Part shown: one piece after another, positions 1 through 64,000 of the stretch
Numbering within the stretch: the stretch's first letter is position 1
How the letters are laid out: each line of letters starts with the position of its first letter
Source: Myxococcota bacterium
GTDB lineage: Bacteria > Myxococcota > B64-G9
Reading direction: 5' to 3'
Length of the DNA: 64,000 bases
NCBI GenBank assembly: GCA_035528415.1
Contig: DATKYQ010000040.1
Location: forward strand, 28,296-92,295
Program-made: the position numbers and the translations under genes
The notes under the pieces: generated by a model
Database searches by the model: none
What the model was told of the DNA's origin: nothing
Seen by the model: the letters and a program-made list of their open reading frames with translations, nothing else

Positions 1-1521
1 GACGCATGTCGCGGCGGATACGGCAAACATGGCGCCGAAGGCCGCGTCGCCCACATTGCGGCGGAAGAACAACCAGGCCATGACGAGCAGCCAGGCCCCG
101 CCGAGAACGCCTAAAAATGGATAGGGATCCAGACCGCGCGGCATGGGCCATCCGTAGTAGTAGTCGAACATGCTGATGAACCACTTGTAGTTGTGCAGGA
201 TGTCCAGCAACATGACCGCGCCTATGGGAATCGCCAGCATGGTCAGCAGGCGCATTTCGGCGCGGTCAGCATCGTTGCGGGCGCGAGCCAAGTAGACGCC
301 CACCATGACCGCCATAAAAGGAACCACCGGGAAGATGTAGTGGTGGAACTTCGTCTGAAACAGGCTGAAGGCCGCCCAGGGCACTATGGCGCCAAGCAAC
401 ACGAGCAGGTTCTTCTTGCCGGCGCCCTCGAAATCGGATGGTTTCCAGCGGATGATCCTGATGAAGGCCATCGGCAGCAGAGTGACCCACGGGTAGGTGG
501 CAAACGCCAGCTGCTTGAAGAAGACGTCGAACGTGCCCTCCTGCTTGCCGATGGTGCCCGCGGCCCGATCGAAATGATGGTAGATTACCGCCTCGCGCAC
601 GAAAGGCCAGCCGTGCTTTGCGATCATGAAGACGTGCCAGGGAAGAATCACGGCCAGCAGCGCACCGAAGCCGATCCAGTTCTTGCGCGATCCCGCGCCC
701 ATCAGGGTCGTCGCGTCCCGGCCCATCAGGAACACCAGTACCAGTGACAGGGAGACCAGGCTGAGCATGCCGGCGAAGGCGGGATCTTTCACGGAGAAAA
801 AGAAGTAAGCGGCGCAGGCTGCCATGAATAATCCCGCGCCTATCCAGGTGGCCCTTCCCACCCGGGCAAAGAAACCGCTGTCCCAGCGCAGCACAAGGAA
901 AACGAAGATTATTCCAGCAGGTATGAAGAATGCAAGCAGCCACTTGGAGAGAAAGGCAAAGCCGGTCAGCACGTAGAAGGCGATCAGGTGTCCTGGCTTG
1001 CCATGCTCGGATCTGGACAGGAAGTAGTAGCCGATCGCCGGGGTGCAAAGGGCCACAAAAGGCAGATCGAACATCAGCTGGTGGGCAAGCATGGCATACA
1101 TGGGAGAGGTCGCCAGCACAAGGGCAGAGTAAACTCCCGCCCGCCTGGAAAAAAGGCGCGACACCCATCCATAGGTCAGCAAGATGCCAAGAAGCGCCAG
1201 CAGAAAGATAGGCAGGCGGCCTGCGAAGTGCAGCCAGGGGCTCGATGGGTCGTGAACGCCGAAGACAGCAAAGGACGTGCGCAGCAACCACAACGGCAAG
1301 ATGGGTTTCGACCACCACCTGTTCTGTCCACGGTACCAGGTGTCCATCCAGCTGCCATGATCCCCCATCTCCTTGGCCACCTGCGCGTAGTGCGACTCCC
1401 AGGGATCCCAGAATGCGTAGGAACCGAGCCGGGGCAGGTACAAGGCCGAGACCAGCAGGGTGAGCAGAAGCAAAGCCTGCAGATCCTTGTTGCGGACCAG
1501 CTTGCCGAGCCTTTCACCCAT
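1..1521 (-). CDS. Glycosyltransferase family 39 / ArnT-PMT-like polytopic membrane protein (3' end runs off the left edge)
   Basis: Absent from the ORF track because no stop lies in the window. The reverse-complement frame from ATG 1521 (AAGGAG 5 nt upstream) reads MGERLGKLVRNKDLQALLLLTLLVSALYLPRLGSYAFWDPWESHYAQVAKEM... It then shows many hydrophobic helices and stays open to position 1 by my hand translation. Confidence 0.65.
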   Translation of the reverse strand, partial: MGERLGKLVRNKDLQALLLLTLLVSALYLPRLGSYAFWDPWESHYAQVAKEMGDHGSWMDTWYRGQNRWWSKPILPLWLLRTSFAVFGVHDPSSPWLHFAGRLPIFLLALLGILLTYGWVSRLFSRRAGVYSALVLATSPMYAMLAHQLMFDLPFVALCTPAIGYYFLSRSEHGKPGHLIAFYVLTGFAFLSKWLLAFFIPAGIIFVFLVLRWDSGFFARVGRATWIGAGLFMAACAAYFFFSVKDPAFAGMLSLVSLSLVLVFLMGRDATTLMGAGSRKNWIGFGALLAVILPWHVFMIAKHGWPFVREAVIYHHFDRAAGTIGKQEGTFDVFFKQLAFATYPWVTLLPMAFIRIIRWKPSDFEGAGKKNLLVLLGAIVPWAAFSLFQTKFHHYIFPVVPFMAVMVGVYLARARNDADRAEMRLLTMLAIPIGAVMLLDILHNYKWFISMFDYYYGWPMPRGLDPYPFLGVLGGAWLLVMAWLFFRRNVGDAAFGAMFAVSAATCV

Positions 1522-1696
1522 AAATACTCCTTCAAATCAGATGGTTATGCGTACGAAATTAGAGCAAATCCAGTGACGGCTGTCAACTTTGTAACTTATC
1601 CCAGTGGCGAATTTCAAAAATAGCGTACAATAAAAAGGCCCAGGACGTCGCGGGGGGGGAACGACAATCCCAGGCCTGGGTTCTAGTAAGAACCCG

Positions 1697-1719
1697 TTAT
1701 CTAATTTATCTATAGATAA
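1697..1719. promoter_or_regulatory. AT-rich operator-like site: perfect 14-bp palindrome TTATCTATAGATAA (1706..1719) plus an extra TTATCTA half-site (1697..1703)
   Basis: Read directly. It lies in the 329-nt divergent region between the GT39-like gene (start 1521, minus) and the thioredoxin-like operon (start 1851, plus). It is the most AT-rich spot in the window. Confidence 0.3.
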
Positions 1720-1850
1720 TATTTTGTCAAGTTTTACTGGAAAGTTACAAAAATCATGTATTGTTACCCGACTGCGATCGACCTCTTTTTCTTTACTTGA
1801 CCATTTTGACCGTTGGTTCGATTATAAGGACTGGATACAAGGGAGATGCC

Positions 1851-2480
1851 ATGCTTCGCACAATTGCGATGTCTTTGCTTGTTGCACTTCTGGTCTCGGT
1901 ATCCGGTTGTGCATGGGAATCCGGCGGCACGGGCTCGGATGGTGGAGATAAGGATGGAAACAACGCCAACTACCCTCCCCCGCCGTACGGCGCCAACTAC
2001 GGGGATACCGTCGAGAACTTCCGGCTGGAGGAGGTCCTGTGCGGCGGAGAAGCCGCTCGCGGCCGGGCCATCTACGCGGCGAACTTCCAAGATGCCAAGG
2101 CCACCCTGGTCACGGTGCACGCAGGCTGGTGCTCTGTCTGCAAGGCCCAGGCGGCAACCATGGAAGACGGCCTCTACCAGAGATACAAAGACCAGGGTTT
2201 CAGGATCCTGCTGGTTATGTTCGAAGATGACCAGGGCGGCTCCGAAGAACAGGCTCTAATGGACTACACCTGCACCTACCGCGATCGTTACCACATGACC
2301 TTTACCCTGGCGGTCGACCCCGACGCCGCCGTGATGGGACAGTTTTTCCGTCCCACCCAGGCCGGCACTCCCCTGAACATGCTCTTAGACCGCGATATGG
2401 TTATCCGCTACAAAGTCGAGGGCGTCATCCCCGACGTACTCGAGGGCAACATCGAGGCCGTTCTCTCCGAGCAGGACTGA
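1851..2480 (+). CDS. Thioredoxin-fold (TlpA/AhpC-TSA-like) lipoprotein
   Basis: ORF track 1761..2480. The preferred start is ATG 1851 (GGGAG upstream), giving MLRTIAMSLLVALLVSVSGC with a lipobox. CxxC motif HAGWCSVCK. Confidence 0.8.
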   Translation: MLRTIAMSLLVALLVSVSGCAWESGGTGSDGGDKDGNNANYPPPPYGANYGDTVENFRLEEVLCGGEAARGRAIYAANFQDAKATLVTVHAGWCSVCKAQAATMEDGLYQRYKDQGFRILLVMFEDDQGGSEEQALMDYTCTYRDRYHMTFTLAVDPDAAVMGQFFRPTQAGTPLNMLLDRDMVIRYKVEGVIPDVLEGNIEAVLSEQD

Positions 2481-2487
2481 TCTCGTC

Positions 2488-3027
2488 ATGTCTCGCACAC
2501 GGTTCCTCTTGCCGGTATTGCTCGCCGCCATCCTGGTTGTATCCCTGGCCGCATGTTCCGGCGCTACGACGAAGCCGGGCGAGCGACCGGCCCAGGCCGC
2601 CGGGGTCGCCGGGGACTTCGCGCTGCATGATCTCGCCGGCAATACTGTTCGCCTGAGCGACTACGGGGACAAGGTAGTCTACCTGTCGTTCTGGGCCTCA
2701 TGGTGCGAGCCGTGCCGCAGCGAACTGCCGCAGCTTCAGAAGATATGGGAGCGGCTGCGCGGGCAAGGTTTCGAACTGTTAAGCATCGTTGTAGATCCTT
2801 CCGATCTCGAGAGCACCGTTCGGCGTCAGGTTCATCGCTACCGCTATCGTTTTCCGGTCCTGCTGGATCAGGACACCGAGGTGGCTAACCGTTTCAATCC
2901 CACCATGACCCTGCCTTTCGGTGTCTTATTGGATCGCCGCGGCAGGATCGCATACACCCACAAGGGTTACCGCATCGGGGACGAGCAATTGGTCGAAGAT
3001 AAAATCGGCAAGCTGCTGTCCCAATAA
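2488..3027 (+). CDS. TlpA/ResA-family thiol:disulfide oxidoreductase lipoprotein
   Basis: Signal peptide and lipobox LAACSG. Canonical FWASWCEPCRSELP thioredoxin motif. Starts 7 nt after the previous gene. Confidence 0.85.
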   Translation: MSRTRFLLPVLLAAILVVSLAACSGATTKPGERPAQAAGVAGDFALHDLAGNTVRLSDYGDKVVYLSFWASWCEPCRSELPQLQKIWERLRGQGFELLSIVVDPSDLESTVRRQVHRYRYRFPVLLDQDTEVANRFNPTMTLPFGVLLDRRGRIAYTHKGYRIGDEQLVEDKIGKLLSQ

Positions 3028-3032
3028 ACTCC

Positions 3033-4700
3033 ATGCGCCCGCGACATCTAATCACGCAACTTTTAGTGCTTCTATCATGCGCCTCTCCCGCCGGAGCTTT
3101 CGATTTCACTTTTCCCTGGACAGACCGGCAGGCCTCTTTCGAGATCGCCGAGACGATGGTTGCCGACTACCATGCCGACAATTTCGACGGCGACAAGTAC
3201 AACGACGACTACTTCGACATTCGTAACCGCCTCAACTTGAAGTTGGCGGTGGCCGACTTCACCTTCTCGCTGCGGATCGACACCTCCACCTTCATCTCCG
3301 ATCCCGCCGGGGCGTCTCCTGCCTACCTCGACAGGTACGCCCCGGAAAAGTGGTCGGCCGCCTACCATGGCAGGAACCTCCAGGTTACCCTGGGCGACGT
3401 CTACGGCTCATTCGGGCGGGGAATCGCTTTGAGGATCCGCAAGACCGACCAACTGGCCGAGGACACCACCCTGATGGGAGCAAAACTCACAGCACGACTG
3501 GGAGAGATCGAATTGCAGGCGCTCGGCGGCCTGGTCAACCCGACCAACACCGACGGGGTAAGCGAGAAGACTATCTCGGATTACTTCGCGCTCAAGACCG
3601 ACGTGCTGGCCGGGCTCCGCGCCGCCTGGAAGATCAAGAACATTGTCAGTTTGGGCATTCACGGCCTGGGAGTGTTCTTCGATCCCTTCGAGCGCAACGC
3701 CGAGGCCGAGGCGCAGATCGACACTTCGGTATTGCCCAGGCGCGCCTTCGTTGGCGGAGCCAGCCTGCAAGCGAACGACCTTCTCGAATGGGCCGATCTT
3801 TACGCCGAGTTCGATTGGATGCACAGGAGCTTCAATTTGGCCGACCTGCCGCAGGAGGACGGCCAGGCATTCTTCTTCGGGGGCAACGTATACTACGGCA
3901 ACTGGACATTCACGGCCGAGGTTAAACACTACGAAGACTACGAGTTGTACACCGTCTCCGACAGCGGCGACTATTTGAAAACGCGCATCGACTACATCCG
4001 ACCCCCGACCCTGGAGCCGGAAGACATGGAGGTGCGCAACAACCGCAATGTAACCGGCGCAAGGTTCAGGGTAGACTGGCGCCCTGCCGGCGCTGACACC
4101 CTGCTGTTCGTCTCCTACGCGGGTTTCGTGGCCAGAGACACCTTCACCTCCGGCGAAAAGTCGTGGGTATACAACACCCGCCTGGGCGCGGAGCAGGAAT
4201 TTCTAAAGAGAGGGCTGGCCAGCCTGGACGCTGGGTTGCGCGAGGAAGTTCCGCTCGAGTTGGGGGGAGACTCGTTGCAGCTAGTATACCTGAATGGCTC
4301 GCTGAAGGTCCCACTGGCCGCCCGTCACAGCCTGGATCTGCACGGCAACAACTGGTGGGGACACCACCGTGTTCTGGCTCTCGACCAAGCCAGTGATTTC
4401 CTCAAGGGCGAGTGGAGCCTGGGTTACTCATGGTCGCCCTGGCTGTCTGTGAGCCTGATTGTCGGATACGACACCGAGCTTTCGGGCAGCAGAAAACTCG
4501 ACATCTTCTTCAAGCCAGCCGGCGGTTCGCCGATAAGACAGGTCTTTTTAGCAGGCGGACTGACCGTGAACATCCATGACCTCGTGGTGCTCAAGCTCCT
4601 GGCCGGTCAACTGCATGGTGGGCCGAAATGCGTCAATGGAAGCTGCCGAATATTCCCGCCCTTCTCCGGCGTACGGCTTGAAGCAACCTTGCGCATATAG
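3033..4700 (+). CDS. Hypothetical exported protein, probable outer-membrane beta-barrel
   Basis: Signal peptide MRPRHLITQLLVLLSCASPAGA/FDF. 555 aa, aromatic- and Gly-rich with alternating strand-like segments. Starts 5 nt after the TlpA-like gene. Cys pair near the C-terminus (GPKCVNGSCRIF). Confidence 0.55.
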   Translation: MRPRHLITQLLVLLSCASPAGAFDFTFPWTDRQASFEIAETMVADYHADNFDGDKYNDDYFDIRNRLNLKLAVADFTFSLRIDTSTFISDPAGASPAYLDRYAPEKWSAAYHGRNLQVTLGDVYGSFGRGIALRIRKTDQLAEDTTLMGAKLTARLGEIELQALGGLVNPTNTDGVSEKTISDYFALKTDVLAGLRAAWKIKNIVSLGIHGLGVFFDPFERNAEAEAQIDTSVLPRRAFVGGASLQANDLLEWADLYAEFDWMHRSFNLADLPQEDGQAFFFGGNVYYGNWTFTAEVKHYEDYELYTVSDSGDYLKTRIDYIRPPTLEPEDMEVRNNRNVTGARFRVDWRPAGADTLLFVSYAGFVARDTFTSGEKSWVYNTRLGAEQEFLKRGLASLDAGLREEVPLELGGDSLQLVYLNGSLKVPLAARHSLDLHGNNWWGHHRVLALDQASDFLKGEWSLGYSWSPWLSVSLIVGYDTELSGSRKLDIFFKPAGGSPIRQVFLAGGLTVNIHDLVVLKLLAGQLHGGPKCVNGSCRIFPPFSGVRLEATLRI

Positions 4701-4757
4701 GCCCGTACCTGGTAGACTGGCGCTGTTATGCTTAATATGTAGGGAGGATCGAGTCAT

Positions 4758-5348
4758 ATGAATGTCTATGGGCGTCTTGGTTTGCTTGCGGCTCTTATGT
4801 TTCTCTTCCACGGCTGTCTCAACGATGGATCCGGCAATCAGGACTCCGGCCCGGAGTGCAAAAGCAACGACGACTGTACTCTCCCCAAGACCTGCCAGCC
4901 GGACGGAACCTGCCTCTTCATCGATCCGGACGCCAACCGGGCCACCGGCACCTTCGAACTGCGCATGAACTCGAGCAGCGGCAGTGCGGATGTCAGCGGA
5001 AAGCTCGACGGCAAGGGTTTCTTCATGAACATCGGCGGCCAGGTTCAGTTCGACTCCGGACAAGGTGTGGTGACTTTGGAAATATACGGCGTGCTGACGT
5101 CGAATCTGCTGAACGGCTTGACTTTCGAGTTGCCTACCGATCCACCCCTGAACCAGGAAGTGAAATTCGGAGCAAGCGGTGTTGCCGATGGAACATTCGA
5201 CCTGATAAACATCGACAACGACGGCTACGAAACAAGCCGGCACTCGACCGCCGACATCACCGGCGGCGGTGTAACTTTCACCAAGTTCTCCCTGACGAGC
5301 AACCAGGCCGTGGAGGGCAGCCTCGACATTCAGCTCAAGAGTCGCTGA
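4758..5348 (+). CDS. Hypothetical lipoprotein
   Basis: Lipobox LFHGC, then a small Cys-knot-like segment (ECKSNDDCTLPKTCQPDGTC) and a beta-rich body. Confidence 0.6.
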   Translation: MNVYGRLGLLAALMFLFHGCLNDGSGNQDSGPECKSNDDCTLPKTCQPDGTCLFIDPDANRATGTFELRMNSSSGSADVSGKLDGKGFFMNIGGQVQFDSGQGVVTLEIYGVLTSNLLNGLTFELPTDPPLNQEVKFGASGVADGTFDLINIDNDGYETSRHSTADITGGGVTFTKFSLTSNQAVEGSLDIQLKSR

Positions 5349-6378
5349 GATCCAGTTCAAGAGCCAGCGGAAAGGCCATCACCTGCTCAATCGATTCTCT
5401 GCCGCACACGAGCATCACCAGCCTGTCGACGCCCAGCGCGCAACCTGAACATTGCGGCAGTCCTTCTTCGAGTGCGGCTAGAAATCTCTCGTCCAACTCG
5501 GGCACTCGTTTTCCGAGCCTGCTCCTTTCGGTGCGCTGCATCTCGAACCTGGCCCGCTGCTGGCAGGCGTCGGTCAGCTCGCCGTAGCCGTTACATAGTT
5601 CCAGCCCGCCCGCATACAGCTCGAACCTTTCTGCCAACCAGAGCTGCCTTGGTCTCAACCTGGCCAGCGCGGCCATCTGGGCCGGGTAGTCATACAGGAA
5701 AACGGGACCGATGGGCTTGAGCTTGTCCTCCACCCTTTCGATCAGCACACGGTTAATCAGATCGTCGAAGCTGTCATCCGGCGCCGTCGCGACCCCGGCG
5801 CGATCGAGGGCCGCGCGGGTCTCGTTCTCGGAGAAATCCTCAGGCAGTTCGATTCCGCCCAGTTCGCCTATCGCCCTGATGAGCGTGTAGCGCCCGAAGG
5901 GCTCTGTCGGAAACAGGCCCGACTGGACAACCTCAGCGACACTGCGCACAAGTTCTTCAGTGAAGTCCATCATCTGCTCGACGGTGCAACCCACCTGGTA
6001 CCACTCGAGACCGGTGAATTCCGGGTTGTGCCGTGCCGTCAGCTCGCCGTTTCTGAAAAACGGGCCGATCTGGAAGATACGTTCCATCCCAGCCGTCAGC
6101 ATGCGCTTCATGTGGAACTCCGGCGAGGTGGGCAAGAAAAGCGTCCTCTCCTGCGCGCCTTCGAGCCGCAGCCTGGTGCTGAAGCTTTCGAGATGTAGCG
6201 CAGGATCGGCCGTCAACGCCAGGCAGGGGGTGCTCACCTCGACGAAGTCGCGCTCCACGAAGAACGATCTTATCGCCCCCAGTATGCGGGCACGCGCGCG
6301 CAGGGTGCCGAGCAGCGCGGGATCGGCGCGCACACGTCGGCTAAAAGAAGAACCGCTTTCAGCTTTCATCCTCTGCAC
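5335..6378 (-). CDS. epmA: EF-P lysine aminoacylase (truncated class II LysRS paralog, GenX/PoxA)
   Basis: Collinear with my memory of E. coli EpmA: FFVERDFVEVSTPCL, TSPEFHMKRML, FRNGELTARHNPEFTGLEWY, ERFELYAGGLELCNGYGELTD, CSGCALGVDRLVML. Confidence 0.85.
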   Translation of the reverse strand: MQRMKAESGSSFSRRVRADPALLGTLRARARILGAIRSFFVERDFVEVSTPCLALTADPALHLESFSTRLRLEGAQERTLFLPTSPEFHMKRMLTAGMERIFQIGPFFRNGELTARHNPEFTGLEWYQVGCTVEQMMDFTEELVRSVAEVVQSGLFPTEPFGRYTLIRAIGELGGIELPEDFSENETRAALDRAGVATAPDDSFDDLINRVLIERVEDKLKPIGPVFLYDYPAQMAALARLRPRQLWLAERFELYAGGLELCNGYGELTDACQQRARFEMQRTERSRLGKRVPELDERFLAALEEGLPQCSGCALGVDRLVMLVCGRESIEQVMAFPLALELDLSDS

Positions 6379-6892
6379 CGCGGTCGATATCTTTTTCGAA
6401 GCCCAGGCTCGACATATCGGGCATGCGATCGACGAAGACGATACCGTTCAGGTGATCGATCTCGTGTTGCAGCACCCTGGCCGGGAAATCCTTGAAACGC
6501 TTCTCGATAGGCTTCCCCCGGCGGTCGAGCGCGCGCAAGAGCAGCGAAGCATGCCGCGGAACCACTCCGCGAAGATCCCTGAGCGACAGGCACCCCTCCC
6601 AGCCATCCTCGAACTCTGCGGACATCTCGGACAGTTCGGGGTTTACAAGCACTGTTGGCTCCACACCTGCACCGCCGGCGTCCATTTCGGGCGGCACCCA
6701 GAAAGCCAACACCCTGATCGACTGAAATACCTGGGGAGCGGCCAGGCCGGCACCCTGGTGGAAAACCATGCTCTCGAGCAGGCTGTCTGCGAATTCCTGA
6801 AAAGCGGCCGTTTCAATCTTGGCCGGATCGACCCCGGTGGCCTTACGGCGAAGCACCGGCTGACCCAGGCTGGCAACTTGAAATATCGCCAT
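6359..6892 (-). CDS. def: Peptide deformylase
   Basis: The three PDF motifs are present: GAGLAAPQ, EGCLS, QHEIDHLNG. Start moved to ATG 6892 (MAIFQVASLG), directly after the stop of the upstream gene. Confidence 0.9.
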   Translation of the reverse strand: MAIFQVASLGQPVLRRKATGVDPAKIETAAFQEFADSLLESMVFHQGAGLAAPQVFQSIRVLAFWVPPEMDAGGAGVEPTVLVNPELSEMSAEFEDGWEGCLSLRDLRGVVPRHASLLLRALDRRGKPIEKRFKDFPARVLQHEIDHLNGIVFVDRMPDMSSLGFEKDIDRGAEDES

Positions 6893-6893
6893 T

Positions 6894-7091
6894 TCACTCA
6901 CCCGCCTCTTTCTCGGGGTTAGCGTTGTTGCGCGTGAAAAGAACAAAAGCCATGGCCGGTCTTTTCGACGCGTCACGCATGGCGAACTGCATGCCGTCGA
7001 AGATCCAGCCTTGTGAAACCCACTCGTTGATGATCCTCTCGAGGTCTTCGTCGGTGACCACGCTGGTTTCTACCACCTTGTATTTCAACAT
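6894..7091 (-). CDS. Small DUF4177-like protein
   Basis: MLKYKVVETSVVTDEDLERIINEWVSQGWIFDGMQF... Start ATG 7091 is preceded by AAGGAGC. The longer track ORF (to 7229) has no RBS. Confidence 0.55.
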   Translation of the reverse strand: MLKYKVVETSVVTDEDLERIINEWVSQGWIFDGMQFAMRDASKRPAMAFVLFTRNNANPEKEAGE

Positions 7092-7243
7092 CTTTAGCTC
7101 CTTGCTGCGGCACAGATGGTGAATTATACCCTCGCACGCGGGACTGTCAACGCCCGTCGAGCCCGGTAAATAATGTATTGATTGCCGGCCGCGTCCTGCG
7201 ATAGTCTTGCTCAGTTGTAGCCTGTCCAAGGAGAACGATCGCG

Positions 7244-7768
7244 ATGGAAATCGTCCGGCATTACCTCGAATTCTTTCTCAGCGAGGGCGAGGAGGCGTTT
7301 CTCGGGTGTTTCAACCACCCCTTTTTGCTTTACCCCGAGAAACACGCCGCCGCCGGCTTCGCGACCTACCATACGCGTATGGCCGATCGCGGGGAGGGCG
7401 CGCACATCGCGGGAAGCGGCAAGGAAATCAAGCAGTTCAAGGTATTGCCGCCCAACGCCGAGCTGGGCTCGAAATATCCGGCCAAGCTGCTTGTCGGGCG
7501 CAGTACCGAGCGCGAATTCTCGATCGACCACTCGACCGTCTCTAAGCGCCATGCCTTTCTGATGTTTGACGACGAAAAGAAAGCCTACAAGTTGGGCGAC
7601 GCTGGCTCCACCAACGGAACCTTCCTCAACGGCCAGAATGTCGAATCGGGAGAACCGGTATACGTCCGCGACGGCAACATCATCTCTTTCGGCGACTGTG
7701 ACTACATGTTCTTCTCGCCGCACGGCTTTGTCGAGTTGCTAAAACGTCTCAAGGCCGAGGAATCCTGA
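7244..7768 (+). CDS. FHA-domain protein
   Basis: C-terminal FHA signature GRSTEREFSIDHSTVSKRHAFL...GSTNGTFLNG. AAGGAG RBS. The 3' end overlaps the convergent VWA gene by 20 nt. Confidence 0.8.
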   Translation: MEIVRHYLEFFLSEGEEAFLGCFNHPFLLYPEKHAAAGFATYHTRMADRGEGAHIAGSGKEIKQFKVLPPNAELGSKYPAKLLVGRSTEREFSIDHSTVSKRHAFLMFDDEKKAYKLGDAGSTNGTFLNGQNVESGEPVYVRDGNIISFGDCDYMFFSPHGFVELLKRLKAEES

Positions 7769-7859
7769 CAGCGCGCTTCTTACCCGCTACTGCAGCAAGA
7801 AGAAGCAGGAGCAGCCAAGCGGCCCCGCTGCCAGGCCGGCCGTGGGAACAGCCGCAGCC
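7749..7859 (-). other. MYXO-CTERM-like sorting signal of the VWA protein
   Basis: GCGCSHGRPGSGAAWLLLLLLAAVAGKKRAVRIPRP: a Gly-Cys signature, a hydrophobic helix and a basic cluster at the extreme C-terminus. Confidence 0.5.
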
Positions 7860-10376
7860 TTCAGATCCCGGTTCGCCTGAATCGGCGGCGGGTCCCTTGT
7901 CGGCTCCCCCGTCCAGCAGCGGTCCTTCGTCCGGGTTGCCGCCCTGATCCGCTGCCGCGTCGCCGGCGTCGGGGCCGGCATCCGTTCCCGCGTCCACGCC
8001 GCCGTCCGGCTCTTCCTCTACTGCGACGCAGTAGCCCTGGCTGCATTCGCTGCCGTCAGGACACTCGACGTTCCGGCAGGCATCGCCTATGCAACTTCCG
8101 TCGCTGCAGGCGGTTCCCACCGGGCAGTAGACGCCCTGGCAGGGATCCAGGGCACACTCTCCATCGATGCACACCTGTCCGGCCTGGCAGTTGCGCCCGG
8201 CGCACTGGCTTTCCACGCAGGCACCTTCCGAACAGACTTGATCGGGTGTGCAATCCGCGCAGGCTATCGGCAGACAATCTCCTTCGTGGCACCATGACTG
8301 GTCGTTACAGTCGATGCCGCTGCAGGGATCGGGCTCGCAGACGCCCTCTACACAATGGTTACCCGCCTGGCACTCGTGCCCGGGAGTGAAGCAATCCGCC
8401 GGCACGCAGATTCCCATGCGGCAGTATTCTTCGGGCTGACACTCGATCTGCTGTTCGACGCAGGTGTCGACGCAGTCGCCCCGCGCGTCACATTCTTCCC
8501 CGGCCGGGCAGTGTACACCGCAGCAGGCATCGGCCACGCACCAGCCATCGAGACAGGTCAAGTTGCCGGCGGGACATTCGCCTGAGCTGCAGGGCGAAGC
8601 GCACTGGCCGCACAGGCAAATATCGTATCCCTGGCACAGGCTGCCTTCGTCGGTGATGCCGTCGCAATCGTCGTCCAGCGAGTTGCACATCTCGGGCTCG
8701 GGCCGAATCTCGCCCGCGCAGTCAGACCAGCGTCCTTGGGGCGTGCACACCTCGGTGCCCTTTCTGCACTCGCCGGTATCCACACCGCACTCCCGGGTGT
8801 CTCCCGGGTTGCACTCGCCGCACTCGTCGTCCTGGCCGTCGATCAATCCGTCGCAGTCGTTGTCGATGCCGTCGTCGCAGATCTCCGGTGTTGCATTCTC
8901 GTCCGTCAGGCCGTCGCAGTCGTTATCGCGCCCGTCGCAGACCTCTTCAGAGCCCTGGTAACCGCCCTCGCACGGGCCCCAGGCACCGTCCTGGTCGCAG
9001 ATCGAGACACCCATCTCGCAATCGCCCTCGGAGGTTCCGCACTGTTTCTGCTGCCCGGGAAAACAACTGCCGCATTCGTCGTCCCAGAGATCGGTCAGAC
9101 CGTCGCAGTCGTTGTCTATGCCGTCGTCGCAAATCTCTTGGCCCAGCATGTCGGTGACGCCGTCGCAGTCGTTGTCCAGTGCGTCGCAGTTGATCTCCGC
9201 CATGGGATTCACTTCGCCGATACACTCGACCGAACCGCCGATGCACATCTTGTCGCCCGGCCGGCATTCACCCTCGTCGGTGTAGTATGGCGGCTGTTCT
9301 CCCCCGCTGTCGACGCCGCAGTCGTCGCCCATTCCAGGGAAACTCTCGTCCACTGACAGGTTGCAGTTGTCGTCCCGGCCGTTGCACACTTCGGTGGCTC
9401 CGGGATTTATGGCCGAGGCGGTAGCCGCAGAGCAGCCGGCCATCGACTCGTTGCCGGTATCGCAGCAGTCGGAACATTGGTTATAGGTGTCGCCGTCCAG
9501 GTCGGGAAAGCCGTTGTCTATTGTGCCGTCGCAGTCGTTGTCCAGCCCGTCGCAGACCTCGGGCGTGGCCACGATCTGGGCGTTGCATATGACGCCGTTG
9601 TGGTTGGCGTTGCAGACGTAAACCCCCTGGCCGGTGCAGCCGCCCTGCACGATCTCGCAGGGCGTGCCTTTCAGCGGCCAGTCCTCGTCTATCTGCGCGT
9701 CGCAGTCATTGTCCTTGTCGTCGCAAAGTTCCACCAGCGCCTCGTTGATGATCTGGTCCATGGCGTTTTGCAAATCGGCCTGGTTGTCTGCCTGGTGGTA
9801 GCTCCCGGTGTGCCCGGCGGCAGCGATGTTGTTGAGCACCGTCGGGTTCGCACCGCTGCCGAAACCGATCACGAAGGTCTTGATTCCGGTGGTGTAGAGG
9901 TCCTGCGTGGAGGCCACCGGGTCGCTGCTCGTGTTATCGGCACAGGTGTCGTCACCGTCGCTGACCAGCATAATGAAGTTGCGCCGGTCGGGATCTTTCA
10001 GCTGGCGGTACTGGTTGAGCCCCATCAAGGTGGCCGCCATGGGTGTGTTGCCATTGGCCCCGGCCGCGCTCATGGCGCTGGTGATGGCGGCGGCGGTGTT
10101 GTCTCCTACGTCGACCTGGATGCTGCCGGCACCGCAGTCGTTGTCCGAGGGGAACATGTCCAACCCGAAGCGCAGCTTGGCGCCGTAGTTGTTAAGGACA
10201 AACTGAATCGCGTTCTGCGCCTGGGTCCATTTGGTGCCCTGCATGCTGCCGGAACGATCGAGGACGATCATCATGTTGGGCTTCTCGCAGGCCGGCTGCG
10301 CCATTGCAGGCGCGGCGGCGCACAGTACGGCCACGGCCAGCGCCACGGCCTGAATAATCGCGTTGTGCTTTTTCAT
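7749..10376 (-). CDS. Exported VWA-domain protein with MopE/LDL-A-like Cys-rich repeats, EGF-like Cys stalk and MYXO-CTERM-like tail
   Basis: Start moved to ATG 10376 (AAGGAGG upstream, signal peptide MKKHNAIIQAVALAVAVLCAAAPAMA, ATGA overlap with the upstream stop). MIDAS motif LDRSGSM. Repeated C-x-DG-x-DNDCDG-x-x-DE modules. C-terminal GCGC, hydrophobic helix and KKR. Confidence 0.85.
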   Translation of the reverse strand: MKKHNAIIQAVALAVAVLCAAAPAMAQPACEKPNMMIVLDRSGSMQGTKWTQAQNAIQFVLNNYGAKLRFGLDMFPSDNDCGAGSIQVDVGDNTAAAITSAMSAAGANGNTPMAATLMGLNQYRQLKDPDRRNFIMLVSDGDDTCADNTSSDPVASTQDLYTTGIKTFVIGFGSGANPTVLNNIAAAGHTGSYHQADNQADLQNAMDQIINEALVELCDDKDNDCDAQIDEDWPLKGTPCEIVQGGCTGQGVYVCNANHNGVICNAQIVATPEVCDGLDNDCDGTIDNGFPDLDGDTYNQCSDCCDTGNESMAGCSAATASAINPGATEVCNGRDDNCNLSVDESFPGMGDDCGVDSGGEQPPYYTDEGECRPGDKMCIGGSVECIGEVNPMAEINCDALDNDCDGVTDMLGQEICDDGIDNDCDGLTDLWDDECGSCFPGQQKQCGTSEGDCEMGVSICDQDGAWGPCEGGYQGSEEVCDGRDNDCDGLTDENATPEICDDGIDNDCDGLIDGQDDECGECNPGDTRECGVDTGECRKGTEVCTPQGRWSDCAGEIRPEPEMCNSLDDDCDGITDEGSLCQGYDICLCGQCASPCSSGECPAGNLTCLDGWCVADACCGVHCPAGEECDARGDCVDTCVEQQIECQPEEYCRMGICVPADCFTPGHECQAGNHCVEGVCEPDPCSGIDCNDQSWCHEGDCLPIACADCTPDQVCSEGACVESQCAGRNCQAGQVCIDGECALDPCQGVYCPVGTACSDGSCIGDACRNVECPDGSECSQGYCVAVEEEPDGGVDAGTDAGPDAGDAAADQGGNPDEGPLLDGGADKGPAADSGEPGSEGCGCSHGRPGSGAAWLLLLLLAAVAGKKRAVRIPRP

Positions 10377-12397
10377 GACCGGCCCTCCTTCTTTCGTCCA
10401 CGACGTCGCTTCCGGCGTTTGCCAAAGACGACCATCCCCAGGCCGCCCCCTACCACGTGCAGCGGAACCAGGTCTTTCATGGCCAGGTTGCGGCAGCTGC
10501 ACTCGCTGTCGTCGCCGTCGGTGTCGTTGTCGCAGTCATTATCGACGCCGTCGTTGCAGGCCTCCGTCTGGGGACGCCCGGCCACTGCATTGCAGCGCGT
10601 GCCGGTGCCGTTGTCGGTGCAAACGATGTATCCGCGGCTCAGGCAGCCGCCTTGGCCGGCCTCGCAGTTGTTTCCGAGGCCGCTGAAGCCCTCGTCAGTG
10701 TTGCCGTCGCAGTTGTTGTCGTAGTAGTCGCAGAGCTCCGTCTCGGGCTGGTGCGCGTAGCACTGGCTGGGCGAACCGCTCACACAGATGCGGTAGCCCG
10801 TGTCTCCGCAGGGACCCGTGCAGGGCTCGATCCAGCCCTCGTCGGTTCGCCCGTCACAGTCGTTGTCGAGCCAGTCGCAATCTTCTAAGGAACCAGCAGG
10901 CGCGACCGCATCGCAGACCTGCTGGATGCCGTCTGCCGAGCAGACATAGTGACCCTGGGTAAAGCACTCGCCGACGCCGGCGCTGCAGGGCAGGCCGACA
11001 TAGGGGAAATTCTCGTCCACGTTGAGATCGCAGTTGTTGTCGATGCCGTCGCACAACTCTGCGCTGGGCGGGATATCCTCGGCGTTGCAAACCAGTTGGC
11101 CGCCGCCGGGGCTGCAGACCATCACGCCCTCGGCGTAGCACGGGCCCTGCCCCTTGGAACAGGCTGTCCCGACGCCCGGGAAATCTTCGTCCGTCTCGCC
11201 GTCGCAGTCGTTGTCCAGCCCGTCGCAGGCCTCGGCAAAACCCTGTCCCGGTTGTTTCTGCGAACACTCCGTGCCGCTCCCGTTCGCCAAGCAGACCATC
11301 ACGCCCGGCCGGGCGCAGATTCCCAGGCCCACCTGGCAGCCGTCCATAAGATCAGCAAAGTCTTCGTCGATCTGGCTGTCGCAGTCGTTGTCCTTCCCGT
11401 CGCACAACTCGTTTACCGGCCCCTGGGCTCCCTGGCACGGCCCCCAGTGGCCCTTGTCACAGGTGCGTGTGCCGACCCGGCACTCTCCGGTGTCGTCGCC
11501 GCACGATTCGAACACCCCGTCGAGACATTCACAGCCCTCGTCCGTCAGGTGATCGCAGTCGTTGTCCAGTCCGTCGCATGTCTCGTCCTCGGGCATGCCT
11601 CCACCCTCGCAGGCGCCCCATACGCCCTGATGACAGTTCTGGATGCCGGCATAGCAGATGCCCACGTTCAGGCCGCAAGGGCGCTTATCGGCATCGCAGA
11701 GACAACCGTTGTCGACAGAGCCCTCGCAGTCGTTGTCCAGCCCGTCCTCGCACACCTCGTCCTCGGGCGGCGTTCCACCAAGGCAGCCGCTCCAGTGCCA
11801 ATCGCCGCCATCGTCTGCGCAGTTTTGCGCGCCCGGCGTGCACTCGCCCAGGCTCGATCCGCAGGAACGCGAGTCACCCTGGTTGCAGTCGCAGCCGTCG
11901 TTGACGGCGCCGTTGCAGTCGTTGTCCAGGTCGTCAGTACAGTTCTCTGCGTCCTCGGGCTGGTGACCGCCCTGACATTCACCCCACTGGCCGTCTGAGC
12001 AGGTGGAGACGCCCTTCGAACAGACACCGACGTCGGTGCCGCAGGGCTTTTCCTCGCCGCTGTTGCAGGGGCAACCCTCGTCGGTATCACTGTCGCAGTC
12101 ATTATCGGCCCCGTCACAGGCCTCGTCCGCCCCGGGAAAAATATCCGCCCGGTTGTCGTTGCAGTCTGTGCAGTCGGCGCAGCCTTCGCGAAGGTCGCAG
12201 AAACCGTCATGATCGAGATCGGTGCAATTGGGTTTGACGATGCATTCACCGTCCCGGCAGACGTAACCGGTCGCGCAGTCGGTACTGGAGTTACAGCGCG
12301 GCTGCGCGTCGTCGGACCCGACGACGGAACTACCGCATCCGGCAGTGAGCGCCGAAAAAACAACTAAACGAATCAAGCCCAATGATAGCCTTGTCAT
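10373..12397 (-). CDS. Cys-rich repeat lipoprotein (about ten 55-60 aa MopE/LDL-A-like modules) with C-terminal anchor
   Basis: Lipobox LTAGCGS. Repeats of the type (E)xCDGxDNDCDxxxDE...C..G.G.C...G...C. C-terminus CSC, then the hydrophobic GGGLGMVVFG and KRRKRRRGRKK. Confidence 0.8.
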   Translation of the reverse strand: MTRLSLGLIRLVVFSALTAGCGSSVVGSDDAQPRCNSSTDCATGYVCRDGECIVKPNCTDLDHDGFCDLREGCADCTDCNDNRADIFPGADEACDGADNDCDSDTDEGCPCNSGEEKPCGTDVGVCSKGVSTCSDGQWGECQGGHQPEDAENCTDDLDNDCNGAVNDGCDCNQGDSRSCGSSLGECTPGAQNCADDGGDWHWSGCLGGTPPEDEVCEDGLDNDCEGSVDNGCLCDADKRPCGLNVGICYAGIQNCHQGVWGACEGGGMPEDETCDGLDNDCDHLTDEGCECLDGVFESCGDDTGECRVGTRTCDKGHWGPCQGAQGPVNELCDGKDNDCDSQIDEDFADLMDGCQVGLGICARPGVMVCLANGSGTECSQKQPGQGFAEACDGLDNDCDGETDEDFPGVGTACSKGQGPCYAEGVMVCSPGGGQLVCNAEDIPPSAELCDGIDNNCDLNVDENFPYVGLPCSAGVGECFTQGHYVCSADGIQQVCDAVAPAGSLEDCDWLDNDCDGRTDEGWIEPCTGPCGDTGYRICVSGSPSQCYAHQPETELCDYYDNNCDGNTDEGFSGLGNNCEAGQGGCLSRGYIVCTDNGTGTRCNAVAGRPQTEACNDGVDNDCDNDTDGDDSECSCRNLAMKDLVPLHVVGGGLGMVVFGKRRKRRRGRKKEGRS

Positions 12398-12464
12398 TAC
12401 AGATCCTCTAAGAATCAGTAAAATGAGATTCTGTTACTACTCTAGTGTAAGAGGATGAAACCAG

Positions 12465-14321
12465 TCAACCTGGAAAACCGGCTCTATCGGGGTCTACGAT
12501 CTCGAGCCACTTGAACCAAATGGGATGATGTTCCTGATACCAGTGGAGAACTTCCAGCAACACCTCTTGGCCCTTTCTGGAAATCACCTCGGATGGGATG
12601 CGGTCGAAGTGGACACGAATGGTCTGTTTGGCGGTGTATTCCAGCGCCTCCGAACACAGCGTCTGCAATTCGTTTCGAATTCGGCCGGAGTCTGAGATCT
12701 TCACCGGCCGGATATGGAAGTCCTCGCCCCAGATGAAACGGATCAGCAGCGGATTGAAGACCAGCCGTCCTTCACGTGGACGCTCCATCAGCCGCAAGGT
12801 GAAGCTGATACGCTTGTCTCCCCGGCGGCTGGACAGGCGCACGGTCACCCGGTAGGTGCTTGCAGTCAGTTGTGTAACCCCCGGGGCCCCGGTGTATGGA
12901 TCGGGCTGCATGTAACCCACCAGGGAAATGACGTCCCAGCGTTTCTCTGGAAAGAAATCATCGGCGCGGATGACACGTTTTCCAAGCTGGATGCCGGCGT
13001 CGCGCGCCTCGCAAATCAGCCGGTGGTAGAGATCGACGGTTGCGGTGTCCGGTGTGTTTCCGGTTATAGCCGCGAGACGCGCTGGAAAGTCATCGGCCTC
13101 CACATCCAGGCCCATGATCTTCTGTTCCTGCCTGTATGAGAGATCGAAGCGGGAAGTGAAGACGGCTAGCGAGGCGTCCAGCCCCAGCACCGGGGCCAGG
13201 CTGACCGCCTGCATGGCCTCGGCCGAGGCCGCGTAGCCGTCGCAGATGAAAACATGGGTGCCTCCGTCCGCGTCTTGCCAGCTCCCCACACTGTAGTTGG
13301 GAGCGTAAGTGCCCGACTCGGTGAAGGCCTCCATTCCGCTGGGCATCTTCCAGCCGTCGTCCACCAGGTGCACTCCCAGCGCCTCCCATTCCTCCCATAA
13401 CTTTCCGATGCGTCCGACGCGACCCTTGCCACGCAACGTCCAGACATGGATGTCCTCGCGGCGGATGCCGGGATAAGTCGCTTCGATGGCTTCAACGACC
13501 AGAGCGCGGGGAGTGCTGTAATCGATCAGCACCGAGCGCTCGCTGGCCTTATCGACCACGGCCTGGGGCAAGAACAGGCTGCCCATGTAGCCCTCGTAGG
13601 GCCGGGAGATGCACAGCGGCTGGTTGAACAGGTGTAATACGGTCATCGGGCCGGTATCGCGGCCCATGGCGAAGCGCGAGGTGTTTTCCAGGGTATCGAT
13701 GGCCGCGCCCCAGACCGTCAGCCCGGCGCTCTTGACCTCGTCGTAGAACTGGTCGAAACGGTAGTCGGGCTCGTTGAGCATGCGGGTGACCCGTTGATCC
13801 AGCCATTGGGAAACCTGCGGGCGGGCGTAGACGCGGCCGAATCCGAGTTGGGGGTTGGAGCCCATCTCTTGTGTCTCACCCGATTTGGGCATCAGTCCTT
13901 CGCCCAGGCTGACCATGATGGCGTGATTCTCGGGCAGGTAGCGCGAGGCGAACCAGAGGCTCTCGCTCATGGCGTAGGCGGAGATGGCGTCTGCGTCCTT
14001 CTTGACCTGGTTGAGGTAGGCCTTGTCCTGCCCTTTCCCCTCACCGAAGCGCCCGTAAAGCTTGGTGCCCAGAGCGGTAACCGCTGCGGTCATGGCCATC
14101 AGCCGCTCCATGCGGATATCCAGGAAAGAAATCTCGCGGGAGCCTTTCTGGCTGGGCTCTCCCCGCAGCCACTCTACCTCGATGTCTTCCAGTCCCAGGT
14201 GCAGTCGGTTCAGAATAGGCCGCGTGTCGAAGAACCACTGTGCGATACGATCTTGCTTGTCTTTCTGCTCTGTTGCTAAGACCATGAGATCCTCCACAGC
14301 CGGTTGAGAATATTTCTTCAT
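12465..14321 (-). CDS. Cytoplasmic protein with a divergent GlpX / class II fructose-1,6-bisphosphatase-like core plus N- and C-terminal extensions
   Basis: No signal peptide. By-eye collinearity with E. coli GlpX:
- KKDADAISAYAM vs NTADGAAVNAM
- AIMVSLGEG vs TIVIGEGE
- GAAIDTLENTSRFAMG vs DIAVDPIEGTRMTAMG
- TLRGKGR...LGVHLV vs ILAKPRH...LGVRVF
- ICDGYAASAEAMQA vs IGGAPEGVVSA
The gene call is solid and the function is tentative. Confidence 0.55.
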   Translation of the reverse strand: MKKYSQPAVEDLMVLATEQKDKQDRIAQWFFDTRPILNRLHLGLEDIEVEWLRGEPSQKGSREISFLDIRMERLMAMTAAVTALGTKLYGRFGEGKGQDKAYLNQVKKDADAISAYAMSESLWFASRYLPENHAIMVSLGEGLMPKSGETQEMGSNPQLGFGRVYARPQVSQWLDQRVTRMLNEPDYRFDQFYDEVKSAGLTVWGAAIDTLENTSRFAMGRDTGPMTVLHLFNQPLCISRPYEGYMGSLFLPQAVVDKASERSVLIDYSTPRALVVEAIEATYPGIRREDIHVWTLRGKGRVGRIGKLWEEWEALGVHLVDDGWKMPSGMEAFTESGTYAPNYSVGSWQDADGGTHVFICDGYAASAEAMQAVSLAPVLGLDASLAVFTSRFDLSYRQEQKIMGLDVEADDFPARLAAITGNTPDTATVDLYHRLICEARDAGIQLGKRVIRADDFFPEKRWDVISLVGYMQPDPYTGAPGVTQLTASTYRVTVRLSSRRGDKRISFTLRLMERPREGRLVFNPLLIRFIWGEDFHIRPVKISDSGRIRNELQTLCSEALEYTAKQTIRVHFDRIPSEVISRKGQEVLLEVLHWYQEHHPIWFKWLEIVDPDRAGFPG

Positions 14322-14425
14322 ATCAAGCTTTTCCGCCTGGTGCCGCGTTTCAGAGCCAAAAGCGCCAGCAGTAACATTGCCAGCACCCAGCCCTTACTGC
14401 CTTCGCTCGAACTGCAGCCGCAGCC
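14318..14425 (-). other. MYXO-CTERM-like sorting signal of the BNR protein
   Basis: GCGCSSSEGSKGWVLAMLLLALLALKRGTRRKSLI. Confidence 0.5.
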
Positions 14426-17209
14426 CGGCGACCCTTTTCCGTCCAGGTCGTAGGCCGGGCTGTCACCGTCGCCGTCAATGCCGCCGTCCGGCAAGTCGTC
14501 AGTCGCGGCCTGGTCGCCACCGTCTTGGCCGGCGTCAAATCCACCGTCACGATCTTCCCGGGGCACCTCGCAGGTGCCCGCACGACATTGCGTGCCCTGC
14601 GGACAGGCTACATACAGGCAGGCGTCGGGCACACAGACGCCCCTGTCGCACTCGTAGCCCTGTGAACAGTAGACCTGCTCGCAGGGGTCGGCAGAGCACT
14701 GGTTGTCGATGCATAGCTGCCCCGCCGCTGCGCAGGACATCCCGGCGCACAGGCTGCGCAGACACTCACCATCTTGACAGATTTCGTCGGGCCGGCAATA
14801 GCCGCAGGCCGGGGACAGACACTCACCCCCGCGACAGTATGTGCCCGGGGCACACGAGGTTGCATGACAAGTGTCCGTCGCGCACGCGTCCCCGACGCAG
14901 ATCTCCGGGCTGGGACACTCGTGGCCTGTAGTTTGACAGTCTTCTACGACACACTCACCCAGGCGGCACTCGTAGCCCGCTTGGCACTCAATTCCTTGAA
15001 GCTCACAGACATCCGCGCAGCTTCCTTCGGCCGTGCATGATTGGCTGCTCTCGCAGCGCACTCCGCAGCAGGGCGAGACACACCAGCCGCCGCGGCAAAC
15101 GCGATCCTGCGTCGGACAGGTCTTGTCGGGACAGGCTTGAGCGCAGACGCCGCAGACACACTGCTGGTCGCCGCCGCACAACGCGCCGTCGTCTGTCAGG
15201 CCGTTGCAGTCGTTGTCCTTGCCGTCGCAGACCTCCGAGCCTGCGTCATCCGGCGCGGGACAGCTCTCGATCCCCCCGGCGCACAAAGTCTCGCCGGGAC
15301 AAGCCGGGATGCGGCACTCCTGCGGGCTGAACTCCTCGTCCGTCTCGCCGTCACAGTCATCGTCCAGCCCGTTGCACGGGTCGTGCTGAGCGCATCCTCC
15401 GCCGGAAGTGAACAGGATCGCGCCCCCGGCGCCCGCCGCCCAGCCGCTCTCGGCATCCACAAAGTCAATACCCAAGATAGCCTGAGTGAATGGGACATAC
15501 TGCTCAAACCATGTCAGGCCCCCATCCCTGCTCGACAATATCAATCCGCCCTCTCCGGCGGCGTAACCCCTCTCAATCGTCGGAAAAGATACAGCGGACA
15601 AATCATCCTCAGTACCAGTCGAGACCGTTTGCCAATTTCCGCCGCCGTCTGAACTGGCCAGCATGACACCCCGCCGGCCGACTATCCAGCCGTGCTGACC
15701 GTCGGCAAAATCGACCGCCAGCAGGTCTTCTTGAGTGCCGCTGTCCAAAAGCTGCCAGCTGTTTCCCCCGTCGCTTGTCGAAATCAGGGCGCCCCCGTTG
15801 CCCACAGCCAGGCCCGTCTGCGCATCGATGAAGAAGACACCTCTCAGCCACTGGGAGGTCGCCGATTGCTGAGCTGCCCAATGCAGCCCGCCATCGCTGG
15901 TGTGCCAGATTACTCCAGCATATCCAACCGCCCAACCGTTGCTCGCGTCGGGAAAGTGGGCACCGTAGAAAGCCTGGGGCGACTCCATAACTTGCACCTG
16001 CCAGCTCGCGCCTCCGTCCGCGCTTGCCAGTATGCGCCCACCACCGAACTCCGAGGCGCCCAGTGCCCAGACGTGCTGCCCGTCGACAGCCGCTAGTGCC
16101 GAAATGCTGCCCGTGGTCGGTGACTCAAGCCGGCTCCAGGTGTTGCCGCCATCGTTCGTTGACCAGATGGCGCCCTGGTCTCCCGCCGCCCAGCCGTGCT
16201 GCGCGTCAACAAATGCTATCGCCCTGATCCAGGGCGCGGGGGGATCCGATAGCAATTCCCAGTTCGCTCCGCCATCGACGGTTTGCAGCACGACTCCGCC
16301 GGTGCCGCTTACCCAGCCGCGTTCGGCGTTTTCGAACCAGACGGCTTTCAGATTAACCGTGGTACCCGATTCGCGCTTCTCCCAGTTTTGGCCGCCGTCA
16401 GCGCTGGCGAGCAAAGTGCCCTGGTCACCCACGACAACCACGTGCGCGAGGTCGGGTTGCGCCACCGCGGTCAGGTTGCGAATGGTCAACTTGGCCAGAT
16501 CGTCGTTGCGCTGAAAGCTCTGGCCGTCTGTTGTCAGCGTTATCGTCCCGTTGTTGCCGACCGCGATGACGTGAAAGGCATCAGTGAGTGTCACGTCGTG
16601 CAGAGTGTAGTAGGTGTCGCCACTGTGCCGCGTCCAGTGCTGTCCGCCGTCCGCGGTCACCAGCACCGAGCCGCCCTCGCCCACCGCTGCTCCCTGCAGG
16701 CCGTCTATGAACTTTATCGCCCGCAGATCCTGGTAGGCTCCCGTTTGCTGGGCGATCCAGGCCCGTCCGGCGTCGATCGTGTGCAGCACCGTTCCCGCGT
16801 CGCCAGCAGCCCAGCCCGCCCGCGGGTGCACGAACGAGATGCCGTAGAGATCAGTGTCGACTCCCGACCAGAAGGGATGCCAGTGCTTGCCGCCGTCGCT
16901 GGTACCCAAAACCAGGCCATCATTGCCAACCACCCAACCGGTCATGCCATCCAGCATGGCCAGCGCCCGCAGGTCGGGCTGCCCCGAGACACTGCCCACC
17001 ATCCAGCTTGCGCCCCCATCCAGCGTGTAGACTGATGCCCCGTCCAGGCCCACTGCCAGGCCCCTCTCGCCTGCCAGGTGTATAGCCAGCAGGTCGTGAC
17101 CATGGGTTCGCGGCTGCTGCCACTCCCAACCCCCGGCTCGGATTTCGTTCGTCGAAAATAAGAAAGCCCAGCAGGAAAAAATGACGGCTGCTGTCCAACG
17201 TTGGGCCAT
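14318..17209 (-). CDS. Exported BNR/Asp-box (Ycf48-like) multi-propeller protein with Cys-rich stalk and MYXO-CTERM-like tail
   Basis: Signal peptide. Twelve S/T-x-D-x-G-x-x-W Asp-boxes (TSDGGKHW, TADGGQHW, SADGGQNW, TVDGGANW, and others). Then CNGLDDDCDGETDE and CDGKDNDCNGLTDD modules, an EGF-like stalk, and the GCGCSSS tail. The stop overlaps the next start (ATGA at 14318..14321). Confidence 0.85.
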   Translation of the reverse strand: MAQRWTAAVIFSCWAFLFSTNEIRAGGWEWQQPRTHGHDLLAIHLAGERGLAVGLDGASVYTLDGGASWMVGSVSGQPDLRALAMLDGMTGWVVGNDGLVLGTSDGGKHWHPFWSGVDTDLYGISFVHPRAGWAAGDAGTVLHTIDAGRAWIAQQTGAYQDLRAIKFIDGLQGAAVGEGGSVLVTADGGQHWTRHSGDTYYTLHDVTLTDAFHVIAVGNNGTITLTTDGQSFQRNDDLAKLTIRNLTAVAQPDLAHVVVVGDQGTLLASADGGQNWEKRESGTTVNLKAVWFENAERGWVSGTGGVVLQTVDGGANWELLSDPPAPWIRAIAFVDAQHGWAAGDQGAIWSTNDGGNTWSRLESPTTGSISALAAVDGQHVWALGASEFGGGRILASADGGASWQVQVMESPQAFYGAHFPDASNGWAVGYAGVIWHTSDGGLHWAAQQSATSQWLRGVFFIDAQTGLAVGNGGALISTSDGGNSWQLLDSGTQEDLLAVDFADGQHGWIVGRRGVMLASSDGGGNWQTVSTGTEDDLSAVSFPTIERGYAAGEGGLILSSRDGGLTWFEQYVPFTQAILGIDFVDAESGWAAGAGGAILFTSGGGCAQHDPCNGLDDDCDGETDEEFSPQECRIPACPGETLCAGGIESCPAPDDAGSEVCDGKDNDCNGLTDDGALCGGDQQCVCGVCAQACPDKTCPTQDRVCRGGWCVSPCCGVRCESSQSCTAEGSCADVCELQGIECQAGYECRLGECVVEDCQTTGHECPSPEICVGDACATDTCHATSCAPGTYCRGGECLSPACGYCRPDEICQDGECLRSLCAGMSCAAAGQLCIDNQCSADPCEQVYCSQGYECDRGVCVPDACLYVACPQGTQCRAGTCEVPREDRDGGFDAGQDGGDQAATDDLPDGGIDGDGDSPAYDLDGKGSPGCGCSSSEGSKGWVLAMLLLALLALKRGTRRKSLI

Positions 17210-17214
17210 GCCGA

Positions 17215-17565
17215 CTACTTTCCCTGCGGCTTGCCCAGGTAGCGCTCGACCACCCAGCGAATCAACTTCCGGGCGCCCTCGCTGATGTCTGTGAACCTGA
17301 CGGCAAAGCCTGAGGGATCCTGGCGCTGGTGCCAGACGACTTCGCCGCGAGCCTTGACCGGTGTGCTGACCAGGGGCAAGAACATCTCCATGTCTACCTG
17401 GGTCTCTTCGTCAAGCGGTTCTTCCGCCAGCAGGAAGGCCCCGCTGGCGCTGAGGTTGCGCGAATAGTAATGCCGCCCGCCGCTCTCGGTCTCGACGCGC
17501 ACGATGATCCCGATCGGGGCGCGCGGAGCCCTTCTTTTCTCGCTGTAGTCGATACCACCGGGCAT
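17215..17565 (-). CDS. PilZ-domain (c-di-GMP-binding) protein
   Basis: RRAPR (RxxxR) and NLSASG (D/NxSxxG) motifs at the expected spacing. 116 aa. The stop lies 5 nt before the BNR gene start. Confidence 0.85.
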   Translation of the reverse strand: MPGGIDYSEKRRAPRAPIGIIVRVETESGGRHYYSRNLSASGAFLLAEEPLDEETQVDMEMFLPLVSTPVKARGEVVWHQRQDPSGFAVRFTDISEGARKLIRWVVERYLGKPQGK

Positions 17566-17613
17566 AGATAATCCTTCAAGCCGGAACGCAAACCCGGCGA
17601 CTTGAGTGGAGTT

Positions 17614-17642
17614 ATCCTAGCTCCAAGGGATACAACTGTCAA
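17614..17642 (-). promoter_or_regulatory. Candidate sigma70-type promoter of the PilZ operon
   Basis: On the minus strand: TTGACA (17642..17637), a 17-nt spacer, then TAGGAT (17619..17614), about 50 nt upstream of ATG 17565. Sequence match only. Confidence 0.3.
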
Positions 17643-17728
17643 ACACGACTGGTTGTACGCTGGTCTTTTAGATTGACCGTTGACCAGCCGGTCTGTCAAA
17701 CTGGACACTAACCAGAAGGTGGTCTTGG

Positions 17729-18250
17729 ATGATCAGGTTTTCGCTCTTGCTGCTCGCGGTCTTCGTTATGGCCTTATTTTCCGCCTGCGGGCTTGATGTC
17801 GTCGAGTTCAGCGTCGTCGAGGAGGGTCTGGTCGGCATGGCCGGCGTCAATGTTCCCGGCCTGGGCAACTTCGGCTCCAGCCTGGACAACGCCCTCTCAG
17901 ACCAGGGAGTCGACCCGGGCGACGTCGACTCGATGCGCGTACTCACAGGCTCGCTCGAGATGACCACCCAGGGCGGCTTGACGAAGGATCTGTCCTTCTT
18001 CGAGAAGCTGGAGTTCAACCTGGGTGCCGACGGCATGCAACCCACCCGCTTGGCCTTGGCTGCGCAGCCCATAGCCGCGGGGACAAAACACGTCGATCTG
18101 GACGTCGACTCCCGACTGGATCTGAAACCCTACCTGGATGCCGGCAACATGCTTGTAGACGTAGACGCCATGCTGAACCCACTACCGCCCGACGCCGTGG
18201 GCATCAAGCTGATCTTCAAAGTCAGAGTCGACGTGAACGTCATCAAGTAG
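17729..18250 (+). CDS. Hypothetical lipoprotein
   Basis: Lipobox LFSACG. 173 aa, with no recognisable domain. Confidence 0.6.
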   Translation: MIRFSLLLLAVFVMALFSACGLDVVEFSVVEEGLVGMAGVNVPGLGNFGSSLDNALSDQGVDPGDVDSMRVLTGSLEMTTQGGLTKDLSFFEKLEFNLGADGMQPTRLALAAQPIAAGTKHVDLDVDSRLDLKPYLDAGNMLVDVDAMLNPLPPDAVGIKLIFKVRVDVNVIK

Positions 18251-18271
18251 TGCCCGTCTCAAGAGGCCGTC

Positions 18272-20119
<1,848 letters not shown>

Positions 20120-20149
20120 ATCATCCTCCTTTGTCGAATTGTCATATCA

Positions 20150-21133
20150 TCAGGCGCCGGTGCCGTAAGCGTCAAGGGCAATCCGCGCCTGTTTATTAAG
20201 TTTTGTCCTCAACTCCTCGGGCGCTTCTATTGTCGCCTGTCCCCCGAACGAGGCCACGTAAGACAAGACGTACTCATCAGAGACGTCGTACAACTTGGCG
20301 ATCACGCCGCCCTCCGGCGTCCGCTCGACATAGTCGTCGCCCCAGTGCTCGCGAACCCAGCGTGCCACCGCGGGGGTGAAGGAGATAACCACCTCGCGTC
20401 CGCCGCGCTCGGGAACGGTCAGGTTCTGCTCGACGAAGGCGGCCACGTCGAAATCGGCGGGAAAGTCGAAGATGCGTTCCGTCATCCCGGCCTGCATGAT
20501 CCGCGACAGCCGAAAAACGCGCTCGGCCTTGCGCGTGGTGCAATAGGCCGCCAGGTACCACAACCCCAGGTGGTGATGCAGACCATACGGTCGTATGGTG
20601 CGATCCGTCGCCTCTCCCCTGCTGGCCGAGTAGTATTGCAGCTCCAGCTCCCGGCGCTCGTCTATCGCCCGCCTGAGCGTGCTCAGGAACTTGTTCTCAG
20701 TCTCGCCCAGCAACAACATGAAGCGTCCGGCTAACTCGTCGAACAGCCTGCGGGCATCCTGGGGCAAAGAGGCGGCAATCTTCTCCACTGCTATCCCGAC
20801 CGCCACGGCCGCCTCGCCCATCAGCTTTTGATCGGTGAACATACGCGCCGCCGTAGCCAGTGCCAGTGCCTCGAACACCGTCAGACCCGGCGGTTTTTCA
20901 AGCGACTGGTGCAGATCGACGAAAACACGGCCGCCTTCCTGGTAGATGTCTATCATGTCGTTCGGCAGAAAGGGCGGCCTGCCAACCATCAGCAGGAAAT
21001 CGATTTCCTTCATCAGTTCTTGTTCGGAGATTCCCAGGCGCCGGGTCAGATCTTCGACGGTCACGCCCCGGTGCCTGACCACGTAAGGCACTAAAAAAAG
21101 AAGTGTGCGCAGCCTCTCGTGGAGATCGGACAT
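20150..21133 (-). CDS. HTH-WYL-WCX transcriptional regulator (PafC-like)
   Basis: N-terminal wHTH (VTVEDLTRRLGISEQEL). WYL core RTIRPYGLHHHLGLWYLAAYCTTRKAERVFRLSRI. TGATG junction with the upstream paralog. Confidence 0.8.
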   Translation of the reverse strand: MSDLHERLRTLLFLVPYVVRHRGVTVEDLTRRLGISEQELMKEIDFLLMVGRPPFLPNDMIDIYQEGGRVFVDLHQSLEKPPGLTVFEALALATAARMFTDQKLMGEAAVAVGIAVEKIAASLPQDARRLFDELAGRFMLLLGETENKFLSTLRRAIDERRELELQYYSASRGEATDRTIRPYGLHHHLGLWYLAAYCTTRKAERVFRLSRIMQAGMTERIFDFPADFDVAAFVEQNLTVPERGGREVVISFTPAVARWVREHWGDDYVERTPEGGVIAKLYDVSDEYVLSYVASFGGQATIEAPEELRTKLNKQARIALDAYGTGA

Positions 21134-22164
21134 CAGCCAGCACCGCCTGCGGCACTGCTCGCCGCGACATTCAAAAGGGCCGCCTTGACTTTATCCACGA
21201 TTTCGGGCGGCGAAATCACCCTGGCCCGGTGCCGGTGCCAGAGTATCGTCGGCAACAGACCGTCTGAGAAGGTCACAGACAGGCGCACTATCAGGGCCTC
21301 GCCGTCCTCCTCGACGTATTCTACCGACTTGCCCAATTCGGCCACCGCTGCCTGGGCACCGGGCGGTTCAAAGCGCAGTTTGACCTCCAGCGGATCATGC
21401 GCCTTGATCTCCCACGGATGCCGGGCGACATGATCCGCGAGGCTGAAGTCTTTCGGAAACTCGAAGTCGGGAGACTTGGGTTTGAAACGGTTGACATCGA
21501 GGCCCGTGATGCGATCGACGTGAAACACCCGCATGGCCTCGCGCAAGTGGCAATACCCGACCAGGAACCATTTACCCTGAACGTAGATCAATCCATAGGG
21601 GTCGACGTCGCGTTTGGTTTTTTCGTCTTTCCACAGCGAATGGTAAAAGATGATTGTTCTTTTCCTTTCGCTGATCGCCCTGTGCAATGAAGCCAGGTAC
21701 TCCTTGCGTCTCAGGGCACTGGCATCTCCTAAGTTGTTTGCGGGCATGGTGCGCAGCACGGGCTGCCTGACGAACTCTCCCTCGCCGGTCGCGAAACCTA
21801 TTTTGTTCAAGGCCATGACCAGGTCCCGCGAGAACGGTGAGCCGTCCATCTGCAACACCGCGCTGCCGGCCAAGTATAGCATGGCCATCTCCTCGGGTGC
21901 CAAATCGATGGGCGGCAGCGAGTAGCCTTCCCTGTCGATCATGTAGCCCCCACATTCGACTTCATCTTCCTGCATGTAACGCAGCGGCACTCCCAGTTCG
22001 ATGATATCCGCCTTGTCCCGCTCGAATTTGCGGGCGATCGACTCATCCTGCCCGTCTCGGTAGTCTTCCGGAAAGGCATTCTGTATCTCGGCAAAAGTCA
22101 CCGGCCGGCGGGCGTTCAGCAAGAAGGCGATCTGGTCGAGGAGTCGCTCAGCCTTCTTCATCAT
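21133..22164 (-). CDS. HTH-WYL-WCX transcriptional regulator (PafB-like)
   Basis: Start taken at MMKKAERLLDQIAFLL (22164). WYL core RDVDPYGLIYVQGKWFLVGYCHLREAMRVFHVDRI. The longer track ORF (to 22374) is Arg/Pro-rich and overlaps the upstream gene. Confidence 0.8.
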   Translation of the reverse strand: MMKKAERLLDQIAFLLNARRPVTFAEIQNAFPEDYRDGQDESIARKFERDKADIIELGVPLRYMQEDEVECGGYMIDREGYSLPPIDLAPEEMAMLYLAGSAVLQMDGSPFSRDLVMALNKIGFATGEGEFVRQPVLRTMPANNLGDASALRRKEYLASLHRAISERKRTIIFYHSLWKDEKTKRDVDPYGLIYVQGKWFLVGYCHLREAMRVFHVDRITGLDVNRFKPKSPDFEFPKDFSLADHVARHPWEIKAHDPLEVKLRFEPPGAQAAVAELGKSVEYVEEDGEALIVRLSVTFSDGLLPTILWHRHRARVISPPEIVDKVKAALLNVAASSAAGGAG

Positions 22165-22930
22165 AAGACCCCGCCGTCGTGTGTTTCCAGCGGCCTTTGA
22201 TCCTGCCGGAACGATCAACGTGCAGCCCTTCCGGAAGAACAGCGTCCACTTTCTTCCTGTAGCCCTTGACCGTCCAACCGAGCCCGGACAAGGCCTCGGC
22301 AATAGCCGCCCGCAGCCTGGCCGGCGTCTCCTCGTCGACCAGAAGCTGCAGCACGGCCTCGCGAGCCGCCTCATCCTGCCTGCAGGTTAAAGCCGAGAGG
22401 GCCTCCAACTGCACCTCGTCACGGTGATCGCGCAGGAAGGGAATCAAGGCCGGAACCACGTCGGGGTGGTCGTACTCGGCCAGTTGCGAAACCAGCAACA
22501 CCTTGCGCTCGGGCTCGCGGGTGTAACTGGTGCCCAGGTTATTGAGCGCCCGTTCGATAACCTCGACCGCTTCCTGCGGTTCGGCGACGGTGCTAAGCAG
22601 CTTCAGAGGCCAGGTTATCGGCACGTTGGCCGAGTCCTTGCGGTTCAGGTAAGCCTCCACGGCAGGTATCACTTCACTTCCGAAACCTACCAGGATGTCG
22701 AAGACGTTCTGCTTCTCATCCTCGTCCTTGATGCTGGGATCGACATTTACCATGAAGCGCTCCAGCAGCCCCTGACAACCCTCCCGACCGCCCAACTCCT
22801 TGAAGTACTGCACCGCCCGGAAACGGTCTTCACCCTGCCCGAACCTGTTCTTGATGTGTTTCCGATGGCGCTGGTAATCCCGGCGGTGTTTCTTGCGGCG
22901 TAGCTTCTCCATCCACCCGGAGAAGCTCAT
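22148..22930 (-). CDS. HEAT-repeat protein
   Basis: Start ATG 22930 (MSFSGWMEKLRRKKHRR), in an ATGA overlap with the upstream lipoprotein stop. HEAT/PBS-lyase-like repeats (DVVPALIPFLRDHRDEVQLEALSAL, PARLRAAIAEALSGLG). Confidence 0.6.
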   Translation of the reverse strand: MSFSGWMEKLRRKKHRRDYQRHRKHIKNRFGQGEDRFRAVQYFKELGGREGCQGLLERFMVNVDPSIKDEDEKQNVFDILVGFGSEVIPAVEAYLNRKDSANVPITWPLKLLSTVAEPQEAVEVIERALNNLGTSYTREPERKVLLVSQLAEYDHPDVVPALIPFLRDHRDEVQLEALSALTCRQDEAAREAVLQLLVDEETPARLRAAIAEALSGLGWTVKGYRKKVDAVLPEGLHVDRSGRIKGRWKHTTAGSYDEEG

Positions 22931-23565
22931 TGGTTTACCTTCCACGCCAATGACACGCTCCCGAAGGCGCTGGCCATCTTGATCGTCAGGCTGCCGACGT
23001 CCGGATCGATCACGGGCTTCCCGTTTGTTTGATCCAGCGGGAAGATGACCAGGTACGATTTTCCGAAAGTGCTGGAGAACGGGAAAAAGGCCATCAGGTT
23101 CGGCCCGCGCCCGCGGAACTTGTGGATGCTCAGCGGCAGGACACCCAATTGGTTCGTTCCGCCCCAGAGCGTCATTCTCCAGACGGCGTCCTTTTCGTCC
23201 AGGTTGTTCCACTCCTCGCGCGGGATGTCGGCGAAGACGAAAAACTCGTGGCCGCGGCCTACCGAGGTGGCAATCATTTCCAGGTCGCTGTCGACCTGCC
23301 CGGGATCGGCGCCGAATATCTTCAGGTACTGCGCTCCGAAGGCCTCGCGAAGCTTGGGGGCCAGGTAGGTCGCGTGAACCAGCAGCATGTTATCCAGGCT
23401 GTAATTCACCCGGCCGGATATCGTCCACCTGCGCAACTGCTTATCGTATTCTGTGTCGAGCTTTTGCGGCCCACGCATGTTGGGCTGGGGCGCACAGGAG
23501 CACAAGGCCACAGCAAATACAAAGCAGGCCTTCGGGATCTTCGATAGTTTTATACGCTGCGTCAT
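22927..23565 (-). CDS. Hypothetical lipoprotein
   Basis: Lipobox ALCSCA. 212 aa, with no recognisable domain. Confidence 0.6.
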   Translation of the reverse strand: MTQRIKLSKIPKACFVFAVALCSCAPQPNMRGPQKLDTEYDKQLRRWTISGRVNYSLDNMLLVHATYLAPKLREAFGAQYLKIFGADPGQVDSDLEMIATSVGRGHEFFVFADIPREEWNNLDEKDAVWRMTLWGGTNQLGVLPLSIHKFRGRGPNLMAFFPFSSTFGKSYLVIFPLDQTNGKPVIDPDVGSLTIKMASAFGSVSLAWKVNQ

Positions 23566-23582
23566 CGTGCGACAAGTATAGT

Positions 23583-23598
23583 CCCTGGCGAGCCAGGG
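23583..23598 (-). terminator. Short GC hairpin between pyrE and the downstream lipoprotein gene (weak terminator or attenuator candidate)
   Basis: CCCTGG-CGAG-CCAGGG, a perfect 6-bp stem with a 4-nt loop. There is no U-tract, so termination is doubtful. Confidence 0.2.
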
Positions 23599-23617
23599 TC
23601 AAGAGCGGATACGTTGA

Positions 23618-24184
23618 CTAGCGTATGAAATCCTGCCGAGTGAAGAGCGAGTGGAATTCATGTCCCGCCTGCTCTATTGTCTGGCGCCCCCCCTCCAGGC
23701 GGTCTACCAGAACAACCACCCCGCGCACATCGAGCCCGGCCTGCTCAACCCGGTCGAGCGCCTGCAAAGCCGATCCTCCCGAGGTTACCACGTCCTCCAG
23801 CACAACCACCTGGTCTCCCCGGGCCAGATTGGCCATGCCTTCTATCCAGGCCCCCGTCCCGTGACCCTTGGCCGCCTTACGCACTAAAAAGCCCTGCAGC
23901 GGATGCCCCTCGATCTGGCTGATCAAGCTGACCGCCGAGACGAGCGGATCGGCACCCAGCGTGGGACCGCCGACCGCCACCGCCTTGGGGAAGGACTCGC
24001 GCACCAGGTTGTATACCAGGCGTCCGATCAGCAGGTGCCCCTCGGCGCTAAGAGACGTCTGGCGGCAGTCGATGTAGAAATCGCTCACCTTGCCGGAGGC
24101 CAGGACGACCCTGCCTGAGCGAAAAGACTTTTCATGCAAAAGTTGCAGCAGACGCAAGCGATCGGGACTGGTGTCACTCACCAC
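23618..24184 (-). CDS. pyrE: Orotate phosphoribosyltransferase
   Basis: LASGKVSDFYIDCR and the PRPP loop VVVLEDVVTSGGSA. GTG start. Confidence 0.9.
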   Translation of the reverse strand: MVSDTSPDRLRLLQLLHEKSFRSGRVVLASGKVSDFYIDCRQTSLSAEGHLLIGRLVYNLVRESFPKAVAVGGPTLGADPLVSAVSLISQIEGHPLQGFLVRKAAKGHGTGAWIEGMANLARGDQVVVLEDVVTSGGSALQALDRVEQAGLDVRGVVVLVDRLEGGRQTIEQAGHEFHSLFTRQDFIR

Positions 24185-24210
24185 TGCACCTGAGGCCTTT
24201 GAGACGGACG

Positions 24211-24750
24211 CTAGCGCCGTTTTCTTTTGACCACAACTTTTTTCTTTGAGCGCGAGTCTGCCTTCTTGATGACGCTAATCGTTTTCTTCACCGGTACAGG
24301 CGCCTTCTTTACTTGTAGGTGAGGCGCAGCCGGCGTCTTGCGGACGGGTTCGGGCCTGACCGCTGGTCGTGGTGTAAAAGACGGTGTCTTGTGATCTGCG
24401 GCCGGAGAGGAAGTCTGGCGCGGCATCTCCAGGTTGCCCATATCGACCTTGCCCTTGAACAAAGCTCCCTCGACGACAATCACCCGGGGCGCGTGGATAT
24501 CACCTACCATGCGCCCGGTTTCCGACAACTCGACAGAATCGGTCGCCGTCAAGTTACCGACCATCACACCGCTGACCACGGCGTTGTTGACCGAGACGTC
24601 CGCCTTGACTACCCCGCTCTGCTCGATGATCAGCGTGCGCGACAGGCTCAGCGAGCCCTCAATTCTTCCCTGAACCGTCAGGTCTTCGTCACCCTGCAAG
24701 TTGCCCCTGACCAGAATGGTTTCACCGACAATTGTGTTGGTATCCGCCAT
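24211..24750 (-). CDS. Bactofilin with Lys/Pro-rich C-terminal tail
   Basis: Bactofilin beta-helix repeats (GNLQGDEDLTVQGRIEGSLSL..., VVSGVMVGNLTA, VVVEGALFKGKVDMG), then a basic tail ending KKKVVVKRKRR. Confidence 0.85.
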   Translation of the reverse strand: MADTNTIVGETILVRGNLQGDEDLTVQGRIEGSLSLSRTLIIEQSGVVKADVSVNNAVVSGVMVGNLTATDSVELSETGRMVGDIHAPRVIVVEGALFKGKVDMGNLEMPRQTSSPAADHKTPSFTPRPAVRPEPVRKTPAAPHLQVKKAPVPVKKTISVIKKADSRSKKKVVVKRKRR

Positions 24751-24766
24751 GAACGGCTCCTTTTAA

Positions 24767-25078
24767 CTAGCGATCCATGTCCACGTTGCCCTTGAACGTG
24801 GCTCCGTCGGCGATTAAAATTCTCGGCGCCTTGATGTCGCCGACCATCCGGCCGTCGCTTTTCAGCTCTACCTTGTCCGAAGCGTTGATGTTTCCGGTGA
24901 CAGAACCCGACACCTCGACGTTGCGAGTCACTATGTCGGCCTCTACAACGCCGGAACCTTCGACGAAAAGACTCTCCTTGAGCGTGATCTTACCCTTGAC
25001 CGTGCCCTGGATCACCAGGTCTTCGTCGCCGCTTATTTCACCGTCGATTACAATTGAGCTTCCGATGACATTGGCCAT
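24767..25078 (-). CDS. Bactofilin
   Basis: 103 aa, essentially only the bactofilin core (IDGEISGDEDLVIQGTVKGKITL..., ILIADGATFKGNVDM). Confidence 0.85.
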   Translation of the reverse strand: MANVIGSSIVIDGEISGDEDLVIQGTVKGKITLKESLFVEGSGVVEADIVTRNVEVSGSVTGNINASDKVELKSDGRMVGDIKAPRILIADGATFKGNVDMDR

Positions 25079-25097
25079 GATATTCTCCTTGGCTCTT

Positions 25098-25442
25098 TTA
25101 GATCAATCCATCGGGAAGGGGCACATCCATCTCGATGCCGCCCTTGAAACCCGCACCATCCTCGATGATCACGACCGGCGCCCTGATATCGCCGACCACC
25201 TTGGCGTTGGCCAGCACCGCCACACGTTCCGTAGCAGTGATGTTGCCGCTCATCTCGCCTCTGATCGTCAGACGCTCGGCCTCAATGTCGGCCCTGACGA
25301 CGCCGGTTTCCTCGATGGTCAAGTGATTCTTCAAAGAAATCTGCCCCTCTACCGTTCCTTCGATAATCAGATCCCCTCCACCGCTCAGGTTGCCCCTGAT
25401 AGCAATCCCCTTGCCGATAACGCCCGGTGGTTCCGCGGCCAT
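25098..25442 (-). CDS. Bactofilin
   Basis: 114 aa bactofilin core (IRGNLSGGGDLIIEGTVEGQISL..., VVIIEDGAGFKGGIEM). Confidence 0.85.
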   Translation of the reverse strand: MAAEPPGVIGKGIAIRGNLSGGGDLIIEGTVEGQISLKNHLTIEETGVVRADIEAERLTIRGEMSGNITATERVAVLANAKVVGDIRAPVVIIEDGAGFKGGIEMDVPLPDGLI

Positions 25443-25519
25443 GTTTGCCTCCTTTGCCAGATACAGACGCTAGACTCTATGACATGCGCGGGCAACATAG
25501 CAAGAGAATCCCGAGCTTG

Positions 25520-26263
25520 TCAACCCCGCCCCAGGCGTCCCGTCAGACCCCTTGATAACAGGCCCTGCGGGATGCCCACCACCAGAAACAGCATGGCTAT
25601 CACCAGCGGGTATTCCGGGTACACCATGCAGATGCCGGTCACGTAGAGCGTTAAAATGTTCGCCAACTGGAACAGGTTGAAGACCTTGTTTTTTCTCGGC
25701 ACCACTTTAGGGGTCGGCAAGGATGATATCATTCCCAGTCCCAGCCCTACCAGGACCAATGGATAGTAGCTCATCACGGCCGTGTCGAGACCATACTTGA
25801 AGGCCACCAGCAGTCCCGCGGCGACTATAGCCCCGGAGATGGTCGTTGGTACGCCCTTGAAGTGCCTGGCGTTCGGGGCATGCCCGACGACGTTATAACG
25901 GGCCAGGCGCAGCGCAGTGCAGACGACGTATAGGGTTGATGCGATCGCCAGCAGAAACCAGAGCCCCGTTCCGGGAAGCAGCTCCCATGCCGTCCTGCCT
26001 GTCGAATAACACAGCATCGCCGGGGCCAGGCCGAAGGCAACCAGATCGGCCATCGAATCCAGCTCTGAGCCGAACTTGCTGGTCGCGTCCAGCAGCCTGG
26101 CGGCCGTGCCGTCCGCCTTGTCAAGCAAGACGCTCCAGAGCACCAGCCAGGCGGCCCACTCCAACTCACCCTCCAAAGAAAGCAATACCGAGGCCGTGCC
26201 CAGCATCAGGCTCGTTGAGGTAAAGAAGTTGGGGACGATGTATCGCCAGGCCCTATTTCCCAT
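25520..26263 (-). CDS. pssA: CDP-diacylglycerol--serine O-phosphatidyltransferase
   Basis: CDP-alcohol phosphatidyltransferase motif DKADGTAARLLDATSKFGSELDSMADLV in a polytopic membrane protein of 247 aa. Confidence 0.8.
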   Translation of the reverse strand: MGNRAWRYIVPNFFTSTSLMLGTASVLLSLEGELEWAAWLVLWSVLLDKADGTAARLLDATSKFGSELDSMADLVAFGLAPAMLCYSTGRTAWELLPGTGLWFLLAIASTLYVVCTALRLARYNVVGHAPNARHFKGVPTTISGAIVAAGLLVAFKYGLDTAVMSYYPLVLVGLGLGMISSLPTPKVVPRKNKVFNLFQLANILTLYVTGICMVYPEYPLVIAMLFLVVGIPQGLLSRGLTGRLGRG

Positions 26264-27143
26264 GCTGCCCCAGCCAGGCGATCAGGTCGGCAACCACCTT
26301 GTCGCGCCCGACCTCGTTGAAGATCTCGTGGAAGTAGTCTTCGTAGAGCTGAAAGTTCTTGTCCTCGGATTGCGCCGCCTCGAAGAAATGGCGCGTTGCC
26401 TCGGCAGAGGCCAGCCGGTCGTCACCGGCTTGCAGTACCAGAAGCGGCAGCTTGATGCGCGTCACCTCGCGAAAGGCGTCCGCCTGGGCTTGCAGCACCT
26501 CGGTGAACCAGCGGGCCGATGCCACGTCGCTCACCAGGGGATCCGCCGCATAGCGTTCGCAGGCCTCCTGGTCGTGGCTCAAGACGGAAGGGTCGAGGCC
26601 GGATTTCAAAGACAGGGTCGGGAAAATGCCCGAAAGCAACCTGCCGGCCAGCGCCTTGAGCGTGGGCACCTTGAAGGCCATGTCCAGGAATGGAGAACTG
26701 AGCACCAGGCCGTTCAGATCGTCTGCGTCGCGCTCGCAGAACCTGGCGGCGATCAATCCGCCCAGCGAATGCCCCAGCAGGACGGGCTTGCCGCCGTAGC
26801 CCTCCTTTTCGATTTCGGCCAAGAAGCTTCCGAGATCGTCCAGGTAGCCCGTGAAACCGTCGATGTGCGCCCGTCGCCCGCCGCTCTGGCCGTGCCCGCG
26901 GTAGTCAAAGGCGGCCACCGACCAGCCGGCCCGGCAGATATCATCCGCCAGCGCCTTGTAGCGGCCACTATGCTCTGCGAAACCGTGCACCAGCGCAACC
27001 AGGCCCTTGGGTTCATCTGTGAACCAGCGCCTGAAGAAAAGTCGGATACCGTCAGGCGCGTTGAAGAAATGTTCTTGGTAGTCAGTTGCCAACGTTCCAC
27101 CTCCCGGGTGCCCGATAAGACCACGAGCGGCCCGCCTGGTCAA
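26253..27143 (-). CDS. Alpha/beta hydrolase, lysophospholipase / monoacylglycerol-lipase-like
   Basis: HGFAEHSGRY oxyanion region and GHSLGG nucleophile elbow. TTG start at 27143 in a TTGA overlap. An alternative TTG at 27092 has a GGAGG RBS. Confidence 0.7.
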   Translation of the reverse strand: MTRRAARGLIGHPGGGTLATDYQEHFFNAPDGIRLFFRRWFTDEPKGLVALVHGFAEHSGRYKALADDICRAGWSVAAFDYRGHGQSGGRRAHIDGFTGYLDDLGSFLAEIEKEGYGGKPVLLGHSLGGLIAARFCERDADDLNGLVLSSPFLDMAFKVPTLKALAGRLLSGIFPTLSLKSGLDPSVLSHDQEACERYAADPLVSDVASARWFTEVLQAQADAFREVTRIKLPLLVLQAGDDRLASAEATRHFFEAAQSEDKNFQLYEDYFHEIFNEVGRDKVVADLIAWLGQHGK

Positions 27144-27868
27144 ATGCCTTCGAAGATCAACTTGCCAAGCGACTTGCCCACTATTCTAACTTGCCACGGA
27201 TCGGAGACCGTTTTCAACTGCGGCAGGGCCGCGACCAGCTTGATAAACCCCACGGCGGAGATCAACCTGTCTACCAGCAACAGACTTGTAAGATAAGCCC
27301 TCTTGAGATCTTTTCTGCCGAGATCCCGCGCTCCAAGCTTGCCATCCAGTCTCCTGAGATCCTCACCATTCCGGGGCAGGCTGCAGGCATGGGCTGCGGA
27401 CAGGCCGGACTTCTGGCCAGCCAACCACTGGGCCAGGCCCTCGTCGAGCCAGCGCGGGCAACCGCGGCCGGCGGCACGTCTGACAATCCAGTGAACCAGT
27501 TCATGAGTCACAAGCGCCTCATGATTTTCGATCTTCCTAAGGGAGCGGACGGGCTGGGTAACGATCTCGTCATCGACAAGGGCGGCTCCCACGAACCACG
27601 GCCTTTTGCAGCGCTTATAAAAATCCCGCATGTCGCTACAGACATGAATTGTGATCGTCCGGCCGCGCTGCAGACCAAACAGGTGTTCGAAACTAGATAT
27701 CTTCAGGCAAGCTAGTTTACAAAATTCGTGCGCCGCCTTTTCCTGGGCCGGACTGCCGGCCACGGCCTCAACCCCGGCGCAGCAGTCGACGACGACAGGT
27801 GCGGCACGGCAAACGGACACGGCCGTGATCGATACGATCAAGGCGCAGATTTTCTTTTTCAAGGCCAC
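27140..27868 (-). CDS. Exported zinc metallopeptidase, peptidase-MA-like (HExxH...EG)
   Basis: THELVHW plus downstream WLDEGLAQW. Proposed GTG start at 27868 gives (M)ALKKKICALIVSITAVSVCRAAP, a signal peptide, and overlaps the SpoIID stop. The longer track ORF upstream lies inside the SpoIID gene. Confidence 0.55.
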   Translation of the reverse strand: MALKKKICALIVSITAVSVCRAAPVVVDCCAGVEAVAGSPAQEKAAHEFCKLACLKISSFEHLFGLQRGRTITIHVCSDMRDFYKRCKRPWFVGAALVDDEIVTQPVRSLRKIENHEALVTHELVHWIVRRAAGRGCPRWLDEGLAQWLAGQKSGLSAAHACSLPRNGEDLRRLDGKLGARDLGRKDLKRAYLTSLLLVDRLISAVGFIKLVAALPQLKTVSDPWQVRIVGKSLGKLIFEGI

Positions 27869-29052
27869 CTGCCAAGCTGTGTTCCGGGATAGTAATGTTC
27901 CAGGATCTTCCAAAAGTCGGCGCCCGCCCGCTCCATACCCATCGCACCGTACTGACACATGCCAATCCCGTGTCCCAATCCCCGTCCGTGAAACAGAAGT
28001 TCTTGGCCGCGTTTTTCCAGTTCGAAGCACGCGCTTTTGAACCTGCCCCAGCCAAACCATTTTCCCATCAACATGTGAAAGCGCTCGCCGCGCAACTCGA
28101 TCGCCGGGCCGGAGGCGCTGGAGATCGACACCCGGCTGACCCAGCCCTGCCTGCCGATCTTCTCGATGGCAAGCTTGCATTTTTTAAGCTTGCCTGCCCT
28201 GCCCAGGGCCGGAAACTGCTTGCCCAGCCGTCGGCACAAGCCCGCCTGCCCGATGCTGAAGGTCCAGTGCATGTGCGCCGAATCCGAACAATACGGCGGC
28301 CGGCCGTCCTCGACGCCCAGGAGGTACGGGCGCGCCGTCACAGGCCCCCATACATCGGCTGCCGAGGCGGTGCTTCCGGCGCAGGTGGAGAAATAGTACG
28401 TCCGTGCAGGTTTAGCGTCGAAAAGCAACACCAGTCCACGCGCCGCCGCGAGCGCCCGGCGCTGTTTCGGGGTACAGGCCTCGCGCCCGGTGTAGACCTG
28501 GCAGTGGGTCAGATCGCATAAATCGTACCCCGCCCCGGTGTGCTTGCCTGTCACACTCAGGGCGTAGCTGCGCGAGGCGACGGCCTGCGCACGCAAGGCT
28601 TCGGGACCGCCGGGTCGCATCTCGTGGCAAGCCACCGACTGGACGTAATCTTCGAGCGCTACGTGGTTGAGCAGCCGGCAAACGTCACTCGCCGGCCGCA
28701 CCTCAAGCCAGCCGTCGTAGACGCGAAGCGGCCCGCCCGCGACACCGGCCCGCAGGCCGTCGCGGCCGTGGCCGGCGGCGGTCCGCACTTCGAATCGCGC
28801 GGAGCAGACTCTTTTCTTTTCATGCCTTACGCACAGCAATGCACTTGCAGTGCAGCGCGCATCAATAGCGTTTGTCACGAATACTTGCCGCCTGCCGTCG
28901 GCCGCCACTGCCGTGACTGCCAGCGGGAGGCTGTTAGTGCTTTTGATCGAAACCCGTTGCGGCTTGAATATGCCGAACAGGCTGATGCTCACCTCGCGCG
29001 CTTGGGCCCCCGGGACCGAAAGCAAGGCCATCGCTATGATCAGTGATCTCAT
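27859..29052 (-). CDS. SpoIID/LytB-domain protein (peptidoglycan remodelling)
   Basis: Signal peptide. ALEDYVQSVACHEM, ALRAQAVASRSYAL, YFSTCAGSTASAADVW, GRGLGHGIGMCQYGAMGMERAG. Confidence 0.85.
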   Translation of the reverse strand: MRSLIIAMALLSVPGAQAREVSISLFGIFKPQRVSIKSTNSLPLAVTAVAADGRRQVFVTNAIDARCTASALLCVRHEKKRVCSARFEVRTAAGHGRDGLRAGVAGGPLRVYDGWLEVRPASDVCRLLNHVALEDYVQSVACHEMRPGGPEALRAQAVASRSYALSVTGKHTGAGYDLCDLTHCQVYTGREACTPKQRRALAAARGLVLLFDAKPARTYYFSTCAGSTASAADVWGPVTARPYLLGVEDGRPPYCSDSAHMHWTFSIGQAGLCRRLGKQFPALGRAGKLKKCKLAIEKIGRQGWVSRVSISSASGPAIELRGERFHMLMGKWFGWGRFKSACFELEKRGQELLFHGRGLGHGIGMCQYGAMGMERAGADFWKILEHYYPGTQLGRWP

Positions 29053-30086
29053 GGTTTCCTCAGCGGAACGCCGCAGGCAGTCATGGCCTGGTAGGCGGCG
29101 GCGATGATCTTTTTCGCCAGTGCGGCGGCTTCCTTGGATCCCGTCCCGTCATGCACCAAGACCACCAGCGAGAGTAACGGGCGGCGATCGGGGGCAAATC
29201 CCATGTACCAGGCGTGTGTCCTCCAGTTGACGTTGCCCCAGGCGGCGGTGCCGGTCTTTCCAGCCAAGTGCAGGTCGTAAAGTCGCTGGGCCTGGCCGGT
29301 GCCATAGATGGAAGCCTGTTCCAGGGCATCGCGGATGAAACGCAGTGCCGCAGTATCTTTGAGCTCGCCCCGCACCGGCGTCGGCCCCTGGCCGGGATCC
29401 GCCATACGCGGACTGTACAGCACTCCCCCGTTGGCCACGGCGGCCACCGCGCTTAGCACCTGCAAGGGAGTCACGCGCAGGCCATCAGCCTGTCCCGTGG
29501 CCATGCGGGCCGCTAGGCCGGCCGGCGGCCAGGAGGGCAGGCTGCCGGACACCTCGCCGCCGAGATCCGAGCCGGTCACCCTTCCCAGGCCGAACTCGCC
29601 TGCCGCGCGCAGCAGGGGCGTCACACCGATGCGCCTGCCGATGCGCGCGAAGTACAAGTTGCAAGACAAGGCCAGGGCTTTTGACAGGTTGACCGGCCCG
29701 TGCCCTCTTCTGAGCCAGCAATCGACCTCGGTGCCCGGCGGACCGATGGTCGTCTCGCCTCCCGGGCAGGTGTATGTTTCCGATGGATCGACCAGGCCCG
29801 AGCGGGCCGCGTAGGTGGTGATCACCTTGAAAATGGACCCGGGTTGAAAAGATCGCCCGGCGAGCGTCTTGCGATTTTTGAGCCACAAGATCCTCCCGCT
29901 GTGCGGATCCATCAGGGCGAAGGCGTCGCGCTGGTTCGATCTTACGACTGAGGCAGACAATTCGCCAAGCTTTGCCGACAGGCAAACCCGTTCGCTGGGG
30001 CTCAGTTGCCTGACCGCGGCGCCTGAGCTGAGCGGGACCAGGAACGCCGCCAGGAAGACGAGAAAACTATTTTCGCGTCCGGGCAT
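29049..30086 (-). CDS. Penicillin-binding transpeptidase-domain protein (no glycosyltransferase module)
   Basis: Signal or anchor segment. SxxK (GSIFKV), SxN (LSCNLY) and KTG (GKTGTA) motifs in the canonical order. 345 aa. Confidence 0.8.
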   Translation of the reverse strand: MPGRENSFLVFLAAFLVPLSSGAAVRQLSPSERVCLSAKLGELSASVVRSNQRDAFALMDPHSGRILWLKNRKTLAGRSFQPGSIFKVITTYAARSGLVDPSETYTCPGGETTIGPPGTEVDCWLRRGHGPVNLSKALALSCNLYFARIGRRIGVTPLLRAAGEFGLGRVTGSDLGGEVSGSLPSWPPAGLAARMATGQADGLRVTPLQVLSAVAAVANGGVLYSPRMADPGQGPTPVRGELKDTAALRFIRDALEQASIYGTGQAQRLYDLHLAGKTGTAAWGNVNWRTHAWYMGFAPDRRPLLSLVVLVHDGTGSKEAAALAKKIIAAAYQAMTACGVPLRKP

Positions 30087-31593
30087 TGCCGCCCCTCTTG
30101 GGCGCGGGCCTTTTCGAACGGGTCGCCTTCTTCCTCTTGCGGATCTTTCTCTTCTTCCAGCGCTTGGTCTTGGCCCATTTGACCTGCAGATCGATCTTCT
30201 CGCCTTCGTTTATTTGCCGGTGATAGCTCTTCGACTGGCTGCGCCCAGGCCGGCGCGCCTCGATCACGTGACGACCTACGACAAGCGGCAGCTCTTTCAA
30301 AGGCGCCAGTCCCATGCGTCTTCCATCGACGTAGATCTCCGCCCGCCTGTCCGAATCGACCGATAAAAAGCCCTTGGGCCCCGGCCACAGCAACAGCGTC
30401 AGGCCGGCGCCGCCAAGCACTATGGCGCAGGCTGTGAGCAGCACCAAACTCCTGCGCCATTTTCTCTTTTTCTTGCCGGAATGCTTCACGGCCGGCAGTT
30501 TGGGCGCCGTCACCATCTCGGATTCGCCGGGCGGCCGCACGGGGTTGGGAACCTCCAGCGGCTCGACCAGGTCAAGAAGATCGTCCAGATAGAACTCGCG
30601 GGTATGATCGTCGCCGCCCTCGTCCGGTGGCAGGAACTCGTCGAAATCTCCCGGAGTAGTCGCCGCATGCGTGCGGTCGTACAGGTTGCTCCTGGCTCGC
30701 TCACCCAGTGCAGCGGACGTCCGCCGCCGCCCCTGATCAACGAAAAACGGCGCTAAAACGGCTGCGAAACTATCCCCGTCAGGGTAACGGTCGTCGGGAT
30801 CCTTGCAAAGGGCACGCTCGACGACCTTGTCCATGGTCCTCGAAATGGACTCGACAATGCTGCTCGGCGGCGGCGGGTCGAGGTTGACTATCTTGTCCCA
30901 GATGTCCTGCGGCCCGACCCCCATAAAGGGGTTCTCCCCGGTCAGCAATTCATAAAGCACCACCCCGAGCGAGAAGATGTCGGCCCTGCCGTCGAACTCG
31001 AAGCCCTTGACGTACTCGGGCGCCATGTACTCGTACTTACCCTTGAGCACTCCCGGCCGGGTGAAGCTGGCATACTGCGTGGCCTTGGCGATGCCGAAAT
31101 CGGTGATCTTCACCTGGCCATCGCAGCCGACCAGGATGTTTCCCGGACTGATGTCGCGGTGTACGACCGGCCCGCTCTTCTCGCCGCGTCGCGAGACGCC
31201 GGCATACGAGAGACCCATGGCCACTTCGTGCACGGCGAAGGCGACCTCGGGAATCGACAACACCAAATTGCCGGGGGCCTGAAGCATAACCAGTTCTTCC
31301 AGGTCGAGGCCCTCAAGGTACTCCATCACGATGTAGTAGTAGGATCCGAAGTTTATCAGATCATAAGTGCGGATTATATTGGGATGGTCCATGCTGGCGG
31401 CGATCAGGGCCTCGTTGACGAACATGCCGACGAACTCGCGGTCGGCGCTCAGCCTGGGAAACAGACGCTTGATGGCAACGGTGCGGATTCCTCCGTCATC
31501 CAGGCTCTCGTCGGCCTTGAAGATCTCGGCCATGCCCCCCTTGCCGATCTTTTCTCTCAGCCGATAGCGGCCGATGTGTTGACCCGTCTCCAT
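30067..31593 (-). CDS. Ser/Thr protein kinase with TM segment and extracytoplasmic PEGA domain
   Basis: GKGGMAEIFKA...AIKRL, HRDISPGNIL, DFGIAK, APE. TM helix LVLLTACAIVLGGAGLTLLLW. PEGA-like GFLSVDSDRRAEIYVDGRRMGLAP. Basic C-terminal tail. Confidence 0.9.
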   Translation of the reverse strand: METGQHIGRYRLREKIGKGGMAEIFKADESLDDGGIRTVAIKRLFPRLSADREFVGMFVNEALIAASMDHPNIIRTYDLINFGSYYYIVMEYLEGLDLEELVMLQAPGNLVLSIPEVAFAVHEVAMGLSYAGVSRRGEKSGPVVHRDISPGNILVGCDGQVKITDFGIAKATQYASFTRPGVLKGKYEYMAPEYVKGFEFDGRADIFSLGVVLYELLTGENPFMGVGPQDIWDKIVNLDPPPPSSIVESISRTMDKVVERALCKDPDDRYPDGDSFAAVLAPFFVDQGRRRTSAALGERARSNLYDRTHAATTPGDFDEFLPPDEGGDDHTREFYLDDLLDLVEPLEVPNPVRPPGESEMVTAPKLPAVKHSGKKKRKWRRSLVLLTACAIVLGGAGLTLLLWPGPKGFLSVDSDRRAEIYVDGRRMGLAPLKELPLVVGRHVIEARRPGRSQSKSYHRQINEGEKIDLQVKWAKTKRWKKRKIRKRKKATRSKRPAPKRGGNARTRK

Positions 31594-31611
31594 TGCAGTG
31601 AGTACTGCCTC

Positions 31612-32331
31612 CTATTGCCCGCTGACGTCGAAGACGCCTACCTCCTGAATGTCTCCGGTCTTGGTCAGGATCTTGTGAAACTCCAGCCGGCGCTCCCTGT
31701 TGGTGCCCTCGAACAGCACCACCTGAATGCGCACCTTGGTCTGGGGATGTCCGTGACTCGAGAAATACTTCACCTTGATCTGGTATTTACCGCTGAAGGC
31801 ATTTGCCAGCGTGAAGACCTCTGGGCCGAAGCCGTCGGTATCGTCCACGTCCAGCTTGCCGCCCATCTTTGTCAGCCGGTGCCCGTAGTAGCACTCTTCG
31901 CTCGAGGGATCGATAACGTGAAGATCGACGTCGGTTCCGTCGGTATCCCAGCTCAGGATGACCTGCATGTCGACGGGGGGCACGTCTGAAAAAAAAGACA
32001 CGCTGTCACGGCCCTCGCCGGATTCGTTTTCGGCCACTACCTCGATACCGTTGGCCCCCCTGGAGACGACGATGGTCGCCGCGAACTGCCCGCCGTTGAC
32101 ATCAATGCTGCGCTCGTAACCATTCACTACCAGGGTAACCCTGGCGAGCGATTCGTCGCTGACCGTGCCCTTCAGCTCGATGATGCGGCCGGTAGACCAG
32201 CCTCCCCTGGGTTGTACGATCTCCACCGTGGGCGGCTGGTTGTCGGCCGCTCCATCGGCCGCCCCATCGGCCGCCCCGGCGCCCAGCGGCAAGAGGCACA
32301 GCCACAACGCGAGTGTCATTGTGCGTCGCAT
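31612..32331 (-). CDS. DUF2135 / YfaP-like exported protein
   Basis: Start at MRRTMTLALWLCLLPLGAGA. C-terminal region ILSWDTDGTDVDLHVIDPSSEECYYGHRLTKMGGKLDVDDTDGFGPEVF, as I remember the YfaP family. Sits directly downstream of the A2M gene. Confidence 0.55.
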   Translation of the reverse strand: MRRTMTLALWLCLLPLGAGAADGAADGAADNQPPTVEIVQPRGGWSTGRIIELKGTVSDESLARVTLVVNGYERSIDVNGGQFAATIVVSRGANGIEVVAENESGEGRDSVSFFSDVPPVDMQVILSWDTDGTDVDLHVIDPSSEECYYGHRLTKMGGKLDVDDTDGFGPEVFTLANAFSGKYQIKVKYFSSHGHPQTKVRIQVVLFEGTNRERRLEFHKILTKTGDIQEVGVFDVSGQ

Positions 32332-32335
32332 GGTC

Positions 32336-35300
32336 TCAGTCCTCGATTTGCACAATGCCGCTGGCCGAGTTGCCGCCAAACTGCGGATCGTACATCGGTA
32401 GTACGCGAGCCGGCATGACACGGAAGACGCCCGGTACAGCGGCGCGAACCAGATAGGCAATCTTCCTGCGTCCCTTTTTCAGTCTCGAGATGAAGAAAGC
32501 CACATGCTGATCACTGATTTCGCGGTGCAATCCCGGCTGGCGTAGTTCGTAACCGGGCAGCGCGTAACCATGATCGCTCTCGATAGGCTGTACACCGGCC
32601 GGCAGGGGATCCTCGATCATCACGTAGTCTGTGTTCTGCGCCGCGGCGATCTCCAGCACAACAAGCAACTCGTCTCCCGGGGACGCCTTGCCCGCAAGCG
32701 GCTTGGTGCGAAAACGCCAACTTTCGCCGACCAGCGTCTTGTCCAGCGCGAACATGCTGCGCCTGATGCGCAAGCGTTCCCCTTGCGCCGTGATTTGCTC
32801 TTGGCGGCCGAAGTAATTGATGGCCACGTTGTAGAAAAGCACGCCCTTGCCCTGGCGGCTGATATGCACAAGGTTTTTACCGATTCTCGCCGGGGCGTCC
32901 CGTAGCAAGGTCACGCTCGGCTTGAAAACGTCCTCAGGGCCGAAATCCTTCTTCGCCCGTTGCTGGTCGTTCAGAACCAGGTCGACCCTGGCCAGGTATT
33001 CAGCGGCGCCCTGCTTTTTCAGGTAGTCGACCAGCGAAAAAACCACCATTGCCGTGTCCCGGGTCGAATGCCAGCGGTCTCCCTGGCGGACAGACATAAG
33101 CCAGCGCACCGCCTGGCCTATGTTCAGGCTGCCAGGCTTCAGCGTCACCAGGGCGCGCAGCGCGGCGGCCGTGGTTTCCACCGGATCGCTTTCCCAGCCC
33201 GGGCCTCCCCGGTCGTCGCCCCACCAGGCCCCATTGGCGCTCTTGTTGACCGCCAGGTCTATCCGGCCGGTCAGCGCCACGGCGGATTCCTGCTTGCCCA
33301 TTTCCAGAAGGGCCATGGCCGACAAGGCCTGGCCGTAGACCGAAAGATTTTTGTCTCCGGCGACTTTCTCGACCATCGACCCGTACTTCACGCCTGCCAG
33401 GGCCAGGCTGTAGAGCAAGTAGGAGCGCTGGTTGGCATTCAACTGCGGGCTTTTTACCAGGGCCTTGAGTCGGTTCGTTCCACGGTCGAGCATGTCCGCA
33501 TCGACGGGCCACTTCAGGCTCTTGGCCAACGCCAGGCCGGACACGACGTAGGCCGTCATGAAGGCATCGGTCGAGTCGTCCGACCACCAGCCCCAGCCTC
33601 CATCCTGGTGCTGCAACTGTCCCAGGTGGGCCAGCCCCGCGTGTATAAAGCGCGGCAACTCGTCCTCGAGACGCTTGTTCTTCATGCCCAACTCCTGAAG
33701 CGCCCGGGCAACGACCAGGTCGGGCAAGAAACGGTTCATGGTCTGTTCGGTGCAGCCGTATGGGTAACCAGCCAAATATCGTAGCGAGTCCAGCAGCGCC
33801 GGCGCTATACCGCTCGACAACGTGACCGTCGTCGATGCGCTTTTCGGCCTGGCCGCGTCCGGGACGGTCAGCGTTATAGACGTCTCGGGAGTTTGATCGT
33901 CCAGTGTTCCCCCGGCCAGCAAGTGCTGTTGCATTCCGTAGGGGCGAAGCGGAATCTTGCGCTCGAGCGAGTCGGAAGCGCCGTCCGATACCGCCGAGGC
34001 CCGCAGAACTGCCGTACCTGACTCCTGTGCCTGCGCCTGGAAACTGGCCAATCCCACACCCCGGGGCTTGACCTCCAACTTGACGGGCTCGCCTGAAATG
34101 CGCAACTTGTGCCCATCGGTTTGCAAGCTGGTCGTAAACGTCCTGGTCTTGTCCGTGTAGTTGTGAACCAAGACCCCGATGGTCGCCAGGTCATGCTCCA
34201 CCAGGAATGTCGGAGCCGCCAGGCGCGCAACGACCGGCTTTGTGACCTGCATCTTGCCGGCCCCCTGGCCCACCCGCGTGTCGGCCGTGATGACGCGCGC
34301 CGAGGCGCGCCAGGTGGTCAGGTTATCGGGAGCCTTCAACTTTGTCCGGGCCTTGCCCTCGGCGTTGGTGACCAGGTGCGGGTACCAGGCGAGCGTATCT
34401 TTGAAGTCGCGACGCACCTGGTTGGCGGCCAGGTTCTTGAAAGAACCAGGCACGACGGGGCTGCGCAAGGTGAGCGCGGCCATGCGATCGCGTGAGTCTT
34501 GTCCATAGCCGTAGAACCTGAAGTCGGCAGAGCACAGCGCACGAACGTTGTTGCGCTTGCGATGGTAGAAGAACTGCGAGATCGGCACCGCAAGCTCGGG
34601 GCTGATCCCGTAGATTGCCTCGTCGACGATTCCCAAAGCCACCTCCGCTCCCGCGACCGGGTGCCCCAGGTTGTCGGTCACACGCACCTCGAAGCCGATC
34701 TCATCGCCGGGCTCGGCGAATTGCCGCTCGGCATGGACGGCCACGGACAAAAGCTTCCGGCGGGGCGGCACGACCACGTCGAGGCGCCGCTCGTAAAGCG
34801 TGTGATCGAAAACCGTAGCCAGCCTGACTGTGAAGTTGGGTGTCTGCGCCTCGGCAATCTTGACCTCGAAAACGCGCGAGAATCCCCGTGCGGGCGCCGC
34901 CTCGGCGCGGTACAGGCGTCCGCCTTCGACGGTGAACAACAGGTTAGCGTCGGCGTGCGGCGTGAGCACCAGAAAGCGCGCCTTGTCGCCAATTCCATAG
35001 CTGCGCCGGTCGGCGATGATGCGCAGTTCGTCGGGAGAATATGGAATGTCCCCGCCGTTACTGGTCACATACAACGTGGTGCTGCACTCGACCCGTTGGC
35101 CTTGCGCGTCGGCCGCCTTGGCCGTCACCTTGTAACTGCCTCCCTTGGCCGGCGTAAATAAAATGACGTTCTCGCCCTTGGGCCCGGTGGAGATGCGCCG
35201 CGAAAGGATCCTTTCGCTGGTGGCCTTGGACGGTTCAGCGCCTAGTGTGGCCGTGACTTCGACATCCACGTCGGCCGCGACGGGGTTTTTGTCGTAATCC

Positions 35301-36940
35301 GTGCTGGAAAGGCGAATCCGGGCCTGTTGGCCGGGGCTGAACAACAGTTGCCGCGGTTCCAGCGCCAGGCGGAACTTGGCCCGGGTGACGCGTACCGAAC
35401 CGTGGCCGCTGACCGCCTGGTTGGAGGCGTCAGTGACGATCGCCTCGATGCCGTAGGTGTAGTCAAGGCTCTCGGGCAAAGTCTCGAAGTCGAACTCGAA
35501 GCGGCCGTCCTTGTCCAGCCGGCCTTCCTTCTCGATGATGGTTTCGCGGATGGTGCTCTGGTACTCGGCGTCGGAGTAGTACCAGGAATAGTCCGCATCG
35601 ATCCACCAGGGAATGTAGAAACGGGTCCGGAAGACGCTCAGCTTGACCTTGGCGCGCGGTACGGGCGGACCGAAGTAATAATTGGCCGTAACCCGCGCGG
35701 ACACTTTTTCTCCGCTCTTGTAGGCCTTCCTGGGCGTCGACAGCTTCACCCGGTACTCCGGCTTGCGGTATGCCTTTACCTTGAATTCTCCGCCGTACTC
35801 CTTGCCGCCGACCTCGGAGATCAATTGGTAAGTGCCCTTAGCGGCGTTATCGAAAATATCGAAGCGACCGTCGAAGGAACCGCTTTTTCCGATCGCCAGG
35901 CTGTCGGTATAGATCTCCTGTCCGTTCGGGTCGCGCACGCTGACCGTGGCTAGTTTCAGGCCGGGATCGATCCGGTAGCGCTCATCCACGTAGTCGCGGA
36001 CGACTCCCTTGAAGAAGACCGCCTGGCCCGGTCGATAGACCGGCCGCTCAGTGGTCAGATAAACCTTGCGCCCAAAAAGGCCGGCGGGATGGTAGGTTGG
36101 ATCGGCCAGCGCGAAATCCCGGCCGCGAGTTACTAAAACAACCAGGGAGCGTTCCAGGGGGATGTCTTTCGACCATAAGCCGTCCGAGCCTGTTTTGCCC
36201 CGGCCGATTTCGTTGTCGCCGTTGTTGACGACGATCGCCGCGTCCTCGACGGGAGAGCCCAGGTCGGGATCGACGGCGTAGACCAGGATCTTGTCCGGGC
36301 TTTGCCGGGTAAGAACGATCATTCTGGAGATGATCACCATGGTGTAACCAATCTCGTTGCCGTGGATGCCCTGGACCAGATAGACGCCTGGTTCATGTGT
36401 ATTGATTTTCACGTCCAGGTAGGCCCATTCGGGTGAACCCGGCGGGATCTCCTCGCGCCAGCTGTCTGCCAGATCGAGATCCTTAATGAAAGGCACCACG
36501 GTCGTCATCGCCGACGCGGGAGCGATGGATTCTTGCAAATCTTGCAGCTGCCCGCCGAAGGCATCCCGGCCGGCCGCACGGGCCTTGTCTGAAAATCCCT
36601 CCCGCATTTGCCGTATGCCTGCCTGCAACCCGTCGCGCCACAGGCCCCCGAGTACGTCCAGGCTGTTCATGCGCGCGGGGGCGTTTTTCATCTCGATCCG
36701 GTGCAGGTTGTCCTGGTGGCCGAAGAACTTCAGCGGATCGGTCACGCGGTAGAGCCGGAAGTCCACGTAGGGCAGGCTCCTGGCCTCCAGGCGCACGTGA
36801 ATATCGCTCTCTTCGGGCGAGAATACCCGTTCGGTTGAGAGGTAGAATCTCGGCTGCAGTGCGCCGGCCGCGCTCGACATACCTAACAAGGCGACCAAGA
36901 CGGCTGCCACTTGGCACGGGATAATGACTTTTTTTCTCAT
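32336..36940 (-). CDS. Bacterial alpha-2-macroglobulin family protein (YfaS-size, 1534 aa) with CxEQ thioester motif
   Basis: Start ATG 36940 (MRKKVIIPCQVAAVLVALLGMSSAAG), in an ATGA overlap with the upstream stop. Thioester-region signature LAGYPYGCTEQTMNRFLP is encoded at 33743..33757. Length and MG-domain-like repetitive beta architecture fit the family. Confidence 0.9.
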   Translation of the reverse strand: MRKKVIIPCQVAAVLVALLGMSSAAGALQPRFYLSTERVFSPEESDIHVRLEARSLPYVDFRLYRVTDPLKFFGHQDNLHRIEMKNAPARMNSLDVLGGLWRDGLQAGIRQMREGFSDKARAAGRDAFGGQLQDLQESIAPASAMTTVVPFIKDLDLADSWREEIPPGSPEWAYLDVKINTHEPGVYLVQGIHGNEIGYTMVIISRMIVLTRQSPDKILVYAVDPDLGSPVEDAAIVVNNGDNEIGRGKTGSDGLWSKDIPLERSLVVLVTRGRDFALADPTYHPAGLFGRKVYLTTERPVYRPGQAVFFKGVVRDYVDERYRIDPGLKLATVSVRDPNGQEIYTDSLAIGKSGSFDGRFDIFDNAAKGTYQLISEVGGKEYGGEFKVKAYRKPEYRVKLSTPRKAYKSGEKVSARVTANYYFGPPVPRAKVKLSVFRTRFYIPWWIDADYSWYYSDAEYQSTIRETIIEKEGRLDKDGRFEFDFETLPESLDYTYGIEAIVTDASNQAVSGHGSVRVTRAKFRLALEPRQLLFSPGQQARIRLSSTDYDKNPVAADVDVEVTATLGAEPSKATSERILSRRISTGPKGENVILFTPAKGGSYKVTAKAADAQGQRVECSTTLYVTSNGGDIPYSPDELRIIADRRSYGIGDKARFLVLTPHADANLLFTVEGGRLYRAEAAPARGFSRVFEVKIAEAQTPNFTVRLATVFDHTLYERRLDVVVPPRRKLLSVAVHAERQFAEPGDEIGFEVRVTDNLGHPVAGAEVALGIVDEAIYGISPELAVPISQFFYHRKRNNVRALCSADFRFYGYGQDSRDRMAALTLRSPVVPGSFKNLAANQVRRDFKDTLAWYPHLVTNAEGKARTKLKAPDNLTTWRASARVITADTRVGQGAGKMQVTKPVVARLAAPTFLVEHDLATIGVLVHNYTDKTRTFTTSLQTDGHKLRISGEPVKLEVKPRGVGLASFQAQAQESGTAVLRASAVSDGASDSLERKIPLRPYGMQQHLLAGGTLDDQTPETSITLTVPDAARPKSASTTVTLSSGIAPALLDSLRYLAGYPYGCTEQTMNRFLPDLVVARALQELGMKNKRLEDELPRFIHAGLAHLGQLQHQDGGWGWWSDDSTDAFMTAYVVSGLALAKSLKWPVDADMLDRGTNRLKALVKSPQLNANQRSYLLYSLALAGVKYGSMVEKVAGDKNLSVYGQALSAMALLEMGKQESAVALTGRIDLAVNKSANGAWWGDDRGGPGWESDPVETTAAALRALVTLKPGSLNIGQAVRWLMSVRQGDRWHSTRDTAMVVFSLVDYLKKQGAAEYLARVDLVLNDQQRAKKDFGPEDVFKPSVTLLRDAPARIGKNLVHISRQGKGVLFYNVAINYFGRQEQITAQGERLRIRRSMFALDKTLVGESWRFRTKPLAGKASPGDELLVVLEIAAAQNTDYVMIEDPLPAGVQPIESDHGYALPGYELRQPGLHREISDQHVAFFISRLKKGRRKIAYLVRAAVPGVFRVMPARVLPMYDPQFGGNSASGIVQIED

Positions 36941-38013
36941 TGCCTGCCTCCAGCGAGGATCTTCCAACGGTAGAAACCTTCAAAACGAGGATTGTCCGGA
37001 CGCACGCGCCAGCGATCGTCCTTGTGTGTGCGCAGGGCAGTAAGTGTCACCAAGCGCACTTCCCCAGGCTCGCTGGCAGCCAGGCGACCGGTGTGATAAA
37101 CGACCCGCGGGCCGCCCGGTCGATCGAAGCGATCGAGGAGAATCATTGAATGCATCGGCTCGGGCTGCCTGTCCGGGTCGCGGAAAAACAGCAAGTCGCC
37201 GGGAAGAGCGTCTTTTACGTCCTTGGAGACGAAAACCGTGTTGTATTCCCAAAGGGCGCGCGCGGAGGCGGCCGCGGAGAAGTCTCGCACGACGTCGCCC
37301 GGAGCTTCCGGGCGCCTCGCATTCACCCTGAAGAGTCGATCTCCGATGATAGGGACTTGCGGGTAGTTATAGCGTCGCACGTCCTCAGAAGTTGCCTGGT
37401 GCAGGTACGGCACTCCGGAAAGCCAATTCGCATCGTGCTTTCTCAGCGCTTCCTTGTAGGCGAAGCGAATCAGACCGGCGCAGTCGTGATGGATCTCGGC
37501 CCAACGCGGATCCGGTCTGTAAAACTGCGCCTCGGCGATGGCCACAAACCAAGACCTGAAGGCACGCCGGTCCATAGCGTCGTTCAACTCGAGCTGATCC
37601 GGGATACCGTCGCCGTCGCGATCGCCGCTGTGGGACACAAGCTGCAGCCTGCGCTCCGTCGTGCGACCGCCCTCGTCGATCGCCAGGATCACCTCCCCGG
37701 GGTCTCCCTCGGCGCGCAAGCCCAACTCGAGAAGGGCCGGGCCCTCGCCGCGCGACGCGCGGCCGAGAAGCTTTACCCTGTCTGCGCCCTGGACAATGGC
37801 CACGCGGATCGTTTCGGGAAAGAACGGAACCGGGCTGCCGTAGACGTTGGTTCGCGACCAGACCAACTTGGCGCCGGCGCCGGAGTTGGCCGGCAAGCTG
37901 TCTGGAAAAAGTGTCAGCCTTCTTTTCACCGGAAGCATGACGCTGGCGGCAAAGACAAACAGCATCAGCAGCGCTCCCAGTGCGAGCGCCCAGATTTCCC
38001 GAGCGCGCCTCAT
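36937..38013 (-). CDS. DUF1175 / YfaT-like protein with NlpC/P60-like Cys-His signature
   Basis: N-terminal TM or signal segment. HHDCAGLIRFAYKEAL and PGDLLFFRDPDRQPEPMHSMILL resemble the NlpC/P60 catalytic Cys and His contexts. Position immediately upstream of A2M. Confidence 0.5.
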   Translation of the reverse strand: MRRAREIWALALGALLMLFVFAASVMLPVKRRLTLFPDSLPANSGAGAKLVWSRTNVYGSPVPFFPETIRVAIVQGADRVKLLGRASRGEGPALLELGLRAEGDPGEVILAIDEGGRTTERRLQLVSHSGDRDGDGIPDQLELNDAMDRRAFRSWFVAIAEAQFYRPDPRWAEIHHDCAGLIRFAYKEALRKHDANWLSGVPYLHQATSEDVRRYNYPQVPIIGDRLFRVNARRPEAPGDVVRDFSAAASARALWEYNTVFVSKDVKDALPGDLLFFRDPDRQPEPMHSMILLDRFDRPGGPRVVYHTGRLAASEPGEVRLVTLTALRTHKDDRWRVRPDNPRFEGFYRWKILAGGRQ

Positions 38014-39671
38014 TGCAGAGGCACCAGGTTGCCCCGTGCTCCGCCCTCGGCGACGACAATGCGCCCCCCGAGGCGTCCAATCTTCCCGAGCGCTTCGAAG
38101 AAAGGAACGACGGTCTCCTCGATGTCCTCGGCGCGGAAGCGAGAAGAGTGCTTGCCCGCCGCCCGGGAGAATTTCACCAGGTCATCGAACAGCAGGCCGC
38201 AATCGGCGTAAGCCAGCAGGAAACAGTGCGTCTCGCCGGCGGACAGCTTGTCCGTAAAATCGGGCAGGTCACGGATGGATGGCTGTTGACCGATGGCCGT
38301 CGCCGCAATCTTGCGCACGGCATCACCGCTGCTCCCGATGATCAGCCAGTTTTCGACGACGGCAAAAGCCGGGGCGAAACCGTGTCCTGGCGGCGATTCA
38401 TGGACGACGACGTCGGATTTACCCACAAGCGCCTTCTTGGCCGGCGGCTGCCCGAAGGAATAGCCGAAAAGCTTTTCCATGGCGCCCTCGACGCGGGCGG
38501 AATTCTTGGTTTCGAACAGCGCTGCCACGACCGGCAGCGGTTGTTTTCCAGCGCTGTCGACGCCCACGACGATGGCCGTCATCTGTGTGGACAGGTTGAC
38601 AAGCAGATCGCGCTCGATGTCCAGCCCCGCCTGCTTCTCGAAGGCAGGTGCGTTTTTCATACGCTTGCGAGCCTCTTTCCAGATTTGGCTAAGCCGGGCA
38701 TCCGCAAGCCCTATGACGATGCGTGAGTCGAGCGGCACGAGCTTGGCCGCCCCGAACGTCTCCTTCGCCGGGACGCCCGAGTTGTTTTTTTCGCCAGGCG
38801 CCGTGATCTGCAGGCGTGCCTTCGGGCCGGAGCTGAACCTGAATGCCAATAGGTTTCCGGGCAAAACGCCCTTGAGCCAGACATGTCCGTTATCCGAAAG
38901 CGGCTCTAGGTTCAACAAGGCTACCAGGTCGCCCGCCTGTCCCTTTTCGGCCAACACTCCCGCAACCCGCTGGTCCGCAAGCAAAGCTCCCTTGGGCTTG
39001 CCGCTGGCCAGTGCAGCGGCTTCGAGCAAGTACTCCTCCGAGTTCGATGCCAGCAGCAGGTTTGCGAAAAGCAGGTAATAGATGTGCGCTCCTCCGGAGA
39101 GGGAAAGGTCGCGCAGTCGAAGGCCGAAGACCTCTCGGCTCTCGATCACCCCCTTACGCGGAGTGATTTGGTTGAGCACCTCCGCCAGCCGGTCGAGCGC
39201 CTGCACCTTCAGGTCGATCTGCTTGACAACCAGTATATCGAATCCGTCTTTGCTCCTGCGCAGCGCAAGTCCCGAGGGCGTGCCAAGCAGTTTTTCAAAC
39301 TCGAGTTTACCGAGCGGCACGGCCGAGACCGACTCGAGCCGGTGACGCAGGCCGGACAAGCGCAGCAACATACCGCTGCTAAGCGCGTCCTGGATGGGCG
39401 GAGATTTCTCCAACTCGCGGAACCAGGTCTTGCCTGCAAGCCAGGAGAGCGCAGGCTGCAGGTCGGCCGCCAGCAGAACCAGCACGCTTTCCGAAGGGAT
39501 CAACCCGGACAGGCTGCCGAAGCTGGCGCCAGGCAGCTTGGAAACGGTAGAAAGATACCCCTTCTCGACCCGTTCCGGGGCCGAGGCTGCCTTATCCTTT
39601 TTACCGCACTTGCAGGCAGAGAACGACAGGAGTGCGATGCCAACGATCAACCAGCGCCCGGACAGACGCAT
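38010..39671 (-). CDS. DUF2138 / YfaA-like lipoprotein (assignment by size and position)
   Basis: Start ATG 39671 (GGAGG upstream) gives MRLSGRWLIVGIALLSFSAC with a lipobox. 553 aa. ATGA overlap with the DUF1175-like gene. I do not recognise a specific motif. Confidence 0.4.
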   Translation of the reverse strand: MRLSGRWLIVGIALLSFSACKCGKKDKAASAPERVEKGYLSTVSKLPGASFGSLSGLIPSESVLVLLAADLQPALSWLAGKTWFRELEKSPPIQDALSSGMLLRLSGLRHRLESVSAVPLGKLEFEKLLGTPSGLALRRSKDGFDILVVKQIDLKVQALDRLAEVLNQITPRKGVIESREVFGLRLRDLSLSGGAHIYYLLFANLLLASNSEEYLLEAAALASGKPKGALLADQRVAGVLAEKGQAGDLVALLNLEPLSDNGHVWLKGVLPGNLLAFRFSSGPKARLQITAPGEKNNSGVPAKETFGAAKLVPLDSRIVIGLADARLSQIWKEARKRMKNAPAFEKQAGLDIERDLLVNLSTQMTAIVVGVDSAGKQPLPVVAALFETKNSARVEGAMEKLFGYSFGQPPAKKALVGKSDVVVHESPPGHGFAPAFAVVENWLIIGSSGDAVRKIAATAIGQQPSIRDLPDFTDKLSAGETHCFLLAYADCGLLFDDLVKFSRAAGKHSSRFRAEDIEETVVPFFEALGKIGRLGGRIVVAEGGARGNLVPLQ

Positions 39672-39811
39672 GATCACCTCCAGGGTTATAGGCGTTGCGA
39701 AGAAACGTATCAGTCGGGGTTCTTTGGTGTCAATTGACCACGTAAGGCCGGTGCGAGGCGTTGTGCTTTGGCGCTTGTTGGTCGGCTGGGTACGAGCTAG
39801 TATGGCCTGCC

Positions 39812-40105
39812 ATGGACGAGATCGAACCGGTTGAAATTCCAATCGACGGGACTTTGGATCTGCACACATTTCATCCGCGCGAGGTGAAAGATCTGGTTCC
39901 CGACTACCTGGCCGAATGCCGGCGGCTGGGGATTTTGCAGGTGCGCATCGTGCACGGCAAGGGCACCGGGGCGCTTCGGCGCACGGTCCACTCGGTCTTA
40001 GAAAAAATCCCCGAAGTCGAGTCATATAAACTGGCCGGCCCGGAAGCCGGCGCCTGGGGAGCTACTTTGGTAAGCTTGTTGCCAGTCCAGGACAGCGCAG
40101 TCTAG
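39812..40105 (+). CDS. Smr-domain protein
   Basis: [19 protein letters not shown]...[16 protein letters not shown], the Smr nuclease-domain signature. Start at [10 protein letters not shown]. Confidence 0.8.
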
Positions 40106-40151
40106 CTTCGCGTAAGAAACACTTTAGGCCGGCCGATTACCCATTTGGCCC

Positions 40152-40180
40152 TTGACAACCGTCTGATATTTCAGTAATTT
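40152..40180 (+). promoter_or_regulatory. Near-consensus sigma70-type promoter for the small Cys-containing ORF
   Basis: TTGACA (40152..40157), a 17-nt spacer, then TAATTT (40175..40180). AGGAGG RBS 5 nt before ATG 40201. Confidence 0.4.
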
Positions 40181-40200
40181 ATACCGCAACAGGAGGTTCA

Positions 40201-40449
40201 ATGGCCGTCAAGAAATCCAGCGAGTACCGATGCGACCTTGTCAATGAGACGGTAAAGATAATCCTGCGCAAAAAAAGCACGGCTGGGCTGAGAAGCACAG
40301 ATGAGTTCTTTGTGCAGTGCGACCAAGACGAGTGCCAGTACGTCGGCGAAAACAAGCCTCCTTGCCCTTTGGACTTGTCCCTATATGAAGCGGAGATCGA
40401 AGAACGAGAAGAGATGGCACGCCTGCGCCGAGAGGAATCCAGGTACTAA
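40201..40449 (+). CDS. Small hypothetical protein (82 aa) with four Cys and an acidic/basic helical tail
   Basis: Strong promoter-like and RBS signals. Cys residues at YRCD, VQCDQDECQ and PPCP. Tail EAEIEEREEMARLRREESRY. Confidence 0.55.
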   Translation: MAVKKSSEYRCDLVNETVKIILRKKSTAGLRSTDEFFVQCDQDECQYVGENKPPCPLDLSLYEAEIEEREEMARLRREESRY

Positions 40450-40558
40450 CCACTCCGGTAGGAGCTCAGATTCCTGACATGGGGTCTCAGTTTTGAGATT
40501 CGTTTTTTCGAACCGGGATGACTTGCGCCCGTTTCGCCTTCTTTCGTACAATCAAAAG

Positions 40559-42094
40559 ATGAACGACAAGATCGCATGTATTGGTTGGGTTTTGATCCTG
40601 GTTGCATCGTGCTTCTGGTTTTCCTGTTCCGGTTCGATTGGCAGCAGCGGAGATTCCGGGCAACCGGAAGACGGTGACATCCAGGACGGCGACGACGGAG
40701 GGACAGCCGGAGACCACGGCGCCGACCCGGGTGCCGATCCGGGGTCGGATCCCGGCGCGGACCCGGGTGCGGACGCCGACGTCCAGTTTGTCACCAGCCT
40801 GACCGACCACGGAGTCACCTGGACATTTTCCGCACCGGCCCGGGTGGGCCAATTCATCACCGGGGACTACTGGGTGGTGGGCCCGGTCACGGTGAGCGCC
40901 ATCGATCCACCGCCTGGCAACGGGCGCAACGGGAGCGTCAAGAATATCCCGCCCTTCCAGAGCCAGAGCGGTTTCGACGACCGCACCCCGGGCAATCGTT
41001 TCGAAGAATCCTTGATGGCGACCCCGCCGATCGCCTTGGGCCCGGGCGACAGCCTGGCCTCGTCCATCTCGGTGGCGGTGCCCGGCCAAATGGACAACTG
41101 GCTCCGGGAGGGCAACGGAGAACAATCGGACTCACCCGTCTGGAGCGTCTCGATTCTCACTTGTCTCGACGCTCCTGCCCCGGACGATGCCTTCCGGCCT
41201 TCCTATGCCGACACGTCGAACCGGATCTACCGGTTCTCCGAAGTCAACCAGGCGTTGTTGCCGCAGTTGGCCCCGCCGGTAACCGTCGAGAGCGACTATC
41301 TTCAGATGTTCGCCGATCGTTTAATCCGCCCTTGGGTGGACAACCTGTTCTACGCTTTCGACGCCCAGGTGGAGTACATGGCCATGTATGGGCGGGAGCA
41401 GGGACGGATGGCCGGGATCGTCAGTCTGTTACTCATGCTGGAATTGCCGCCTGCCCAGCAGGAGGTTCGCGAGCGACTCTTGATTGGTTATGTCCAGCAC
41501 GGAATCGATCTCTGGGGCCTGGTGCGCGAAGGGTACCCGGGTTGGTATGCCCACGGGGGACACGGTTCCGGGCGCAAGTGGCCCGTCATCCTGGCCGGGC
41601 TTCTGCTGGGCGACGCTCAAATGGCCTCGCCCAGCGTGACCTACCCCGGGGTGCAGTTCGGCGAGGACATGCACACCGCGTTCGCCGACGCGCCGCCCTG
41701 GGGCCCGGCCTGGAACGGGGCCACTGTGATTTACACCGGGCACATGGGCCTCTGGAACAACCAGCCGGTGAGCGACACCCCCGGGTGGGGACCCTACGAA
41801 CACCTGCCGCCGGATCAATGGGAGGGAGATGGAATCGGCGAGGGCTACCGGCGGTGTTGCACCTCGATTGCCTGGGTGGGCCAGGCGCTGGCCGCCCGCC
41901 TGATGAACGCCCAGACCAACTGGAACCATGATGCATTCTTTGCCTATGTTGACCGCTGGATGGACCCGACCGGGGATGATGCCTACACCCAGACCATCTT
42001 CGATATGTCCGGTCTCGACTACCGGGCGAACTTTCAGCGCCAGGGCCAGGCCTGGGACAATTTTATCAACGAAATGTGGGCGACCTACCGGTAA
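40559..42094 (+). CDS. Hypothetical secreted protein or lipoprotein with acidic DPG-repeat linker
   Basis: Start at MNDKIACIGWVLILVASCFWFSCSG. Linker GADPGADPGSDPGADPGADAD. The 430-aa globular body has no motif I recognise. Confidence 0.6.
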   Translation: MNDKIACIGWVLILVASCFWFSCSGSIGSSGDSGQPEDGDIQDGDDGGTAGDHGADPGADPGSDPGADPGADADVQFVTSLTDHGVTWTFSAPARVGQFITGDYWVVGPVTVSAIDPPPGNGRNGSVKNIPPFQSQSGFDDRTPGNRFEESLMATPPIALGPGDSLASSISVAVPGQMDNWLREGNGEQSDSPVWSVSILTCLDAPAPDDAFRPSYADTSNRIYRFSEVNQALLPQLAPPVTVESDYLQMFADRLIRPWVDNLFYAFDAQVEYMAMYGREQGRMAGIVSLLLMLELPPAQQEVRERLLIGYVQHGIDLWGLVREGYPGWYAHGGHGSGRKWPVILAGLLLGDAQMASPSVTYPGVQFGEDMHTAFADAPPWGPAWNGATVIYTGHMGLWNNQPVSDTPGWGPYEHLPPDQWEGDGIGEGYRRCCTSIAWVGQALAARLMNAQTNWNHDAFFAYVDRWMDPTGDDAYTQTIFDMSGLDYRANFQRQGQAWDNFINEMWATYR

Positions 42095-42139
42095 ACCAAG
42101 AAGGGGTGCCAGGGAAACCGGAAAGACTGGCGGCGTTGA

Positions 42140-43240
42140 TCATCTCCGGCCGGTTGCGACCGTCAGATCGTCGACCCACATGGTCTGATCGACCGGCGAG
42201 CCGTCGCCGATGTAAATCGCAATCAAGAACTGGTTGAAGGCCATGTCGGGATGCTGCCCGGTGCGCATCAGGATCTGGTTGGTGTCGATGACCAGTTCGC
42301 CGTCGTACCAGTACTGGATCACCCCGTCGGGCAGGCCGACCCCGTTGACAATCGAGTTCATAGCGAAATACGACTCGATGAAATGCCAGTCATTCTTGTA
42401 GTAGTCGCCCGGCTCGTCTTTGAACATCTGTTCGGGCGAGTCCCAAAAGCGCGCGCTGTAGTACCCGTTGCCGGTCGAAAAGCAGTCGCGCCCGTCGACG
42501 TAGCCGACCAGTCCATTACATGAGCATACCGATCTCTGCTCGCTGAACTGGTAGTCGTCGAACGAACCGTTGCAGCCGACGAAAGTGTCGTTATTGAGCA
42601 GGATGCAGTTGAGATCGTTGTTCTTTGAATCTTGCAAAGCTATGCGCACAACCCCGCCGACTTGCTCGGTGTAGGTAGTCAAGTAACTGTAGGCCGGGCC
42701 GACCCAGCGATCGTCTTTATTAGTTACGAAGTGAAATTCGTGCGGGTGGTACGAGCGGCCGGAACCGATATAGTTGGCCGAGTACTTGACCCAGTAGCTT
42801 AGATAGACTGTTTCTGATTCGGGAAATTGCCTGCGCCCGGGCGTGCCGCCGGAACAGCCTTGAGCACCTGTGACAAAGTGGCATTCGAAAGACGAAGTCG
42901 ACCCGGGAATGTGTTCGCTGGTTGAAAGGTCACCCTGGGGTCCGTCGTACCAATCACGCGAACCGAAATCGTCATCTTCGAAGTCTTCGAAGAAGAGCAC
43001 CGTCGACGGGCCGGGATCTCCACCGGGATCGGAGCCCTGGTCGGCACCCGGGTCAGCGCCCGGATCGGAGCCGGGATCAGCGCCGGGATCAGCGCTCGGA
43101 TCGCCGCTGCCGCCGTCATCAGCGTCATTATCGGCATCGTTGCTCCCGGCATCACCATCGTTGATCGAGTCTCCAATGGAGCCTTTACAGGCGCTGAGCG
43201 AAAAACAGATCACAAAACAGAATAAACCAAATGATTTCAT
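42140..43240 (-). CDS. Hypothetical lipoprotein with acidic DPG-repeat linker and beta-sandwich-like (lectin / glucanase / polysaccharide-lyase-like) body
   Basis: Lipobox SLSACKG. Linker SADPGADPGSDPGADPGADQGSDPGGDPG. The fold guess rests only on composition and the C-terminal ...MWVDDLTV style ending. Confidence 0.55.
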   Translation of the reverse strand: MKSFGLFCFVICFSLSACKGSIGDSINDGDAGSNDADNDADDGGSGDPSADPGADPGSDPGADPGADQGSDPGGDPGPSTVLFFEDFEDDDFGSRDWYDGPQGDLSTSEHIPGSTSSFECHFVTGAQGCSGGTPGRRQFPESETVYLSYWVKYSANYIGSGRSYHPHEFHFVTNKDDRWVGPAYSYLTTYTEQVGGVVRIALQDSKNNDLNCILLNNDTFVGCNGSFDDYQFSEQRSVCSCNGLVGYVDGRDCFSTGNGYYSARFWDSPEQMFKDEPGDYYKNDWHFIESYFAMNSIVNGVGLPDGVIQYWYDGELVIDTNQILMRTGQHPDMAFNQFLIAIYIGDGSPVDQTMWVDDLTVATGRR

Positions 43241-43400
43241 GTGTTATTCCGCGCTTCGAGTGGGTTTGTCCGTTGGTGGGAAAAGGTTAACATATCTGGC
43301 CATGCTTTGGCAATTGCCCCCAGCTAGATCTGCTCGTGCTGTGAAGGATGACATTCGCCTTGGGCGTGTGCCATCATGAGCACCTGAAAGGAAACAACCC

Positions 43401-44873
43401 ATGCGCACATGGATCGCCTGGATAGTAGTCGTGCTGGCCTGCCTGGTCACAGGTTGCGGTGGCACAAGCGAAGCCGTTGACGCCGAAGACGGTGTCGACG
43501 GCAGTGCCGACGCAGACGCTACACCGGATGCCGGCGACGCTGAACCGGATGACGGCGGGCAGGACGACGGGGATGTCGATCCAGGCGACACTAATCCAGG
43601 TGACAACGATCCAACTGACGGCGACACAAATCCAAGCGACACCGGACCGGACGGCGGGGACCAGGCGAGCGACAACGGCCCGGGTGAATTTTGTTGGCGA
43701 GCGACCGCCTGCGATCTCGGACAGACTTGTAATTTGTGCTCGGGCCTTTGCGAGCCGCAAGCGAGCGTGCCCGGCGAGACAGCCAACATCCTGACCGCCT
43801 ACCCCCTGGCCGGTGCCCCCGGCGACCTTTTAATGATCGAGGGCGAAGGCTTCTACTCGACATTGCTGCCGGACTTCACCGCCAGTTTGACCATCGGCCC
43901 CGAAAGCTTCAACAGCTGGACCATGGGCTTCGACGAAAATCGTTTAATGGTTGTCAGGACGGCCAATACCAACGGCGCTATGGACTACTCGGCCCAGTCA
44001 GGCTCCAGCCAGCACCCCGGCCCCGTAATTACCGATGCAGCCTATGCCCAACCCCAGGCCTGCGGGCCCGATGATCCTCCCGCCAGCGGTACCCCCGCTG
44101 GCGTGGCCGCCGAGGCCGGCCCGCATGCTCCCGGTTTTTCTGATCTAGATAGCCCCTGGCAGCTGCGCGTCCACTACCCGGCCGAGTGCGGCGGGCTGCG
44201 CAGACCGCCCGCCCAGGGCCCTTTCCCGGTGGTTCTTATCCTGCATGGCGACGGCGCAATCGGAATCAACTACGACTTCTTGGCCCGCCACCTGGCCAGC
44301 TGGGGTTTTTTAGTGGTGACCCCTAACATCGAGGATGCCGCCACCTTGCGGTTAGTCCTGGCCGCGGCGCTGGATAATCCGGCCCAGCTCTACGGCCCCC
44401 TCGCCGGCGCCTCGGCTGGCGGCCAGGCTGTGGTTGTCGGCCACTCGATGGGCTCGACCCGTACCGGAGACATGTTCAGTCTGGGCGAAGATCGGATCGG
44501 CGCGGTGATCTTCTTAGGCCCGGTCAGCCAGACGATCAACTACCCTGTCCCGGGTGTGGTCTTCGGCGCGACCGGCGACATGCAGTCGCTGCCGGGCACT
44601 TACGAAAATATCTTCGCGGCCCTGGAACGCCCGCGCTGGCTGGCGGTTGTGCAGGGCGGCAACCACAGCCAGTTCACCGACGCCAAACACTGGGAGGGCT
44701 GGTCTTTCTCCGATCTGGTGCCCGAGATTTCCCGCAACCGACAGTTCGAGTTGGTCCAGAGTTTGAGCCTGGCCTTTTTGCAGCGCCAGTTCGGCCAAAC
44801 CGAGCTGTTCGGCTTTTGGCTTACGGATCCCGGCCTGCCCGACGAGATCGTTTTGACTGTTGAGTTGGAGTAA
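43401..44873 (+). CDS. Lipoprotein with acidic linker, IPT/TIG-like domain and cutinase / polyesterase-like alpha/beta hydrolase domain
   Basis: Lipobox LVTGCGG. FPVVLILHGDGAIGINYDFLARHLASWGFLVVTPN, VVVGHSMGS (nucleophile elbow), GATGDMQS, and QGGNHSQF (His). The order resembles actinobacterial cutinase/PETase-type hydrolases as I recall them. Confidence 0.65.
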   Translation: MRTWIAWIVVVLACLVTGCGGTSEAVDAEDGVDGSADADATPDAGDAEPDDGGQDDGDVDPGDTNPGDNDPTDGDTNPSDTGPDGGDQASDNGPGEFCWRATACDLGQTCNLCSGLCEPQASVPGETANILTAYPLAGAPGDLLMIEGEGFYSTLLPDFTASLTIGPESFNSWTMGFDENRLMVVRTANTNGAMDYSAQSGSSQHPGPVITDAAYAQPQACGPDDPPASGTPAGVAAEAGPHAPGFSDLDSPWQLRVHYPAECGGLRRPPAQGPFPVVLILHGDGAIGINYDFLARHLASWGFLVVTPNIEDAATLRLVLAAALDNPAQLYGPLAGASAGGQAVVVGHSMGSTRTGDMFSLGEDRIGAVIFLGPVSQTINYPVPGVVFGATGDMQSLPGTYENIFAALERPRWLAVVQGGNHSQFTDAKHWEGWSFSDLVPEISRNRQFELVQSLSLAFLQRQFGQTELFGFWLTDPGLPDEIVLTVELE

Positions 44874-44922
44874 GGGCAAAATAAACAATGGCAGGATAAC
44901 CTGAGGCCGTTGACCTCTTATT

Positions 44923-47310
44923 TTACTGGTAGATCAGGTAGTTGCTCGGATCGAGATTGCCGGGAAAGAACTCGAGCATTGCGTTAGAGCCTTCGAATAC
45001 CACGTAGAGCCTGTCGTCTATGCCGTTGCTATCCACACTCTGGTCGTCGTCGTCTTCCAGGTCTACCGGCACAATCGCACCTGCCACGCCGGGCTGGATT
45101 AACGGCGCGAACCTGTTGGTTGCGAAACCGCTGTCCGTGTTGAAGCCCCAGGTCGAGTCGCGGGGGATCGCGGCTTGTTTGCCGCTGTCCGGATCCGTGC
45201 CCGGTTCGAACATTGTCAAGGCTATCAGCCCGTTGTCGTAGATTGGAGGATCGGGCGCCGGATCCTGGAAGGGTACGTTTGTCAGGCGGGGCATCGCACC
45301 GCTCAAAAGGCCGTAAACCGTCCAGGCGTTCTTGACTCGCACCCGGTAGCGCACCGCCTCCGGCCAGCAGCCGGCCAGGTCGATGCCCCCTACAGGCGAG
45401 ATCTCGAGCATCTTAGTGTCGACCGCGCTGACCGTGAATTCAGTGCGCGCGCTCCCTTCCTCGGAGGCTCCCGAACCGACCCGGCAGGGATCGTCGCCCC
45501 CCCCGCCCTGCTGGCCTGGATCGCTGAGGATCTGCAGCACGTCTCCTGCTTCCACCCCCGCGGCGAGGAAGTCCAACCCGATCCGGTCATCGTCCAGGCG
45601 CCAGGCGCCCAGACTGCCGCTGGCCGAATGCTCGGTTCCCGTAAGCACTCCCTCCCAGGTGAAGATCCAGCCCTCGCTGCGGGTCGTGCCCGGCCGAACC
45701 TGGATGCCGTGGAAGTTGCGCAGGATCTCGTTCTTGTCGTCGGAAAGACAGTTTCTCCCCAGCGCGTGGTAATCTTCTTTGCAGACGCAGATCGGTATGC
45801 CTTCGGCGTCGAGGTCGATACTGCCGTTCCCGTCGCATGGCACCGGCTCAGGGGGGTCGCTATCGTCCACCGCTATGGTGTAACTCTCGCCATAGTCGGC
45901 CAGGGTGGGATAGAGGCATTTGCCGTATTTGGTGGTGTCACTGGGGTCGGTGCATCCGTCGAGCGCGTCCTCTTCTATTGTCACCCCGCCGAGATTCAAA
46001 GACGGCCTGCCTGCAATGTTGGCCCCGACGTGGGGATACATGTCGACCGGACGATGATTCTCGGCATCCAGCATGTAGACATAACCGTTCATGTCAGAGA
46101 CGAAGGCGAATGTCTTGACCACCTTCTCTTCGTAGTCGGTATCCTTGGACAGGCTCCCGCTCAGCTCCGCACTGGTCAGAAGCTCGCTGGTGTAGTCCCT
46201 TGAAGCCACCCCGCTCTCGTCGAACACCTTGGCCGAGACGCCGCTTGTGAAAGTTATCGAACGGGGAATGCCCGGCAGGCGGATGTCGGTCGGCCAACCC
46301 TCTGGATCCTGCGCGTTGATCGGCGCCTGGCCGCGCGGCTGGTAAGCGTGCGCGGCAACATCCACCAGGCTTATCAATCCTTCGTCGAGACGCACCACGT
46401 ACAGCATCGAGTCGTCAGGAGTCAGAGCCATCCTCCTGGAGGGACCGCCGACATCTATCCTGTCGAAAGTCATCTTGGCGGTGTCGATGGCGACGATACT
46501 GTCCGAAGTCTCGTCGGCTACGAAAACCTGACTACCGTCGCGGGTGATGGCCATTCCCGAAGGACGGCCTCCGACCTCGAGGACTTCAGCCAGGTCCATA
46601 CGCTGGGCGTAACCGGGGCCGTATCCCGGGTAGCGAAAATCCAGCCGCGCCACCTGGCCGCTGCCTGCCAGGCTTACGAAGACGGGCAGCACTTTGGTTC
46701 GATCCCAGGGCCCCTCCCATTCTCCTTCCCGGGCGATCGGGGCAACGATGTCATCCGGCTCGATATTTGCCGCCGTACCCAGCGTTACTCTGCTGACTCC
46801 CGCGCGACAACGATCGTCCACAGGTGCATCGACCCAATTCTCTTCGAGCGAATCCGGATCGCGGCAAGGCCCGCAGAACGAGCTGCACGAGTCCCAGTCG
46901 GTGTCCACCTCGATCATCCTGTCTGGTGCCAGGTCGACAAGCGAGACATCGGCGGAGATGCCGTTGACCACGAAAGCGTATTCCCCGTAAGGATCCACCG
47001 CCAGGCTCTGCGGGTAACGACCGACCCTTATCGAAAAAGCGAACAAGGGGTCGGGGGCCGAATAGAAACGCCTGTCTTCAATGTCGAATACTCTTAAGGC
47101 ATCGTCCAGTGAATTGGTCATCAGCAACAGGTGTCTCGAATTATCCGGATCGCTCTTGTCGCAACCGGGTACTTTCTGCGGGCAGCCCTTGACTATCGCC
47201 AGGTCGGTTGGGCCGCCGAGACGGCCTGTAGGGGCCGGCTTGGGCGATTCACAAGCGCTGGCTAGAATCAGTGTGCCAAGAAGCAACCATGTTTTTCCGC
47301 TACCGGACAT
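44923..47310 (-). CDS. Beta-propeller (YncE/YVTN-like) lipoprotein, 795 aa
   Basis: Lipobox ILASACE. Repeats of the type PSGMAITRDGSQVFVADETSDSIVAIDT. Internal EGF-like Cys segment. Confidence 0.6.
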   Translation of the reverse strand: MSGSGKTWLLLGTLILASACESPKPAPTGRLGGPTDLAIVKGCPQKVPGCDKSDPDNSRHLLLMTNSLDDALRVFDIEDRRFYSAPDPLFAFSIRVGRYPQSLAVDPYGEYAFVVNGISADVSLVDLAPDRMIEVDTDWDSCSSFCGPCRDPDSLEENWVDAPVDDRCRAGVSRVTLGTAANIEPDDIVAPIAREGEWEGPWDRTKVLPVFVSLAGSGQVARLDFRYPGYGPGYAQRMDLAEVLEVGGRPSGMAITRDGSQVFVADETSDSIVAIDTAKMTFDRIDVGGPSRRMALTPDDSMLYVVRLDEGLISLVDVAAHAYQPRGQAPINAQDPEGWPTDIRLPGIPRSITFTSGVSAKVFDESGVASRDYTSELLTSAELSGSLSKDTDYEEKVVKTFAFVSDMNGYVYMLDAENHRPVDMYPHVGANIAGRPSLNLGGVTIEEDALDGCTDPSDTTKYGKCLYPTLADYGESYTIAVDDSDPPEPVPCDGNGSIDLDAEGIPICVCKEDYHALGRNCLSDDKNEILRNFHGIQVRPGTTRSEGWIFTWEGVLTGTEHSASGSLGAWRLDDDRIGLDFLAAGVEAGDVLQILSDPGQQGGGGDDPCRVGSGASEEGSARTEFTVSAVDTKMLEISPVGGIDLAGCWPEAVRYRVRVKNAWTVYGLLSGAMPRLTNVPFQDPAPDPPIYDNGLIALTMFEPGTDPDSGKQAAIPRDSTWGFNTDSGFATNRFAPLIQPGVAGAIVPVDLEDDDDQSVDSNGIDDRLYVVFEGSNAMLEFFPGNLDPSNYLIYQ

Positions 47311-47321
47311 CGGGTACCTCG

Positions 47322-48635
47322 CTACTCGTTCCCGATCCGTGGCTTACCCACGCGGGCGAGCACATCGAGAAAGGTCTTTGATAGGGGATCGACATCTACT
47401 ACCGCCACCACGTCATCTTCGAAGCAGGTAATCAACGCCCAGCGCAGATCGCCGCGATCGTAGACGTCCATGTCATAAATCCCGCGACAAACGTCTTCTT
47501 TGATATCGATCATCTTCATCGTCAGGGCATTGATGACGAACAAGGTGTCGTCCTGGGCGCTGGTCACCAACACCAGGTCGCCGATGAAGCGAACTAGAGA
47601 GGGGTTGTCGCTCAGCACAACCTGACCCAGGACATCGTTGGCCGGCAAACCCGTCTCGTCCAGAGTCGTGTCGACAAACACCAGCATGTCCGGATTTCGA
47701 ACCACGACGCCCATCGTCAGGCCGTCCGGCGCGAAATCGACTCCGCGGGTTTCATTGCCGAGAACCTGGTTGTACAGATCAAAACGGAACACCTCGGCAT
47801 CCTCGCCCGCGACGGGGTCGAAATAGCGCACCGGGTTGGTACGGCTGTTGTTGAATCGCGCGGAGGCGTAAATCAGGCCGCTGACCGGCGAGCGCGCCAG
47901 ACCGCTGGAGTCCAGCGCATTCGTATCCAGGCTGTACAGCAGGCGAGGTGTGTCCTGCGTGCCGCTATGGCGCGGGGGCACTTCGATGGCCGTGATGTCG
48001 CCGCTGCGCAAGTACGACACGTAGGCCGTCCACTGGCGCTGCTGCCATTGAGTTGCATCGTCCGGGCTGTCATCGATCAGGATCACGTCGAAAGGATCGT
48101 CATCAACCAGGTCAACAACGTATCCGGCACCTTCGCAGGGCGGGAAGCTGTCGGAGGATTGCTCTCCGTACGGCCCGCAATTCAGCTTGATGGCTGTAGC
48201 GTCGATCTCCATGTCGATAAAGAAAATCTCGTTGTTCTGCCTGGTGGTCACGACGGCCAGTCCGTTTTCATCCGCTGCGGCCAGCTTGACCGATGCCCCG
48301 AAATCAGGCAGGCCGATCGCTTGATCGGCGGATATGAGATCGCAGTTGTCCTTATCCAGCGCTAAATTGACAATTTCATGTTCATCATTTTCAGAGTAAA
48401 CACGACCGGCCAGGGCGTTGAGATCGATGACTTGCAGCGAGCCATTCTTGTACCTGAGATCGAAGTTGGAGCTGACCACCAACGCATAGCCCTGTGGGTG
48501 CACCGCGATTCCGACCGGGAACCGGAAGGCCTGTTTGGGAAGGTTCTCGGCCGATCGTTGCTCATCGCAAGCGAAGGAGGCTGCCAGTGCGACAAGCACA
48601 AGGGCAAAAAGCCCGTATCTGAGTCTACTTGTCAC
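47322..48635 (-). CDS. Beta-propeller (YncE/YVTN-like) lipoprotein, 437 aa
   Basis: GTG start in a GTGA overlap with the ppdK stop. Lipobox [28 protein letters not shown]-type propeller blades. Confidence 0.6.
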
Positions 48636-51604
48636 CTGCGCCTCCCCGCCTTCTTCCGGGCCGGCTTCTTACGGGTGACTCTCTTCTTGGCAACTTTCTT
48701 GGCCGGCTTCTTTCGAGTAACCTTCTTCTTGGCAACTTTCTTGGCCGGCTTCCTTTGAGTGGCCTTCTTCTTGGCAACTTTCTTGGACGGCTTCTTCCGC
48801 ATGACTCTCTTCTTGACGGTCTTTTTCTTAGCGATTTTCTTCTTGACCTTCTTAGCCGCTTTCTGGACTTTCGGGGTCTTTTTAGCCGCCTTTTCGGCCA
48901 GAGTCGCCTGGGCAGCCGCCAGGCGCGCTATCGGCACCCGGTAGGGCGAGCAGGAGACATAGTTCAGTCCGATCTTGTGGCAAAAATGAATCGTTCGCGG
49001 ATCGCCGCCGTGCTCGCCGCAGATTCCCACCTTGAGGTTCTTGCGGGTCCTGCGCCCCTTCTCTACGCCGATCTCCATCAGGCGGCCCACGCCTTCAATG
49101 TCGACGGTCTGGAACGGATCGTCATCGAGAATGCCGATCTTCAGATAGGGATTCAGGAAATTCTGGGCGTCATCACGGCTGAGGCCGAAAGTCGTCTGGG
49201 TGAGGTCGTTGGTGCCGAAGGAGAAAAAGGCGGCCTCCTTGGCTATCTGTTCGGCCGTCAGAGCGGCTCGCGGCAACTCGATCATCGTGCCCACCAGGTA
49301 GGGGATCTCCACTCCCTGTTCCCGCAAGACCGTCTTGGCAACTTCATCGACCAACTTCTTCTGGTTGACAAACTCGTTGATGTGACCCACCAGCGGGATC
49401 ATGATCTCGGGATGCGGGGTAAAGCCACACTCGCGCTTGACCTGGCAGGCCGCTTCCATGATGGCCCTGGTCTGCATAACGGTGATCTCGGGGTAAGTAA
49501 TGCCCAGCCGGCAGCCTCGATGCCCCAACATGGGATTGACCTCGCGCAGGCTCTCGATCTTATCCTTTATGGTTTCTGCGGGCACGCCCATGCTCTGGGA
49601 AAGCTCCTGGATTTCACGCTCAGCGTGCGGCAGGAACTCGTGCAGCGGGGGGTCGAGCGTGCGGATCGTCACCGGGCGCTCTTCCATCACCTCGAAGATG
49701 CCCACGAAGTCTTTCCTCTGCAGTGGAAGCAGCTTGGCCAGCGCCTGCTTGCGAGCAGCTTCACTGCCGGCCAGGATCATCTCGCGCATCGGTTCGATCT
49801 TCTCCTCGCCGAAGAACATATGCTCGGTGCGGCACAGTCCGATGCCCTCGGCGCCGAAACGAATAGCCGCCAGCGACTGGTCCGGTTGGTCGGCGTTGGT
49901 GCGAACTCCCAGCTTTCTGATCTTGTCGGCCCAGCCCATCAGCTTGGCGTACTGCTGGTAGAGTGTCGAGCGTTCACCATCGAGAGTGCGATCGATCAGC
50001 ACTTGCACTACCTCCGAGGGAATCGTTCTCAGGCGTCCCTCGATCACTTCACCGGCAGTCCCGTCGATCGACAGCCAGTCACCCTCTTTGATCGTCGCCC
50101 GGCCGACCTGCATCGAGCGCGCCTTGTAATCGATATCCAGCCCGCCGCAACCGGCCACGCATACCTTGCCCATCTGCCTGGCCACCAGGGCCGCGTGAGA
50201 GGTCATTCCGCCGCGCGCCGTCAGGATGCCGACGGCTGCGTTCATGCCGCGAATGTCTTCCGGTGAGGTTTCGATCCTGGTAAGCAGCACCTGTTCGCCA
50301 CGCTCCGCCCAGGTTTCGGCATCCTCGGCATTGAAAACCACCTTGCCGCTTGCCGCTCCCGGACCTGCCGCCAGGCCCTTGGCCAACAGACGGCCATTGC
50401 CCAAGGCCGCTCGTTTGTCGGCGGCGTCGAAGACCGGCCGCAGAAACTGGTTCAGGGCATCGGGCTCTATGCGACGAATTGCTTCTTTCTCGTCTATCAA
50501 CCCCTCGGTCACTTGGTCGACCGCGATGCGTACGGCGGCGAAGCCGGTGCGCTTGCCGGTACGGGTCTGCAGCATCCACAGGCGGCCCTTCTGGATGGTG
50601 AACTCCATGTCCTGCATGTCGCGAAAGTGTGTATCGACCTTACGCGCTATCTGCAGCAGTTGCTCGTGTATGGCCGGCATAACCTTGTGCATCTCGACAA
50701 TCGGCCGCGGAGTGCGTGTGCCCGCCACCACGTCTTCTCCCTGGGCGTTCATCAGAAACTCGCCGTAGAGTTGGTTCTCTCCGCTGGCCGGGTTGCGACT
50801 GAACAAGACTCCGGTGCCGGAGTCTTCGCCCATGTTGCCGAAGGCCATGGCCTGTACGTTGACCGCCGTGCCCCAGTCGCCGGGTATGCTGTTGATCGCC
50901 CTGTAGGCGATGGCCCGCGGGTTGTCCCACGATCCGAAGACCGCCCCGATGGAACCCCAGAGCTGGTCCCAGGGATCTTCGGGGAAGCTCTGGCCGGTGC
51001 GCTCGAGGATGGCCTCCTTGAAAGAGGCAACCAGGTCTTCGAGCGCGCCGGCGTCCAACTGATGATCGAACTCGACACCGGCTTCGCGCTTCTTGGCCTC
51101 GAGGATTTCCTCGAAGGGATCGACGTCGTCCTTACCTTCGGGCTTGAGTCCCAACACCACGTCTCCGTACATCTGCACGAAGCGACGGTAAGAATCGTAG
51201 GCGAAACGAGTATTACCGGTCTGGGCGGCTAGCCCCAGAACGGTCGTGTCGTTCAGGCCCAGGTTGAGAACTGTATCCATCATGCCCGGCATACTCACCC
51301 GCGCCCCGGAACGCACCGAGACCAGCAGAGGATTCTTGGCGTCGCCGAAGCTCGTGCCCATGATCTTCTCTACTCTCTTGAGATCGTTCCTGATGGCTTT
51401 ATCCATCTCTTTCGGGTAGGTACGGTTGTTTTCGTAGAATGCGGTGCATACCTCGGTGGTGATTGTGAAACCCGCCGGAACGGGAATTCCCAGGCGGTTC
51501 ATCTCTGCCAGGCCCGCGCCCTTGCCCCCGAGGAGGTTCTTCATGTCCCCTCTGCCATCCGCCTTTCCGTTGCCAAAGAAGTAAACCCACTTTTTTGCCG
51601 CCAT
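48632..51604 (-). CDS. ppdK: Pyruvate, phosphate dikinase with an 88-aa Lys/Arg-rich histone-H1-like C-terminal extension
   Basis: Canonical PPDK from [35 protein letters not shown] through the catalytic [16 protein letters not shown] and [10 protein letters not shown] to ...[13 protein letters not shown]. It then continues [21 protein letters not shown]...[12 protein letters not shown]. Confidence 0.92.
48683..48808 (-). repeat. Three tandem 42-nt coding repeats (14-aa unit about [14 protein letters not shown]) inside the ppdK tail
   Basis: The string cttcttggcaactttcttgg recurs at 48683, 48725 and 48767, exactly 42 nt apart and in frame. Confidence 0.8.
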
Positions 51605-51615
51605 GTTGTTCCTCC

Positions 51616-53808
51616 TCAGTTTGAGGCCTTCAGCTGCAGCCTGGTGAAATCTGCGATACGTCCAAACAGTTTCTCGATCATCGAAAGCAAGGCCTTGCGA
51701 TTGGCCTGGCGAACGGGATCGTCGGGATCATTTACCAGTACCTTGTCGAAGAAACGATCCACCGGCCCTCGCAATTCCCGGGCAAGCAAATCGAGCGAGC
51801 CGTCAAAGTCGCGGGCTAAAATCAATTTCTCGAATTCCGGCGCCGCCGTCAGGTAAACCTGGTATAGATTTTTTTCCTCCGGCTCATCTAATAGTTCAGG
51901 TTTCACTTGGGCGCCCTTGAAATCCTTGATGATATTCGCAACCCGCTTGAAAGCCACTGCCAGGTCTTCGAATGCCGGCCTCTCGAAAAAGCGCTTGAGC
52001 GACCGCAATCGATCGCGGGCATCCAATATATCGTCCATACCGGCCGCCAGTATCGCATCGACCAGATCGCTTTTTACGCCTTCATCCTCCAGCAGTCTCT
52101 GCCTGAGACGCCCGCGGAAAAAATCATGTACCTCGCCGGTCAAATCCTCTTCGAACGGCTCTATGTCGTCGATCTTGGCAGCTTGCCTTTTCTTGCGGGC
52201 GGCCTTCTTCCTCTCGAGCTCCCTGGCGGCCAGAAGCCGAGCCTGATGTACTTTCTCACGCGTCAACTCGACCGCCTGCCCCAGCATCCAGCGCAACGAC
52301 AGGTGGTAACCTTTGCCCTCTAGAATAGCGATCGCCCCGAGACACTGTCGGCGCAGGCCGTATGGGTCCGCCGCGGCCGTTGGTTTGAGCCCCACGCCGA
52401 AGCAGCCCGCAAGCGTATCCATTTTATCAGCCAGGGCAACCAGTGCGCCCTCGTCGCCGGCCGGTATGGCATCCGCATGGAAGCGCGGCAAATAGTGCTC
52501 TCTTACGGCCTGCGCTACCCGCTTGTCGTATCCTGCATGCAGGGCATAGACTTCTCCCATGACGCCTTGCAACTCTGGGAACTCGCCTACCATCTCGGTC
52601 AGCAGATCTGTCTTCGACAACCTGCAAGACTGATCGACTCTCTCGTCGAATCCCGGATCTTTATACGCCAAACCGAGTTCGATGCTCATCGCCTGAGCCA
52701 GTTTGCCGATTCTGTGAGATTTCTCGAGGTAATTCCCCAGGCTGGCCTGGAAAACCATCTCGGCCAGCCGCGGGACTAGGTCGTCCGGGCTGGTTTTCTT
52801 GTCCGTCTCGAAAAAGAACTCGGCGTCGCTCAGGCGCGCCACCAGTACCCGCTCGAAACCATGGCGGACTATGCTGCTGTTGTCGACCGGCGTGTTGGCG
52901 ACGGCGACGAATGCGTTCGCTAAAGAGCCGTCGGCTTTCTCAACCGAGAAGTATCGCTGGTGATTGCGCATGGCGACAACCAGCACCTGCCTGGGCAGGC
53001 GCAGGAAACGTTCGTCGAACCTGCCCAGCAAGGGCAGGGCCTTTTCCGTCAGAAATGTATTTTCCTCTTCAAGGGCGGAGTTTTCCAGCAGCTTGCCGTT
53101 TATCTCTTTCACGGCCAGCAGGACTCCGTCATGTAGATTGCGACGCCTCTTTTCATGATCGACGACAACCTGACGTTCTAAAAGTTGCGCTTCGTAGCTG
53201 TCTGGTGACTCTATCTCGAACTCCGCCGGCGAGGCGAAGCGGTGGCCGCGTGACATACACCCGCTCTTTGCGCCCATGAAAGAAAACGGCACGACCTGGT
53301 TATCGAGCAAGGCCGCGATCCAGTGAACCGGCCTGACGAAACGATGGCGCCCGTCACCCCAGCGCATCGACTTCGGAAATGACAGCTCGGCCAGCAGATC
53401 TCCGAGCAACCCCGGCAGTATTTCCGCTGTGGGTTTGCCCGTCACCCGGCGCTCGAACCCTACCGCCCGGCCCTTGGGCGTCTCGAACACGGTAAGTTGC
53501 TCAGGATCGACGCCCTTGCTCCTGGCAAACCCCACACAGGCGCGGGTAGGCTTGCCGTCGGCATCGAAGGCGGCTTCGACACGCGGGCCGATCGATTGTT
53601 CGTCCAGGTCGTCCTGGCGCTCCGGGAGCCCCCTGGCCAGCAGTGCAAGCCGGCGCGGCGTCCCCATGGCGCGCAGAGCGACATCGTCGCCGGAGCCAAG
53701 GCGGACTTCCTCGATGCGCCTTGCAAACCCGGCCTGTATGGACCGCAGGGCGGGTTCGATGAACCTGGCGGGTATCTCTTCGCAGCCGATCTCGAGCAGA
53801 AAGTCCAT
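51616..53808 (-). CDS. glyS: Glycine--tRNA ligase beta subunit
   Basis: [17 protein letters not shown]-terminus and collinear GlyS features over 730 aa. Confidence 0.9.
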
Positions 53809-53812
53809 TGAA

Positions 53813-54115
53813 TTATCTCTTGAAGTCTTTCAACTTCTTCTCGGGCTTTGAGCAACCAGGTGTTTCGCGTGAGTAGTCTTGCAAGGTATCCTGATTTTTC
53901 TTTTTGGGGACGTCGATGTTACAACCTCTGGACAGCGCGTAGATCAAGGACGCCGCGGTAATAACGAACCCGCCGACCCACAAGATGTTCTCGACGGCCC
54001 CGGCATGTTCCCCCTGTGTACGCCCGCGCTTGATTATACGCGAGACAATTAAAGCCGCCACCCCGATCAGAATCAGCACGACAAGCTTGCTTTCGAAGAT
54101 ACGCCCGATCTGCAT
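53813..54115 (-). CDS. Small two-TM membrane protein inserted between glyQ and glyS
   Basis: Two hydrophobic helices (LVVLILIGVAALIVS, ILWVGGFVITAASLIYAL) and a Lys-rich tail. 4-nt gaps to both neighbours. Confidence 0.5.
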   Translation of the reverse strand: MQIGRIFESKLVVLILIGVAALIVSRIIKRGRTQGEHAGAVENILWVGGFVITAASLIYALSRGCNIDVPKKKNQDTLQDYSRETPGCSKPEKKLKDFKR

Positions 54116-54119
54116 GGCG

Positions 54120-55016
54120 TCACCGGGCCCCGGCCGGCATCAACGGCCAGCCCAATCTCTCGCGGGCGGCAAGGTATCTCAGGGCACAACTCTTGGCCAG
54201 GGTTCTCACCCGCCCGATATATGCCTGCCGCTCGGTTACACTGATGGCGCCGCGGGCGTCCAGCAGGTTGAATACATGCGAGCACTTGAGGCAATAGTCA
54301 TAGGCGGGCAGAGCCTGTGAATGATCCGGCGCTGTGGAGTCGTCGAACAGGCGCCGGCATTCATTCTCGTACATGTCGAACAGGTCCAGGAGCATGCGCG
54401 TGTCGGCCCGCTCGAAATTATATTCCGAGTACTCCAGCTCGTCCTGGTGATGGACCTGGCCGTAGCTGACGGAGTCGTTCCAGTCGATGTCGTACACACT
54501 GGCCTTGTCCTGCAGCAGCATAGCTATTCTCTCGAGTCCGTAAGTCAATTCCACCGGGATCGGCTCGAGATCGATTCCGCCGACCTGCTGGAAATAGGTG
54601 AACTGGGTAACCTCCATGCCGTCTATCCAGACTTCCCAGCCGAGCCCCCAGGCTCCGAGGGTGGGCGACTCCCAGTCGTCCTCGACGAAACGCACGTCGT
54701 GGGCGTTGGTGTCGACACCCACCGAGCGCAACGAATCCAGGTAGATATCCTGAACATCGAGCGGCGAGGGCTTGAGGATGACCTGGAACTGGTAGTAATG
54801 CTGCAAGCGGTTGGGGTTCTCCCCGTAGCGCCCGTCGGTAGGGCGCCGGCAAGGCTGAACGTAAGCCACCCTCCAGGGCTCGGGGCCCAGGCTGTGCAGG
54901 AAGGTGGCCGGGTGAAAGGTTCCAGCTCCGTTCTCCAGGTCGTATGGCTGCAGCACGAGGCAGTCCCGCGAGGCCCAGAACTGCTGCAGGTTCATAATGA
55001 GTTGCTGGAAATTCAC
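54120..55016 (-). CDS. glyQ: Glycine--tRNA ligase alpha subunit
   Basis: [34 protein letters not shown] matches the E. coli GlyQ N-terminus. I prefer GTG 55016, with a purine-rich stretch upstream. The track ORF starts at TTG 55070. Confidence 0.88.
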
Positions 55017-55134
55017 GAGATAACCGCCTTTCGCGCCCGGGTAGATAACATTCCGTGTGTGCAATGTCAAGCCGCCGGGAAGCGGATCGGCATTGTTTTC
55101 CGGACAGTTGCAGCCGCAAGTAACCTTTTGCTAG

Positions 55135-55878
55135 CTACTCCGTCCCCGCAAGTTTTCTCAGAAACTCGCGCGCCTTCAGGGGGCGGCTTGTGTGACTGTC
55201 TATTATCCCGGCCAGCAGGCCTCGCGCCGTGGCCATTGATTGCGCATCGATGGTTTGATCGGGCTCTCGTCCCGTCTGCAAGGCATTTAGCAAGCCGAGT
55301 ACAGCCGGGGAGATTTCCTGAAGCTGTCTTCCTGTGGCGCAGTCCACGCAAAAAAGCGCGCCCTGTACATGGTCGAAGACCCATTTTATGGCCTGGTGTG
55401 TGCCGCATCCCAGACAAGAAGAAAAACGGGGCGCAAAACCGGCCAACCCGAGTATGCCAAGTTCGTAGGATCTTATTTCCTTTGCACTCAGCGGCCCCGC
55501 TTTCAGTCTTGTAAGGGTCCCGGTCAGCAGATCGAAGAATCCGGCGGCCTCGTCGGCCTCACCTAGAAAGGCGCCGGCCAACTCGACCGCATAGCCGGCA
55601 TGGGCTATGGAGACGAGGTCTTTGGTGATCGGCTCGTGAGAGTCGAGCAGCACGGCCTCTTCCAGGCGGTGGAGGCCGTTGGCCTTTTCCACGAATCTGG
55701 CGTCGATCAGGCTGAAAAGCTCCAGGCAACCGGCAAAGCGGCGTTTGCTCCTGCGTGCTCCGGGAGCCACCGCCCGGAACTTGCCGTGGTCTCTGGATAA
55801 GAGCGTGACGATCCAGTCCGACTCGCCCAACGCACTTCGATTCAGGACAATCGCTTCCGCCCTAGATCGGCGTGACAT
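55135..55878 (-). CDS. recO: DNA repair protein RecO
   Basis: OB-fold N-terminus (AIVLNRSALGESDWIVTLLSRDHGKFRAVAPGARRSKRRF) and a C4 zinc finger (CLGCG...CVDC). Confidence 0.85.
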   Translation of the reverse strand: MSRRSRAEAIVLNRSALGESDWIVTLLSRDHGKFRAVAPGARRSKRRFAGCLELFSLIDARFVEKANGLHRLEEAVLLDSHEPITKDLVSIAHAGYAVELAGAFLGEADEAAGFFDLLTGTLTRLKAGPLSAKEIRSYELGILGLAGFAPRFSSCLGCGTHQAIKWVFDHVQGALFCVDCATGRQLQEISPAVLGLLNALQTGREPDQTIDAQSMATARGLLAGIIDSHTSRPLKAREFLRKLAGTE

Positions 55879-55900
55879 GGGTTCACCCGCCGCCAGGCTC

Positions 55901-56704
55901 TCAATCGCCGGAATCGGACCCGGTTTTAGGCTTGGGATCGCGGCAACTCAAACGATAGAGCCGCTCGCAGTCCTGTCCCACGTTGCTCATGCTCGATTTT
56001 TTGATGCAGGCCCGTAGAGCCTTGCAGCCGCGGTCCTCCTTGCCCTGCATCAGCAGAACCTTGCCGAGATCTCGATCGGCCTGTTGGTAGGCCGGGCAAA
56101 TTTCCGTGGCCTTTAAAAACTTGCGGGCAGCCTCGTCGTAGTTTTTGTCCTCCTGGAACATCAATCCCAGGTACTGGTAACCGATGCAATACTTCTCGTT
56201 CTGGGCGATGGCGTTTTTGACGTGTCGGTATCCCTGCTGCTTGTTTCCTGTTTGAAACAAGGCCCAGCCGTAATTACTCTCGGCCAGGTGGCGCTCCTTT
56301 AAAAAAACGTTATCGAGCGCTTTGCGTAAAAGAGGGATGGCCTCGCGAAAGCGGTTTTGATCGATCAGCAAGCGGGCCTTGTTGTTGAGCACCTCGCTGT
56401 AATCCGGTTTCAATTCCAGCGCCCGGTCATAATGGGCAAGAGCCTTCTCGTTGTTCCCGAGCAGGTAAAATACAAGTCCCAGCGCATTCTGTAGTTGCGG
56501 AAAATCAGGCTTGTTCTTGGCCGACTCGATAAAGTTGCGCAAGGCCGCCTTGAGTCTGCCGGCGCGCATGTCGTTGACACCCAGGTCGTACTGGATCTCC
56601 GCCTGCCTGATCTCCTTCGCCGAGGGGCCCAGGACGCAGGCGCCGAGCGTCATGCAGATCGCAAACGCTGCCAGATTTAAACGCTTCGAAACAATTAGCA
56701 ACAT
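55901..56704 (-). CDS. TPR-repeat lipoprotein (PilF/PilW/Tgl-like architecture)
   Basis: Lipobox TLGACV. About six TPR units. Cys-rich C-terminal tail. Confidence 0.65.
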   Translation of the reverse strand: MLLIVSKRLNLAAFAICMTLGACVLGPSAKEIRQAEIQYDLGVNDMRAGRLKAALRNFIESAKNKPDFPQLQNALGLVFYLLGNNEKALAHYDRALELKPDYSEVLNNKARLLIDQNRFREAIPLLRKALDNVFLKERHLAESNYGWALFQTGNKQQGYRHVKNAIAQNEKYCIGYQYLGLMFQEDKNYDEAARKFLKATEICPAYQQADRDLGKVLLMQGKEDRGCKALRACIKKSSMSNVGQDCERLYRLSCRDPKPKTGSDSGD

Positions 56705-56746
56705 GGTTAATCTCCAACCCCTGGGATCGGTCAGTGACCGGTAACT

Positions 56747-57328
56747 TCAAAAAGACGAAAACATGCGGATGATCTTGGCCAGGCCCTCGTCGGAAACGAT
56801 CGTCTCCTGTCCGCCGGCCGGCGACGTACTTTCCGCCACACCATCGAGACCGAGCACCCCCTCCTCCAGCGGAGCCAGATCGAGAATTTCCTCGTCCGAG
56901 GCATTTTCGTTGCCGTCCTTCTGCATCCGGAGCGCGAACTCATTGAGATCATCGTGAAACGGCGGTAGGTGCTGCATCAATTCGTCACGCTGATCGATGG
57001 GCAGGTTGCGGAAGTTTAGGTTGTCCACCATGAACCCCATGCTCTCTACGAATTGCAAGGCATCGAGTTCTATGTCGTGATACGACTCCATTGGAATCTC
57101 CACCGGATCGTGAAGATATATAAGGCACTCCTTGCTCTGCAGCAGGTGCAGGTAGACGTAGACCGAGAACAGGCCCGAGGCATTGCGAACGCCGACAATA
57201 AAGGCCTTGGTCGGCTCGAGCGGCTTGTCCGCCGCGGCCACCATCGGCTTGTTGATCGACTCGATGATGGCTACGATCTGCTCACTGCTTGTCTGGATGA
57301 ATTTCAGCTCGGGATGAATCTCGTACAC
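56747..57328 (-). CDS. Hypothetical cytoplasmic protein
   Basis: GTG start. 193 aa with an acidic C-terminal half and no recognisable motif. Confidence 0.5.
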   Translation of the reverse strand: MYEIHPELKFIQTSSEQIVAIIESINKPMVAAADKPLEPTKAFIVGVRNASGLFSVYVYLHLLQSKECLIYLHDPVEIPMESYHDIELDALQFVESMGFMVDNLNFRNLPIDQRDELMQHLPPFHDDLNEFALRMQKDGNENASDEEILDLAPLEEGVLGLDGVAESTSPAGGQETIVSDEGLAKIIRMFSSF

Positions 57329-57357
57329 GTTTGTTCCGCCTCGTTCAGGCTGCGTGC

Positions 57358-57954
57358 CTATTGCACCGTTATGGTGAACTCGTCGTTGAAGTTCTGAGTT
57401 TCATCGGCCGTTCGCGAGTACTGGACCAGCGGGTTTTCGATCATCACGTTGTTGCCGCCGACGTTGCCCTCACCGATGATTATCCGCATGTAAACCTGTT
57501 TCGAGAAGCTCTTGCGTTGCTTGCCCACGTTTTTCGAGGCCGCAAAATGTATGACGTTGGAACCGGGACGCAGGTACTTGGTGATCTCCTGGACCACCTG
57601 CTCGTCGTCTGAGCGAATACGCTTGAACCAGACGCTGTTGATGTAGATGTCGATATCGTACTGGGTTTTTCCCGGGTAGTTTTCCTCTTTAATCAACCAG
57701 TAACGTTTGGTGGCTGTCGCGCTCGGGTTGGCCGCCGATGCCTGTCCCTTCCCTGCATCGCCCTGGACGGCGTATCCGGGAGCTTCGATCAAGACGTTTC
57801 CCTTGGCGTCGATTGTCACCGTGCATTTTTCGAACTTCTGGTTGGTAATGCCGTCGACACGCGTCCCGTTGAGAAAAATGCTTCCCGCCACGGCCGACCC
57901 GGCCGCAAGCAAAAGCAACATCAACAGAATTATTTCGACTCGCGAGCGTTTCAT
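57358..57954 (-). CDS. Hypothetical secreted protein
   Basis: Start at MKRSRVEIILLMLLLLAAGSAVAG, a signal peptide. Beta-rich body. Confidence 0.55.
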   Translation of the reverse strand: MKRSRVEIILLMLLLLAAGSAVAGSIFLNGTRVDGITNQKFEKCTVTIDAKGNVLIEAPGYAVQGDAGKGQASAANPSATATKRYWLIKEENYPGKTQYDIDIYINSVWFKRIRSDDEQVVQEITKYLRPGSNVIHFAASKNVGKQRKSFSKQVYMRIIIGEGNVGGNNVMIENPLVQYSRTADETQNFNDEFTITVQ

Positions 57955-57990
57955 GGCAATACTCTTGTCTAGCAATTACACTACTTTCTT

Positions 57991-58674
57991 CTACCCGGGA
58001 ATCTCCGCCACGTCAAGGATCCTGCGCTGATCGCCCCCATCCGGCCAAAGGATCTCGTGGAGTTGCACCTGGATCCTTGCCTGTCTTCCGGAGTCGAGCA
58101 GCCAGTCGGCCAGTCGGCCGGGCTCTAGGATGTTCGACGCCGCTGAGAAGAGGATTTTCACTTCCTCAGACGGAGCGTGTTTTTCAAGCATCGCGCACGA
58201 CCAGTCGAAATCCTGCTTGTCCGTGACAACGATTTTCAGCTCGTCCCCCGCCTTGAGCCTGCCCAGGTTCATAAGATCCATACTATCTTGCTCGCCACTG
58301 CCGGGGGCCTTGAGGTCCATGATGACATGCACGCCCTCGGGAACCACAGAGATGTCCCGGCTACCGTTGGTCTCGAGCAGCACGGACTTTCCGGCGCTGA
58401 CTAACTCCGTGCACAGGCCTATGGTGTCGGCCTGCAAGAGCGGCTCTCCGCCGGTGACGATCACCAGGTGGTCACCCGTGCCGGCCATAAGGTCGAAGAC
58501 CCGCGCAGGCGTCATCCGGCGACCCGGCTCCCAGGCGCGACGCGTATCGCACCAATTGCAGCGCAGGTTGCATCCCGAAAGGCGCACGAAGGTCGCCGGC
58601 AGCCCCGCCCGGGTAGTCTCACCGGAGATCGACCTGAACATCTCGCAGATTTCGAGTGTCTCAGCGTCGTTCAT
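57991..58674 (-). CDS. queE: 7-carboxy-7-deazaguanine synthase (radical SAM)
   Basis: FVRLSGCNLRCNWCDT cluster motif. Start at MNDAETLEICEMF, overlapping the queD 3' end by 14 nt. Confidence 0.85.
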   Translation of the reverse strand: MNDAETLEICEMFRSISGETTRAGLPATFVRLSGCNLRCNWCDTRRAWEPGRRMTPARVFDLMAGTGDHLVIVTGGEPLLQADTIGLCTELVSAGKSVLLETNGSRDISVVPEGVHVIMDLKAPGSGEQDSMDLMNLGRLKAGDELKIVVTDKQDFDWSCAMLEKHAPSEEVKILFSAASNILEPGRLADWLLDSGRQARIQVQLHEILWPDGGDQRRILDVAEIPG

Positions 58675-59038
58675 GATAGGTGACACATGCCCCCTCGGTC
58701 TCCCAGACACGAATGGCAAGCAGCTCGACCCGGTCGCCCGCCAGGGCCTCGGCCAGGCCCCGGTAAATGACCCTAGCCATATTCTCGCTGGAGGGGTTCA
58801 GCTCGGCGAATTCCTGCAGCCCGTTAAGATCGGCGTGGTCGAAGCGGTCCGCAACCTTCCCGAGTTTTTCACGCAACAAGCCGAAATCCAGCGAAAGCCC
58901 CGTCTGGTCGAGTTCTTCGGTGCCGACGGTAGCTTCAACCTTGTAGTTGTGCCCGTGAACGTTCTCGCATTTTCCCCGGTAGCCGCGCAGGTGATGAGCC
59001 GCCGCAATGTTCACCGTGACAGTAGCCTCGAACATCAT
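58661..59038 (-). CDS. queD: 6-carboxy-5,6,7,8-tetrahydropterin synthase
   Basis: AAHHLRGYRGKCENVHGHNY signature. 125 aa. Confidence 0.9.
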   Translation of the reverse strand: MMFEATVTVNIAAAHHLRGYRGKCENVHGHNYKVEATVGTEELDQTGLSLDFGLLREKLGKVADRFDHADLNGLQEFAELNPSSENMARVIYRGLAEALAGDRVELLAIRVWETEGACVTYHERR

Positions 59039-59162
59039 CGATCCTTTCCTGGAAGTGTTAAAATTCTACCAATACAGCATAGCGCCCCGACTTGCGTCTT
59101 GGCCATGAAATAAATGACACTCAGAATAAGCTTGTGGTATCAGGATAGCGGGAGACTGAGAG

Positions 59163-60212
59163 ATGGGAATCAGCTTCGAAAAGTTCACCGAATCCGTCGA
59201 GTTTCACAGTCCCATGCAATGCATGGAGCTGGTCAAGCACGTCATCGAAAGACGCCGCGATCCGTTGACCGGGCGCATAGCCATCGGCAGCCTGGCACTG
59301 GCCGGTAAGGGCGAGTTCTTCTTCGGCCCTACCGACCAGGCGCTGATCGAGAAGATCGCCACGGACACCCGCAGCAACTGCTTGTTTTGCCCCGAATACG
59401 TCGAACGATCCACCCCGCGCTACCGTGACGCATGGCTCCCGGGCGGCGCCCTGCGGCAGGGGGAATGTTTTTTGTTTCCCAACCTTTTTCCACTCAGCGC
59501 GGTCCACGCCGTTGTTGTGCTGGGCGAGAAGCACTACCGCAACCTCGATGACTTCCCGGCCGATCTCGTTCGCGACGGCCTGGCAGTGTCGCTTGATTTC
59601 ATTCGCACGCTTTTCGGCAACGCCCCCGAGAACGCCTATTTCACCGTCAACGCCAACTACCTCTTCCCGGCCGGGGCATCCATGGTTCACCCGCACATGC
59701 AGATCTTCGGCGGGCGCTACCCGGCAACCGCCGTCAGCGAGCTTTTGGATGACTGCCGCCGATATCACGATGAAAACGGCCGGGACTATTTCGAACAACT
59801 AGTCGAGGAGGAGGAGAAACTCGGAAAACGTTATATACGTTCTAGCGGTCCGGTACATTGGCTGACGCCGTTCGCACCGACTGGAACCAACGAAGTGCTC
59901 GGTGTTCTGCCAGATCGCCCGCACCTGCTGCGTCTCGATGATACGGCAATAGAAGGGCTGGCGATGGGGATCTCGACGGTGCTCGCATACTACGGCGAAA
60001 AAGGTTTCTCCACATTCAACTTCAGCCTCTATTCGGGCCGGCTGAACGACGAGGCATCCCCGGCACCTGTCTTTGTCCGTATTCTCTGCCGCCAGAACGT
60101 GCGCAAGTACTACCGCGCCGACGATTACTTCATCCAGAAGCTGCTGGGCGAGGAGCTGATCTTGACCACGCCCGAGGATCTGGCAGCCGGCCTGAGGAGT
60201 TTCTGGAAATGA
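59163..60212 (+). CDS. GalT / HIT-superfamily nucleotidyltransferase-like protein
   Basis: CLFCPE zinc knuckle and the HPHMQ (HxHxQ) active-site motif in GalT-like order. ATGA overlap with the downstream gene. Confidence 0.6.
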   Translation: MGISFEKFTESVEFHSPMQCMELVKHVIERRRDPLTGRIAIGSLALAGKGEFFFGPTDQALIEKIATDTRSNCLFCPEYVERSTPRYRDAWLPGGALRQGECFLFPNLFPLSAVHAVVVLGEKHYRNLDDFPADLVRDGLAVSLDFIRTLFGNAPENAYFTVNANYLFPAGASMVHPHMQIFGGRYPATAVSELLDDCRRYHDENGRDYFEQLVEEEEKLGKRYIRSSGPVHWLTPFAPTGTNEVLGVLPDRPHLLRLDDTAIEGLAMGISTVLAYYGEKGFSTFNFSLYSGRLNDEASPAPVFVRILCRQNVRKYYRADDYFIQKLLGEELILTTPEDLAAGLRSFWK

Positions 60213-63019
60213 ACGAATCCGCTTTCTTCAACTATCTGGTCTGGGCTTGGTTGGCGACGGCTTTATTCACCTTCGTGCTGCTGTTTTTCATAAAGGCCCC
60301 CTACGGGCGCTACACTCGGCGTGGCTGGGGCCCGATTATCGACAGGCGTCTGGGCTGGATCATCATGGAGACGCCATCCCTTTTATTTTTTGGCCTGTTC
60401 TTCATTCTGGGCAACAGGCACACGGACAGCATGGCGATCGTCTTTCTCTCGCTGTGGGTAGTACACTACTTCCACCGCTCGTTCATCTATCCCTTCCAGA
60501 CACGCGGCAAATTGAAAACTCAGACGCTCGTGCCGGTGGCGCTGGCAGTGGTTTTCAACCTGGGCAACACTTACATCAACGGCCGCTGGCTTTTCAGCCT
60601 CGGCCCCGGTTACGGGCCGGACTGGTTCGGCGATCCGCGCTTCATGATCGGCATCGCCATGTTCGCCGCGGGTTTCGCAATCTGCAAGCACTCTGATCAC
60701 ATTCTCAGAAACCTGCGTAAGCCCGGCGAGAGCGGTTACAAGATCCCGACCGGCGGCATGTACCGGCTGGTCTCGTGCCCCAACTACCTGGGCGAGATAA
60801 TCGAGTGGAGCGGCTGGGCCGTGGCCACCTGGTCCTTGGCCGGGTTGAGCTTCGCCGCCTGGACATTCGCCAACCTGGTCCCGCGCGCCTGGTCGCATCA
60901 GCGCTGGTACCGTCAAAAGTTCCCCGACTACCCGCCGAAGCGGCGGGCGGTCTTTCCGTTTATCTTGTCGCTGTCTGTGCTGCTGGTGGCGGCCTTTCCG
61001 CGAATATCAGCAGCCGACGAGCCGTCCGATCAGCCAAGGGATGAGCTTGAGGACGAATTTGAACTGCTCCAGGAAGACGAGATTGTATACACCGCCTCCA
61101 AGCACGCCCAGGACATTTCCGAGTCCCCATCGGCCATCACGCTGATCACCCGCGAGCAGATCGAGAATACCCACTGCAGCGACATCGTCTGCCTGCTCAG
61201 GCAGGTGCCCGAGGTGGAAGTCCGGCGCGTGCTGCCGATGTTCCACTCGGTCGGCGCCCGGGCGCTGGCCGGCGAGCTTGGCGACAAGGTGCTGGTGCTT
61301 ATTGACGGGCGCGAGATCAACAACGAGCTGTTCGGCGTCGTCTACTGGGCGGGCATGCCGGTGCACCTGGAGGAAATCGAGCGCATCGAGGTCATCCGCG
61401 GGCCGGGCTCGGCGCTCTACGGGGCCAACGCCCATTCGATGGTTGTGTCGATCACCACCCTCAAGCCCGACGCCGACCGGGCCGAGGCTTTCTTAGGCGC
61501 CGGCGAGCAGGGGCGCGAGAGCGAACATGTCAGGCTCGACCGCATTTTCGGCGATTGGCGTCTGAGCCTGGCAGGCTCACGGGAGATCGCGGACAACTGG
61601 CGCATCCGAGATAAACGCGAACGCGAGGTGCACAGTGTGCGCCTCAGGCTGGAACATGCCGGCGAATCGTCCGGCACCTCTTTGGACATTGGCCTGGTGG
61701 ACGGCGAGGGCGAATTTTCCGCCGGCATTACCACATGTAAGTGGGACAACGTTTACCTGGCTCACGCGGTGCTCGACCACTCGCGCGACTGGCTCAAGGC
61801 GCGGGCCACTTTCAACCTGATGTACGGCAAAATGGTTCCCCTGGTAAAACTGGACTACCATGGAATCGAGCTGGGCCGGGCGCCCGATTCCGTGACCTAC
61901 AACAATCCCAGCCTCGGTGTCGAGTTGCAGACCAACTGGGCTCCTTTCGAGGGCAACCTGCTCGTCGCCGGCACGAACTACCGCTGGATCGCCATGTACT
62001 CGGACATGAATGATCCCGACCAGGAACAGCAGCACCGGGTCGGCCTCTTCGTCCAGGATGAACAGCGTTTGTTCGATCAACTAACGCTGAACCTCGGCCT
62101 GCGCCTGGACTACAACAGCATCACGCCCTTTACCTTCAGCCCGCGCCTGGCCGTGGTCTGGCGTATGGTGTCCGGGCAGCTTGCCCGCCTGGCCTTCGGC
62201 AGGGCCTTCCGCAAGCCCTCCTTCATGAACACCTCGTTCCATTTTCTGGGCTTCGAGGGTACGGCGGCATTCCCAGAGCTGGGCGATTTCTTCAAGAACA
62301 ACTTCGGCAATCCCGATCTCGGAAACGAGAGCATCACCGTCTTCGAGGCCGGATACCGGGGACGCTTTCTCGACGGCGATCTGACGGCCGAGGCGGATGC
62401 CTTTTTCAACATGTATCGCGACACAATAGTCTTCAACACCGAGATCGAGCTCACTTCCCTGGGCGTGCCCGATCTTACCCGCAGCAAGATGCGTTTCGAG
62501 AACAACGGCCGCGAGGTGAACTCGGCAGGGGGATCGGTATCGCTGGTATACAAGATAAAAGAAAAGCTCAGGCTCTATCTCAACTACACATATCGCTACT
62601 CATGGTACATCGCCTCATCGTCGGAGATCGGCGTCACCGGCGTCGGCGCCAAGGGAGATCGCGTCCCCTGGGAGCCCGCGCACCTGGCCAACTCCGGTTT
62701 CTACTACCTGTTCGACTGCGGGCTGCGGTTGGGGGCCCAGGCTCATTTCCACTCGGCCCGGGACAACACCCAGAACGAGAACGGCGACCTGTTCGGCGAT
62801 GCGATCATGCTGCACAACCCGGCCCACATCATCTACAACGCCTTCGCCTCCTGGCGCCTCGAACTGAGTTGGGGCTGGATCGAGGCCGGGGTGAGAGCCT
62901 TCGACATCTTCAACGAGGGCTTCCGCGACTCGGTGGCCGTCCAGCGTACGGACGGCAGCGAGGTCGGCGGCGAATTGATCGGCCGGCGCATCTTCCTCTT
63001 CGTCCGCGGCAGCCTGTAA
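60209..63019 (+). CDS. In-frame fusion: steroid-5-alpha-reductase-like membrane reductase (about aa 1-252) plus TonB-dependent-receptor-like plug and beta-barrel (about aa 270-936)
   Basis: N-terminal part: IPTGGMYRLVSCPNYLGEIIEWSGWA...WYRQKFPDYPPKRRAVFPFIL, an SRD5A-type C-terminus. Junction: KRR-AVFPFILSLSVLLVAAF-PRISA/ADE. Then the plug: DEIVYTASKHAQDISESPSAITLITREQIE...IDGREIN...IERIEVIRGPGSALYGANA, followed by a long barrel. Confidence 0.7.
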   Translation: MNESAFFNYLVWAWLATALFTFVLLFFIKAPYGRYTRRGWGPIIDRRLGWIIMETPSLLFFGLFFILGNRHTDSMAIVFLSLWVVHYFHRSFIYPFQTRGKLKTQTLVPVALAVVFNLGNTYINGRWLFSLGPGYGPDWFGDPRFMIGIAMFAAGFAICKHSDHILRNLRKPGESGYKIPTGGMYRLVSCPNYLGEIIEWSGWAVATWSLAGLSFAAWTFANLVPRAWSHQRWYRQKFPDYPPKRRAVFPFILSLSVLLVAAFPRISAADEPSDQPRDELEDEFELLQEDEIVYTASKHAQDISESPSAITLITREQIENTHCSDIVCLLRQVPEVEVRRVLPMFHSVGARALAGELGDKVLVLIDGREINNELFGVVYWAGMPVHLEEIERIEVIRGPGSALYGANAHSMVVSITTLKPDADRAEAFLGAGEQGRESEHVRLDRIFGDWRLSLAGSREIADNWRIRDKREREVHSVRLRLEHAGESSGTSLDIGLVDGEGEFSAGITTCKWDNVYLAHAVLDHSRDWLKARATFNLMYGKMVPLVKLDYHGIELGRAPDSVTYNNPSLGVELQTNWAPFEGNLLVAGTNYRWIAMYSDMNDPDQEQQHRVGLFVQDEQRLFDQLTLNLGLRLDYNSITPFTFSPRLAVVWRMVSGQLARLAFGRAFRKPSFMNTSFHFLGFEGTAAFPELGDFFKNNFGNPDLGNESITVFEAGYRGRFLDGDLTAEADAFFNMYRDTIVFNTEIELTSLGVPDLTRSKMRFENNGREVNSAGGSVSLVYKIKEKLRLYLNYTYRYSWYIASSSEIGVTGVGAKGDRVPWEPAHLANSGFYYLFDCGLRLGAQAHFHSARDNTQNENGDLFGDAIMLHNPAHIIYNAFASWRLELSWGWIEAGVRAFDIFNEGFRDSVAVQRTDGSEVGGELIGRRIFLFVRGSL

Positions 63020-63022
63020 GGG

Positions 63023-64000
63023 TCAATCACCAAAAGCATACAGATACCCGTCCCGGGCGCCGACCACGATGCGGCCGTCCCAGATCGCGGGCGTGCTCTC
63101 TATGCAGGCCCCGGAGGGGATCGTAACGGTCCATTTCAAAATCGGCCGGCGGGGATCTTCGACGTCGTAGTCGCGGATCTGGCCTGTACAGGTTGCGACT
63201 ATCAACTGATCGTCCACCAGCGCCGGCGACGACCAGGCGTGCGGGCCGAGATCGTCGGTGAAGAGTATCTCGCCCGTCCGGCGATCCACGATCGCCAGCA
63301 TGCCCGAGTTGGTCGTCACATAGAGCGCCTGGTCGTCCAGGGCGGGTGTAGACCAGATGCCTCCCTTCCAGTCGTCTAAAGCCGGGGGAAATTCGAGGCT
63401 CCAGAGAACAGGGTCTCCCGTCGTGTATGGATCCAGTTTTACCAACTGGCCCACCTCGTCCGAGCGCGGCAGGTAGCGCTCGAGTTCGGCCGCCACGTAG
63501 AGCATTCCTTCCTCGTCGATGACGACCGAGGCGTCGATATCGTCGCCCATCCAGAAATCGAACACCAGCGGGGCTCGCCCAGAGTCGATCTGACTGGTAT
63601 CGACACCCACCACCCGGCCGGCCGAGTTGGCGAAGTACAGCCGCTTGCCGAAGGCCGCCACCGAGCTTTCGATGCTGGCGTTGCGATCGCCGACCTTTTC
63701 GAGAAGCTCCTCGGTCCAGCCCCTGATGGCCGCAAGCAGTTCCGGGCGCACGTGCACGCGCCCGCCGGGACCGTAATCGAGGTGCAGCCTGAAAGCGAAC
63801 AGGTAGCCGTTCTCGCCTCCCTCGTACAACATGTCGTCGAGCACCAGCGGGTTGCCGTCCCAGTCGTTGTTCCAGATCCCGGGGACGAAGTCGGCATCCA
63901 ACTTCCATAACTCCTGGGGCCCCCCCCCGCGATCCAGCGCGACGATACGCAGCTTGTTATCGCGCGAACCGAAGTAAATCAGCGGATCGCCGTCCGGGTC
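63023..64000 (-). CDS. PQQ-like beta-propeller repeat protein (5' end beyond the right edge)
   Basis: The frame stays open from 64000 (DPDGDPLIYFGSRDNKLRIVALD...). The track entry begins at an internal TTG. Motifs: WSTPALDDQALYVTTNSGMLAIVDRRTGEILF and TPAIWDGRIVVGARDGYLYAF. Confidence 0.65.
   Translation of the reverse strand, partial: DPDGDPLIYFGSRDNKLRIVALDRGGGPQELWKLDADFVPGIWNNDWDGNPLVLDDMLYEGGENGYLFAFRLHLDYGPGGRVHVRPELLAAIRGWTEELLEKVGDRNASIESSVAAFGKRLYFANSAGRVVGVDTSQIDSGRAPLVFDFWMGDDIDASVVIDEEGMLYVAAELERYLPRSDEVGQLVKLDPYTTGDPVLWSLEFPPALDDWKGGIWSTPALDDQALYVTTNSGMLAIVDRRTGEILFTDDLGPHAWSSPALVDDQLIVATCTGQIRDYDVEDPRRPILKWTVTIPSGACIESTPAIWDGRIVVGARDGYLYAFGD

Follow-up and report, generated by a model that had tools for sequence, protein, structure and literature searches.

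A probable mosaic locus in a Myxococcota bacterium with a PilZ-propeller gene pair and an unannotated GlpX-like protein

A run of five minus-strand genes in a Myxococcota bacterium is probably a mosaic of three independent pieces, one of which encodes a 606-aa protein with the predicted fold of the metal-dependent GlpX phosphatases. The genes lie in a 64,000-nucleotide stretch of DNA, here called the window, and had been taken in a preliminary description for a single c-di-GMP-gated adhesion or matrix system. This five-gene system is not conserved, and two of the outcomes that the description itself had named as speaking against it were found. The comparison covered eight orthologous PilZ loci (the window, L075, L076, L077, L156, L157, L158 and L159), with all comparison genomes being MAGs. 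The neighbourhood check that had been proposed for the five-gene order recovered it only in L076 (the same locus as L003), a relative of ∼90% identity. Four of the five genes were recovered in L075 and L157; L077, L156 and L159 contain two. The five genes as one conserved system were rejected because the GlpX-like gene is missing from the five deeper loci and the MopE and VWA genes are limited to a subclade.

Results

Layout of the locus

All five ORFs were found in the ORF list of the window, in the order and at the positions originally described. The first (17215..17565, minus strand, as are the next four) encodes a 116-aa protein with a single PilZ domain, presumably a c-di-GMP receptor. 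It is followed by genes for a secreted tandem BNR/Ycf48-like beta-propeller of 963 aa with a Cys-rich stalk and a MYXO-CTERM anchor (14318..17209), a cytoplasmic GlpX-fold phosphatase-like protein of 606 aa from an unannotated family (12465..14285), a 674-aa MopE-module lipoprotein with a C-terminal hydrophobic segment and a polybasic tail (10373..12397), and an 875-aa protein with a VWA (MIDAS) head, MopE modules, a Cys-rich stalk and MYXO-CTERM (7749..10376). Among the junctions, the 5-nt gap, the 67-nt spacer and the ATGA overlap at 10376/10373 were as described, but the ATGA overlap at 14321 was not upheld. Gene callers and homologues (594–624 aa) place the start of the GlpX-like gene at Met13 (14285), and a GGAGG motif (14295..14291) is found 5 nt upstream of it. 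Position 14285 is thus most likely the true start, and the gap to the propeller gene is then 32 nt.

The cluster is flanked by two plus-strand genes. A convergent gene for a 174-aa FHA-domain protein (7244..7768; PF00498, E 1.3e-16) overlaps the VWA gene by the expected 20 nt, and its orthologues (65–71% identity) are convergent directly past the last cluster gene in L077, L157 and L159. A divergent 173-aa gene without a Pfam match (17729..18250) lies upstream of the PilZ gene and has orthologues (51–69% identity) at the same place in L156, L077 and L157. Judged from these loci, the FHA gene is a conserved boundary of the locus and the 173-aa gene its conserved upstream boundary.

Two promoter-like sites, both consensus matches in the sequence, were located on the minus strand. 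P1 (17614..17642, TTGACA-17-TAGGAT, 10/12 in the consensus scan) lies upstream of the PilZ gene, where the preliminary description had placed it; both hexamers are kept in L075, L076, L156 and L077, and the remaining intergenic DNA has diverged. P2 (12439..12468, TTGACT-18-TAGAGT, 9/12) precedes the MopE lipoprotein gene, with the stop codon of the GlpX-like gene falling within its −35 hexamer, and the pattern GGTTGAC...TA[GA]A[GA]T is kept in four loci, namely the window, L075, L076 and the distant L157. A terminator scan returned 12 terminator-like sites (7.6 ± 2.4 expected), and no intrinsic terminator was found in the intergenic DNA between the five genes. The conserved P2 site would argue for two transcription units at the locus rather than one PilZ-led operon.

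The GlpX-like protein

The profile-HMM searches suggested at the outset confirmed the PilZ, BNR, MopE, VWA and MYXO-CTERM features, and the GlpX-like gene was recognised at the level of structure. Its product had no sequence match in Pfam, NCBIfam or PDB even at E = 10, and two divergent members of the family gave sub-threshold PF03320 matches at the catalytic motif (14.1 and 11.8 bits, cut-off 27). While the family HMM gives no match, the original GlpX-like call appears correct at the level of the predicted fold. The AlphaFold model (pLDDT 84.7, pTM 0.85) displays the two-domain alpha/beta sandwich of GlpX, and the top 24 Foldseek matches in PDB were all class II FBPases (GlpX/FBP-SBPase; E 5e-13 to 4e-9, TM on target 0.71–0.81), followed by SuhB at E 0.27. 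An hhalign comparison with GlpX reached a probability of 70.7% (E 3.8e-5) across GlpX residues 1–327; an earlier, shallower profile comparison had been insignificant. Predicted structure and this moderate probability together point to homology with GlpX.

In GlpX, Asp33, Glu57, Asp85, Glu88 and Glu213 (E. coli numbering) are metal ligands and Thr90 is catalytic (PMC5892879). The hhalign alignment equates D99, E129, D197, E200, T202, Y233, R292 and E356 with Asp33, Glu57, Asp85, Glu88, Thr90, Tyr119, Arg166 and Glu213, respectively; these eight putative equivalents are invariant in the GlpX-like family, down to 34% identity and with the exception of one suspect sequence. The 6-phosphate triad Tyr119/Lys164/Arg166 is represented by the invariant Y233 and R292, with V290 aligned to position 164 and an invariant R289 one residue off. 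The sugar-hydroxyl ligand pair Asp186 and Asp188 is not retained: Asp186 aligns with D/E310 and Asp188 with Trp312, a position that is W in most members and varies (E, D or G) among the most divergent. The 606-aa protein would then be a cytoplasmic enzyme with an intact two-metal site, catalytic Thr and phosphate-binding Tyr/Arg, in which a sugar-binding Asp has become Trp.

Members of this family share 58–71% identity across phyla and form more than 2,700 clusters at 90% identity. They occur in Myxococcota, Acidobacteriota, Eisenbacteria, Methylomirabilota, Desulfobacterota, Vulcanimicrobiota and others, and every named copy is annotated as "hypothetical protein". Any of the other four genes was found beside the GlpX-like gene only in L003, among 68 genome loci; all four partners are missing from a further 65 genomes, which represent at least 8 phyla and in which the gene is surrounded by unrelated neighbours that include GlnS/LpxD, IS481, kinases, MacB and PolA.

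At the orthologous loci, the gene is missing from all five deeper ones (L077, L156, L157, L158 and L159). It has been cleanly deleted in L075 (∼92% identical), in which 100 bp replace positions 14333..12481 of the window; the L075 propeller protein ends in ...LKRGTRRSVKWLDIVDP before its stop codon and bears the GlpX-like C-terminal KWL(E/D)IVDP. No GlpX-like gene was found elsewhere in the L075 MAG. The gene at this spot looks like a recent, lineage-specific insertion. It is positioned exactly between the PilZ-propeller unit and P2, in the genus-level clade only, and would have been gained in the ancestor of that clade and later lost in the sister L075, the loss leaving its last ∼9 codons fused to the propeller gene. 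Transcription probably reads through it from P1, and it would have no functional tie to the cluster. Since it has no terminator and no obvious promoter of its own, and is kept at the locus in 2 of the 3 genus-level genomes, it may nevertheless have acquired a functional link locally.

It has to be considered whether the protein is a true gluconeogenic FBPase (or FBP/SBPase) that replaces Fbp/GlpX, encoded by a housekeeping gene that came to lie here by chance. Its fold, its invariant metal ligands, catalytic Thr and triad Tyr/Arg, its identity level over at least 8 phyla, and its occurrence as a solitary gene with variable neighbours, as is often the case in central metabolism, would all agree with this. 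We nevertheless regard the idea as doubtful, given that the fructose 4-OH ligand of GlpX, Asp188, is replaced by Trp312, that the L075 MAG yielded no copy of the gene, and that all 68 genome matches are MAGs and none an isolate, implying a patchy rather than a universal distribution. The 606-aa protein is best read, on its modelled structure, as an unrecognised long, metal-dependent GlpX-type phosphatase; its substrate would most likely be a phosphorylated sugar, with bisphosphates such as FBP or SBP as candidates.

The PilZ-propeller pair

The 116-aa protein matches PF07238 with 60.2 bits (cut-off 22.5, E 2.6e-16), in agreement with its first assignment as a PilZ protein, and gives a sub-threshold match to gmx_TIGR02266 (53.6 bits, cut-off 68.7). 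The two motifs expected to bind c-di-GMP, R11xxxR15 and N37xSxxG42, are intact here and in 31 of 31 orthologues. The propeller protein matches PSII_BNR (PF14870; 176.8 bits, E 7.8e-52) and contains the 12 canonical Asp boxes previously counted, at a period of 41 aa, together with degenerate boxes. MYXO-CTERM-like ends had been noted on this protein and on the VWA protein, and both exceed the TIGR03901 cut-off of 20 by a narrow margin (22.1 and 20.3 bits). Their tails, GCGCSSS...LLLALLALKRGTRRKSLI and GCGCSHG...LLLLLLAAVAGKKRAVRIPRP, each comprise the Cys motif, a TM helix and an Arg-rich tail.

In 8 of 8 orthologous loci (PilZ identity 66–100%), the PilZ gene is directly followed by a propeller/MYXO-CTERM gene (44–93% identity). 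The two are 5 nt apart in the window, and overlap or are separated by at most 15 nt in the other loci. Everything downstream of the propeller gene varies between loci, and the pair stays joined. By this comparison of gene order, the PilZ and propeller genes are a conserved pair and the sole genes of the five that travel together. A literature search for MYXO-CTERM and PilZ returned no described PilZ link for MYXO-CTERM proteins. To our knowledge, a stand-alone PilZ protein with a MYXO-CTERM propeller gene as its conserved partner has not been described previously, and we know of no mechanism by which a stand-alone cytoplasmic PilZ protein acts on a surface protein.

Synteny without functional coupling, within a run of lineage-specific surface-protein genes, would also place the two genes side by side. 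PilZ domains are numerous in Myxococcota, and this one is a sub-threshold relative of the paralogous gmx_TIGR02266 family; moreover, the orthologous loci all belong to one narrow clade and share flanking genes as well (acyl-CoA dehydrogenase, the 173-aa gene and FHA). We consider such mere adjacency unlikely in view of the tight spacing, the persistence of the pair beside variable downstream genes, and the common conserved promoter-like site P1. For the functionally coupled pair, we propose a core in which a sigma-70-type promoter would drive the PilZ c-di-GMP receptor and, 5 nt on, the secreted tandem propeller. By analogy with TraA (PMC11980579), the MYXO-CTERM tag would lead to lipidation, cleavage by myxosortase and surface display. 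PilZ would link the c-di-GMP level to how the propeller protein is produced, exported or functions.

The MopE and VWA genes

The lipoprotein carries a lipobox (LTAGC), 11.3% Cys and a clear MopE motif (PF11617, E 2.8e-36). Its earlier characterisation as a Cys-rich repeat lipoprotein is accurate, with MopE-type modules, and the count of ten becomes nine by a strict definition and 9–10 overall. The VWA domain recognised in the last protein is likewise evident (PF00092, E 5.9e-13), next to eight MopE modules (E 9.1e-28). Over ∼400 aa, the stalk of the VWA protein and the C-terminal part of the propeller protein are ∼40% identical, and by this similarity the two stalks are paralogous. Among the eight loci, the MopE and VWA genes are present only in the window, L075, L076 and L157. 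Together they are evidently an add-on unit, limited to a subclade and with its own conserved promoter-like site, and most likely supply further Ca- or metal-stabilised, adhesin-like surface proteins.

A single module for adhesion or matrix at the cell surface, gated by c-di-GMP and made up of all five genes, with the GlpX-like enzyme providing or remodelling a precursor sugar phosphate, is very improbable and largely refuted already by the neighbourhood data. In its favour, the genes lie on one strand with short gaps (5, 32, 67 and −4 nt), no intrinsic terminator between them is convincing, and L003/L076 keeps their order. Against it, that order was seen only at ∼90% identity, L075 has a deletion of the enzyme gene and the other five orthologous loci lack it, 65 further loci contain it with none of the four partners, and a conserved promoter-like site lies internally, before the MopE gene.

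Discussion

Known class II FBPases (PF03320; PDB 3D1R, 6AYY, 7TXG, 3ROJ and 5A5L) resemble the GlpX-like model in fold (TM on target ∼0.8). Enzymes of this class are homotetramers whose FBPase activity depends on Mg or Mn and is sensitive to Li. However, GlpX has ∼320–345 aa and shares only 11–16% sequence identity with the 606-aa protein, which falls below every Pfam/NCBIfam threshold. The latter adds a 58-aa N-terminal extension, several insertions, one of ∼55 aa between the GEG and DxxExT motifs, and an extra C-terminal domain of ∼100 aa without a PDB match. The GlpX-like proteins are a widespread unannotated family, apparently double-sized relatives of class II fructose-bisphosphatase.

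The surface proteins also have known counterparts. TraA of Myxococcus xanthus (PMC11980579) shares the arrangement of signal peptide, head, Cys-rich repeat stalk and MYXO-CTERM, and sorting by myxosortase and T2SS would be expected for the propeller and VWA proteins by analogy; in place of the PA14 head of TraA, these carry a tandem BNR propeller and a VWA domain, respectively, and there is no TraB-like partner. Ycf48/HCF136 and BNR/Asp-box propellers (PF14870, PF02012) have the same Asp-box blades and 41-aa period, whereas the propeller here is tandem, fused to a stalk and an anchor, and from a non-phototrophic lineage. As a Ycf48 orthologue the propeller protein was rejected (185.3 bits against the NF010237 equivalog cut-off of 326), although it belongs to the same superfamily of BNR propellers. 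The PilZ protein is similar to stand-alone receptors (PF07238; the gmx_TIGR02266 family of Myxococcus) in its one PilZ domain with RxxxR and (D/N)xSxxG. MopE-type proteins (PF11617) share the repeated C-D-G-x-D-N-D-C-D modules, for which metal binding is putative here, and VWA/MIDAS adhesins the DxSxS motif, present as D-R-S-G-S; only in this clade, however, are they combined with MYXO-CTERM and a lipoprotein partner.

We tentatively suggest, as a plausible extension, that the 606-aa protein represents the founder of a long GlpX family of active metal phosphatases with a remodelled sugar pocket (Asp to Trp) and a C-terminal domain unlike known structures, distributed over at least 8 mostly uncultured phyla, and being either a new class of FBP/SBP-type bisphosphatases or enzymes with a substrate new to the fold, and that, separately, the PilZ and propeller genes constitute a c-di-GMP-controlled display pair.

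We advise against treating the five-gene "system" as a unit from here on. The GlpX-like family is missed by sequence searches, yet its predicted structure and catalytic residues put it beside class II FBPase. If its members are FBPases or SBPases, they would close annotation gaps in the reconstructed metabolism of many uncultured lineages; if not, they would provide a new substrate for a well-studied fold. The PilZ-propeller pair offers a concrete case for how c-di-GMP might control the display of MYXO-CTERM surface proteins.

Gene content and protein architecture

The five minus-strand genes at 7749-17642, which the preliminary description had read as a PilZ-led operon, were all recovered at their proposed positions in an ORF listing, and profile searches matched its assignments of PilZ, propeller, MopE, VWA and MYXO-CTERM. 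The PilZ protein (PF07238, E 2.6e-16) retains intact c-di-GMP-binding motifs (R11xxxR15 and N37xSxxG42), and its closest known family is that of the stand-alone PilZ receptors. The 963-aa propeller protein is PSII_BNR/Ycf48-like (E 7.8e-52), differing from BNR/Ycf48 propellers in scoring under the Ycf48 equivalog cut-off, and contains 12 canonical Asp boxes with a 41-residue period. The MopE motif PF11617 is present in the 674-aa lipoprotein (E 2.8e-36; nine strict C-D-x-x-D-N-D-C-D modules and the lipobox LTAGC) and in the 875-aa VWA protein (E 9.1e-28; eight modules), which also carries a VWA domain (E 5.9e-13) with the MIDAS DxSxS motif in the form DRSGS. These Asp-box and MopE-module counts agree with the earlier ones.

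Secretion signals are present, and the MYXO-CTERM tails of the two large proteins are tripartite, although their TIGR03901 scores (22.1 bits for the propeller protein and 20.3 bits for the VWA protein) barely exceed the cut-off of 20 bits. The two proteins share paralogous Cys-rich stalks, ∼40% identical over the C-terminal ∼400 aa and encoded on the minus strand at 7749..8900 (VWA) and 14318..15400 (propeller). Short MopE-module DNA repeats cross-match across all three Cys-rich genes. At its C-terminus (10373..10500) the MopE lipoprotein likewise carries a Cys-containing motif (SECSCRN), then a hydrophobic stretch and a long polybasic tail (KRRKRRRGRKK); the arrangement resembles a sorting tag, though TIGR03901 gives no match.

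Three of the four gene junctions are as first described. The fourth, an ATGA overlap at 14321, is probably wrong because it needs an upstream ATG that neither homologues nor gene callers use. Members of the GlpX-like family are 594-624 aa long, and Met13 (14285) of the 606-aa GlpX-like protein has a GGAGG 5 nt upstream. The gene thus probably starts at Met13, leaving a 32-nt gap after the propeller gene.

Conservation of the locus

Locus comparisons anchored on the GlpX-like, propeller and PilZ genes did not bear out the idea that the five genes form one conserved system. The GlpX-like gene was found at 68 loci in species-representative genomes (52-90% identity), all 68 of them MAGs. PilZ, propeller, MopE or VWA genes lay within 10 kb at only one of these, L003 (∼90% identical; same contig as L076). 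The window belongs to JGI metagenome contig Ga0307380_10000178, and the closest genomes to it are uncultured Myxococcales MAGs. One of them (L075, ∼92% identical DNA) carries PilZ-propeller-MopE-VWA-FHA without the GlpX-like gene, with 100 bp (12874-12973) in place of window positions 14333..12481. Its propeller ORF ends in ...LKRGTRRSVKWLDIVDP*, having become fused in frame to the final codons of the GlpX-like gene (KWLEIVDP), so that in the protein ∼9 C-terminal residues of the lost enzyme (SVKWLDIVDP) come after the Arg-rich MYXO-CTERM tail. Such a fusion indicates a clean deletion of the GlpX-like gene, which was not found elsewhere in this MAG, MAGs being incomplete.

Orthologues of the PilZ protein numbered 31 among 5.8 billion proteins (63-100% identity); a genome scan returned two close relatives only, and further orthologues came via the protein database. 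None of five further PilZ loci contains the GlpX-like gene. Gene order is PilZ-propeller-MopE(split)-VWA-FHA in L157 and PilZ-propeller-FHA in L159 and L077, while in L156 the pair is followed by three unrelated genes and in L158 by the contig end. The boundaries of the locus are conserved, with the FHA gene (65-71% identity) on one side and a divergent 173-aa gene (51-69%) on the other. On parsimony, PilZ-propeller would be the core and MopE-VWA a subclade add-on, and the GlpX-like gene would have entered in the common ancestor of the window, L075 and L076, with a later loss in L075. The five-gene set is a lineage-specific juxtaposition. PilZ-propeller adjacency is conserved, and the PilZ/surface-propeller pair is limited to a narrow clade.

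Synteny upstream of the locus is clade-wide (window 18272..23000, minus strand; L001 2125-6014), comprising two WYL/PafC-like regulators, a 615-aa acyl-CoA dehydrogenase and the 173-aa gene; the downstream side has def and a tRNA-synt_2 (EpmA-like) gene. The window also contains a 1543-aa ORF at 32336..36967 on the minus strand and several more large ORFs.

Candidate promoters and transcription units

The promoter-like site upstream of PilZ (P1, TTGACA-17-TAGGAT) is present at 17642..17614 and is kept in L075, L076, L156 and L077 amid diverged intergenic DNA. A second candidate promoter (P2, GGTTGAC-17/18-TA(G/A)A(G/A)T) precedes the MopE gene at 12468..12439; its pattern is kept in L075, L076 and even in L157, where the MopE protein is ∼60% identical. 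The window's GlpX-like gene ends in a TGA stop that falls within the -35 hexamer of P2, which places this gene exactly between the end of the first unit and the candidate promoter of the second. No terminator-like site was found in the intergenic gaps of the five-gene run, so read-through is possible. At 17647-17665 (plus strand), in the divergent intergenic region that separates the candidate PilZ promoter from the 173-aa gene and upstream of the latter, a hairpin with a trailing T-run resembles a terminator; it may be due to chance. Rfam gave no family match over the whole window, and thus no c-di-GMP riboswitch. Neither PADLOC nor a plasmid collection gave a match.

Distribution and neighbourhoods of the GlpX-like family

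The GlpX-like protein had no match in Pfam or NCBIfam even at E=10, and nothing meaningful was found among all PDB sequences by phmmer or by hmmsearch with a family profile. More than 2,700 homologous clusters exist; the best 120 of these are 65-100% identical, 594-624 aa long and without a Pfam domain, and wherever a name is given it is "hypothetical protein". Scanned in full with HMMER, 1.84 billion representative proteins yielded only 281 matches, namely fragments and about ten full-length clusters of which the most divergent is 34% identical; none of them forms a bridge to GlpX. Two divergent members gave sub-threshold matches to PF03320, exactly at the catalytic motif. Hosts include Myxococcota, Bradymonadales, Eisenbacteria, Acidobacteriota (including Vicinamibacterales), Methylomirabilota/Rokubacteria, Desulfobacterota, Vulcanimicrobiota, UBP9, Gemmatimonadota and others. 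The complete MAG chromosomes OY970178.1 and OY969603.1 are among the carriers.

Neighbourhoods were compared after shadow ORFs from alternative frames of the high-GC gene had been filtered out of the ORF clusters. Outside the studied locus the gene has varying, unrelated neighbours: IS481 on an Eisenbacteria chromosome, Ser/Thr kinases in an Acidobacteriota genome, GlnS and LpxD in Vicinamibacterales, MacB-type genes, and PolA. GlnS/LpxD adjacency is limited to one Acidobacteriota clade. An ABC-ATPase was rejected as a cross-phylum neighbour; it reflects generic ABC homology, and positions and orientations differ. In four separate lineages the GlpX-like gene has Ser/Thr-kinase-like genes at a distance of ≤450 nt, in most cases on its own strand (L005; L009; L014/L016/L021/L036/L038/L039; L065, which is the same as L161; and L072). 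This proximity could arise by chance where kinases are abundant, or could be a weak functional lead. Transposases of the IS481 family (L071 8998-9939, Eisenbacteria chromosome) and the ISAZ013 DDE type (L160 12861-13280, Acidobacteriota contig) are also found nearby, which fits with movement of the gene between contexts.

Fold and active site of the GlpX-like protein

An AlphaFold model built with 27 homologues was confident (pLDDT 84.7, pTM 0.85). The 24 best Foldseek matches in the PDB were all class II FBPases (E 5e-13 to 4e-9, TM on target 0.71-0.81, identity 11-16%), namely GlpX of E. coli, M. tuberculosis and F. tularensis and the cyanobacterial FBP/SBPases; the first match beyond these was SuhB (E 0.27). 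With a shallow alignment, whose sequences share 64-71% identity with the query, hhalign at first gave no significant match (probability 0.12). After members at 34-58% identity had been added, the diverse alignment matched residues 1-327 of E. coli/Francisella/Mycobacterium GlpX (probability 70.7%, E 3.8e-5). E. coli GlpX as a database query added no profile depth, retrieving only 81-96% identical, nearly all enterobacterial sequences.

Through this alignment, published active-site residues of E. coli GlpX (PMC5892879) map to the 606-aa protein as follows: Asp33 to D99, Glu57 to E129, Asp85 to D197, Glu88 to E200, Thr90 to T202, Tyr119 to Y233, Arg166 to R292 and Glu213 to E356. All eight are invariant in the family down to 34% identity. 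Because of the fold match, the hhalign result and these residues, the "GlpX-like" label is correct at the superfamily level; the protein lies outside the curated GlpX family. It shares fold and catalytic residues with class II FBPases but differs in size, insertions, C-terminal domain, sugar pocket and HMM membership. Compared with GlpX, its N-terminus is extended by 58 aa, several insertions are present, and a ∼100-aa C-terminal domain with the invariant motif SDSGRIRNELQTLC is added. Modelled separately, the C-terminal 110 aa reached pLDDT >90 over most of the core and had no PDB match (Foldseek best E 1.5). Trp312 aligns to GlpX Asp188, a sugar-hydroxyl ligand; this change and the extra domains argue against regarding the protein as simply an FBPase. 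Most probably it would hydrolyse a sugar phosphate ester through the two-metal/Thr mechanism of GlpX. The family is broadly distributed, unannotated and GlpX-fold.

Possible functions of the surface module

MYXO-CTERM proteins such as TraA undergo lipidation, myxosortase cleavage and surface display (PMC11980579). The two large MYXO-CTERM proteins of the locus have the same architecture as TraA-type receptors but different heads, and by analogy they may likewise be lipidated, cleaved by myxosortase and displayed. The PilZ protein might link the propeller protein's production or display to c-di-GMP. In two more distant orthologous loci (L158 2801-8969; L159 169-1158) a FecR-like gene immediately precedes PilZ, and L158 also has, upstream, a GGDEF-containing hybrid histidine kinase that could supply c-di-GMP locally; in L158 the kinase and the FecR-like gene offer an anecdotal hint of such a link. 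Literature searches found nothing relevant on PilZ linked with MYXO-CTERM or on a long or new GlpX-like class. The PilZ/surface-propeller pair and the GlpX-fold family are what remains of interest at this locus.

Follow-up and report, generated by a model that had tools for sequence, protein, structure and literature searches.

A probable Mag/Yfa-type alpha-2-macroglobulin operon with a conserved thioester motif in an uncultured Myxococcota bacterium

The window analyzed here, a 64,000-nucleotide stretch of a Myxococcota contig, very probably carries a non-proteobacterial form of the Mag/Yfa alpha-2-macroglobulin (A2M) system, an eight-gene periplasmic envelope-defence operon that is a typical representative of its kind and not a hybrid. 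The same best explanation, taken as a whole, treats the thioester-less YfaS and MagD as derived members of the lineage of the window A2M. In the published dichotomy, type I combines a thioester with pbpC and type II, the mag operon, is without a thioester (PMC5764988, PMC3735191, PMC12663445). The original prediction gave this scheme correctly and read the locus, which has a thioester motif in a yfa-type neighbourhood, as a mixture of both types.

Results

The four genes that had been predicted in yfa-type order are all present on the minus strand with unchanged coordinates, namely a lipoprotein gene followed by DUF1175/MagC, A2M and DUF2135/YfaP-like genes (Table 1). The neighbourhood is of the yfa/mag type as proposed, with a DUF1175 gene adjoining, a YfaP-like gene and an A2M of the YfaS lineage. 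The lipoprotein stop overlaps the magC start as ATGA, a second ATGA joins magC to the A2M start, and a 4-nt spacer separates the A2M and yfaP-like genes; as read, these three junctions are compatible with translational coupling. The operon extends over about 27140..39671 on the minus strand and comprises eight genes, including one for a putative transmembrane Ser/Thr kinase. Three bactofilin genes lie near it. The loci L003 (Myxococcota-like) and L004 (Acidobacteriaceae) have the same architecture. All domains and motifs at the locus were identified and found intact, and thioester formation, protease trapping and the enzyme activities are predicted from sequence and models.

Table 1. Features of the operon, in window positions
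Feature	Coordinates	Strand	Basis
Probable lipoprotein, 553 aa, putative remote MagB/YfaA (DUF2138) homolog, DUF3352-related	38010..39671	-	phmmer relatives, hhalign
MagC/YfaT-like DUF1175 protein (NlpC/P60-like), 358 aa	36937..38013	-	Pfam, PDB 7bk8 match
Alpha-2-macroglobulin (A2M), 1534 aa, YfaS/MagD lineage	32336..36940	-	Pfam, BLASTP, tree
A2M bait-region domain, aa 648-787	34580..34999	-	Pfam A2M_BRD E 9e-12; coordinates computed from gene start
A2M thioester motif G1062-C-T-E-Q1066 in YPYGCTEQT	33743..33757	-	Sequence, alignment, model
YfaP/MagA/MagF-like protein, 239 aa, DUF2135 C-terminal domain and Ig-like domain	31612..32331	-	Pfam, BLASTP
Ser/Thr protein kinase	30067..31593	-	Pfam Pkinase E 5.8e-43
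Transpeptidase (TP)-only PBP-like secreted protein, 345 aa	29049..30086	-	Pfam, NCBIfam, motifs
SpoIID/LytB-family protein, 397 aa	27859..29052	-	NCBIfam SpoIID_LytB, Pfam SpoIID
HExxH (HELVH) protein, 257 aa	27140..27913	-	phmmer; weak Peptidase_MA_2 match

The A2M has Pfam matches to MG2, A2M_BRD, A2M, TED_complement and bMG10, and the features of the superfamily are present: MG domains, a bait-region domain, an alpha/alpha-toroid thioester domain (TED) with CxEQ and a C-terminal MG/RBD domain. Its N-terminus, MRKKVIIPCQVAAVLVALLGMSSAAGALQ, reads as a signal peptide without a lipobox before any Cys. GCTEQ was read directly from the sequence exactly where it had been predicted, and the surrounding YPYGCTEQT aligns residue for residue with YPYGCLEQT of ECAM. 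In an AlphaFold model of aa 1000-1534 (pLDDT 93.3, pTM 0.90) the motif is found where a TED helix begins (pLDDT 93), which places its Cys and Gln in a genuine thioester domain. Compared by Foldseek (probability 1.00), this model reaches a query-normalised TM-score (TMq) of 0.69-0.78 with native CD109, A2ML1, A2M, ECAM and Sa-A2M and of only ~0.4 with activated forms; it thus resembles the native, thioester-shielding conformation.

BLASTP of the window A2M against YfaS of E. coli SE11 gave E 4e-70, colinear over residues 32-1131, whereas the match to YfhM reached only about 1e-29 and was partial (residues 605-1177). YfaS reads GGVIN where the window A2M reads GCTEQ. In a neighbour-joining tree with a single outgroup sequence, the window clade (supported in 49/50 bootstraps) and the gammaproteobacterial YfaS/MagD clade (50/50) are sisters, and YfhM lies outside both; by sequence the A2M of the window thus belongs to the YfaS/MagD lineage and not with YfhM.

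How common the thioester is in such clusters was surveyed with a DUF1175-anchored scan of 185,579 species genomes, which returned 579 loci. The best 80 of these plus two extra formed the survey set, in which 68 loci have an A2M of at least 1300 aa beside MagC; the 80 retained loci are the most query-similar, so Proteobacteria are under-sampled. CxEQ is kept in all 68 surveyed MagC-adjacent A2Ms, which come from other genomes, and the preceding YPYG is likewise conserved in 68/68, across several phyla. GC[TV]EQ is retained by 118 of the 120 closest homologs of the window A2M, and among 72 full-length close homologs of YfaS in Gammaproteobacteria, 32 have the motif. Pseudomonas knackmussii B13 (L089) has a canonical YfaP-DUF2138-MagC-A2M-DUF2300-YfaP (magABCDEF) operon whose A2M carries YPYGCVEQ, a thioester-less mag operon occupies the syntenic site in P. 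nitroreducens, and Pseudomonas species alternate between GCVEQ and GGVEQ with little else changed. The core of MagC, thioester-A2M, TP and SpoIID is conserved across phyla.

Thioester-positive A2Ms are thus common in yfa-type clusters, which speaks against the mixture of types that the original prediction had seen here. The absence of the thioester defines type II poorly, since genuine mag operons, that of P. knackmussii B13 among them, can have the motif, and the rule that type II lacks the thioester, repeated in papers up to 2025, is an oversimplification that mirrors the two model proteins MagD and YfaS and not the lineage. From the sequences compared, the thioester seems, in a weak sense, to be ancestral in the Mag-type lineage, and its loss looks recent and repeated in Gammaproteobacteria. 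It is in this weak sense that the predicted "ancestral" character of the system survives, and not as that of a hybrid relic.

The original prediction had also noted a penicillin-binding protein (PBP) gene two genes downstream and the absence of a YfaQ-like gene. A TP-domain gene does lie there, matching Pfam Transpeptidase (E 5.7e-43) and, over its TP part only, NCBIfam pbp2_mrdA (E 9e-48), with the motifs S84xxK, S141-C-N and K277-T-G. A Pfam/NCBIfam search of its product found no glycosyltransferase domain, and phmmer with E. coli PbpC as query gave no match in the window at E 1e-3 or better; with a TP domain only and no PbpC match, its identity as pbpC was rejected. The neighbouring SpoIID gene matches NCBIfam SpoIID_LytB (E 3e-53) and Pfam SpoIID (E 7e-19), with the Glu of the HEM motif present. 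With the HExxH protein as query, phmmer matched the last ~120 aa of SpoIID and TP-SpoIID proteins from more than 50 loci, and a gene for it was called in L001 and L002. This 257-aa protein corresponds to a domain that other phyla carry fused at the C-terminus of SpoIID, and to the HEYLH end of YfaQ. Of the 68 surveyed clusters, 55 have TP and 59 have SpoIID, and the trio of TP, SpoIID and HExxH recurs beside these A2Ms, often fused.

Gammaproteobacterial MagE/YfaQ is annotated as "tandem DUF2300" and is uncharacterised. DUF2300 was matched by no gene at the locus in profile searches. YfaQ has a Pfam SpoIID match above the cut-off, and the window SpoIID protein is homologous to its middle; hhalign gave a probability of 97.4% (E 1e-11) for YfaQ with SpoIID and of 80.5% (E 1e-5, over 490 colinear columns) with TP-SpoIID fusions. 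Across 47 YfaQ sequences S60xxK63, S108 and K195-T196 are invariant, and an AlphaFold model of YfaQ shows a beta-lactamase/PBP fold, each of its top 50 PDB matches being a serine beta-lactamase or a PBP TP domain. The profile and model comparisons indicate that TP, SpoIID and HExxH are homologous to YfaQ/MagE, and E. coli YfaQ (DUF2300) appears to be a compact fusion of these three modules, so that the supposedly missing YfaQ would be present here as three genes (30086..27140). The PBP-like gene is not a hallmark of type I: it encodes no glycosyltransferase domain and is part of the conserved module of TP, SpoIID and HExxH, in which TP is homologous to the N-terminal domain of YfaQ.

Among the accessory genes, the 553-aa lipoprotein has the N-terminus MRLSGRWLIVGIALLSFSAC, in which a probable lipobox can be read. 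Its original description as DUF2138-like stands in part: profile searches gave no Pfam or NCBIfam match, DUF2138 included, and BLASTP found no similarity to E. coli YfaA, but the profile of its family aligns with the DUF2138 (YfaA/MagB) profile over 460 columns (hhalign probability 94.4%, E 9e-8), and this single profile-profile match points to a remote homology only. A library-wide phmmer search found 81 relatives, and Pfam DUF3352 is matched by 28 of 67 members of the family. The DUF1175 protein was recovered as predicted (Pfam E 5.6e-64; match to MagC in PDB 7bk8, E 1.6e-23) together with its Cys/His signature, Asp177-Cys178 and His288 being invariant in alignment A1, and it has an N-terminal extension of ~130 aa. 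These conserved residues need not mean activity, because DUF1175 has been described as catalytically inactive (PMC10318531). The 239-aa protein matches Pfam DUF2135, also as predicted, with 23.7 bits against a cut-off of 22, matches Glucodextran_B and resembles E. coli YfaP (BLASTP E 8e-32). Since acidobacterial clusters have no detectable MagB-like or YfaP-like genes, the accessory gene set is not uniform.

The start of the Ser/Thr kinase gene is preceded by GGAGG and lies 18 nt past the yfaP-like stop. By inspection of its sequence, the protein would have a hydrophobic segment near the C-terminus, with a tail that is PEGA-like and presumably extracytoplasmic. The kinase occupies the same position in the relatives L008-L011 and is limited to Myxococcota-type loci (8/68 surveyed). 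Myxococcota-type genomes are kinase-rich, and the kinase may lie outside the system.

Discussion

We propose that three partners, the MagB-like lipoprotein, the YfaP-like protein and a peptidoglycan-binding protein like MagC, would tether the secreted A2M to the inner membrane and the cell wall. A foreign hydrolase that enters the periplasm and cuts the bait region would set off a conformational change of the A2M, upon which the buried Cys1063-Gln1066 thioester would acylate and covalently trap the intruder. Damaged peptidoglycan would be remodelled or repaired by three further products of the operon, namely the transpeptidase, the glycan-strand enzyme of the SpoIID type and the HExxH domain, and the predicted membrane Ser/Thr kinase may couple defence to signalling. 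We infer the tethering and trapping steps from the characterised relatives ECAM, Sa-A2M and MagD; for the peptidoglycan-repair and kinase-signalling steps we go by inference.

Other readings of the locus were weighed against this one. In the published scheme the thioester goes with pbpC and its loss with the mag operon, and a locus with both a CxEQ motif and a transpeptidase gene could by that scheme be a rare hybrid or relic, with type-I hallmarks (thioester, neighbouring PBP) in a type-II (yfa) neighbourhood. However, this combination is the rule among the surveyed MagC-linked A2Ms (68/68) and is seen even in a canonical Pseudomonas mag operon, the A2M is far closer to YfaS than to YfhM and is without a YfhM-type lipobox, and the PBP-like gene is TP-only and homologous to the N-terminal domain of YfaQ, not to a neighbour of the pbpC type. 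A hybrid origin therefore seems highly improbable to us. It is also conceivable that CxEQ is kept as a structural motif without a functional thioester, with non-covalent trapping of the kind reported for MagD, which traps TEV protease after bait cleavage without a thioester (PMC5764988); the switching between GCVEQ and GGVEQ in Pseudomonas likewise suggests that, at least in some contexts, the Cys is not needed. We consider this unlikely, as the motif and the preceding YPYG are found in every one of the 68 surveyed proteins from several phyla, nearly all of the closest homologs (118/120) keep the motif, the model resembles the native thioester-shielding conformation, and trapping by Sa-A2M needs the thioester (PMC5764988).

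The operon could instead be mainly a cell-wall remodelling or developmental module, e.g., for myxobacterial cell-shape change, in which the A2M restrains the cell's own periplasmic hydrolases. SpoIID, PBP-type transpeptidase, NlpC/P60-like and HExxH proteins are all cell-wall-related families, a Ser/Thr kinase is part of the operon, and bactofilin genes are nearby. On the other hand, the core is also found in non-developmental Acidobacteriota, Binatia and Pseudomonas, a bait region with a thioester makes a trapping device for proteases of unknown specificity, and in the sole genetic test of a Mag operon, that of P. aeruginosa, the operon gave protection from T6SS effectors that target peptidoglycan (PMC12663445), which indicates a defence against incoming effectors. 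The probability that we assign to such a remodelling role is low.

The reading that we prefer, a typical envelope-defence operon of the Mag/Yfa type, makes the window locus an unremarkable example of a cluster that hundreds of species carry, and the claimed hybrid is then no discovery. A broader proposal, which we hold tentatively and rate at slightly under an even chance, is that Mag/Yfa systems are ancestrally thioester traps with a three-part peptidoglycan repair module, that MagE/YfaQ is a compacted fusion of that module with an active-site Ser-x-x-Lys, and that the thioester-less MagD and YfaS are recent degenerate offshoots. If an ancestral covalent trap was indeed paired with a repair module, this would explain mag protection against peptidoglycan-targeting T6SS effectors, and clusters like that of the window, with separate intact enzymes, would be a better model for the chemistry of the system. 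MagE/YfaQ as a PBP-fold/SpoIID/HExxH cell-wall module would provide a testable link between Mag-type macroglobulins and peptidoglycan repair, and Pseudomonas offers natural thioester-plus and thioester-minus pairs for comparison.

Comparison with known systems

The type-I systems of E. coli YfhM (ECAM) or Salmonella Sa-A2M with PbpC share with the window the YPYGC(L/T)EQT motif, its position in the TED and a similar native-like TED-MG fold, as well as the pairing of a protease trap with a cell-wall enzyme. They differ in that YfhM, a lipoprotein of 1653 aa, has additional domains at its N-terminus and that its partner is PBP1c, a bifunctional glycosyltransferase-transpeptidase, with no MagC, YfaP or MagB-like genes. 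E. coli yfaA-yfaT-yfaS-yfaQ-yfaP has its homologous genes in the same order as the window (YfaP, 8e-32; YfaT, 1e-27; YfaS, 4e-70 and colinear). YfaS reads GGVINT in place of GCTEQT, and YfaQ is one fused 549-aa protein in which SCG and KTW replace SxN and KTG.

P. aeruginosa MagABCDEF resembles the window in its families and their order, with MagB-like, MagC, A2M and YfaP/MagF-like members in succession, and in an A2M with a signal peptide, no lipobox and a bait region. By comparison, the window A2M keeps CxEQ, and the window is without an upstream magA-like gene. MagB is a single-pass membrane protein, whereas its counterpart in the window is a probable lipoprotein and a putative remote, DUF3352-like homolog; in place of MagE the window has three genes that appear catalytically intact, and an inserted Ser/Thr kinase. 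The mag operon of P. knackmussii B13 belongs to the gammaproteobacterial clade and differs from the window in that its DUF2138 and DUF2300 genes are true members of these families, it has two YfaP-type genes and a kinase is absent, yet like the window it is of the Mag type and its A2M keeps the thioester motif (YPYGCVEQ).

Gene organization and genomic context

Eight genes follow one another on the minus strand across window positions 27140..39671.

Predicted genes of the operon in order of transcription, with the junction to the following gene
Order	Product	Window position	Strand	Junction with next gene
1	553-aa protein, N-terminus MRLSGRWLIVGIALLSFSAC	39671..38010	minus	ATGA overlap
2	DUF1175 protein, 358 aa	38013..36937	minus	ATGA overlap
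3	Alpha-2-macroglobulin (A2M), 1534 aa	36940..32336	minus	4-nt gap
4	DUF2135 protein, 239 aa	32331..31612	minus	18 nt, with GGAGG
5	Ser/Thr kinase, 508 aa	31593..30067	minus	20-nt overlap
6	Transpeptidase-domain (TP) protein, 345 aa	30086..29049	minus	ATGA overlap
7	SpoIID/LytB protein, 397 aa	29052..27859	minus	55-nt overlap
8	HExxH protein, 257 aa	27913..27140	minus	

The closest public relatives of the locus are Myxococcales MAGs, and the MagC homolog in the nearest of them (L008) is 96% identical to that of the window. Housekeeping genes (glyS, pyruvate phosphate dikinase, bactofilins) lie on the flanks; the bactofilin genes form a tandem array of three on the minus strand just downstream of the operon region (24211-25442, converted from gene calls in L001). 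On the other side, the products of three adjoining genes at 40493-44873 are probably secreted proteins or lipoproteins. All three have an N-terminal linker rich in Asp, Pro and Gly (DPGADPGSDPGAD...), and part of the linker coding sequence consists of 12-nt tandem repeats (40724-40774 and 43023-43103). No Pfam family was matched except for a weak chlorophyllase-like match in the third. Two large neighboring minus-strand ORFs lie at 44923-48635 (795 and 437 aa); their N-termini resemble those of secreted proteins or lipoproteins, and neither matches a Pfam family.

Rfam and tRNA scans found no RNA genes in the window, and the promoter/terminator scan was uninformative, with 3 promoter-like sites where 2.8 would be expected. 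Since PADLOC returned only generic kinase-domain matches, to the Ser/Thr kinase, with none for the other seven proteins, a known anti-phage system is unsupported.

The A2M and its lineage

The third gene encodes an A2M with MG2, bait-region, A2M, thioester (TED) and bMG10 domains, and its GCTEQ motif is encoded at 33757..33743, exactly where originally predicted. The Cys and Gln lie in a genuine thioester context, in which formation of the bond itself is predicted. Residue by residue, the motif and the sequence around it correspond to the thioester of E. coli YfhM (ECAM; gYPYGCTEQT versus aYPYGCLEQT). In a confident AlphaFold model of residues 1000-1534 (pLDDT 93.3, pTM 0.90), the Cys is located where a helix of an alpha/alpha toroid begins, and a beta-sandwich follows the toroid. 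In agreement with this, Foldseek gave query-normalised TM-scores of 0.69-0.78 against native CD109, A2ML1, A2M, ECAM and Sa-A2M, and only ~0.4 against activated C3b or trypsin-activated ECAM. In the closest public relative, the A2M (L008:11047-15681) has YPYACTEQ for YPYGCTEQ, a Gly to Ala change directly before the thioester Cys.

By overall similarity the protein belongs with YfaS. It is colinear with intact E. coli YfaS over residues 32-1131 (E 4e-70), YfaS having PWGGVINT at the position of PYGCTEQT, whereas the match to YfhM is far weaker (about 1e-29) and confined to the middle part. Phylogenetic placement, which had been proposed as a check, separated two sister clades in a neighbour-joining tree of 98 proteins and 1416 columns rooted on YfhM as a single outgroup sequence: a gammaproteobacterial YfaS/MagD clade (50/50 bootstraps), and a clade of MagC-linked A2Ms from Myxococcota, Acidobacteriota, Armatimonadota and others (49/50) that includes the window A2M.

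Thioester motifs are common in Mag/Yfa-type clusters

The original prediction saw a possible hybrid of the two published A2M types in this locus, a thioester within yfa-type genes near a penicillin-binding protein gene and no obvious YfaQ. Such a reading depends on the published rule that type II (Mag/Yfa) A2Ms are without a thioester (PMC5764988, PMC3735191, PMC12663445), and the thioester turns out to be common in these clusters. GC[TV]EQ is kept in 118 of the 120 closest homologs of the window A2M. A DUF1175-anchored scan of 185,579 species genomes yielded 579 loci; among the 80 most similar to the query plus two further loci, many of them fragmented MAG assemblies, CxEQ was present in all 68 that carry an A2M of at least 1300 aa next to MagC. 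YPYGCVEQ also occurs in 32 of 72 full-length close homologs of E. coli YfaS (~55% identity), and Pseudomonas knackmussii B13 has a thioester-positive A2M within a canonical YfaP-DUF2138-MagC-A2M-DUF2300-YfaP operon. The hybrid reading therefore falls, on a ground that the original prediction had itself named as decisive against it. Judged by sequence, "type II lacks thioester" fits MagD and YfaS and not the lineage as a whole. Literature searches found no paper on thioester-positive Mag-type clusters.

In P. nitroreducens the same canonical operon occupies the syntenic site, but its A2M reads GGVEQ, so that L089:8001-12548 (P. knackmussii, YPYGCVEQ) and L090:8001-12554 (P. nitroreducens, PWGGVEQ) form a natural thioester-plus/minus pair. 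Because thioester-positive and -negative Pseudomonas A2Ms are intermixed in the tree and those of Enterobacterales have a more decayed GGV(I/V)N, loss of the motif looks recent and repeated.

A split counterpart of YfaQ/MagE

Besides its signal peptide, the TP protein contains a transpeptidase domain only (S84xxK, S141-C-N, K277-T-G), and it is not a bifunctional enzyme of the pbpC type. TP occurs in 55 and SpoIID in 59 of the 68 surveyed MagC-linked A2M loci, and the two are fused into a single protein in five (L003, which is Myxococcota-like, L022, L046, L078 and L084). In more than 50 loci, the C-terminal domain of the SpoIID or TP-SpoIID protein is matched by the window's HExxH protein (257 aa). 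In most acidobacterial clusters (L016-L069; also seen at L004:15306-17635) SpoIID and HExxH form one ~600-aa protein, whose gene lies, like a separate TP gene, on the strand opposite MagC-A2M.

E. coli K-12 YfaQ (L006:3149-4798), the MagE counterpart, is annotated only as "tandem DUF2300". It matches Pfam SpoIID above the cut-off, the window SpoIID protein (E 2e-4) and a SpoIID profile (probability 97.4%), and is colinear with TP-SpoIID fusions over 490 columns (80.5%); alignment with TP alone is weak on its own (hhalign probability 20.6%). S60-x-x-K63, S108-C-G, K195-T196 and HEYLH are invariant in 47 YfaQ sequences. When its AlphaFold model (pLDDT 82.6) is compared with the PDB, serine beta-lactamases and PBP transpeptidase domains account for all of the top 50 matches. 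This fold is visible only in the model and not in the profile search of PDB sequences, which gave a weak SpoIID match (E 0.13) and no PBP match. The model runs from an N-terminal beta-lactamase/PBP fold through a SpoIID-like middle to HEYLH at the C-terminus. From the SpoIID matches, invariant motifs and model matches, YfaQ/MagE appears to be a compact TP-like/SpoIID-like/HExxH fusion; literature searches found no paper on its nature or domain make-up.

The YfaQ thought to be missing is thus present as a module split into three genes, which makes the Mag-type system of this locus complete and not a blend of the two types. The operon is typical of the thioester-bearing Mag/Yfa type, in the non-proteobacterial form with split enzymes. 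It is chiefly of value in exposing the two-type textbook scheme as too coarse and in suggesting what MagE/YfaQ is.

Accessory proteins

The DUF1175 and DUF2135 assignments were confirmed, the former by Pfam (E 5.6e-64) and the solved MagC structure 7bk8 (E 1.6e-23), the latter by a Pfam score of 23.7 bits (cut-off 22) and by E. coli YfaP (E 8e-32). According to the literature, DUF1175 proteins lack activity but bind peptidoglycan (PMC10318531). "DUF2138-like" holds for the first gene only as remote homology, since the 553-aa protein had no Pfam or NCBIfam match at all and no BLASTP similarity to YfaA, whereas its family profile aligned with that of DUF2138 over 460 columns (probability 94.4%, E 9e-8). 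Its relatives number 81 in an exhaustive phmmer search, and 28 of the 67 that were aligned match DUF3352. In the acidobacterial clusters, the ORFs that flank MagC and A2M, at the MagB and YfaP positions, had no recognizable homology to the MagB-like family or to YfaP. Just past its signal peptide the YfaP-like protein reads GAAD-GAAD-GAAD, from a 12-nt tandem repeat of 2.9 copies (32243-32277).

The kinase is conserved only in Myxococcota-type loci (8/68 surveyed), so its role is speculative. Its sequence (30067-31593) includes a hydrophobic segment at about residue 390 and a PEGA-like C-terminal tail with a weak NCBIfam LIC10124_lipo match at 408-474, features that suggest an extracytoplasmic sensor part.

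Proposed mechanism and comparison with known systems

We infer every functional step of the mechanism proposed here. By analogy with ECAM, Sa-A2M and MagD (PMC5764988), bait cleavage by an intruding hydrolase would trigger a conformational change of the A2M, and the thioester would then trap the intruder covalently. The trap may be anchored or stabilised by the MagC-like, MagB-like and YfaP-like proteins, and peptidoglycan would be the target of the TP, SpoIID and HExxH proteins. Consistent with such a mechanism, the mag operon was found in 2025 to protect P. aeruginosa from T6SS effectors that target peptidoglycan (PMC12663445).

Follow-up and report, generated by a model that had tools for sequence, protein, structure and literature searches.

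An in-frame fusion of an SRD5A-family enzyme and a TonB-dependent receptor in an uncultured Myxococcales lineage, with a proposed two-product biogenesis

Within the 64,000-nucleotide stretch of Myxococcota DNA analysed here (the window), a single 936-codon open reading frame encodes a complete SRD5A-family enzyme (residues 1-253) followed by a complete TonB-dependent receptor (residues 269-936). The ORF is genuine, and we consider it fairly likely that it represents an evolutionarily maintained gene fusion of an uncultured Myxococcales lineage, with the two-product biogenesis proposed below. Read from its sequence, the gene probably gives rise to two proteins, each destined for a different membrane. 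We favour this reading because the fusion is genuine, recurs with the same join in a second, related organism, and has parallels in two further fusions built on the same enzyme tail.

Table 1. Coordinates of the fusion ORF, its modules and junction elements, and the adjacent genes (window positions)
Feature	Position	Strand	Remarks
GalT-like/HIT-superfamily gene, 349 aa	59163..60212	+	TGA stop overlaps fusion ATG (ATGA)
Shine-Dalgarno-like GAGGAG	60194..60199	+	9 nt 5' of ATG 60209
Fusion ORF	60209..63019	+	936 codons, stop-free
SRD5A (3-oxo-5-alpha-steroid 4-dehydrogenase family) module	60209..60967	+	codons 1-253, 7 TM helices
K244-R245-R246	60938..60946	+	conserved basic SRD5A tail, proposed to double as n-region of the internal signal sequence
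Hydrophobic h-region AVFPFILSLSVLLVAAFP	60947..61000	+	A247-P264; putative 8th N-in/C-out membrane-spanning segment
Codon 254 TCG (Ser)	60968..60970	+	TAG stop there in unfused relatives
c-region R265-I-S-A268	61001..61012	+	candidate signal peptidase I site A268/A269 (61012/61013), Pro at -5
Mature TonB-dependent receptor module	61013..63016	+	A269-L936; stop codon 63017..63019
Acidic N-terminal extension of mature receptor, ADEPSDQPRDELEDEFELLQE	61013..61075	+	acidic stretch kept in homologs
TonB box DEIVYTA	61076..61096	+	residues 290-296
Plug domain	61115..61435	+	residues 303-409; PF07715, 59.7 bits vs cut-off 23.9
Beta-barrel core (Pfam match)	61895..62869	+	residues 563-887; TonB_dep_Rec_b-barrel PF00593, 109.5 bits vs cut-off 27
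PQQ-like beta-propeller gene, convergent	63023..64000	-	3 nt past fusion stop; Beta-prop_ACSF4/PQQ_2

An earlier note on this DNA had claimed a single ORF joining an SRD5A-like enzyme to a TonB-dependent receptor. This is borne out: no stop interrupts the 936-aa frame, and Pfam recognises both partners, with the scores of Steroid_dh, Plug and TonB_dep_Rec_b-barrel all far over the gathering cut-offs. The N-terminal half is a full SRD5A domain with its normal C-terminal motif, as had been suggested, since the Steroid_dh match (PF02544, residues 105-253, 162.6 bits) reaches profile position 150/150. The last residue of the module, L253 (TTG), is the usual end of the family. This half aligns end to end with the PbSRD5A structure 7C83 (colinear residues 11-252, E=6e-77), also matches structure 7BW1 (E=2e-45), and forms 7 confident helices in the AF2 model, with pLDDT mostly >90.

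The receptor half, whose plug and barrel had been left for profile searches to confirm, has both, as well as a TonB box, and 120 stand-alone homologs match it colinearly through its last residue. The TonB box is nearly invariant across receptor homologs and aligns with BtuB residues 5-12, which we take to be the TonB box of that protein. Residues 264-300 contain 12 D/E. The nearest solved relatives, by the plug only, are CirA (2HDF), PhuR (8THE) and BtuB (1NQE). Membership in named equivalogs was negative, with scores far under the NCBIfam cut-offs (e.g., TOL_0244, 162 vs 645).

Upstream, the ATGA overlap reported in the earlier note is present in the sequence. The label ‘GalT-like’ for the overlapping gene holds in part: galT and HIT matches exist, but they are weak and sub-threshold (galT NCBIfam E=8e-5, HIT E=2e-3). 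The same 349-aa gene precedes SRD5A in loci L006, L022 and L007 (dN/dS of 0.105 between the window and L022), and in L052 the gene that overlaps the SRD5A start, by 4 nt, encodes 402 aa. The beta-propeller gene also recurs, close 3' of SRD5A and on the opposite strand, in receptor-less relatives (L006, L008, L009/L010, L049). It is directly next to SRD5A in L006, 22 nt past the stop; in L008 an EamA gene lies between the two.

Contigs of ~107.8 kb from JGI, ENA and NCBI carry the identical 936-aa protein, and no difference separates the JGI and ENA copies over 22.8 kb, so the public contigs may share one read set. This would leave room for an artefact, in which two separate genes appear joined through a lost stop, a frameshift or a chimeric assembly, as would the breaks near the junction in the L022-lineage contigs (L022 and MAG contig L040), which could stem from strain heterogeneity or paralog repeats. 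However, L022 comes from a different organism and a different sample (80-87% nt identity) and has the same in-frame junction, L253/S254, with a sense codon at 254, which rules out a sequencing or assembly error there. L022 covers only the first ~50 receptor residues; its SRD5A is 86.8% identical to that of the window at the nucleotide level (dS 0.52). Codons 253 and 254 read TTG-TCG in the window and TTA-TCA in L022, both fused, vs TTG-TAG in L006 and CTT-TAG in L049, both unfused. Fused and split orthologs therefore both exist, the latter with a stop right after L253 as the earlier note predicted. The sequence on either side of the receptor insert is colinear with L006, so that an artefact would need two compensating misjoins, and composition is uniform across insert and flanks (receptor GC and GC3 are the same as in the flanks). 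We regard an artefactual join as extremely improbable.

The 120 nearest SRD5As are all 252-253 aa long, and the 120 nearest receptors are all stand-alone. In L006, L008 and L009/L010, SRD5A has its stop, and the receptor is lacking. Judged from these relatives, the fused state is derived, not ancestral. A stand-alone SRD5A gene and the convergent beta-propeller gene were probably neighbours before the receptor gene came to separate them. The join lacks both the stop of SRD5A and the opening part of the receptor signal peptide, so that the SRD5A frame runs directly into the h- and c-regions of that signal peptide.

Relatives show the locus to be evolutionarily unstable: the receptor is gone from L049 (91-95% nt identity) save for its last 14 coding nt and stop codon, and L001 has an unfused, rearranged receptor copy beside a decayed beta-propeller pseudogene fragment. 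SRD5A-receptor adjacency was not seen in more distant relatives, and a functional link between the halves is thus not evident. No further SRD5A-receptor fusion was found among 1.84 billion representatives, which confines the architecture to a small clade of uncultured Myxococcales (two known lineages). Instability, rarity and the non-ancestral adjacency would all suit a tolerated accident: a real fusion whose receptor is not properly exported or cleaved and is heading for loss, with only SRD5A or neither part functional. We consider this unlikely, as the frame has stayed open over a dS of ~0.5-1.0 between the window and L022, and signal-peptide features persist in a linker whose sequence changes fast. 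Between these two fused lineages dN/dS is 0.118 for SRD5A and 0.076 for codons 254-303, which include the TonB box. The receptor reading frame is intact against the stand-alone P0001 of L001 (668 aligned codons, 81% aa identity, dN/dS 0.206). These ratios show purifying selection on both halves.

The order at the junction is ...PPKRRAVFPFIL, SLSVLLVAAFPRISA, ADEPSDQ..., confirmed from the letters as first given. The basic tail motif is kept in all SRD5A homologs, and residues 222-247 include 7 K/R. The first 7 residues of the h-region are SRD5A tail, and the remainder is new linker. Kyte-Doolittle hydropathy peaks at 2.08 (residues 248-266), and the AF2 model places a short low-confidence helix at 250-262, followed by residues 267-276, which are predicted to be unstructured because their pLDDT is <50. 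The linker h-region aligns with the signal-peptide h-regions of stand-alone receptors (alignment A4), and the candidate cleavage site shares columns with their ‘A↓(A/Q)(D/E)E’ sites. Similarity among the leaders of the window, L022 and L001 is significant (z 4-16). The L022 linker, SLALLMIVAYPQASDA↓AEP, is diverged yet signal-peptide-like: what is kept is the basic n-region, the hydrophobic core, a Pro at -5/-6 and the small -1 residue. By alignment and composition, the linker is signal-peptide-like and positionally homologous to the cleavable signal peptides of stand-alone receptors. Its description as a textbook signal peptide stands for the small -1 residue, but -3 is Ile (allowed, not small) if the cut follows A268; a cut after A269 would place Ser at -3.

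Could the receptor instead be translated separately, with the fusion protein a by-product? The in-frame starts near the junction are the three that the earlier note listed (TTG 60965, which is L253, GTG 60977 and GTG 60986), and, as it stated, their leaders are without a basic n-region. The ATG that the gene caller chose for P0001 corresponds in position to GTG 60977, and the L001 leader likewise has no basic n-region. Yet a Shine-Dalgarno core, present before the ORF ATG and before 10 of 17 genes at this locus, was found upstream of none of the internal candidates, and the last in-frame ATG ahead of the junction is codon 184. The candidates also vary in position: TTG253 and GTG257 are both TTA in L022, where only ATG259 and GTG261 are available, with leaders of 9-11 residues, and the fused loci have neither an internal start codon nor a Shine-Dalgarno site in common. 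Leaders of at most 16 residues (at most 12 from GTG or ATG) without an n-region are far from functional Sec signals, and ribosomes translating SRD5A would pass through the site. Separate initiation of the receptor is therefore improbable.

The premise that the SRD5A C-terminus is cytoplasmic is documented for PbSRD5A, which has 7 TMs, a periplasmic N-terminus and a cytosolic C-terminus (PMC7815742), and the charge distribution of the window's SRD5A half agrees with the positive-inside pattern. Under the proposed two-product biogenesis, translation from the SRD5A ATG would give a 936-aa precursor whose seven SRD5A helices insert in that orientation. The KRR tail would then act as n-region and AVFPFILSLSVLLVAAFP would insert N-in/C-out as an internal signal sequence, an eighth segment, allowing Sec to translocate the ~670-residue receptor. 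Signal peptidase I would cut after ISA268, the freed receptor (ADEPSDQ...) would enter the periplasm for BAM-dependent outer-membrane assembly, and SRD5A would remain in the inner membrane bearing a 15-residue C-terminal extension. One consideration against two products is that 7 h-region residues belong to the SRD5A tail, and their insertion might compromise the enzyme; SRD5A C-terminal conformation matters for activity (PMC7815742).

With 17-18 uncharged residues, the h-region would be among the longer ones of cleaved signal peptides, and longer h-regions tend toward uncleaved signal anchors, a principle stated in PMC2120157. The precursor might accordingly function uncleaved, its eighth helix anchoring the receptor N-terminus as a covalent tether between the inner and outer membranes; an anchored periplasmic domain is plausible for the SRD5A::TPR family described below. 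From established dimensions, however, the ~35 residues between helix and plug appear too short for a typical periplasm, and the c-region retains, at the very site of cleavage in stand-alone homologs, a small -1 residue as well as a helix-breaking Pro. We also know of no barrel that BAM assembles while it is tethered to the inner membrane, and we rate a functional tether as very improbable.

Each half of the fusion has stand-alone counterparts. Like PbSRD5A (7C83; PMC7815742), the enzyme has 7 TMs, the conserved Glu and Tyr columns of the catalytic site and the motif ...YPxxR(K/R)AxxPF(I/V), but PbSRD5A and the 120 nearest homologs stop one residue past PF(I/V), whereas the window protein continues for 683 more residues. 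The receptor shares the TonB box, plug, barrel, acidic N-terminal stretch and ‘A↓(A/Q)(D/E)E’ site with stand-alone receptors of its subfamily (P0001-P0120). Those start with their own Met and basic n-region, whereas in the window the SRD5A tail supplies the n-region and the first part of the h-region. In viral polyproteins such as HCV core-E1 (PMC5402940) and bunyavirus Gn/Gc (PMC5113920), host signal peptidase cuts at internal signals. These polyproteins resemble the proposal in having an internal hydrophobic signal after an upstream protein, cut on the far membrane side. They are encoded in viral genomes and processed at the eukaryotic ER, and their products are not sorted to two bacterial membranes.

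The statement that no precedent had been described does not hold for the principle, given the cytochrome b/c1 polyprotein (FbcH) of B. japonicum. There, too, one ORF encodes a polytopic inner-membrane protein with a cytoplasmic C-terminus and reads on, stop-free, through an internal signal sequence into a second protein that is exported. Processing, shown experimentally for FbcH and proposed for the window, separates the products. Neither FbcH product leaves the inner membrane, and the two are subunits of one complex. The second product in the window would be an outer-membrane beta-barrel for which no functional tie to the first is evident, and its n-region comes from the enzyme's own conserved tail. 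For a pair of inner- and outer-membrane proteins from one gene, the statement stands: to our knowledge there is no precedent.

Parallels in junction design involve SRD5A itself, which has been fused independently to two other partners, a TPR-like exported protein and a PCMD domain. The SRD5A::TPR-like family (P0282, P0408-P0418) is conserved and, with 12 clusters at 65-100% identity, broader than the window fusion; the SRD5A::PCMD protein (P0382) follows the same junction logic. As in the window, SRD5A is N-terminal in both, and its tail, ...R(R/K)(K/R)ALVP, leads into a hydrophobic stretch and AxA↓Q, at a position where stand-alone homologs of the partner carry a cleavable N-terminal signal peptide (for TPR, the junction aligns with these peptides). 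The partners differ from the receptor in being soluble periplasmic-type domains, not outer-membrane barrels, and the fusions are of independent origin, in other SRD5A subclades (40-48% identity to the window SRD5A). Compared across these fusions, the basic/hydrophobic tail of SRD5A seems repeatedly to substitute for a signal-peptide n-region.

The earlier note had described a single gene joining an SRD5A-type enzyme to a TonB-dependent receptor (TBDR), and one uninterrupted ORF does span both. As claimed, the SRD5A domain is complete: residues 105-253 cover positions 3-150 of the 150 in profile PF02544, scoring 162.6 bits where the cut-off is 22.6. This half aligns end-to-end with bacterial 7C83 (E=6e-77, residues 11-252) and also matches human SRD5A2 7BW1 (E=2e-45), both chains having their terminus one residue past the aligned 'PF(I/V)'. 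E54 and Y87 line up with human SRD5A2 E57 and Y91, which we take to be the catalytic-site Glu and Tyr, and fall in invariant columns of a 29-sequence SRD5A alignment. A free C-terminus after ...PF(I/L)(L/F), an SRD5A hallmark, is absent, since the window protein runs on for 683 residues. By the criteria tested, the N-terminal half is an SRD5A in everything except that free C-terminus.

The rest of the protein also proved in profile searches to be a bona fide TBDR, with a Plug domain (PF07715, residues 303-409, 59.7 bits) and a barrel (PF00593, 563-887, 109.5 bits); the Steroid_dh, Plug and barrel Pfam scores are all far over curated thresholds. The nearest 120 stand-alone receptor homologs align over ~250 to 936 of the window protein; identity to P0001, one of them, is 81% over 668 codons. 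The TonB box, DEIVYTA (residues 290-296), lies opposite BtuB residues 5-12 and is nearly invariant in the receptor subfamily. The receptor belongs to no named substrate-specific equivalog (BtuB, CirA, FepA, TOL_0244 etc.), every NCBIfam score falling well short of its cut-off (at best 162.5, with 645 required). It has no gene-start Sec signal peptide of its own; the signal-like segment occupies residues 244-268, behind a 7-TM enzyme. With its own N-terminal signal peptide excepted, the C-terminal half is, by the criteria tested, a TBDR.

Coordinates of features in the window and in related loci (L numbers), with substitution rates where two loci were compared
Feature	Location	Compared with	dN/dS	dS
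Two small genes (198-205 aa and 193 aa)	window 57358-57975 and 56747-57328 (- strand)
GalT-like/HIT gene (~349 aa)	window 59163-60212	L022	0.105	1.0
GalT-like/HIT gene	L006 2444-3493
GalT-like/HIT gene	L007 1416-2462
GalT-like/HIT gene	L008 1661-2722
SRD5A::TBDR fusion ORF (936 aa)	window 60209..63019 (+)
SRD5A half (fused in both loci)	window	L022	0.118	0.52
Linker and TonB-box region	window codons 254-303	L022	0.076	2.14 (saturated)
Mature receptor (668 codons)	window	L001	0.206	0.53
Insertion relative to L006	window ~60958..63047
Segment unrelated to compared loci (434 nt)	L049 151-584
Signal-peptide-like ORF	L049 468-752
Beta-propeller fragment	L001 2204-2560
Receptor after Asn/Asp-tRNA synthetase gene	L004 2-730
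Receptor after Asn/Asp-tRNA synthetase gene	L005 4601-6001
SRD5A::PCMD fusion P0382 (573 aa)	L053 342-2063

The upstream GalT-like/HIT gene overlaps the fusion start as ATGA, as reported before, and a Shine-Dalgarno sequence, GAGGAG, lies 9 nt 5' of the ATG at 60209. Among the related loci, this gene stands directly before SRD5A in L006 and L022 (with the same ATGA overlap) and in L007, and two genes intervene in L008. A B12-binding radical-SAM gene is found just upstream in L007 and L008 and downstream of the beta-propeller gene in the window. The GalT-like/SRD5A neighbourhood may be an uncharacterised lipid-modification operon. Two small genes without a Pfam match sit between a TPR gene and QueE, an order kept in L006 and L009/L010.

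Is the fusion real? The exact 936-aa protein occurs on ~107.8 kb contigs from JGI (3300031539), ENA and NCBI. Over 22.8 kb the JGI and ENA loci do not differ, so they may share one read set, which leaves room for an assembly or sequencing error in what are really two genes. However, L022 (Ga0315535_1013739) comes from a different sample. It matches window 57277..61119 colinearly with 80% nucleotide identity and carries the same junction in frame (...KRRAIFPFIL-SLALLMIVAYPQASDA-AEPQDELEEEFELLHEDEIVYTASKHAQDI) as far as its contig end. At codon 254 the two fused loci, the window (TCG) and L022 (TCA), each encode Ser. Split orthologs, proposed earlier as a check, do have a stop, with TAG at codon 254 in L006 and L049. 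A chimeric join is unlikely because a single relative locus, L006, is colinear with the DNA on either side of the receptor segment, and because neither GC nor GC3 changes between the segment and its flanks; this equality also led us to reject a foreign origin. L022 is decisive against an artefact, for which the remaining chance is next to negligible, and the fusion is real, conserved and clade-restricted. The contigs of the second fused lineage end at residue 303 (L022) and residue 242 (L040). These ends, within ~60 codons of the junction, may reflect graph branching between fused and unfused strain variants, or conserved receptor paralogs.

The junction reads as previously described, ...PPKRRAVFPFIL-SLSVLLVAAFPRISA-ADEPSDQ.... 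Judged by a basic n-region, a hydrophobic h-region, a small residue at -1, an allowed one at -3 and a helix breaker, it has the features of a signal peptide: a KRR n-region, 17-18 uncharged residues and a P(-5)-R-I(-3)-S-A(-1)↓A c-region (the arrow marks the proposed cut, here and below). Hydropathy (KD) peaks at 2.08 at residues 248-266. The segment lies inside the chain (residues 244-268 of 936) rather than at the translation N-terminus. L022 keeps the same features in a different sequence, KRR ... P(-6)-Q-A-S(-3)-D-A(-1)↓A. In alignment, the linker falls in the columns where stand-alone receptors have their cleavable signal peptides, with 'A↓(A/Q)(D/E)E' in register, and leaders from the window, from L022 and from the unfused receptor L001 are significantly alike (z 4-16).

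Topology is consistent with an N-in/C-out signal at this point. PbSRD5A has seven TMs, a periplasmic N-terminus and a cytosolic C-terminus (PMC7815742), in line with the cytoplasmic C-terminus assumed by the earlier note, and the charge pattern of the window protein agrees: positive-inside, with 0 K/R N-terminally and 7 K/R in residues 222-247. The ~35 residues after the hydropathy peak hold 12 D/E. An AF2 model of residues 1-310 of the fusion protein predicts seven long helices (pLDDT mostly >90) and a further, short one of low confidence spanning 250-262; residues 267-276, where the cut is proposed, come out disordered.

On these features we propose that one precursor would be translated from 60209 and its seven SRD5A helices inserted co-translationally, that KRR plus AVFPFILSLSVLLVAAFP would insert N-in/C-out as an internal signal, and that Sec would translocate the receptor part. 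Signal peptidase I would then cut after A268 (or A269), leaving a 15-residue extension on SRD5A and releasing the receptor for assembly in the outer membrane. We infer three of these steps: that the eighth segment inserts, that the precursor is cut and that the products are sorted. On balance we lean towards processing at the internal signal into an inner-membrane SRD5A and an outer-membrane receptor, for which the mechanism predicts a specific neo-N-terminus, ADEPSDQPR....

In a rival reading, the receptor is translated separately, from a start within the linker. The only in-frame starts near the junction are, as stated before, TTG 60965, GTG 60977 and GTG 60986. However, all candidate starts lack a Shine-Dalgarno core, 0 are at a conserved position between the window and L022, and their leaders would be ≤16 residues (≤12 from GTG/ATG starts) and devoid of an n-region. 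Initiation within the linker therefore appears unlikely, and we give such a separately translated receptor little credence.

Processing of the precursor, the reading we prefer, raises concerns of its own. Long h-regions tend to disfavour cleavage (PMC2120157, for the principle), and the h-region in the window is long for a cleaved signal. Part of it is SRD5A tail, and the conformation of the SRD5A C-terminal tail matters for activity (PMC7815742). An uncleaved protein would be a tether across the envelope, which we regard as very improbable. Contigs of the L022 lineage break near the junction, and only ~50 receptor residues are visible there. The dN/dS ratios in the table, on the other side, speak for a functional fused gene. 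In codons 254-303 the TonB-box region hardly varies, while the linker itself diverges quickly, as is usual for signal peptides. Constraint on the receptor implies export, since the receptor works only in the outer membrane; that the fusion is instead a tolerated accident, its receptor never exported, has a small but real chance.

The arrangement is rare. The nearest 120 SRD5A homologs are all 252-253 aa long and hence stop exactly where the window protein carries on, and the nearest 120 receptor homologs are all stand-alone proteins of about 650-815 aa. No other protein matched both halves among the best 150 from a filter-only HMMER search of 1.84 billion cluster representatives, and no fused members were hidden in the nearest SRD5A and receptor clusters. 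Several apparent candidates were rejected. P0257 (916 aa; RME21551.1, NCBI nr; P0006 cluster) has an over-called upstream start that places 208 Arg/Ala/Gly-rich residues ahead of its true signal peptide, MKMHRVAIVLL...VHG↓QDEP. Matches in tblastn that overran residue 253 were alignment artefacts: the SRD5A genes of L043, L046, L027, L034 and L047 stop normally, while L014 and L024 proved to be ordinary receptors.

Related loci show other states of the locus. L006 (77-80% nucleotide identity) encodes QueE-QueD-GalT-like-SRD5A (253 aa, TAG), followed after 22 nt by a convergent beta-propeller gene, and lacks the receptor; L009/L010 and L008 are arranged similarly, also without it. Relative to L006, the window carries an insertion orthologous (83% nucleotide identity) to the stand-alone receptor of L001. 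More distant receptor orthologs (55-59% identity) adjoin the 3' side of an Asn/Asp-tRNA synthetase gene, not SRD5A; in L004 and L005 this context is conserved, with a 4-nt gap or 1-nt overlap. In SRD5A sequence the window and L022 group together (86.8% nucleotide identity) with L006 apart (about 80%), so a single fusion origin is the simplest reading. The fusion may have come about with the insertion itself or through subsequent loss of intergenic DNA.

The closest loci, L040 and L049, belong to GTDB representatives labelled 'uncultured Myxococcales bacterium'. In L049 (91-95% nucleotide identity to the window), SRD5A ends in TAG and is followed by 434 nt without detectable similarity to any compared locus, then by the receptor's last 14 coding nt and stop. 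An ORF there starts with MKDLSMHPGRLIVLSVLSLQVYTCAVALA↓AEP, looks signal-peptide-like and runs antisense into the beta-propeller gene; as an ancestral receptor start it was rejected, its similarity to the window, L022 and L001 leaders not being significant (z <1.5). In L001 the receptor is unfused, with in-frame stops upstream and a decayed beta-propeller fragment downstream, so it shares the receptor/beta-propeller junction with the window and not the SRD5A junction. That fragment has lost 225 nt in frame, has a stop upstream of it and is followed by a DUF4476 gene. The DNA upstream of the L001 receptor holds no trace of an SRD5A 3' end (z=0.36). The states of L049 and L001 indicate that the fusion locus is evolutionarily unstable. 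In the relatives' loci compared, SRD5A and the receptor are neighbours only within the small clade, so a functional tie between the halves is not evident.

An exhaustive search yielded two further SRD5A homologs with long C-terminal extensions, P0282 and P0382. P0282 (528 aa; locus L052) reads ...PPRRKALVP-LALLAAGLGFGLPPAGA↓QETV... and continues into a TPR-like domain. With P0408-P0418 it forms a conserved family of 12 cluster representatives (516-529 aa, 65-100% identity over their full length), which come from JGI, ENA and Logan contigs as long as 32 kb. The C-terminal domain also has stand-alone homologs (292-339 aa; P0419, P0421, P0422, P0437) with canonical N-terminal signal peptides, which align exactly with the fused linker of the P0282 family. 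P0382, known from a single 2.3-kb metagenome contig, reads ...RPRKRLIPYIW-VLLPLMVVSSSSTA↓QSKE..., the join being RPRKRLIPYIWVLLPLMVVSSSSTA↓QSKE, and continues into PCMD (PF13201). Since the receptor, TPR-like and PCMD fusions share this junction logic, the SRD5A tail appears to have been co-opted at least three times as a putative n-region, which strengthens the mechanistic reading for the window. JGI names the SRD5A::TPR members as SRD5A or Ste14-type enzymes, and such fusions risk being annotated after one half only. Other SRD5A homologs have extra domains: P0441 (600 aa), which also matches NAD-dependent epimerase/dehydratase-type families, P0440 (497 aa) and P0292 (455 aa), with a 200-aa N-terminal extension.

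If processed as proposed, one gene would yield an inner-membrane enzyme and a 22-strand outer-membrane barrel. The outer-membrane protein, coming after seven TM helices, would have to take the co-translational SRP-type targeting route, and signal peptidase I would have to act on a signal inside the chain, which would make the gene a natural test case for biogenesis. The route may be general, open to N-out/C-in membrane proteins that have basic tails and a secreted protein encoded downstream. A joint reading, which we offer as speculation and think unlikely as a whole, is that the conserved cytosolic SRD5A tail (basic residues plus xxPFIL) is a ready n-region mimic, so that stop loss would repeatedly give viable two-protein precursors with a downstream exported protein, of which the TBDR, TPR-like and PCMD fusions would be three independent cases. 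No other single gene is known to provide proteins for both inner and outer membrane, so the window gene would then be the first; the pair might also be coupled, e.g. to take up and reduce a steroid- or polyprenoid-like compound, with the two proteins at fixed 1:1 stoichiometry.

So, is there a precedent? The earlier note knew of none, which holds for the pairing and not for the principle. We know of no inner-membrane enzyme fused to an outer-membrane TBDR; the literature searched reports no fusion of that kind, and yielded no paper in which a TonB-dependent receptor follows an internal signal peptide. The principle is familiar from the B. japonicum FbcH cytochrome b/c1, in which one ORF reportedly encodes a polytopic membrane protein that is followed by an internal signal sequence and then by an exported protein. 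Further precedents are the viral polyproteins that host signal peptidase cuts (PMC5402940, PMC5113920). Like FbcH, the window ORF is predicted to combine a polytopic inner-membrane protein with a cytoplasmic C-terminus, an internal signal-like segment and an exported protein. It would be a polyprotein of the kind processed at an internal signal peptide, in which the new part is the pairing and the recurrent use of the SRD5A tail.
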